Below, in pieces: positions 1 through 28,837 of a stretch of 28,837 nt of DNA (position 1 is the stretch's first letter; each line of letters starts with the position of its first letter). The position numbers and the translations under genes were made by a program. Source of the stretch: an uncultured Bacilli bacterium (GTDB taxonomy: Bacteria; Bacillota_I; Bacilli_A; ML615J-28; CAG-698). The notes below the pieces were generated by a model that searched no databases, was not told the origin of the DNA, and worked only from the letters and a program-made list of their open reading frames with translations. The stretch is taken from assembly GCA_947627195.1 (NCBI GenBank), contig CANQVC010000022.1, positions 1 to 28,837 on the forward strand, given 5' to 3'.

Positions 1-120
1 CTCCTTTCTTTACATTATTCATTTATAAGCTATAAAAAAATTAAGATAATCACTTTATTCCATAAATAAACTTTTTTCATAATCTTTACCTCCACAGGCA
101 TTTGGTAGTGTCAAAATAGC

Positions 121-150
121 AAAAAACTCCCTTACATCAACAAGAGAGTT
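121..150 (-). terminator. Putative rho-independent terminator downstream of the ThrE-like pair
   Basis: On the minus strand there is an 8-bp stem (ACUCUCUU/AAGGGAGU, one G·U wobble), an 8-nt loop, then UUUUUU. It lies ~200 nt past the stop of 355..816. Confidence 0.35.
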
Positions 151-354
151 ATTATATATGTTATTTTTTGCTCTATCTAAAGTAATATACAAAAACATTG
201 TGAAAATATGCAATTATAAAAGCAAAATTAATTTTTATAAACAACTCAATTGTCTATTTACTTTTATTATACCCTAATATTATTATAGTATATTTTAATG
301 TAAAGTGCAAGTGTTTTATTTGTTTTTTTTATATTTTTAAATAATTTTAAACTT

Positions 355-816
355 TTATTTTGTATTTTCTATTGTTTTCTTTCTTTTTTCAAGAACATGA
401 TTTGATATTTCTTTTTCAATACGAACAAGTGAATCAACAATGAAGATAGCAAGGGCAATTGCTCCAGCAATCATTAACGTACGAACTAACATATCATAGC
501 CTTGTTCACCAGAAATAATAATGGATATTGTACGATAAATATGACTACCTGGAACAAGTGGTAAAATGCCACCAATTAAAAATATTGTAACAGGTGTTTT
601 CATTATTCTTGCTAATATTTGAGCACATATATCGATTACTAGTGATGCAATAAATGTTGCCCAAACAACATCAACTTCATCAACAACTAATAAATAAACT
701 AACCAACCAATTGCTCCTACTAATGATGTAGATAAAATATGTCTTTTAGGAACTTCAAGAATAAAGCAAAATCCAACAACAGCCAAGAACGCACCAAGTG
801 TTTGTAATACCATCAT
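355..816 (-). CDS. Threonine/serine exporter family small subunit (YjjB/DUF3815-like), 4-5 TM
   Basis: 153-aa polytopic membrane protein directly downstream of, and overlapping by 4 nt (ATGA), a DUF1212/ThrE-like gene. This is the canonical YjjP/YjjB pairing. TAA stop. Confidence 0.6.
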   Translation of the reverse strand: MMVLQTLGAFLAVVGFCFILEVPKRHILSTSLVGAIGWLVYLLVVDEVDVVWATFIASLVIDICAQILARIMKTPVTIFLIGGILPLVPGSHIYRTISIIISGEQGYDMLVRTLMIAGAIALAIFIVDSLVRIEKEISNHVLEKRKKTIENTK

Positions 817-1646
817 ATAGCTATACTCCCAAAGACTTGTCCACCAATTATTAAGCCCATACCAACACCTAAAGCAACAGCAGTGGCAATTAATATTGCT
901 TCCATTAATCTAGTACTTCCTGACATATAATCACCATATAAAGTATCTCTAACTGCATTAGTAATAGCAACACCTGGAACAAGAGGCATCATTATACCAA
1001 TGATTGCGGAATCAACATCAATTGATTGACTTATAAATAAACCAAATAATTTTGTAAATGCTATAGCAAAAAAACTAGATATTATCGCACCAACAAATGT
1101 CAACATAAAATCATTATGAATAATTTTAGGTCCATAATAATAAATAGGGGCTAATATCATTCCTGAAAGCATTGATATTACACATTCATAAAATTTACCA
1201 CCAATAAGTAATGTGAAAAAAGTAGTTGCTAATATAATACCAATACTTCTTAACCAAATTGGATATTGAATTAAATTTTTAATTTTAACTAAAGAATGAT
1301 ATGCTTCATCTAATGTAATATTATTAGTACAATATAATCTAGAAACTGTATTAACAGCATCAACTCTATTTAAATTAGTTGATCTACTTGATACTCTTTT
1401 AGTAATCGATAATGCAGTAATATTTTCATCTGATAATGTTAAAGTTAAACCTGTTGGTAAAACAAAAGATTCAGCACAATCAAAATTTGATTTTCTTAAA
1501 ATTCTCCCTGTTGTATCTTCTACTCGATATGTTTCAGCTCCTGATGAAATCATAATTTCACCAGCTAATATAGCTGTATCCATCAATAAACGATATTCTT
1601 TTTCATTCGACATTTTCTTAGATGTTTCATCCATAAAATTCACCAT
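813..1646 (-). CDS. Threonine/serine exporter ThrE family protein (YjjP/DUF1212-like)
   Basis: 277 aa. The N-terminal 'ILAGEIMISSGAETYRVEDT' motif is typical of DUF1212/ThrE, followed by multiple TM helices. Translationally coupled to the DUF3815 partner. Confidence 0.65.
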   Translation of the reverse strand: MVNFMDETSKKMSNEKEYRLLMDTAILAGEIMISSGAETYRVEDTTGRILRKSNFDCAESFVLPTGLTLTLSDENITALSITKRVSSRSTNLNRVDAVNTVSRLYCTNNITLDEAYHSLVKIKNLIQYPIWLRSIGIILATTFFTLLIGGKFYECVISMLSGMILAPIYYYGPKIIHNDFMLTFVGAIISSFFAIAFTKLFGLFISQSIDVDSAIIGIMMPLVPGVAITNAVRDTLYGDYMSGSTRLMEAILIATAVALGVGMGLIIGGQVFGSIAI

Positions 1647-1695
1647 GTATTATTTTATCACAAAATGATTAGAAAATATAGTTTTTTTTACTTTT

Positions 1696-4317
1696 TTATA
1701 AATTATATTTTTTAATTCTATATGTTGATAAATATGATGATATAAAAGACAAAATTAAAATAATTAAATAAATAATTATTATTTTAATAAATGATAATTG
1801 ATAAAAAGGAAATACTAAATTAATATTATTTACTAATATTAATTTTAAAACAGATAAAAATATGAATGTTAAAAGAAGAGAAATTATATACGAAAATGTT
1901 GTTAGTAAAAAACATTGAACAATAAATGTCATTTGAATATAAATTGAAGTTGTTCCCATTGTTTTAAATAATTTAATTGCTTTATTTTTAAATTTAATCA
2001 TAAATGAATAATGCATAAATGTAATAAAAAATAGTACAATTAAAGCAATAATAACAATAATATAAAGATATTTTATTAAATTGTTTTTTGTTGTTTGAAA
2101 TGATAGATATGAATAAACATTTGCATCATTAATTTTATATTTAAATTTATTGATATCTTTTTCATTTTTCACAAGTAATTCTTCATTATCTAATATTTTT
2201 TCATTTAATGATATTATATCCATATCTTTATCACTATTTGATAATAAAACAATATAATTATTATATGTTTTAAATGATAAACCAAATAAATCATATAATT
2301 GATTAAATATTGATGAATTTATATATAAATCATCTATTGTTGGTGAATAATAATAACCAATGATAGTTACATCGATTGTTGAATATTCTTCATCATATTT
2401 ATTAATTTTATATTTTAATGGTATATCAATTTTAAAAAATTCTTCATAAAAATTACTAACAATATTTTTGTAAGAATGTTCTTCATCATATTCATTTATT
2501 TCATTTGTTAAAATATATGTATAATAATCTTTATAATTAAAAAAATCAGTTGCTACTTTATCATAATTTTCTTTCGCAAATTCTAATATTTCATTATTAA
2601 TTTTATCATCAATAAATCGTTTAGTAGATGAATTAATGGGAATTATAATACCATTTTTATAATTCATATTACGAAAATAGACTGTATCATCAGGGCTATT
2701 TATACTTGCTTGAATGTTATTTTTATTTAAAATTAGTCCATCATGAATTTTTAAACTAAATTCTCCATCAATTATGCGATATGAATTTTTCATTTTTTCT
2801 TTATAAAAATTCTTTTTTAAATATATTACATTATGTATTCCCTTATTAAATTCATCTTGAAATTCCTTAAATAATCTATTATTAGAATTATAGAACATTT
2901 TTTCATATGTTAATGTTTGATATCTATCAATATTAAGTTTTGTATCTATTATTCCAACAATACGTAAAGGAAATTGTTCACCTTTTTCTTCAAAATATAA
3001 TGTTTTACCTATTATATCATCATATGTCTTAATTTCATATTGTTTTGATTCATACATATAATTTCTTTTTTGATATTGAATAAATTGATATTTGGTAATA
3101 ACTACTTCATCATATGATATAGGAGCACTTCCATAAAGTTCAAAATTACAATTAGAAATTAAATTAGGATCATATTCTATAAATCCTCTATTAATTTCAT
3201 CATAAAATATTGAACCTAAATTTTTCATATAATCATTTTTAAAAAAATAATCTTCTATATCATTATCTCCTAAATTAGGATATGTATTAACAAAATAATT
3301 ATATACAGGAAAGCCTTGGGAACCAAATAAATTATCAATGAATTTGGCATCATTTTCACCCATTCCATAATTTTTATTTGATATAACATCATCTTGTATA
3401 TATTTCTTTTCAAAACTTACATATTGAATATTATTTTCATATAATCCTTTTAATAACATCTTTGTTTCATCTATATATAATACTGATATCGAAAATAACA
3501 TTAATATAAATGTTATTATTAATCCTAATCCTAAAAATATTAATCTCTTTAGTTTTACTTTTGTCCATCCTTTTAATATCTTGATGAAACTTTTTACTTT
3601 TATCTTTCCTTCTTCTTCTTCTTTTTCTTCTTTTCTTTCTTTTTCTTCTTTTATTATTTTATCTTCTTTTATCTTTCCTTCTTCTATTTCTATCTTTCTA
3701 TCTATATATTCTTCTATCTCTTCTATTTGATGACTTACTATTATTACTAATCTTTCTTTACTTATTTCTTTTAATTTCTCTATTACTTTCTTTGATGTCT
3801 TTTTATCTAATGCTCCAGTTACTTCATCACATAATATTATATTTGGCTCTTTTAATATTACTTCTGCTAATGCTACTCTTTGTTGCTGTCCTCCTGATAA
3901 TTCATTTATCTTTCTTCTTTCTATATCTTCTATCTCTAATTCTTTTAATACTTCTTTTATTTCTTCTTCTTTTCTCTCTTTCCTACTTATCTCTAAATAT
4001 ATTTCTATATTCTCTTTGACGTTTAATTCTTCTATTAAATTATATTTCTGATATACTATCCCTATCTCTTTTCTTCGATATTCACTTAACTCTTTCTCTT
4101 TTAATTTATTTATCTCTTTTCCATTTACTTTTATTTCTCCACTATCTATTCTTTCTATTCCACCTATTAAGTTTAATAATGTTGTCTTTCCACTTCCTGA
4201 TCTTCCTACTATTGCTACCATCCCTCTATCTGGTAACTTTATATTTATTTCTTTTATTGCTTCTACTTTTTCTTTCTTTGTTTGATATGTCTTTCTTACT
4301 TCTTTTAGTTCTATCAT
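1696..4317 (-). CDS. MacB-type (type VII) ABC transporter, fused ATP-binding domain + large ectodomain + FtsX permease (paralog 1)
   Basis: Walker A GRSGSGKTT, signature LSGGQQQR, Walker B ILCDE, E/K-rich linker, TM1. The ~500-aa ectodomain has the MacB periplasmic-core motif (IVGIIDT). C-terminal FtsX-like TM bundle. RBS GAGGTG before the ATG. Confidence 0.8.
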   Translation of the reverse strand: MIELKEVRKTYQTKKEKVEAIKEINIKLPDRGMVAIVGRSGSGKTTLLNLIGGIERIDSGEIKVNGKEINKLKEKELSEYRRKEIGIVYQKYNLIEELNVKENIEIYLEISRKERKEEEIKEVLKELEIEDIERRKINELSGGQQQRVALAEVILKEPNIILCDEVTGALDKKTSKKVIEKLKEISKERLVIIVSHQIEEIEEYIDRKIEIEEGKIKEDKIIKEEKERKEEKEEEEGKIKVKSFIKILKGWTKVKLKRLIFLGLGLIITFILMLFSISVLYIDETKMLLKGLYENNIQYVSFEKKYIQDDVISNKNYGMGENDAKFIDNLFGSQGFPVYNYFVNTYPNLGDNDIEDYFFKNDYMKNLGSIFYDEINRGFIEYDPNLISNCNFELYGSAPISYDEVVITKYQFIQYQKRNYMYESKQYEIKTYDDIIGKTLYFEEKGEQFPLRIVGIIDTKLNIDRYQTLTYEKMFYNSNNRLFKEFQDEFNKGIHNVIYLKKNFYKEKMKNSYRIIDGEFSLKIHDGLILNKNNIQASINSPDDTVYFRNMNYKNGIIIPINSSTKRFIDDKINNEILEFAKENYDKVATDFFNYKDYYTYILTNEINEYDEEHSYKNIVSNFYEEFFKIDIPLKYKINKYDEEYSTIDVTIIGYYYSPTIDDLYINSSIFNQLYDLFGLSFKTYNNYIVLLSNSDKDMDIISLNEKILDNEELLVKNEKDINKFKYKINDANVYSYLSFQTTKNNLIKYLYIIVIIALIVLFFITFMHYSFMIKFKNKAIKLFKTMGTTSIYIQMTFIVQCFLLTTFSYIISLLLTFIFLSVLKLILVNNINLVFPFYQLSFIKIIIIYLIILILSFISSYLSTYRIKKYNL

Positions 4318-4406
4318 GTTATCACCTCACTTAATAATAGGTATTTACATTTATTATTATTATTCAATTTCACATTTTACTATACGATATATATATCTTT
4401 ACTATA

Positions 4407-4435
4407 ATTATATCAATCATTTCAATGCTTGTCAA
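4407..4435 (-). promoter_or_regulatory. Sigma-70 consensus promoter (-35 TTGACA, 17-nt spacer, -10 TATAAT) for the 1696..4317 ABC gene
   Basis: Minus-strand reading: TTGACA(4435..4430), a 17-nt spacer (agcattgaaatgattga), then TATAAT(4412..4407). It sits ~85 nt upstream of the ATG at 4317. Confidence 0.45.
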
Positions 4436-4517
4436 GACATTTAGCTTTATTTGCTAATTATTAATTAATATAAAAATAAAGGAATTATAGTAATAAACTA
4501 AAATTCCTAATTAAATT

Positions 4518-5678
4518 TTATTTAGAAACAATAAATAATTCTTTTAATATTTCTAAAAATACATCTAAAAATTTTGCTTTCTTTATTTTTAAATTAGTTA
4601 TTAAAGGTACTGTTTGATACAAATTACCATTAACATACACTTCTAATATACCTACCTTATCTGATGTTATTTTATCTTCTAAAATTATTTTAGTTGTTAT
4701 ATTGTTATTATCTTCATGATTTCTTTTTAATATCTTAATGTCTTTTGCAAGAACAATATCATAATGATTTGGACTTGTCATTAAATCTTCTTTTGAGGTA
4801 ACAATTGTACCCTTTTTAAGATATGTATCAACTGTATAATTATTTATTCCATAATTTAGCATTGATGTTATATCTTTTGTTCTTTGATCTACATTTTCAC
4901 AACCCATTGCCACAGCTATAAATCTATTATCATTTCTCTTAATTGTACATGTTAAACAATAACCAGCTTTTTGTGTCCATCCTGTCTTTAATCCATCAAC
5001 ACCTTCCATGAATTTAACAAGTTTATTAGTATTAACAAGCCAAAATCTTTTTAATGTATCTTCTCTAACATAATCTTCATAACGTGATGTATAATCTAAT
5101 ATTTTAGGATGTTCTTCAATTAATGTTGAGGCAATTATAGCCATGTCATAACTACATGAATAATGATCATTATCATCAAATCCATATGGATTAACAAAAT
5201 GTGTATTAACTAAATTTAATTCTTTAACTTTGTCATTCATCATTTTCACAAATACTTCTTCTGATCCACCAATATAAATAGCAAGGGTTAATGCTGCATC
5301 ATTTGCTGAAGAAATAGCCATTGATTTCAAAAGATCTTCAACGCTCATTTCTTCTCCTTCACTTAAATATATTTGACTTCCTCCTAATTCTGCTGCTTCT
5401 TTAGGTGTTTGTACCATGTCATTTAAATGAATAATTCCTGAATCTATTTTTTCCATTGTTATTAACATTGTCATAATTTTTGTCATACTAGCTGGTGATA
5501 ATTTTTCTTCTGATGCTTTTTCATAAATAACTTGTTTTGTTGATGATTCAATTAAAATAGCACTTTTACTATACTGTGTTAATGGAATTGTTTCTAAACT
5601 TTCAATTGCTTTAATATTAGGTTGTAAGCAAATAAAACAAATAATAATAATTAATAATAAAATTAACTTTTTCTTCAT
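4518..5678 (-). CDS. Serine-type D-Ala-D-Ala carboxypeptidase (PBP5/DacA-DacF family) with signal peptide
   Basis: Signal peptide MKKKLILLLIIIICFICL. All three PBP active-site motifs are present: SxxK (SPASMTK), SxN (SSAND) and KTG (LKTGWT). RBS GAGGTGAAG before the ATG. Confidence 0.8.
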   Translation of the reverse strand: MKKKLILLLIIIICFICLQPNIKAIESLETIPLTQYSKSAILIESSTKQVIYEKASEEKLSPASMTKIMTMLITMEKIDSGIIHLNDMVQTPKEAAELGGSQIYLSEGEEMSVEDLLKSMAISSANDAALTLAIYIGGSEEVFVKMMNDKVKELNLVNTHFVNPYGFDDNDHYSCSYDMAIIASTLIEEHPKILDYTSRYEDYVREDTLKRFWLVNTNKLVKFMEGVDGLKTGWTQKAGYCLTCTIKRNDNRFIAVAMGCENVDQRTKDITSMLNYGINNYTVDTYLKKGTIVTSKEDLMTSPNHYDIVLAKDIKILKRNHEDNNNITTKIILEDKITSDKVGILEVYVNGNLYQTVPLITNLKIKKAKFLDVFLEILKELFIVSK

Positions 5679-5732
5679 TCTTCACCTCATATAATAAATA
5701 CACTACAATTTATGCAAAAATATAAATAATAG

Positions 5733-5769
5733 TACAAAAAATCCTCCTAATATATATTAGAAGGATAAT
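5733..5769 (-). terminator. Rho-independent terminator after the 5775..8669 ABC gene
   Basis: Minus-strand hairpin UAUCCUUCUAAUA / UAUUAGGAGGAUU (~12 bp, one mismatch) followed by UUUUUUG. It starts ~6 nt past the TAA stop. Confidence 0.45.
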
Positions 5770-5774
5770 TTATT

Positions 5775-8669
5775 TTAAATATCATATTTACTTAATATTT
5801 CACTTGGTGTTTTACGTAATAATGATAATATTGGAATCATTCCAAAGGTAATAGATATAAAATATAATAAAAATAATACAATTAATGATAACCATATTGG
5901 ATAATAAACAATAGTAGTTATGGCATTTAAACTAATATAACTATATCTTAATATTATTGTCATAATTAGCCATCCAATAAAAACACTACAAGTTGTTAAT
6001 ACAATATTATCAATTAAAAATTTGAATTTTAAATTCTTTTTAGTAACACCAATTGCTCGATACATTCCTACTTCTTTAATTTTACTCATTAATGATGAAT
6101 GCATAATGAAGTACATACAAATAGCCATCACAACATACATTATAATTAATATGATAAAATTACCAAGAATATCTTGAATTCGATCAATAATTAAAGAATT
6201 AAAAATATCTTTAGGAGTTGAATATTCTATATAATTCATATCAACATTTAAATTATTTTGCAAATATTGTGTTGTTTTATCAGGGTCTGTTGAATGTAAA
6301 GTGATATAACCATTAGTCATAGAATAATCAGTATCACTATCATATCTAAATATGAATAAATTACTAGTTTTTCCATAATTTTTAGAAATATTAATATAAT
6401 CTTCATCACTAACAACAATACAATAAGTATTAGGTGTATGATTATATGTGATAGCATTCATTTCATAATAATAAAAATTATATACATCATTATATAAAGA
6501 ACTTATTGATATTTTATAATCGACTTGAAGATCAACTGGATATGAACCATGTTCTTTCTTATAACAATATGAAACATAATAATCTAAAATATCTTTAAAT
6601 TTATTATCAAGAAATATGGCATAAAATTTGCCAACTTCATATCCTTTTCCAAAATATAATATACTAGCATATGTTTGATCACATAACATTGGTGAATTAA
6701 AAAATTGTTTAAAATATTCATCAAATTTATCATAATAATAATCATAATAATCAAAATGATGATATGAACAATATTTACCAAAATCAATAGATTCTTTAGA
6801 AATATCATATTGTTCTTTAAGATAATCACTTTCTTCTTTTTTAACAATATTATTTTTTTGTAAATATTCGTTATAATTATTATAAATAATTATTTTGTTT
6901 TTTAAATTCATTTCAACGTTCGATAACATTACATTATCATTAATTTTATCAGCATATGTTAAACCATTGGAAGAAAAGTAGGCAATTGCTTCACCTTCAT
7001 TTAATTCTATATTAAAATCAGATGCACGATAAACATAATTTAAACCTGTTTTTGTCAAATTATATTTTGCTAATGATGATGTTGGTTGATAAAATGCAGG
7101 TTCATCACTAGCAACAACAGCAGCAATTTCTAAATTCTTGCCATCAATAATATTTCTCGCTTCTTTTAAGCCTACTAAATCACGATATTCTTCTATAAAT
7201 GGTACATGACCATTTTTAATTAATATATCAGCTGATCTTTGGGATATAACAATTTGATAATCTTTTAAATCATCTATTTGTCCAGCTAATATTTTATTAT
7301 TTTTAACTAAATTTAAATCCAAAAATACTCCATGAGTTTCAATTTGAGTTGATGAATATGTTTCATAAAAATCAGTTACAAAACTTAAATAAGTATCACC
7401 ATATGGTTCTATATTACTAACCCAATAATCATCAATGCCAGAATTAGCATCATTTATTAAATCATCAAGATGATTGGATAAACTATCATTATAAACATTA
7501 AGATAAAATACATTATGATTATATTGTTTAGATGCTGTTTGTAAATCAGAAAAACCAATTGAAAACCAAGCTGTTAATAAAACAATTGTTATAGCAAATA
7601 AACATAAAGCAATTGTAAGAATTCTCCTTGACTTCTTTTTATTAAAAAATAATTCTTTTAAAGATTGAATTACAACATTTTTGAAATGAAATAATTTTCC
7701 GTATGATTGACCATTTATTTCAGGTAAATTTTCCATTGAATTATTATTAGTTGATTCAATTTGATTTGAAAAACTTTCATCTAGTAATTTTGTTTCACTA
7801 GTATCATCTATAATGGAAACTCTATTATCTTTTAATTCTAAATATAATTTGCCTTGATGAGATACAAGCCTTAGATGAACTGGTTCATCAATTTCATTAC
7901 CAAAATATTCAACTTTTAAATGATTTGTATTTTCTTCTTGTTTTGGCAAATCGCCTAAATAAATATCATGTTTACTTTTTGTTGAATAACGATTTTTAGG
8001 TGCATTATCTTTTGTTTGAATAATTTTTCCATCACTTATTTCTATTACTTGATCACAGAAATGATCAACTAAATTAGCTTCATGAGTAACTAATAATACT
8101 AAATGATTTTTAGATATTTCTTTTAACATATTCATAATCATCAAAGTATTAGTTTCATCTAAATTTCCTGTTGGTTCATCAGCTAAGATAATACTAGGGT
8201 TTTTCACAATAGCTCTGGCAATCGCAATTCTTTGTTGTTGTCCTCCTGATAATGTATCAGGCAAACGATTTTTAAAATGTTCCATTCCAACATTTTTTAA
8301 GGCAATTGTTACACTTTTATCAATTTCTTCATTATCAGTAACACCACATAATCTTAATGAATCAGCAACATTATCAAAGCAATTAACATTTTTATTTAAA
8401 TTGTAATTTTGAAAAATATAACCTATATAACGATTACGAATATAATCTTTGTCTGATTTGATATTTTGTCCATGAATGTAAAGTTCACCACTATAGAATG
8501 TATCTAATCCACCAATAACATTTAATAATGTCGTTTTTCCACAGCCACTTTTACCAAAAATAGCAACCATACCAACATCAGGTAAATCTAATGTTACATC
8601 ATTTATTACATGGATTTCATTATTTTTACCTTTATTAAAAAACTTTTGAACATTTTTTAATTGAATCAT
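5775..8669 (-). CDS. MacB-type fused ABC ATPase / FtsX permease with ~600-aa ectodomain
   Basis: Walker A GKSGCGKTT, LSGGQQQR, Walker B ILADE, TM1. Large Y/N/D-rich ectodomain, then C-terminal FtsX TM helices. 4-nt ATGA overlap with the upstream 8666..10936 gene. Confidence 0.8.
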   Translation of the reverse strand: MIQLKNVQKFFNKGKNNEIHVINDVTLDLPDVGMVAIFGKSGCGKTTLLNVIGGLDTFYSGELYIHGQNIKSDKDYIRNRYIGYIFQNYNLNKNVNCFDNVADSLRLCGVTDNEEIDKSVTIALKNVGMEHFKNRLPDTLSGGQQQRIAIARAIVKNPSIILADEPTGNLDETNTLMIMNMLKEISKNHLVLLVTHEANLVDHFCDQVIEISDGKIIQTKDNAPKNRYSTKSKHDIYLGDLPKQEENTNHLKVEYFGNEIDEPVHLRLVSHQGKLYLELKDNRVSIIDDTSETKLLDESFSNQIESTNNNSMENLPEINGQSYGKLFHFKNVVIQSLKELFFNKKKSRRILTIALCLFAITIVLLTAWFSIGFSDLQTASKQYNHNVFYLNVYNDSLSNHLDDLINDANSGIDDYWVSNIEPYGDTYLSFVTDFYETYSSTQIETHGVFLDLNLVKNNKILAGQIDDLKDYQIVISQRSADILIKNGHVPFIEEYRDLVGLKEARNIIDGKNLEIAAVVASDEPAFYQPTSSLAKYNLTKTGLNYVYRASDFNIELNEGEAIAYFSSNGLTYADKINDNVMLSNVEMNLKNKIIIYNNYNEYLQKNNIVKKEESDYLKEQYDISKESIDFGKYCSYHHFDYYDYYYDKFDEYFKQFFNSPMLCDQTYASILYFGKGYEVGKFYAIFLDNKFKDILDYYVSYCYKKEHGSYPVDLQVDYKISISSLYNDVYNFYYYEMNAITYNHTPNTYCIVVSDEDYINISKNYGKTSNLFIFRYDSDTDYSMTNGYITLHSTDPDKTTQYLQNNLNVDMNYIEYSTPKDIFNSLIIDRIQDILGNFIILIIMYVVMAICMYFIMHSSLMSKIKEVGMYRAIGVTKKNLKFKFLIDNIVLTTCSVFIGWLIMTIILRYSYISLNAITTIVYYPIWLSLIVLFLLYFISITFGMIPILSLLRKTPSEILSKYDI

Positions 8670-10936
8670 TCTATCTCTCCTTTCAAAGACTCTTTAACGG
8701 AGATTTTATATAATTTCTTTAATTGACGTGATGTAACATATAGTGATATTAAAATCATTCCTAAAATAATTAAAAAATAATCTTGGAAATATAAGAAAGT
8801 AAACTGATCATTTAATGCTGGAACAAAAATAACTAATATAGATGCAATAGCAAAGAAAATAAATGCTGGAATTAAACAAATAAACATACGGAAGAACATT
8901 CCCATTTTAATTTCATTAGATTTAATGCCCATAGATCTAAATATTGATATATCTGATTTAAATGCTAATAAAGATTTACTTGTACATAAATATACAAATA
9001 TTGCAATAAATAAGACAGCTAATATATATAATACATAAGCTATTAATTTAATAATGGAAACGCCTAAAACTTCTAAAGCATCATTAGGAACTTCTTCATA
9101 TGACAATGTAGCTATATATCCCATATCTTTTAATTTAGATATTTGTTTTTTTGCTTCATTATTATCTTTATAAAATATTGATGCTTGATTATAAATATCA
9201 GTCATATAATTATCCATAATGTCATTAATAATATCAATAGAAATTACAAAAATTGACATACCATTATTAATATTATCGCCATGTAAATTATTAGGCATTT
9301 CTGAATATAAATCATCAATAGACAATTCTTTTGAATATGTTAATGTTTTTACTTCTGCCTCTATATATCCATAATATCCATAATAATATTTTTCAAAAGT
9401 ATATGAAAGTTCAAGAGTAAAATTAGATATTTTCCCAGCTTCAAGATCTTCTTTAAATAATATATCTTCAATATATATTTCACCTTTTTGATCAGAAAAA
9501 GATATACATAAATTATCTGCTGAATATAAATCAATATTTCCATTATCATATATTGTAGCAGAAATATTAGTATAACTAGCATTTCTACTAATATATGTCA
9601 TAAAACTTAAAGCATTAAAACCATCATGTGTCAATAAAGCTTTACCTTGTTTATTATTATCATAAAAATATTTAACACCAACAATTCTAAAAACACTAAA
9701 GTCTTTTAAAATAATTTTTTCTTTTAATAATTGTTCTGTTGAATAAGAACTTCTTACACCAATAGGAATATATAAAAATACTTCATCTGCTTTTTCAGGA
9801 TATCTACCATAAATGTTTTCACCAAAACCTTCATCAATAACGATATCTAATGCAATTGGTCTTCCACGATTTGCATATTTATCTGGATTATATATATAAC
9901 AATAACTATCTTCGTCAAATAAAAAATCAAAAGAATAACATTTTTTAGCGTTTGTTTCTTGTTTAATCAATTCTAATTCTTCATTTGAAATTGGTTTTCT
10001 ATCATTATTAGTAATAACAACTCTTCCAGGTAATGATGTAAAATAAGTATAATTATAATATGCTTCATTTACCATTGTTTTTACTAATAATGTTACACCA
10101 TATAAAGCAAGAATGGCAATAATCATAAATGCACACATGAATGTTGAAAGCTTAGGTCTTGATGTAAAAATAGCTTTACCTAAAATCATGCCATTTTTGA
10201 TAGATGGTTTTGATGATACATGTTTATCTATTTTTTCTTCAACTAAATTAATATCATTATTTAATTTATGATCATATTCAACAGACCCATCAAAAATACG
10301 AATATGTCTTGTTGCATATTGTTCTACTTCATCAAAATTATGAGTTACAATAATTAATAATTTATCTTTTGATACTTCTTTTAAAAGTTTAATTATTTCT
10401 TTAGATGTTGCAGCATCTAAATTACCAGTTGGTTCATCAGCTAAGATAATTGGGCTATCTTTAGCTAATGCCCGAGCAATAACAGTTCTTTGTTTTTGTC
10501 CACCTGATAATTTGCTAGCTTTTTGATTAAGATGATCAATCATATCTACTCTTTTAAGTAATTCGATTGCTCTATTTTTTCTTTCTTTTCTATCTTTAAT
10601 ATGGAATAATGCTAGTTCAACATTTTGTAATACTGTACAACTTTCCATAATGTTGTAATCTTGGAATATGAATGATATATATTTTTCACGATATTCTTCC
10701 CATTCTTTTTGGGTATAATGTTGAGTTGGACAATCTTCAACAATCATTTCCCCTTCTTCATATGTATCCATTCCACTAATTACATTTAATAATGTCGACT
10801 TACCAGATCCTGATTTACCTGTTATAGCAACAAATTCTCCACGATCAAATGATAAATTAACACCTCTTATTCCAACAGTTACATTAGAATTTGATACATA
10901 TATTTTACCAATATCTTTTAATGTTAATAATGCCAT
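8666..10936 (-). CDS. MacB-type fused ABC ATPase / FtsX permease (operon partner of 5775..8669)
   Basis: Walker A GKSGSGKST, LSGGQKQR, Walker B ILADE, TM1, large ectodomain, C-terminal FtsX. RBS AGGAGG before the ATG. Confidence 0.8.
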   Translation of the reverse strand: MALLTLKDIGKIYVSNSNVTVGIRGVNLSFDRGEFVAITGKSGSGKSTLLNVISGMDTYEEGEMIVEDCPTQHYTQKEWEEYREKYISFIFQDYNIMESCTVLQNVELALFHIKDRKERKNRAIELLKRVDMIDHLNQKASKLSGGQKQRTVIARALAKDSPIILADEPTGNLDAATSKEIIKLLKEVSKDKLLIIVTHNFDEVEQYATRHIRIFDGSVEYDHKLNNDINLVEEKIDKHVSSKPSIKNGMILGKAIFTSRPKLSTFMCAFMIIAILALYGVTLLVKTMVNEAYYNYTYFTSLPGRVVITNNDRKPISNEELELIKQETNAKKCYSFDFLFDEDSYCYIYNPDKYANRGRPIALDIVIDEGFGENIYGRYPEKADEVFLYIPIGVRSSYSTEQLLKEKIILKDFSVFRIVGVKYFYDNNKQGKALLTHDGFNALSFMTYISRNASYTNISATIYDNGNIDLYSADNLCISFSDQKGEIYIEDILFKEDLEAGKISNFTLELSYTFEKYYYGYYGYIEAEVKTLTYSKELSIDDLYSEMPNNLHGDNINNGMSIFVISIDIINDIMDNYMTDIYNQASIFYKDNNEAKKQISKLKDMGYIATLSYEEVPNDALEVLGVSIIKLIAYVLYILAVLFIAIFVYLCTSKSLLAFKSDISIFRSMGIKSNEIKMGMFFRMFICLIPAFIFFAIASILVIFVPALNDQFTFLYFQDYFLIILGMILISLYVTSRQLKKLYKISVKESLKGEIE

Positions 10937-10982
10937 ATATTTCCTCCTAAATTATATTTTTATTGTATAATTAGTTATTTTT

Positions 10983-10991
10983 TGTTATAAT
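10983..10991 (+). promoter_or_regulatory. Extended -10 element (TGtTATAAT) for the divergent plus-strand DUF2752 gene
   Basis: TGTTATAAT at 10983-10991 in the divergent intergenic region. It is only ~17 nt before the ATG at 11008 and no clear -35 is visible, so confidence is modest. Confidence 0.3.
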
Positions 10992-11007
10992 TATATAGGT
11001 GATTAAT

Positions 11008-11379
11008 ATGAATTCTAATATAATCCATAATAAAATATTTATAATATCTGAAATTATAAGAATAATTTTTTATATTACCTTTTTTAGTATTTTCATTATT
11101 ATTCCAACTAAACATTTTGAAGAAGCAAAATCTATTTGTATGATTTATAGATATACAGGTATGAAATGTCCAACATGTGGAGTTACTAGAGCATTTTCAA
11201 GTTTAATGCATTTAAACTTTAAAAAAGCATTTGAGTATCATCCTATATTTACAATATCATTTGGACCAATTTGTATATTTATTTTTCTACAGGATTTATG
11301 GATGATTATACATCGTCATATTAAAAAGAATGATTCACTTTCTATTTTAGAATTTACTTTCTTGAAATATATTGCTTGA
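11008..11379 (+). CDS. DUF2752-family small membrane protein (CPxCGxTRA motif)
   Basis: 'MKCPTCGVTRAF' matches the DUF2752 hallmark. Flanking TM helices are present. The ORF track starts at a GTG at 10999. The ATG at 11008 is preferred because RBS AGGTGA sits 7 nt upstream. Confidence 0.6.
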   Translation: MNSNIIHNKIFIISEIIRIIFYITFFSIFIIIPTKHFEEAKSICMIYRYTGMKCPTCGVTRAFSSLMHLNFKKAFEYHPIFTISFGPICIFIFLQDLWMIIHRHIKKNDSLSILEFTFLKYIA

Positions 11380-11570
11380 GGTATAAGATGAAAACACTAT
11401 ATATTATATTAACAATTTTTGTATGTTTGGGTTTTTTCTTATTTACAGGAATATTAATTTATAGTTACATTAAAAAGAAAAAATCAACATTGATAATGTT
11501 TATTATTTTTTTTGTTCTTACACTTGTATTATTTGCTATATGGGCAATAATAAGAAATATGATTACCTAA
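11376..11570 (+). CDS. Small two-TM membrane protein, translationally coupled to the DUF2752 gene
   Basis: 64 aa with two clear hydrophobic helices. It overlaps the upstream stop by 4 nt (ATGA) and lies between the DUF2752 gene and a bidirectional terminator. Confidence 0.4.
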   Translation: MRYKMKTLYIILTIFVCLGFFLFTGILIYSYIKKKKSTLIMFIIFFVLTLVLFAIWAIIRNMIT

Positions 11571-11608
11571 TCAATTATTTAAAAATTTTTAAACATTTAT
11601 ATATTATA

Positions 11609-11652
11609 TAAAAAACATCAAAATGATATTTATCAAATTGATGTTTTTTTTC
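11609..11652. terminator. Bidirectional rho-independent terminator between convergent gene sets
   Basis: A-tract, then hairpin ACATCAAAATGATA/TATCAAATTGATGT (imperfect, ~14 bp), then T8. It can terminate the plus-strand DUF2752 pair and the minus-strand ABC pair. Confidence 0.5.
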
Positions 11653-11742
11653 AATATGATAAACAATAAATGTATAAAAATACTATCTATTATTTTACCA
11701 TAAAAGCATTAAAAAAGATATAAAATTTTATAAATATTCATC

Positions 11743-14382
11743 TTATAGTTTCTGTGATATATATTTTTTTAAAGCATGTCTTGAAAAATATATAATAAGA
11801 ATTGAACTAATTACTAAACTAATTGCATATAATATTAAACATTTTAAAAATGTTAAATTAAACCAACTTGTTGTTAATTGATATGCATTTTTAAAATATA
11901 ATTCTAAAGAAGCAATTAAAATTTCAATTATGATAAAAGAAACTAAAAATGGAATAGTTATAATTAATAAACCTGCAAATAACAAAAACAAAATTAATGA
12001 TTTCTTGTTCATACCAGTTCTTCTTAAATAATAAAGACTTTTTCTTTTGGAAAAAACTGTTTGATATATATCTATTAATAAAATTAACGATATAATAGAT
12101 GTGAAAATTGAAATGATTGTACATATTAATTTCCATGTATTTATAGATGATTTAACTCTAAAAAGGTTGGGTTCAATAATATATGCTTCTAAAAAATTAT
12201 AAGATGTGTATTCAATCAAATCTTTTTGTATAAAATATTCATCTATAGTTTTATTATCATATATTTTATTTTTGTGACTAAAGTCTTTATAAAAATGATA
12301 ATCTTTTTCTAAATCATATGATAAGGCTACATATATTCTATCATATATTTGTGAATTATAACGAACATTTTTATATATATCAACAATTTCTGAACAGGCA
12401 TATGCTGTATAAATATTACTATTAATATCGTCATTTATTTTATTACTTTTCTCAAGATAAAACCCAACAAGATTAACAGGTGTCTCAAAATTATAAAATG
12501 ATAAAAATGTTGATGTATCAGATTTTTTTAATTTAGTTTCAATAGCCTCTTTGAAGAGATTTGCATAAGAATATTCTGGTTGAAATTTGTTTATTTCATT
12601 TTGTTTAATATAATAAACATAATCATCTAAATTAGATTCCTTTGTTTCTTTTTCAAATTCGTCTTTTATACTATCCCATGAATCACTAACAACTTCCTTA
12701 ATGTATGATGAAAAGAAATCATATTTTAAAATAACTATAATGCCATTTTCTTTATTTTTATCATCGATATATACAATTTTTTCATTTGATAAATCATTTT
12801 CCGTTTTAACATTTTCAATAGAAATTTCTTTATGTGTACATTCACTAAAATTTTTAATTGTACATATTTTATCTAAGTAAGTCTCATCATCACTATCATT
12901 ATTTAATTTTATTGAAAATGTATTATCCCGATAGCCAAGACTAAAATCTTCATCAATTTTTTCAATTGCTGCAATATTAAAACCTTGATATGTAAAAAAA
13001 AGATGTTTAAAATCACTTGCCTTAGATGTATCAATAATTCCAACAATCTTGAATTTTGGTTGAAAAGTATTACTTCCTGCATTATAAATTAAATTAATAA
13101 TATCATTATAATTGCTAATATTTTTAATTTCATTATCATATTTATATCCGAATTTTTTATAAATATTAAACCAATAATCAGTAATTAGAATTTCATTATT
13201 TGCTTGAGGCATATGACCACAAATTAAATTCAATTCTAATCTATTCATTAATTCATCATTTATTTCAACAAATTCACCAAGATCTCCACCTTGTATATAC
13301 TTTAATGCTTCACTATGAAATTCATCTGGAATATTACAAAAGTGAGAAAAATAAGGAGAATTATAAACAGGTATAGTTTCCAATCCATAATTATCATGAA
13401 TGTATTTAACATCTATTGCTGTTAAAACATAAGCATCACGCCAATTACTTGGCTCAGGAAAATAACTTTTGCTTTCTATTTTAATATATTTAGAATTTTC
13501 AGCATATGCACTATTAAGTTCAATTTTTTTTTCATCTAAAAACGAAACAGATATAGTAAATAATAATAATAAAAATGTAATTATTAAACCAAAACCTAAA
13601 AATATTAATCTCTTAACTTTTACTGTTGTCCACCCTTTTAATATCCTTAGATAACTTCCTATCTTTGTCTTGGTTTCTTTTTCTTTATTAGATATTGTCG
13701 TTTTATTTTGTTCAGATTCTATTGTTCCTTGAACTTCTATTTTCCCTTCTTTTATTTCTATTATTATATCTGCATATTCTTTTATTTCTTCTTGATGACT
13801 TATTATTATTACTAATCTTTCTTTACTTATTTCTTTTAATTTATTAAATACATTCTCTCCTGATTCTTTATCTAATGCCCCTGTTACTTCATCACATAGT
13901 AATATCTTTGGTTTCTTTAATATTACTTCTGCTAAGGCTACTCTTTGTTGTTGTCCTCCTGATAATTCATTTACTTTTCTTTTCTTTAGTCCTTCTATTC
14001 CTAATTCTTTTAATATTTCTTCTATCTCTTCTTCTCTTCTCTTTATTCTACTTATTTCTAAATATGTCTTTATATTATCTATTACATTTATTTCTTCTAA
14101 TAATTGATATTTTTGATATACTATTCCTATCTCTTTTCTTCGATATTCACTTAACTCTTTTTCTTTTAATTCTTTTAAATTTTTATTATTTACTATTATT
14201 TCTCCCTCTTCAAAACAATCTATTCCTCCAATTAGATTTAATAGTGTTGTTTTTCCTACGCCAGATTTACCTACTATTGCTATCATTCCTTTATTAGGTA
14301 ATTCTATATTAACATCTTTTAATACTTCTATTTTTTCATTATTCGTTGTATAACTTTTACTTAAATGTCTTATTTCTATCAT
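11743..14382 (-). CDS. MacB-type fused ABC ATPase / FtsX permease, tandem paralog B (ATPase module identical to paralog A)
   Basis: Walker A GKSGVGKTT, LSGGQQQR, Walker B LLCDE, TM1, ~500-aa ectodomain (FKIVGIIDT motif), C-terminal FtsX. The track ORF begins at 14394 (MRCQM...). The real start is probably the ATG at 14382 (MIEIRHL...), matching paralog 1, with GAGGTG 6 nt upstream. Confidence 0.8.
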   Translation of the reverse strand: MIEIRHLSKSYTTNNEKIEVLKDVNIELPNKGMIAIVGKSGVGKTTLLNLIGGIDCFEEGEIIVNNKNLKELKEKELSEYRRKEIGIVYQKYQLLEEINVIDNIKTYLEISRIKRREEEIEEILKELGIEGLKKRKVNELSGGQQQRVALAEVILKKPKILLCDEVTGALDKESGENVFNKLKEISKERLVIIISHQEEIKEYADIIIEIKEGKIEVQGTIESEQNKTTISNKEKETKTKIGSYLRILKGWTTVKVKRLIFLGFGLIITFLLLLFTISVSFLDEKKIELNSAYAENSKYIKIESKSYFPEPSNWRDAYVLTAIDVKYIHDNYGLETIPVYNSPYFSHFCNIPDEFHSEALKYIQGGDLGEFVEINDELMNRLELNLICGHMPQANNEILITDYWFNIYKKFGYKYDNEIKNISNYNDIINLIYNAGSNTFQPKFKIVGIIDTSKASDFKHLFFTYQGFNIAAIEKIDEDFSLGYRDNTFSIKLNNDSDDETYLDKICTIKNFSECTHKEISIENVKTENDLSNEKIVYIDDKNKENGIIVILKYDFFSSYIKEVVSDSWDSIKDEFEKETKESNLDDYVYYIKQNEINKFQPEYSYANLFKEAIETKLKKSDTSTFLSFYNFETPVNLVGFYLEKSNKINDDINSNIYTAYACSEIVDIYKNVRYNSQIYDRIYVALSYDLEKDYHFYKDFSHKNKIYDNKTIDEYFIQKDLIEYTSYNFLEAYIIEPNLFRVKSSINTWKLICTIISIFTSIISLILLIDIYQTVFSKRKSLYYLRRTGMNKKSLILFLLFAGLLIITIPFLVSFIIIEILIASLELYFKNAYQLTTSWFNLTFLKCLILYAISLVISSILIIYFSRHALKKYISQKL

Positions 14383-14395
14383 TTGACACCTCATT
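13563..14395 (-). repeat. Direct repeat copy 1 (~835 bp, ~99.8% identical to 16286..17118): shared ATPase-module cassette
   Basis: The antisense ORFs 13875..14297 and 16598..17020 translate identically. The two genes have identical N-terminal 277 aa. Constant offset of 2723 bp. I saw 1-2 synonymous mismatches, and one flank shows decaying similarity. Confidence 0.85.
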
Positions 14396-17105
14396 GAATT
14401 GTTAATATATTTTGATAAGGCATAATTTTAAATGTATTTTTCAATGGTAAAATTATACTACATAAGCTAAAAATAGAAATTATAATCAAAATAAATAAAA
14501 ATTTTAAAGTAGTTAAATCAAAAATATTTAAATTAACCAAATAATGACTATATAAATAACTATTTACAAAATAAACAGCAATATAGAATAAAATTAAACT
14601 AAAAATAATAAAGAAAATTATAAATTTAAAGCATTGTATAATATACAATATAAAGAAATCTTTATGTGACATTCCCATACCTCTTAGTAATCCAATATCA
14701 TTAACTTTCTCATTAATTATTCCACTGAAACAATAGCTTATTAAAAACAAACTAGCAAAAATCATAAAAACAGCAATTATTGGCGAAACAATATGAACAA
14801 GTGAATATATAGGACTATCATCATTAAGATCTAATTGTTGTGGGGAAATCATCACATATCTAAAAGATTCTATACCGTTTGGCAATAAATCTTTATTTGT
14901 CTTTTCTTTTCTTAAATCTTTAATCATTTTATAATCTTTTTTATAATTATATGTTAAAGGGATGTTATATGAATATAATTCAAAAAATTTTTCATCATTA
15001 TTATCATATATCGTATTAAAAAGTTCTTTACTAACATAAATAGGATTTGAAGCATTTGCATTTCCAGTAAGGTAGAATCCAACAATTTTCATATTTAAAT
15101 CAGTATTACTTCTAGTTTTCATAATAAAAGTTTCATTCAATTTTTTATTCTTAATTACATCAATAAAAAAAGAATTAACAGAATGATCTAAATCACATAA
15201 ATTTAGATAATTGCTATAAACATAATTAGCATATCCTTGAGGTGAATCATTATTATTTCCAGCAATAATTCCTGCTCTACTTAAATAATTTGAACGAATA
15301 GATGGATAAACTGAAATAGCATATTTATAAATTTCATCTTTTACATCTTTAATTAAGTTTGAATCTTCGTTTTTAATTATAGGAATAATACATTCATTTT
15401 CTTTTAAATTAATATTACCTGTTTCTCTATTTTGGTTATCAATATAATTTACAAGCTCATTACAATATGGATAAAGAGCTATAAATTTACCGTAATGTCC
15501 TGTATATACATAATTATTATACATATTATCACATCCAAAATACATATATGAATTTTCTTTTGTATATTCTTCTATAAAATTTTCTTTTACATAAATAGCA
15601 TTATGCATATTTGATAAACTCTCAACATAAAGTTTATCAGTCAATCGATATTCAGGTAAATCTAAATCATAAGGTTTATTTTCTAACTCACCAATATCGA
15701 TATTAAATCTTTCATCAATATTTGTATCTATGATTCCAACAACTTTAAATGACTGCTTTGGGGCTAAAGAAATTGCACTAAAAGTAATAGTTTTTCCAAT
15801 AATATCTTGATAATCATTTATCTTAAATGGTTTACCATCAACATGCAACGTTTCATACTTAATTGCATAAAAAGTATATTTTGTAATAACAATTTCTTCA
15901 TTTGTTTTAGGTAAAGTTCCATAAACTAAATGAAACTTACTTGATGTTAAAAATTCATCATTAAGCTCAATAAATTCTATTCCATCCCATAAATCAGAAG
16001 GTAATGTGAAAGTAGAAATAATATTGTTTAAAAATGTTTTATCATGAACAATTGAACTACAATTTCCTATTCTTAATAATCTTTGATTAGTTCCATTAAT
16101 TTTATATTTATCATTAATATATTTAACATCATCCATTGACAAACCAATTTCACATGATTCTGGGTCACGCCATTTACCATCAATCTTATATTCTTTACCT
16201 AATGTTAAATAAGTTGTATTTGTTCTATATAAGTCTTTGAGTAAAAGTTTTGTTTCATCTAAAAAAGACGAAGATATAGTAAACAATAATAATAAAAATG
16301 TAATTATTAAACCAAAACCTAAAAATATTAATCTCTTAACTTTTACTGTTGTCCATCCTTTTAATATCCTTAGATAACTTCCTATCTTTGTCTTGGTTTC
16401 TTTTTCTTTATTAGATATTGTCGTTTTATTTTGTTCAGATTCTATTGTTCCTTGAACTTCTATTTTCCCTTCTTTTATTTCTATTATTATATCTGCATAT
16501 TCTTTTATTTCTTCTTGATGACTTATTATTATTACTAATCTTTCTTTACTTATTTCTTTTAATTTATTAAATACATTCTCTCCTGATTCTTTATCTAATG
16601 CCCCTGTTACTTCATCACATAGTAATATCTTTGGTTTCTTTAATATTACTTCTGCTAAGGCTACTCTTTGTTGTTGTCCTCCTGATAATTCATTTACTTT
16701 TCTTTTCTTTAGTCCTTCTATTCCTAATTCTTTTAATATTTCTTCTATCTCTTCTTCTCTTCTCTTTATTCTACTTATTTCTAAATATGTCTTTATATTA
16801 TCTATTACATTTATTTCTTCTAATAATTGATATTTTTGATATACTATTCCTATCTCTTTTCTTCGATATTCACTTAACTCTTTTTCTTTTAATTCTTTTA
16901 AATTTTTATTATTTACTATTATTTCTCCCTCTTCAAAACAATCTATTCCTCCAATTAGATTTAATAGTGTTGTTTTTCCTACGCCAGATTTACCTACTAT
17001 TGCTATCATTCCTTTATTAGGTAATTCTATATTAACATCTTTTAATACTTCTATTTTTTCATTATTCGTTGTATAACTTTTACTTAAATGTCTTATTTCT
17101 ATCAT
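14391..17105 (-). CDS. MacB-type fused ABC ATPase / FtsX permease, tandem paralog A
   Basis: Same ATPase module as paralog B. The juxtamembrane ectodomain resembles paralog 1 (LDETKLLLKDLY vs IDETKMLLKGLY). C-terminal FtsX. Its TGA stop (14391-93) lies inside the RBS/ATGA of paralog B. Likely start ATG at 17105. Confidence 0.8.
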   Translation of the reverse strand: MIEIRHLSKSYTTNNEKIEVLKDVNIELPNKGMIAIVGKSGVGKTTLLNLIGGIDCFEEGEIIVNNKNLKELKEKELSEYRRKEIGIVYQKYQLLEEINVIDNIKTYLEISRIKRREEEIEEILKELGIEGLKKRKVNELSGGQQQRVALAEVILKKPKILLCDEVTGALDKESGENVFNKLKEISKERLVIIISHQEEIKEYADIIIEIKEGKIEVQGTIESEQNKTTISNKEKETKTKIGSYLRILKGWTTVKVKRLIFLGFGLIITFLLLLFTISSSFLDETKLLLKDLYRTNTTYLTLGKEYKIDGKWRDPESCEIGLSMDDVKYINDKYKINGTNQRLLRIGNCSSIVHDKTFLNNIISTFTLPSDLWDGIEFIELNDEFLTSSKFHLVYGTLPKTNEEIVITKYTFYAIKYETLHVDGKPFKINDYQDIIGKTITFSAISLAPKQSFKVVGIIDTNIDERFNIDIGELENKPYDLDLPEYRLTDKLYVESLSNMHNAIYVKENFIEEYTKENSYMYFGCDNMYNNYVYTGHYGKFIALYPYCNELVNYIDNQNRETGNINLKENECIIPIIKNEDSNLIKDVKDEIYKYAISVYPSIRSNYLSRAGIIAGNNNDSPQGYANYVYSNYLNLCDLDHSVNSFFIDVIKNKKLNETFIMKTRSNTDLNMKIVGFYLTGNANASNPIYVSKELFNTIYDNNDEKFFELYSYNIPLTYNYKKDYKMIKDLRKEKTNKDLLPNGIESFRYVMISPQQLDLNDDSPIYSLVHIVSPIIAVFMIFASLFLISYCFSGIINEKVNDIGLLRGMGMSHKDFFILYIIQCFKFIIFFIIFSLILFYIAVYFVNSYLYSHYLVNLNIFDLTTLKFLFILIIISIFSLCSIILPLKNTFKIMPYQNILTIQ

Positions 17106-17118
17106 TTGACACCTCATT
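16286..17118 (-). repeat. Direct repeat copy 2 (partner of 13563..14395)
   Basis: See copy 1. Identity ends abruptly just upstream of the RBS (17118) and decays gradually into the ectodomain-coding side. Confidence 0.85.
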
Positions 17119-17122
17119 TTTA

Positions 17123-17160
17123 AAAAATAGAGGTAAATAAAGGAAAATATTTACCTCTAT
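17123..17160 (-). terminator. Rho-independent terminator after the Big_2 surface protein gene
   Basis: Perfect 12-bp stem UAGAGGUAAAUA/UAUUUACCUCUA with an 8-nt loop, followed by UUUUUUAAAAA. It lies ~10 nt before the RBS of ABC paralog A. Confidence 0.55.
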
Positions 17161-17167
17161 TATTAAT

Positions 17168-26545: not shown

Positions 26546-26583
26546 CATTAAAAAAAGACCCTTTTTTATAAGGATCTTTCATA
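26546..26583 (-). terminator. Rho-independent terminator of the flotillin operon
   Basis: Minus strand: AAAGAUCCUU / AAGGGUCUUU 10-bp stem (one G·U), loop AUAAAA, then U7. It starts 4 nt after the stop of 26587..26898. Confidence 0.6.
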
Positions 26584-26586
26584 ATT

Positions 26587-26898
26587 TTATGATTCATCAA
26601 TTATCATCAATATACCAGGTATTACATTTACAAATATGAGTGTTAATATTTTAAAGGTCATTGAAACATTTTTACCTTCATTTTTGGTTTTAATATAATA
26701 TTGAGTCATTGGTACCATCCATAATAATGGAAACAATGCAAAACCATATACAACACATGAAATAATCATGAAAACTTTTATAACAGTGAACATTGTGGAA
26801 TCCTTTTTAGGGGTATTATATCCATGTACACTAGATCCACAATTTGGGCAATAAACAGCGTCATCACTCATTTCTCTTCCACATTTAGTACAATACAT
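26587..26898 (-). CDS. Zinc-ribbon (CxxC...CxxC) membrane protein, flotillin operon partner
   Basis: 'MYCTKCG...YCPNCG' zinc ribbon followed by two TM helices. It starts 2 nt after the flotillin stop. Confidence 0.5.
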   Translation of the reverse strand: MYCTKCGREMSDDAVYCPNCGSSVHGYNTPKKDSTMFTVIKVFMIISCVVYGFALFPLLWMVPMTQYYIKTKNEGKNVSMTFKILTLIFVNVIPGILMIIDES

Positions 26899-26900
26899 AA

Positions 26901-28457
26901 TTATTCTTTCTTATCTTCCTTTGTTTCTTTATTTATTTCTTTTTCATCTTTTTTTGTTTCTTCTTTTAATTCATTATTAGATAAAGATTTAGGCTGTTCT
27001 TTTTCTTTAGAAAGAATTTTACCACCTAAATAACCTGCTAATAATGATTTAATATCTAATCCTGTTGCTTTTTGTAATCCATCAAAAATTTGAACACCAT
27101 TCTTAGATATTTCTTCAGTCAATTTAGCTGTATTACCTTCACCATACATTGTGATTGACTCAATTTTACCCATTGCTTCAGCAACTGGTTTACTGTATGC
27201 ATTAATCATATCAGGTAAAACTCCCGAATCTAAAATCAATTGTAATGTTGCGGCTTCACCATATTGTTTCATGGCATCTGCTTTGGCTTTAATAGCATCA
27301 GCTTCAGCACGACCTTTAGCTTCAATTCCTGCAGCTTCAGCAAGTGCAGCTTCTTTTAAAGCATTTGCTTTAGTGATTTGGGCTTGAGCTTCAGCATCTG
27401 CTTGAATTTTTAAGGCTTGAGATGCTTGTTCTTGTTCATATTTACGAGCTTCAGCAGCTTTTTGACGAGTAAATAAATCAGCAATGGCAGCTTGTTCAGC
27501 AGCATATTTCTTTGAATCAGCTACTTTATTAACTTCAGCAGCTAACTTCTTTTCCTGAATTTCTACTTCACGATTTTCTAATTCAACCATTCTTTCACGT
27601 TTAGCAATATCAGCATTAATTTGGGCAATATTAATTTCTTGTTGTCTTTTTTGTTCCTCAATTTTATATGCAGCATCAGCTTGAGCTTTAGCTGTATCTG
27701 TTTGTTGTTTTAGTTCAGATTCTTTTAAAGACAACATAGTATTTTGTTCAATAATTTTTTGATTAGCATCCACTCTGCTCCTATTAGCTGCTTCTTCAGC
27801 TGCAGATTTAGCAATTGTAACATCACGGTCAGCATTAGCTTTAGCAATAGCAGCATCTTTAGAAATTTGGGCTATATTATCAATACCTAAATTTTCAATG
27901 ACATGATTATCATCAGAAAATGATTGAATATTAAAGTTAACTACTTCAATACCCATTTTAGCCATATCAGGAACAACATTTTCTTTAACTGAATTGGCAA
28001 CTCCTTGACGATCTTGTACTAATTTTTTAATATCAACAGTACCAACAATTTCACGCATATTACCTTGTAAAACTTGTTGAACCTGACGAATTAATTCATC
28101 TTCTGTCATATTTAAAATAGCTTCTGCTGCACGATCTAATAATGATGGATCAGAAGAAATTTTAAGGTTTGCTACACCATCAACACGAATATTAATAAAG
28201 TTTGAAGTTGGAATAGCTTCATCTGTTTTAATATCGACTTGGAAAACACGTAAAGATAGTTTATCTAATCTTTGTAAGAAAGGTATTCTAAAACCAGCTT
28301 TACCAATTAATATTTTTCTTTTCCCTAAACCTGTGATAATAATTGCAGTATCAGGTGCAGCTTTCACAAATCCTGAAAAGAAAAAAACTAGTAAAAGTAT
28401 TACAATAACTGCAACAATAATTGCAATAATGATAGGTGTTTCTAATGCTAAAATCAT
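26901..28457 (-). CDS. floT: Flotillin-like SPFH/Band-7 protein (FloT/YuaG-like)
   Basis: N-terminal TM anchor, then an SPFH domain, then a long Ala/Glu/Gln/Lys coiled-coil with EA repeats, then a C-terminal region. 518 aa, close to FloT length. RBS AAGGAG. Confidence 0.8.
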   Translation of the reverse strand: MILALETPIIIAIIVAVIVILLLVFFFSGFVKAAPDTAIIITGLGKRKILIGKAGFRIPFLQRLDKLSLRVFQVDIKTDEAIPTSNFINIRVDGVANLKISSDPSLLDRAAEAILNMTEDELIRQVQQVLQGNMREIVGTVDIKKLVQDRQGVANSVKENVVPDMAKMGIEVVNFNIQSFSDDNHVIENLGIDNIAQISKDAAIAKANADRDVTIAKSAAEEAANRSRVDANQKIIEQNTMLSLKESELKQQTDTAKAQADAAYKIEEQKRQQEINIAQINADIAKRERMVELENREVEIQEKKLAAEVNKVADSKKYAAEQAAIADLFTRQKAAEARKYEQEQASQALKIQADAEAQAQITKANALKEAALAEAAGIEAKGRAEADAIKAKADAMKQYGEAATLQLILDSGVLPDMINAYSKPVAEAMGKIESITMYGEGNTAKLTEEISKNGVQIFDGLQKATGLDIKSLLAGYLGGKILSKEKEQPKSLSNNELKEETKKDEKEINKETKEDKKE

Positions 28458-28516
28458 AATTCATCTACTCCTTTTTTGATTTTATTATCATAACATCATA
28501 TGACTATCACAATATT

Positions 28517-28546
28517 ATTATATCATAATTTTTAAAAAATTGTCAA
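28517..28546 (-). promoter_or_regulatory. Near-consensus sigma-70 promoter (TTGACA, 18-nt spacer, TATAAT) for the flotillin operon
   Basis: Minus strand: TTGACA(28546..28541), an 18-nt A/T spacer, then TATAAT(28522..28517). It sits ~60 nt upstream of the ATG at 28457. Confidence 0.5.
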
Positions 28547-28582
28547 AAAAAATACAATATATTATAAAAATTTAAAGTTAAA

Positions 28583-28612
28583 AGGTAGGATTATCTCCTA
28601 CCTAATTAGATC
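28583..28612 (-). terminator. Weak hairpin terminator downstream of the DUF2188-like fragment
   Basis: 8-bp stem AGGUAGGA/UCCUACCU with a 5-nt loop. The 3' side has an interrupted U-run (UUUUAACUUUAAAUUUUU). Confidence 0.3.
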
Positions 28613-28615
28613 ATT

Positions 28616-28774
28616 TTAATGAACATTCTTTTTCTTTTGGAATTTTCCATCTTTCTTTTGTACAACTAGATTTAAATCTTGATTGTTACACATTGTTTTT
28701 GCAATTTCAACAGCTTCAGATTTAGTCTTTGTTTTACGTATTACTCTTTTAGCGCCATCTCCCGAGTTTGACAG
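28616..28774 (-). pseudogene. DUF2188-like C-terminal fragment (N-terminus missing, preceded by tandem TAA TAA)
   Basis: The translation '...GDGAKRVIRKTKTKSEAVEIAKTMCNNQDLNLVVQKKDGKFQKKKNVH*' resembles the C-terminal two-thirds of DUF2188 proteins. The conserved N-terminal HVVP..GGW block is absent and there is no ATG. A CTG at 28774 is the only possible start. Confidence 0.25.
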
Positions 28775-28788
28775 TTATTATGCGACAA

Positions 28789-28823
28789 ATCCCTTACTGA
28801 TCAATAAGTAAGGGATTTTTTTA
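28789..28823 (+). terminator. Plus-strand rho-independent terminator at the window edge
   Basis: Perfect 10-bp stem ATCCCTTACT/AGTAAGGGAT with an 8-nt loop, followed by T7. An A6 run upstream makes it weakly bidirectional. Confidence 0.45.
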
Positions 28824-28837
28824 ATATTTTATACTTT

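Follow-up and report, generated by a model that had tools for sequence, protein, structure and literature searches.

A sharply bounded coding-strand purine bias on the ATPase–TM1 module of MacB-type paralogs, consistent with concerted evolution and local pyrimidine avoidance

Three MacB-like genes, macA, macB and macC, lie within the window examined here (the whole 28,837-nt stretch of contig DNA), and their front ends are written in a codon usage that the remainder of the same genes does not share. The question that this locus raises is whether such a compositional patch marks a module of foreign origin, grafted onto native ectodomain and permease parts, or one held under unusual constraint, as an initial annotation of the window had alternatively suggested. 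The reading that we favour, at a probability of roughly 0.55, is an active nucleotide-level avoidance of pyrimidines that would act on the constant NBD–TM1 module of a concertedly evolving gene family, with avoidance of Rho as the leading candidate for its driver. The features on which the argument draws are collected in Table 1.

Table 1 Features of the window (positions numbered from its first nucleotide).
Feature	Position	Strand	Description or basis
macA	1696..4317	-	Full-length MacB-type gene, 873 aa; Pfam ABC_tran 1.9e-34, FtsX 3.9e-7
macA purine-recoded module	3442..4317	-	Codons 1-292: ATPase, charged linker, TM1
Imperfect (GAA)n-like tract	3597..3728	-	Codes for Glu/Lys linker; Tandem Repeats Finder
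Pure homopurine run	3603..3652	-	50 nt, inside the (GAA)n-like tract; homopurine-run scan
Putative sigma-70-type promoter	4407..4435	-	TTGACA-17-TATAAT plus extended TG; 12/12 consensus match
abc5775 and abc8666	5775..10936	-	Two more MacB-type paralogs, ordinary composition (R3 profiles)
macB	11743..14382	-	Full-length paralog, 879 aa from ATG at 14382; Pfam ABC_tran 4.9e-33
macB purine-recoded module	13603..14382	-	Codons 1-260
Gene-conversion tract, macB copy	13549..14395	-	13 nt upstream of ATG to codon 278
macC	14391..17105	-	Full-length paralog, 904 aa; Pfam ABC_tran 6.5e-33, FtsX 1.5e-7
macC purine-recoded module	16326..17105	-	Codons 1-260
Gene-conversion tract, macC copy	16272..17118	-	Position-by-position comparison

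The proteins were assigned to the MacB-type (type VII) ABC family, as they combine an N-terminal ABC ATPase with four FtsX-type TM helices and a large extracytoplasmic domain between TM1 and TM2. In macA the order is NBD, TM1, an extracytoplasmic domain of ~460 aa and TM2–4 of FtsX type, with hydrophobic segments at residues 254–285 (TM1), 744–776, 797–836 and 834–866 in the hydropathy profile. The translation carries the motifs GRSGSGKTT (Walker A), Q90 (Q-loop), LSGGQ (signature), ILCDE (Walker B) and SHQ (H-loop), and the closest solved ATPase domains are those of BceA, MJ0796, Spr0694 and MacB. The FtsX Pfam domain falls below threshold in macB, yet macB aligns over its full length with macA and macC. 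macC lies directly upstream of macB with a spacer of 8 nt. ATG 14382 and ATG 17105 are the likely start codons of macB and macC, in preference to ATGs further upstream, which sit within the ribosome-binding site. The promoter-like match, the best in 20 kb and recognised by its consensus alone, stands ~90 nt upstream of the macA start. A Pfam scan found no HlyD, MFP or OMP partner families among the 19 window proteins, and the window has no Rfam match. Adaptor and exit-duct partners are usual in Gram-negative systems, and the expectation of one may not hold for this host.

Repeats of 850 nt that are identical can be misjoined in metagenome assembly, and this contig bears some of that risk. Over window positions 1260..5547, an independent ENA contig (L133) has the same sequence save for one 26-nt indel, and a strain variant from an ENA assembly (P0391) has the same module as macB; the macA and macB junctions thus have independent support, and the macC junction is read from this contig alone. 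In a syntenic relative (L137, GlpK 77% identical), orthologs of abc5775 and abc8666, alone among the MacB-type paralogs of the window, are kept (53% and 57% identity) while macA, macB and macC are missing, so that the three genes are, judged by gene content, accessory.

We quantified the bias at the level of both strands and codons. The front ends had been described as almost pure C+T on the plus strand; they are indeed strongly pyrimidine-rich, but the description was overstated, with real values of 77.4%, 70.3% and 70.3% in the intervals assigned to macA, macB and macC, as against 54.0 ± 2.9% (maximum 61.9%) in 758-nt windows outside the modules. The sense strand of the modules is correspondingly 72–75% purine (macA module: A.55, G.20, T.21, C.04). 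Among 132 other loci (~1.8 Mb), only one, an archaeal locus, exceeded 70% purine on one strand in 600-nt windows (maximum 71.7%), while the maximum in this window is 78.2%. Judged on one 28,837-nt contig, the module composition is therefore atypical for the host. When purine-ending codons were scored in degenerate families (the four-fold boxes plus Ile), they accounted for 98/102 codons in the macA module and 94/112 in the macB(=macC) module, compared with 289/645 in the rest of the three genes, 1134/2573 in the 16 other window genes and 140/304 in three other ABC ATPase domains, i.e. 84–96% in the modules versus 44–46% elsewhere in the window (Fisher p 1e-13 to 5e-29). Isoleucine is the extreme case, with ATA/ATT/ATC counts of 43/0/1 in the macA and 38/2/0 in the macB(=macC) module versus 218/399/34 elsewhere, and ATA in 81 of the 84 module codons, as the initial annotation had stated. 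Its reported preference for GTA, GGA, GCA and TTA/CTA was likewise borne out by the codon counts, and so was the ordinary codon usage of the other two MacB-type ATPase domains, those of abc5775 and abc8666, which at a purine-ending fraction of 0.46 serve as internal controls; a strong excess of ATT over ATA in the dacA-like gene was not, since the counts are 26 and 16. Within the two-fold purine-ending codons of macA, G-ending codons are raised (18% vs 8%, p 2e-4), and C-ending codons are not raised.

A general bias of ATPase domains in low-GC genomes was considered and rejected: the two sister paralogs, the third ABC ATPase of the window and six family members elsewhere have purine-ending fractions of 0.33–0.60. 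The preference for ATA, GTA and GGA could also have been a habit of highly expressed genes, which would have spoken against anything unusual in the module. We checked this in the translation genes of a related low-GC organism used as a proxy for the host genome, where the genes for S2, EF-Ts and RRF are only 35–44% purine-ending and prefer ATT over ATA, so that the habit was not seen.

The bias does not fade but stops. Maximum-likelihood change points in third-position purines were found after codon 292 in macA (support 289–294, coordinate ~3442; 0.86 before, 0.45 after; LLR 72.7) and after codon 260 in macB and macC (support 254–275; 0.80 to 0.44, LLR 50.6, and 0.80 to 0.42, LLR 56.7, respectively). 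The break had been placed at the ATPase/TM1 boundary, which holds for macB and macC, where it coincides with the start of TM1, but not for macA, where it falls after TM1 and the helix itself is biased as well (R3 0.80). A break near a membrane helix raises the option of translational tuning, in which A-ending codons (read by U34 tRNAs, with ATA read via lysidine tRNA-Ile2) would set the elongation speed or modification dependence of the cytosolic part until TM1 exits the ribosome and the nascent chain is membrane-targeted. The location of the break at codons 260–300, near or just past TM1, in four genes of three organisms is in line with such tuning, as is the fact that third codon positions are the most affected; however, amino acids also change without any wobble change (Leu TTA to Ile ATA, Phe to Ile or Tyr), G-ending codons rise together with A-ending ones, the translation-factor and ribosomal genes of the related organism avoid ATA, and sister paralogs of the same architecture are free of the bias, all of which makes this explanation improbable in our estimate.

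The modules are not only alike in composition but also, in part, copies of one another. The macB and macC tracts (Table 1) are identical at 845 of 847 nt, and amino-acid identity between the two proteins drops from 100% within the tract to ~25% beyond it. Such near-identity with abrupt ends in anciently diverged paralogs, found likewise in another organism (L142), is the signature of gene conversion. The N-terminal parts of macA, macB and macC are mutual best matches (65% and 99%, with the next best at 41–48%), whereas their C-terminal parts are closer to proteins of other organisms than to one another. The N parts thus group within the genome and the C parts do not, so that the two domains have incongruent histories, which is the outcome that the initial annotation had named as the test of separate domain histories; a separate history of the module is thereby supported at the level of sequence comparison. 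Intragenomic gene conversion, which the aligned tracts demonstrate for macB and macC and which probably also accounts for the resemblance of macA to macB/C, explains the incongruence.

The module-limited bias recurs in two other organisms. In a gene of a second organism (L140, P0398), purine-ending codons make up 86/113 of the N part and 33/87 of the C part (p 6e-8), with 0.36–0.54 in neighbouring genes, and in the third (L142) two tandem paralogs each have 90/114 in the N part versus 0.55 in the C part (p 2e-5). In both organisms, R3 drops near codon 300 (a visual reading of 50-codon bins), and their modules share 43–46% amino-acid identity with those of the window. The L142 paralogs are 100% identical over ~1290 nt (to codon ~430) and then ~50% identical, so the identical tract overshoots the purine tract, and it is the domain that the bias follows rather than the extent of conversion. 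The bias is absent from the family members in L134 and L001, from both genes of L137, and from abc5775 and abc8666 in the window.

Whether the bias is a fading import or a maintained state depends on how far the synonymous sites have turned over. Between macA and macB, the same codon is used at 0.79 of identical residues, with 0.733 expected if codons were randomised (z 1.8), a comparison of limited power because extreme bias raises the expected codon identity. A Nei-Gojobori dS of 0.47 for this pair looked unsaturated, and was re-evaluated since extreme codon bias caps the synonymous difference that can be observed. In comparisons of macA with P0138 and P0398, codon identity is that of fully randomised synonymous sites (z -1.6 to 0.1). 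The macA/macB synonymous sites thus appear to be near saturation, and the bias still stands at 96% and 84%. A bounded bias that diverged relatives retain although their synonymous sites are randomised, and that so persists across near and full saturation, is maintained rather than decaying; we infer that selection, or a gene-specific process, maintains it.

These observations bear directly on foreign origin. As a relic, the module would derive from a purine-loaded donor (an AT-rich thermophile, or a Clostridium- or Fusobacterium-like organism), would have been joined to a native ectodomain and permease, spread by gene conversion, and would now be slowly ameliorating. The missing macA/B/C in the syntenic relative, the incongruent N- and C-part histories, the sharp compositional boundaries and a Glu/Lys/Ile-rich, ATA/AGA/GGA style that resembles thermophile purine loading all fit such a relic, and so does the direction of recent change: since the macA/macB split, the macB/C lineage has undergone 27 amino-acid changes with a net purine change of -7, while macA has undergone 15 with +3. 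This divergence, with macB/C losing purines and macA gaining them, indicates that the pressure is not uniform and has perhaps begun to relax in macB/C. The search for a donor with the ATPase module, as called for at the outset, returned nothing of the kind: in an exhaustive HMMER search of 1.84 billion representative proteins, the nearest non-self match reached ~51% and was a full-length member of the same family. It is this exhaustive search on which the lack of a close homolog is based, and it recovered the identical protein P0121, which a word-indexed protein search had missed. Plasmid and phage nucleotide collections gave weak generic ABC matches and none that was close, GTDB genomes and metagenome contigs gave distant relatives alone, and no gene sampled elsewhere (values 0.29–0.60) approached 96% purine-ending codons. 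Given further the recurrence of a bounded bias in two other organisms and the near-saturated macA/macB sites, we regard the foreign relic as rather unlikely, and of the two earlier readings it is unusual constraint that fits best. The same facts (nothing close outside, recurrent bias, near saturation) suggest that the homogenising donor was another copy in the same genome and not an identified alien source.

The bias has altered the protein and is not confined to synonymous sites. The ratio E/(E+D) is 0.86–0.87 in the modules versus 0.53, and K/(K+N) is 0.83 and 0.71 versus 0.53; E+K makes up 0.336 of the macA ATPase and 0.29 of that of macB; the value for 116 family members is 0.178 ± 0.023. 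Compared with the consensus of 112 family members, macA and macB share 52 replacements, of which 36 raise and nine lower the purine content (p 5e-6), and 12 fall at sites that are at least 90% conserved (F35A, L54I, N82R, F87I, F89Y, L110I, I150L, R152E, A153V, P166V, D197Q and D213E). One could reverse the argument and propose that selection acted on the protein, favouring a strongly charged, Glu/Lys-rich ATPase for its solubility or as an interaction surface, and that the skew in nucleotides followed from it; the E+K content (in macA ~5–7 SD above the family, according to the set used for comparison) is what such selection would produce. Yet the synonymous sites are the most biased of all (96%) and include codons for Ile, Val, Gly, Ala, Thr and Leu, where charge plays no part, and the TM1 of macA shares the bias; we therefore hold this to be highly improbable.

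Several further candidates were set aside. Avoidance of spurious promoters is not indicated, as the two strands together hold 119 -10-like hexamers where 138 are expected, no meaningful depletion, and the antisense strand shows no change. GC-biased gene conversion is excluded because that process is strand-symmetric, and here G is up and C is not. Mutational causes (non-template deamination, 8-oxoG, replication skew) were ruled out by reasoning, since the substitutions that they predict run in other directions or their effects are not local. The antisense ORFs at 3792..4019, 13875..14297 and 16598..17020 do exist, but they are Leu/Phe/Ser-rich and broken differently (75, 49 and 51 aa in macA, 140 aa in macB/C), so we read them as by-products of the composition, as had been proposed, rather than as real genes. 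No long alternative sense-frame ORFs were found in the modules.

For a selective agent that acts on the nucleic acid, the transcript is the likeliest level. Coding-strand purine bias in Bacilli has been ascribed to the avoidance of Rho in runaway transcription (Dierksheide, Taggart, Johnson, Li, Nat Microbiol 2026; PMC13323073), and in this purine code, wobble positions take purines, Glu is used over Asp, and C and T are the determinants of Rho action (PMC13323073). The modules have a purine excess, G over C (C-G of -0.12 to -0.16 in sense) and low T, together with purine wobble in four-fold codons and Glu over Asp, while their antisense has a C-G of +0.12 to +0.16 and up to 59–65% T in 150-nt windows. 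Module RNA has a mean MFE per 150 nt of -6.7 and -11.0 kcal/mol, as compared with -18 to -22 for controls. No rho gene lies on the 28.8-kb contig, which is one contig of the genome.

By analogy with this code, we propose Rho as the hypothetical agent. In our model, macA, macB and macC are accessory members of a large fused MacB-type (type VII ABC) family in Acholeplasma-like Bacilli, each with a constant front (ribosome-binding site, ATPase, charged linker and first membrane helix) and a variable rear (the large extracytoplasmic domain and FtsX helices), and gene conversion copies the front end over paralogs whose rears diverged long ago. A persistent pressure against coding-strand pyrimidines would drive nearly all degenerate codons to A or G, would swap Asp for Glu, Asn for Lys, and Leu or Phe for Ile even at conserved ATPase positions, and would cease within a few codons of TM1. 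The selective agent probably acts on the transcript, and the candidate is escape from Rho-dependent premature termination in uncoupled ("runaway") transcription: C-poor, T-poor sense RNA with G over C would evade Rho, and the pyrimidine-rich antisense RNA would be a good Rho target. The sharp step at TM1 and the unbiased paralogs and family members are features that the Rho model alone leaves unexplained.

Two further proposals make the tract itself a functional element. In the first, purine-sense, pyrimidine-template DNA would form R-loops or triplexes that stimulate homologous recombination and thereby homogenise the constant module. Purine tracts and homogenised modules occur together in two organisms, the (GAA)n-like stretch contains a long homopurine run (Table 1), and the almost unstructured module RNA would be free to pair with its template; but the identical tract in L142 extends ~130 codons beyond the purine tract, conversion would in any case be expected on the most conserved part of paralogs, and tandem direct repeats mostly delete on recombination, for which reasons we consider it very doubtful. 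The second, speculative and distinctly unlikely in our view, is broader: the near-homopurine front would be a cis-element of a family built from a constant region and a variable ectodomain, where an almost unstructured RNA devoid of Rho-loading sites would ensure read-through into the long T-rich variable part, antisense transcription would be silenced, and a pyrimidine template favouring RNA:DNA hybrids would promote the recombination that homogenises the constant module. If true, this would be a bacterial analogue of a switch/constant region, embedded in a catalytic domain with conserved residues sacrificed to it.

Under the reading that we prefer, pyrimidine avoidance on a concertedly evolving module, the locus offers a natural and sharply bounded test case with controls built in (the rear parts of macA, macB and macC, and sister paralogs free of the bias), suited to asking what determines how many purines a transcript needs locally and what a nucleotide-level constraint costs the protein. 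It also means that odd composition together with incongruent domain trees need not indicate foreign DNA, since concerted evolution and local selection give the same picture, and it draws attention to a family of MacB-like proteins in uncultured Acholeplasma-like bacteria that is large, multi-copy, hypervariable in its ectodomains and as yet unstudied.

Comparison with known systems sets these features in context. MacB and other type VII ABC proteins, which work by mechanotransmission, have an N-terminal ATPase and four FtsX-type TM helices with an extracytoplasmic domain between TM1 and TM2. The layout of ATPase, TM1, extracytoplasmic domain and FtsX helices is the same in macA/B/C, although their extracytoplasmic domain is much larger than that of E. 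coli MacB, the window encodes no adaptor or outer-membrane partner gene, and the paralogs are tandem and multi-copy. Thermophile genes are reportedly purine-loaded, as Lao and Forsdyke are said to have described in 2000, and in thermophiles purine loading with enrichment of Glu, Lys and Ile is a property of the whole genome. The module resembles them in its Glu/Lys/Ile/Arg-rich protein, its ATA, AGA, GGA, GAA and AAA codons and its purine-rich mRNA, whereas the rest of the mac genes and their neighbours are Asn/Asp/Tyr/Phe-rich, as is typical of a mesophilic 23% GC genome, and the exhaustive HMMER search returned no thermophile donor. Closer in organisation are families with constant and variable parts under concerted evolution, such as the Rhs core/tip genes and the conserved 5' ends of mycoplasma variable surface protein genes. 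What they share with macA/B/C is a constant part that is homogenised and has a base composition of its own, joined to highly divergent surface-exposed parts, in copies that are tandem or clustered and strain-variable; here, unlike there, the constant part is a catalytic ATPase with TM1 rather than a leader for secretion or anchoring, inversion or cassette machinery was not seen, and every copy looks complete and expressible.

The nearest parallel in composition is the purine code of Bacilli (PMC13323073), with which the modules have in common the sense purine excess, four-fold purine wobble, GAR over GAY, C below G, low T and a pyrimidine-rich antisense. The published bias is genome-wide and mild, ~54% purine in B. 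subtilis (PMC13323073), while that of the modules reaches 72–78% purine and 84–96% purine-ending codons over ~800–880 nt within single genes and in some paralogs only; it replaces conserved residues of a catalytic domain, and the role of Rho is hypothetical here. The signature of a purine bias that was until now a mild genome-wide trend tied to Rho escape is near-maximal at this locus, where it toggles inside single genes at a fixed architectural point, does so in three organisms and overrides conserved residues of an ABC ATPase.

Five genes of the window, which has a GC content of 23% and carries nearly all of its genes on the minus strand, encode fused MacB-type proteins with the same layout: an ABC ATPase domain (NBD), TM1, a large extracytoplasmic domain and three FtsX-type helices. 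The nearest solved structures to the ATPase domains are BceA, MJ0796, Spr0694 and MacB. Three paralogs, macA, macB and macC, have a purine-recoded N-terminal part (NBD, linker and TM1, hereafter the module), and two more, abc5775 and abc8666, are ordinary in composition and served as internal controls. Table-11 ORFs are uninterrupted in the window, Trp is encoded by TGG, and the named relatives of GlpK (P0269) are Acholeplasmataceae, Bacilli and Mollicutes bacteria.

Features of the window discussed in the text
Feature	Position	Strand	Description
macA	1696..4317	-	fused MacB-type gene
macA ectodomain-coding part	1751..2750		low GC
26-nt stretch	2183..2208		in macA ectodomain-coding part; absent from L133
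abc5775 and abc8666	5775..10936	-	fused MacB-type genes; composition ordinary
macB	11743..14382	-	fused MacB-type gene
promoter-like site	14383..14411	+	TTGACA-17-TATATT, macC/macB junction
macC	14391..17105	-	fused MacB-type gene
hairpin	17126..17161		14-bp stem, just upstream of macC ribosome-binding site
g17168	17168..18751		secreted Big_2-domain protein
g18837	18837..19973		378-aa protein
AbiLi-like/RloB-like pair	22015..23818	-	overlapping genes

The plus strand opposite the modules, described in the initial annotation as almost pure C+T, is indeed strongly pyrimidine, but at 77%, 70% and 70% in the three intervals that wording was too strong; elsewhere in the window the share is 54.0 ± 2.9% (maximum 61.9%). 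The purine maximum of the window in 600-nt windows is 78.2%, and in 1.8 Mb of other loci a single archaeal locus exceeded 70% purine on one strand (maximum 71.7%). Third-position purines reach 0.76–0.90 over codons 1–300 of macA and 0.70–0.88 over codons 1–250 of macB and macC, versus 0.28–0.58 in the remainder of these genes and 0.42–0.60 in other genes. Within degenerate families (four-fold boxes plus Ile), 98 of 102 codons in the macA module and 94 of 112 in the module shared by macB and macC end in a purine, against a baseline of 44–46% in three comparison sets: the remainder of the mac genes, 16 further genes and three further ATPase domains (p from 1e-13 to 5e-29). The initial annotation had already read the ATPase domains of abc5775 and abc8666 as ordinary. 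The reported use of ATA for Ile was confirmed (43/44 and 38/40 in the modules vs 218/651 elsewhere), and ATT is the more frequent Ile codon in dacA, although by 26 to 16 rather than overwhelmingly. Base shares of the modules are A.51–.55, G.18–.20, T.21–.25 and C.04–.06, while ordinary window genes are ~54% purine, as in B. subtilis. The recoding is thus real and statistically extreme, and the antisense ORFs noted earlier, which are present, are by-products of this composition. The rear of macA is also compositionally unusual, but in the other direction from the module, since its ectodomain-coding part has a GC of only 15–18% vs 24–30% in conserved housekeeping genes of the window.

The bias extends to the protein. 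E/(E+D) is 0.86 in the modules vs 0.53, K/(K+N) is 0.83 and 0.71 vs 0.53, and Phe+Tyr+His+Cys make up 5–6% vs 13–18% of residues. In an alignment that set macA and macB beside 112 full-length members of the family, 52 residues common to both deviated from the family consensus, with purine content raised in 36 and lowered in 9 (p 5e-6). Twelve of these sites are at least 90% conserved. At such sites, for example, Ile takes the place of Leu (TTA to ATA), Ile or Tyr that of Phe in the Q-loop strand, Val that of Pro in the Walker B ‘DEPT’, Glu that of the Arg following the signature motif, and Glu or Gln that of Asp; the Walker/signature-type catalytic motifs nevertheless read unbroken in translation. 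Selection on protein charge would find a trace in the E+K share of the macA ATPase (0.336 vs 0.178 ± 0.023 in 116 family members), yet we hold it highly improbable as the cause, and the purine excess also occupies third positions of degenerate families. Among two-fold purine-ending codons of macA, G-ending ones rise (18% vs 8%, p 2e-4) and C-ending codons do not, so the effect concerns purines, not GC or A alone, and GC-biased conversion was rejected on the same ground. Promoter avoidance was likewise tested and rejected as a cause. After the macA/macB split, amino-acid changes brought macA a net +3 purines in 15 changes and macB/C a net −7 in 27, in agreement with their levels of 96% and 84%, which suggests that the pressure for purines is uneven between them.

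Change-point analysis placed the break in third-position purines after codon 260 in macB and macC (support 254–275), at the start of TM1, and after codon 292 in macA, beyond TM1 (residues 254–285). Such limits would accord with translation being tuned up to the emergence of TM1, a reading we consider distinctly unlikely. The bias is not a high-expression codon set: ribosomal protein S2, EF-Ts and RRF of a related low-GC organism, used as a proxy for the host, have 35–44% purine-ending codons and prefer ATT.

The three genes are accessory. A syntenic relative (L137, GCA_947627395.1), with a 77% identical GlpK and conserved gene order on either flank, carries orthologs of abc8666 (57%) and abc5775 (53%). 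It has neither macA, which in the window lies between dacA and ThrE, nor the g18837-g17168-macC-macB block, which lies between glpK and the DUF2752 gene, and no remnants at either site. The g18837 product had no match in Pfam or PADLOC; an HTH gene and an ApbA gene are present in the relative and missing from the window, and both share an AbiLi-like ATPase (PADLOC AbiLi, 8.9e-43; Pfam AAA_21) and RloB-like partner, which together resemble an anti-phage pair of the AbiL type. The module might be a foreign relic, as first proposed, and its history does differ from that of the rear parts (below). However, when 1.84 billion representative proteins were scanned exhaustively with HMMER, the best matches, apart from the macA self-match P0121, had 40–51% identity over residues 1–296, all of them full-length proteins of the same NBD-TM1-ectodomain-FtsX family, and GTDB genomes, metagenome contigs, plasmids and phages held nothing closer. 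With no donor found, we regard a foreign origin as unlikely. Nor is the macA junction an assembly artefact, since an independent ENA contig (L133) matches window 1260..5547 with 0 mismatches over 4.26 kb, one 26-nt indel apart. That deletion (strain or assembly) frameshifts macA into P0121 and a 158-aa FtsX piece.

The domain histories are incongruent, as the initial annotation had anticipated. The near-identity of macB and macC (845 of 847 nt) starts 13 nt before the ATG and runs through codon 278, and beyond it they share ~25% amino-acid identity; macA and macB have 65% identity in the module. In BLAST each of the three N-terminal parts finds the other two as its best matches (next best 41–48%), whereas the macA C-terminal part matches P0189 (127 bits), P0153 (113) and P0219 (110) before macC (84) and macB (57), and those of macB and macC match P0210 and P0153 best. 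It follows that the rear parts belong to old and distinct lineages of the family, and the front ends have been homogenised within this genome, the donor being a sister copy. Ectodomains vary between strains, as P0391, an ENA variant of macB, has a 35-aa ectodomain insertion and a few substitutions, with a module whose only change is a macC-like ‘TISSS’ where the tract ends. An R-loop-prone recombinogenic tract would fit such exchange, but we give it little credence: in two tandem paralogs of another lineage (L142, GCA_964453965.1, 25% GC), 100% identity runs ~1290 nt (to codon ~430) and the purine bias stops near codon 300, so that bias tracks the NBD-TM1 region, not the conversion tract.

Each L142 paralog has 90/114 purine-ending codons, vs 0.55 after (p 2e-5). 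Likewise P0398, in an ENA contig of 26.5% GC (L140), has 86/113 in its first 285 codons vs 33/87 after (p 6e-8), with adjoining genes at 0.36–0.54. These modules are 43–46% identical to those of macA and macB over the aligned 285 codons (~50% in the ATPase alone), and their synonymous codon identity to them equals random expectation (z −1.6 to 0.1). Between macA and macB, identical residues share a codon at 79% vs 73.3% expected from fully randomised synonymous sites drawn from the codon usage of the module itself (z 1.8), so the naive dS of 0.47 understates synonymous turnover. From these codon comparisons we infer that the bias is maintained, not inherited, the recurrence of a bounded bias being more decisive than the macA/macB comparison. 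Two family members are weakly biased (L135, 0.60 vs 0.49; L136, 0.55 vs 0.45), and L134, L001, L131, L132, both L137 genes, abc5775 and abc8666 are not. Tandem or multi-copy members with identical 5' modules occur in L142 (189..5389) and L130/L140. P0006 and P0398, with an identity of at least 90%, have different neighbours: one follows an FtsX gene, the other sufB. A stop codon interrupts P0398 after 548 codons.

The hairpin ahead of macC follows the Big_2-domain gene stop and leaves scant promoter room; a consensus scan scored it as a plus-strand terminator, antisense to the genes, and the gene strand has the same stem, then a T run. This arrangement suggests that macC-macB may be expressed by read-through or attenuation. 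The promoter-like site (11/12 match), antisense to the mac genes and directed into the 3' end of macC, may have arisen by chance, given how AT-rich the DNA is.

Our best reading, to which we assign a probability of about 0.55, is that an accessory, concertedly evolving MacB-like family has, in at least three uncultured lineages, a constant module whose purine recoding is domain-bounded and actively maintained, a finding of more interest than plain transfer would be. As to cause, we rank first that the modules would avoid pyrimidines at the transcript level, with Rho avoidance as the hypothetical, known candidate agent. Module RNA is nearly unstructured (mean MFE per 150 nt −6.7 and −11.0 kcal/mol; controls −18 to −22), and its antisense has a C−G of +0.12 to +0.16 with T up to 59–65% in 150-nt windows; these features, the extreme base shares and the published Bacilli signature favour this ranking. 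Rho avoidance does not by itself, however, account for an extreme demand that ends at TM1 and is confined to this subgroup. In Bacilli, coding-strand purine bias shields transcripts from Rho when RNA polymerase outpaces ribosomes; Rho targets C-over-G, T-rich RNA, a rule that leads to purines at the wobble position and Glu over Asp, and the pyrimidine-rich antisense strand undergoes termination (2026 study, PMC13323073). The macA, macB and macC modules bear the same signature at extreme strength, and are best classed as an intragenic and extreme form of the purine bias already known from Bacilli.

Follow-up and report, generated by a model that had tools for sequence, protein, structure and literature searches.

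A stretch of identical sequence shared by two adjacent genes that otherwise diverge strongly raises the question of whether the genes themselves are young or only the part that they share. The window analyzed here, a contig of 28,837 nt from an uncultured Bacilli bacterium, contains two such genes, gA (11743..14382) and gB (14391..17105), which are located, as are all features described below unless otherwise stated, on the minus strand, and whose products of 879 and 904 aa, respectively, are each a fusion of an ABC ATPase and an FtsX-type permease. The likely start codon of gA is the ATG at 14382, while its ORF also opens at 14394. The two genes are adjacent and tightly packed, and possess identical translation-initiation regions: the GAGGTG Shine-Dalgarno sequence of gA (14387..14392), located inside the repeat, has its gB twin at 17110..17115, and the TGA stop codon of gB (14391..14393) falls within ATGAGGTG, which carries the RBS of gA. 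They are preceded by an operon (17168..20426) that comprises a promoter (20399..20426), a MACPF-like gene (18837..20354) and a gene for a Big_2 surface protein (17168..18751), the intrinsic terminator of which (17126..17161; a 14-bp hairpin followed by U6) ends 4 nt before the repeat. The hairpin has a predicted folding energy of -17.4 kcal/mol (z -3.5), and an Rfam scan of the window returned no match, so that the idea of a known leader before gB was rejected in favor of a plain terminator. Presumably both genes are expressed, with transcripts reading through the terminator and gA being translationally coupled to gB. Exact look-ups of the two proteins counted from the first ATG returned no match, the forms on record being those that start at the second ATG: the exact 879-aa gA product occurs in other assemblies, and the gB protein is recorded as P0128. 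In the latter case the cluster representative is a fragment of 119 aa, and since most genes truncated at contig ends go unrecorded, the absence of gB fragments from these records is uninformative.

The two copies of the shared block, R_A (13562..14395) and R_B (16285..17118), each encompass the RBS, the ATPase (NBD), the linker and the first transmembrane helix (TM1) of their gene. Offset by 2723 nt throughout, these direct repeats of 834 nt differ at one site only (13633/16356), a synonymous GGG/GGA change in a Gly codon. The tandem repeats reported in a preceding sequence-only reading are therefore genuine features of this sequence, even if its coordinates were one base off (13562, not 13563); of the one to two synonymous differences it had counted, one is located in the block, while the second (13561; TTA/TTG, Leu) is already the first base beyond it. 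The longest perfect run measures 762 nt (13634..14395), and as such a run has a probability of ~1e-82 even at 78% nucleotide identity, i.e., the level observed between the ATPase regions of gA and its paralogue g1, a chance origin is excluded. Background identity at this offset is ~30–40% in this 23% GC DNA; it is reached at once at 14396/17119, confirming the boundary claimed just 5' of the RBS, and within ~60 nt on the other side. Pairwise alignment, which had been proposed as a check, thus confines the identity to a sharply bounded block with flanks at background, and does not return a uniform ~80%. The encoded proteins are identical over 282 aa from the first ATG, or 278 aa from the second and likely true one, in agreement with the ~277 aa noted previously, although the complete divergence said to follow is not observed, as the remainders align collinearly with 24% identity. 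The 99.9% identity of the copies represents an upper bound, since all differences sit within 85 nt of unique sequence and short-read assembly could have merged variants in the interior.

Judged by sequence, gA and gB each encode a MacB-type (type VII) ABC half-transporter with an N-terminal ATPase, TM1, an ectodomain (ECD) of ~470 aa and three further transmembrane helices. The ATPase matches Pfam ABC_tran (E 5e-33 and 7e-33, the former being that of gA) and has the Walker A, Q-loop, signature, Walker B and H-loop motifs, GKSGVGKTT, LSGGQQQR, ILLCDEVTG and SHQ being legible in the sequence; its nearest models are the lactococcin-972 exporter, LolD, MacB, DevA and FtsE. Hydropathy analysis returned four hydrophobic segments, TM1 at residues 254–284 and three at the C-terminus, in agreement with AF2 secondary structure. 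The ECDs are accordingly delimited to 12139..13530 in gA (~465 aa; hydropathy) and 14817..16256 in gB (~480 aa; hydropathy and AF2 secondary structure). The FtsX-like domain PF02687 (cut-off 25.5 bits) was detected in gB (31.9 bits), g1 (30.6) and g2 (44.9), while gA and g3 returned no match to it at E<=0.01; the C-terminus of gA is nonetheless alignable to those of gB and g1, its membrane domain and coupling-helix motif being degenerate where the gB counterparts are canonical. For the AF2 model of gB (mean pLDDT 76), Foldseek identified MacB structures as best PDB matches (5lil_A, E 1.4e-28; 5nik_J, TM-score 0.68 on target), and MacB also topped a profile search of PDB sequences (5lil, E 1e-88). 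Strand-helix elements flank both stalk helices of this model (residues 299–334 and 712–752) and would fit a putative Porter subdomain. Neither protein attains the curated cut-off of any NCBIfam model, and Pfam MacB_PCD has no match in either ECD. Relatives of the gB ECD are scarce: a search of 1.84 billion representatives gave no more than 20 proteins at E<=1e-3, the best of them with 32% identity, and GTDB species representatives contained none.

Outside the block, the gA and gB products are collinear over ~580 aa (24% identity, E 1.4e-17), and the ectodomains, which had been described as unrelated, are in fact divergent homologues. A third and equally distant member of the same subfamily, g1 (1696..4317), has not been converted: its ATPase is 69% (aa) and 78% (nt) identical to those of gA and gB, while the rest is 24–25% identical to each, and its start region exhibits GTGAGGTGATAAC-ATG at the place matching the gA/gB Shine-Dalgarno sequence. 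Since the rest of each protein is homologous to and collinear with that of the other, and both are equally far from g1, the genes are old and only their front is young. Nei-Gojobori estimates for gA versus gB show pS to be 0 in 220 ATPase codons, as compared to 0.515 in the ECD (pN 0.468) and 0.63 in the C-terminal membrane domain, both of which are saturated for composition. Saturation outside the block against zero inside it argues for recent recombination rather than for selection or a young duplication, since synonymous differences cannot be erased by selection on the protein. An old duplication whose ATPase was held identical by strong purifying selection and codon bias has, for the same reason, practically no chance of being correct: the ATPase is indeed the most conserved part of these proteins (69% aa identity between g1 and gA, versus 24% in the rest), but the absence of synonymous differences contrasts with a pS of 0.34 and a pN of 0.16 between the ATPases of g1 and gA, and the identity reaches into non-coding bases before the start codon. 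The earlier preference for recent gene conversion over ancient duplication is borne out by these values, and it is highly probable that recent and repeated gene conversion overwrote the front of one old tandem paralogue with that of the other.

According to the mechanism proposed here, gA and gB are old tandem paralogues in an uncultured member of the gut Bacilli with a GC content of 23%, between which homologous, non-reciprocal recombination would have copied the RBS-ATPase-linker-TM1 module recently and more than once, presumably by RecA-dependent repair with the neighboring copy as template, both pathway and direction being assumed. The 5' end of the tract would represent the end of paralogy, one base before ATGAGGTG with its RBS; beyond this point, the end of gB lies upstream of one copy and the terminator upstream of the other. 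The 3' end would correspond to the outer end of TM1, the ECD-coding DNA beyond it probably being too divergent for heteroduplex formation. A mean walk of ~500 nt each way has been determined for Salmonella tuf conversion (PMC5485169), and a tract of ~0.8 kb thus fits measured bacterial conversion tracts. The tuf model predicts that tracts extending as far as homology itself will abort (PMC5485169), so that the identity of the last bases at the 5' edge may have an older cause. Donor and recipient are indistinguishable, g1 being equally distant from gA and gB, and other histories of homologous recombination, e.g., unequal crossing-over followed by re-duplication, would look the same as strict conversion, in which the donor is unchanged.

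Further contigs provide information on both the junctions and the variability of the repeat. In two other samples, contig L091 reads from the Big_2 gene through the repeat into gB-specific sequence, and contig L092 reads from the 3' end of gB into the repeat; contig L002 has its first base precisely where sharing begins, as an assembly-graph branch would predict, and runs through the repeat into gA. At the 3' edge of the tract (13529..13561, twin 16252..16284), whose position differs between strains, four haplotypes were found (repeat positions 835/848-853/867): A-GTT-A in gA and G-TCG-C in gB of the window, G-TCG-A in L002 and A-TCG-C in L091. All four have their alleles in phase within 32 nt, and around each switch point only 11–13 nt are shared, which is too short for de Bruijn graph chimeras; two or more additional exchanges, ending at different points, are therefore implied. 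The gradual decay of identity into the ectodomain, previously interpreted as a conversion footprint, is not supported: identity of ~85% is confined to a stretch of 33 nt, whose encoded segment is conserved among gA, gB and g1 alike (21/30 for g1-gB versus 24/30 for gA-gB, counted per 30 positions) and whose alleles are reshuffled between strains. It can thus be ascribed to tract ends that vary and to conservation of the usual kind, rather than to a gradient. In the interior, both window copies carry C and A at repeat positions 136 and 466, respectively, while both the gB-linked L091 and the gA-linked L092, from other samples, carry A and G. Such sharing constitutes a concerted-evolution pattern, seen in contigs of 1.3–2x coverage from different samples, with weak interior phasing. 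Exchange between the copies is recurrent.

Two explanations that question the layout itself have to be weighed against recurrent conversion. An assembly artefact, by which the repeat was collapsed or re-used, or gB was misthreaded between the Big_2 gene and gA, such that there is truly one copy or two clearly different ones, might be suspected given that the window is an entire contig of the MAG type and that all copy differences lie close to unique sequence, as if interior variants had been merged. Likewise, two contigs from other samples, L001 and L003, read from the Big_2 gene through the repeat into gA without gB, with flanks 99.97–100% identical. Against this stand the single junctions independently present in L091 and L092, and the break of L002 at the start of the repeat; the gB-gA junction, moreover, is a sensible gene boundary, with the stop codon inside the RBS motif and a similar coupling between g3 and g2, and collapse itself requires highly similar copies, yet the flanks are unalignable. 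Contigs from other samples bear out the tandem layout piece by piece; it did not arise through the assembly of the window, and the artefact explanation is very improbable. The concern raised by the sequence-only reading is largely answered as regards the layout, while the copies may have been merged in the interior. The gB-less contigs may also be read as genuine, with an ancestral Big_2-R-gA arrangement into which a unit of 2723 nt (the body of gB and one repeat copy) would have entered via the repeat, by Campbell-like integration or unequal exchange between strains; two identical copies would then arise at once, and the reverse crossover would delete the unit. We regard both the entry of such a unit and this origin of the identical copies as unlikely. 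The one-repeat structure of L001 and L003 has near-identical flanks and differing crossover intervals (at repeat position 763, the allele is that of gA in L001 but that of gB in L003, which has the gA allele at 835), and the ECD of gB is almost without relatives anywhere. However, L001, L003, L091 and L092 all contain frame-breaking deletions of 1–83 nt (the two L001 deletion junctions inspected are both on microhomologies of 4–5 nt), and with data this noisy (~2x), the assembler may have produced the gB-less junctions by short-cutting across the repeat. Exchange between two resident copies would in any case be needed to account for the reshuffled haplotypes at the edge, and no integrase, recombinase, reverse transcriptase or mobile-element gene is present among the window ORFs scanned, either for such an entry or for modular cassette exchange as a putative distinct mechanism. 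The gB-less contigs nevertheless have exactly the Big_2-repeat-gA junction predicted for a deletion product, making plausible the suggestion that the repeat is a deletion substrate, albeit that they are of low coverage, error-ridden and possibly assembler shortcuts.

Another explanation accepts conversion but only as the means, the cause being selection for matched ATPase halves in a gA/gB heterodimer, the fused equivalent of LolC/LolE-LolD. This would be compatible with the location of the gB stop codon inside the gA RBS and the identical translation-initiation regions, with a second coupled pair in the same array, with asymmetric roles as suggested by a degenerate gA and a canonical gB membrane domain, and with the existence of both homodimers and heterodimers, such as LolCE, among type VII ABC permease units (PMC5985334). 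That second pair, g3 (8666..10936) and g2 (5775..8669), belongs to a more distant subfamily of fused ABC/FtsX proteins and is translationally coupled through an ATGA overlap (together 5775..10936); it is equally tightly coupled, but its ATPases are only 39% identical, so that pairing does not need identical motors. Furthermore, relatives possess a single ABC gene per module, and homodimers are thus evidently functional in this family, while neutral conversion alone explains the data. Selection for a heterodimer is doubtful, with a small but appreciable chance of being the cause. Neutral or not, the conversion recognized here is a well-known process, well documented at gA/gB, and neither a new mechanism nor a new kind of system. 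The same mosaic is seen in a tandem pair from another genome (L084, GCA_947588925.1), where dS is high in the ECD (0.86) but low in the ATPase (0.19) and the membrane domain (0.14).

The closest parallels to this conversion are Salmonella tufA/tufB and the rRNA operons, in which non-reciprocal exchange likewise keeps part of the paralogues identical, the ~0.8-kb tract being within the measured range (PMC5485169), and the two copies of one lineage have variants in common (compare PMC6053082 and PMC8022953). Unlike in these systems, gA and gB are homogenized in one module only, the rest being too divergent to recombine, and the copies are adjacent direct repeats, so that the same substrate can delete the intervening gene body. 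As regards the proteins, MacB of MacAB-TolC shares the N-terminally fused ATPase, the four transmembrane helices and the large ECD between TM1 and TM2, but its ECD is ~200 aa rather than ~470 aa in length. The window ORFs scanned with Pfam contain no MacA/HlyD-family adaptor and no TolC or other outer-membrane duct, and the host, as a member of the Bacilli, presumably lacks an outer membrane, judging by its taxonomy. LolCDE combines two paralogous FtsX-type permeases with different ECDs and two identical ATPase subunits, which a putative gA/gB heterodimer would match exactly; the Lol ATPase, however, is encoded by a separate single gene and needs no homogenization, whereas that of gA/gB is fused to each permease, and lipoprotein sorting to the outer membrane is irrelevant to the host. 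A fused-subunit type VII heterodimer with identical motors is not listed in a review of the MacB family (PMC5985334). Among Firmicutes type VII machines, S. pneumoniae Spr0694-0695, YknYZ, BceAB, FtsEX-PcsB and YtrEF act on extracytoplasmic partners or on antimicrobial peptides and have structurally close ATPases, yet consist of separate ATPase and permease polypeptides with much smaller ECDs; to our knowledge, none of them is linked to MACPF and Big_2 genes. Nor is the locus a shufflon, a DGR or a silent-cassette system of antigenic variation, as the ORFs scanned include no dedicated recombinase or reverse transcriptase, the repeat is the conserved and not the variable module, and both genes are complete. 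In the literature searched, there was no account of ABC paralogues being converted in the ATPase alone, or of MACPF and FtsX genes being linked.

The locus is a natural example of concerted evolution limited to a module, in which a cytoplasmic motor is kept identical while the exposed domain has diverged to the edge of detectability. A rather speculative extension is that the ATPase-TM1 module might serve as a portable homology handle for the gain, loss or swapping of ECD-plus-membrane bodies between strains, two of which might form a fused-subunit heterodimer; if so, it would generate strain-level surface variation in an undescribed envelope module of MACPF, MacB-like and Big_2 proteins in uncultured gut Bacilli. 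The analysis also marks out an uncharacterized family of fused MacB-like proteins with ~470-aa ECDs, linked to MACPF and Big_2 genes in gut Bacilli, which could be used to study partner specificity of type VII 'mechanotransmission' machines. For annotators and MAG builders, it serves as a warning that near-exact repeats of ~0.8 kb break or short-circuit short-read assemblies. The start of the repeat has no exact match in JGI metagenomes, and loci retrieved by GlpK matches, which relate the organism only loosely to MAGs of uncultured 'Staphylococcaceae'/Bacilli (62–64% identity), contain no member of the gA/gB family. Two plus-strand ORFs of 140 aa (13875..14297 and 16598..17020) were rejected as genes, being antisense shadows of the repeat. 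The MACPF, ABC and Big_2 kinds of gene are also adjacent in relatives, where the matching module has a single ABC gene, and gA and gB occupy the site of this conserved MACPF–ABC–Big_2 module. In the window, the MACPF-like gene is broken by an in-frame TGA (20073..20075), which had suggested recoding of TGA to Trp; this was rejected, as TGG encodes Trp 53 times and TGA terminates 5/19 ORFs.

Two adjacent minus-strand open reading frames, gB (14391..17117) and the downstream gA (11743..14394), share their 5' ends. The two copies of this block, 13562..14395 in gA and 16285..17118 in gB, are offset by 2723 nt throughout and agree at 833 of 834 positions, confirming the direct repeat described in the sequence-only reading. 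The sole mismatch (13633/16356, GGG/GGA) is synonymous, and the longest perfect run (13634..14395) measures 762 nt. The shared sequence opens with A-ATGAGGTGTCAA-ATG, for which the equivalent in g1, a third paralogue in the window, is GTGAGGTGATAAC-ATG. Based on this comparison and on how public assemblies annotate the gene, the true start is probably the second ATG, at 14382 (gA) and 17105 (gB), and GAGGTG would consequently be the Shine-Dalgarno sequence; the earlier statement that identity ends just 5' of the ribosome binding site (RBS) is then correct. Untranslated bases 5' of the start codon are thus also contained in the identity block, while the gB stop codon TGA (14391..14393) falls within the ATGAGGTG motif of gA, so that the two genes are tightly packed.

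The gA and gB proteins each begin with an ABC ATPase whose motifs are intact; a linker and one hydrophobic helix (TM1, residues 254-284) come next, then a hydrophilic stretch of ~470 residues and finally three hydrophobic segments at the C-terminus. The Pfam FtsX permease domain scored in gB; the gA C-terminus is too divergent to do so, yet can be aligned with those of gB and g1. The best solved relative by family profile is MacB (5lil, E 1e-88), and the AlphaFold model of gB (mean pLDDT 76) best matches full-length MacB structures (5lil, E 1.4e-28; 5nik_J, TM-score 0.68). By these motifs, layout and matches, gA and gB are ABC half-transporters of the MacB type (type VII) whose extracytoplasmic domain (ECD) is unusually large. 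The nearest ATPase models were those of the lactococcin-972 exporter, LolD, MacB, DevA and FtsE, with no NCBIfam model reaching its curated cut-off, and no MacA-like adaptor gene was found among the window ORFs scanned. The window holds five fused ABC genes of this type, i.e., g1 (1696..4317), the coupled minus-strand pair g3 and g2 (8666..10936 and 5775..8669, ATGA overlap) and the gB/gA pair.

The identity of the front module contrasts with the divergence of the remainder. By Nei-Gojobori counts, pS and pN between gA and gB are both 0 across the ATPase (220 codons), as against 0.515 and 0.47 in the ECD and 0.63 and 0.48 in the C-terminal membrane domain, values that are saturated given the 23% GC content; between the ATPases of g1 and gA, pS is 0.34 and pN 0.16. 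The front module alone is thus young and the remainder of both genes old, which rules out selection or a young duplication as the source of the identity. This contrast, together with the inclusion of untranslated bases, supports the earlier proposal of a recent gene-conversion tract, whereby homologous exchange between old paralogues would have homogenised the RBS-ATPase-linker-TM1 front of both genes. A tract of ~0.8 kb is within reach of a single bacterial conversion event, given that the conversion walk in the Salmonella tuf genes averages ~500 nt in each direction (PMC5485169). Identity is lost sharply past 14395/17118, where gA is preceded by the 3' end of gB and gB by the terminator of a Big_2 gene (14-bp hairpin and U6), so tract and paralogy end together on the 5' side. 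On the 3' side the tract reaches the outer end of TM1, where the sequences have diverged too far to pair: differences accumulate at 13561 (TTA/TTG, synonymous), 13546-13548 and 13543, and within ~60 nt the resemblance is that of unaligned DNA of the same composition. The mechanism is already known; the transporter family is uncharacterised.

The tandem layout might itself be an assembly artefact, a concern that is largely answered by other samples. Exact-protein look-ups returned five short SPAdes contigs of the same organism (1.3-2.3x coverage) from ENA samples whose accession numbers lie close together. Contig L091 covers the 3' end of Big_2, the terminator and the repeat and passes into sequence specific to gB, L092 joins the last 57 nt of gB to the repeat, and L002 starts precisely at the first shared base, where a branching node of the assembly graph is expected, and continues through the repeat into gA. 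Each junction of the order Big_2-repeat-gB-repeat-gA is thus independently seen. The two remaining contigs, L001 (9.5 kb) and L003 (2.7 kb), have flanks 99.97-100% identical to the window, but join Big_2, terminator and repeat directly to the gA body, without gB. At repeat position 763 the allele is that of gA in L001 but that of gB in L003, which has the gA allele at 835; the two contigs thus imply different crossover intervals. This structure is the product expected from recombination between the repeats deleting gB, and may represent real loss or gain; it can equally be an assembler shortcut through an unresolved repeat. In keeping with the latter, L001, L003, L091 and L092 contain frame-breaking deletions of 1-83 nt, which suggests noisy libraries or assemblies at this coverage, and structural variants found only in these four contigs are therefore not trustworthy. 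Two inspected deletion junctions in L001 lie on 4-5 nt microhomologies; its 83-nt deletion in g3 is probably technical.

The sequence-only reading had given weight to a gradual decay of identity on the ectodomain side. This 85% zone spans only 33 nt (13529..13561) and encodes an ISxSFLDExK segment conserved in all three paralogues; in matching 30-nt windows g1 and gB share 21/30 positions and gA and gB 24/30. The apparent gradient is thus mostly ordinary conservation. Alleles in this zone are nonetheless reshuffled between strains. Four haplotypes were read at repeat positions 835, 848-853 and 867: A-GTT-A in window gA, G-TCG-C in window gB, G-TCG-A in L002 (running into gA) and A-TCG-C in L091 (running into gB). 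A de Bruijn graph chimera would need a longer shared sequence than the 11-13 nt within which the switch points fall, and the haplotypes are therefore real sequences, which implies at least two further exchanges between copies with different end points and extends the conversion proposal to recurrent exchange. At repeat positions 136 and 466, the two copies in the window read C/A, and L091 (gB-linked) and L092 (gA-linked) both read A/G, which is compatible with concerted evolution, phasing being weak at 1.3-2.3x coverage.

Contrary to the earlier description of the ectodomains as unrelated, gA and gB past residue 285 align collinearly over ~580 residues (24% identity, E 1.4e-17), and g1 is equidistant from both (24-25%). 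A search of 1.84 billion cluster representatives with the gB ECD gave only 20 proteins at E<=1e-3 (best 32% identity), pointing to very fast ECD evolution. Strains also differ in the gA ECD by the presence or absence of a 105-nt (35-aa) segment flanked by the 15-nt direct repeat CTTATTTAGATAAAA, with the short allele in the window (12867..12881, minus strand; L002 1529..1620).

A tandem pair of family members in the uncultured genome GCA_947588925.1 (L084, 7353..12517) displays the same kind of mosaic. Its ATPase and C-terminal membrane domain regions are ~94-95% identical in DNA (dS 0.19 and 0.14, respectively) versus only ~60-70% for the ECD (dS 0.86), representing either the window's mosaic at an earlier stage or homogenisation of both ends. 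In a Clostridia species, two orthologous loci that are 80-88% identical (L085 and L088) reach 100% over ~900 nt (L085 9724..10620) covering an upstream gene end and the ATPase of a fused ABC/FtsX gene, a pattern that resembles recent import by recombination between strains.

The host belongs to the Bacilli, is uncultured and has a low GC content; its GlpK is <=64% identical to any among GTDB species representatives, the nearest being from gut MAGs labelled uncultured Staphylococcaceae or Bacilli. Upstream of gB, a consensus promoter (20399..20426, minus strand) precedes the MACPF-like and Big_2 surface-protein genes. 'Staphylococcus sp. CAG:324' and several gut metagenome contigs carry one fused ABC/FtsX gene between homologues of these two, giving the order MACPF-ABC-Big_2 (neighbourhood at 17168..20426, minus strand, in the window; L093 8489..14350; L096-L101). 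The CAG:324 genes are spaced by 10-13 nt, and the Big_2 and MACPF proteins of these loci are 40-43% and 26-29% identical to those of the window. The window order is MACPF, Big_2, terminator, gB, gA; the transporter genes thus adjoin genes of a conserved three-gene module, but are placed after Big_2. No description of this module was found in the literature searched. If the analogy to other type VII machines working on extracytoplasmic partners (PMC5985334) holds, the ECD would most likely interact with the secreted MACPF/Big_2 proteins or their targets.

A gA/gB heterodimer is plausible in view of the tight gene coupling, the identical initiation regions and the precedent of LolCDE, in which identical ATPases drive two different permeases. 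The data can be explained without a heterodimer, since the ATPases of the equally coupled g3 and g2 are only 39% identical and relatives possess one gene.

The strong intrinsic terminator (17126..17161, minus strand) ends 4 nt before the gB RBS motif, too close for a promoter to fit in between, and gB/gA therefore need terminator read-through or a promoter within the Big_2 gene. The MACPF-like gene (18837..20354, minus strand) is one reading frame broken by an in-frame TGA (20073..20075) into ORFs of 93 and 378 aa, both of which are also called on L001, which comes from a different sample; because this genome has TGG for Trp and TGA as stop, it is probably a nonsense allele or pseudogene. Finally, an AbiLi-like AAA_21 ATPase gene (PADLOC AbiLi, E 9e-43) and the RloB-like gene that it overlaps (22015..23818, minus strand) form an anti-phage pair of the AbiL type; the pair is an insertion with glpK on one side and the operon of an NMT1-type ABC importer on the other.
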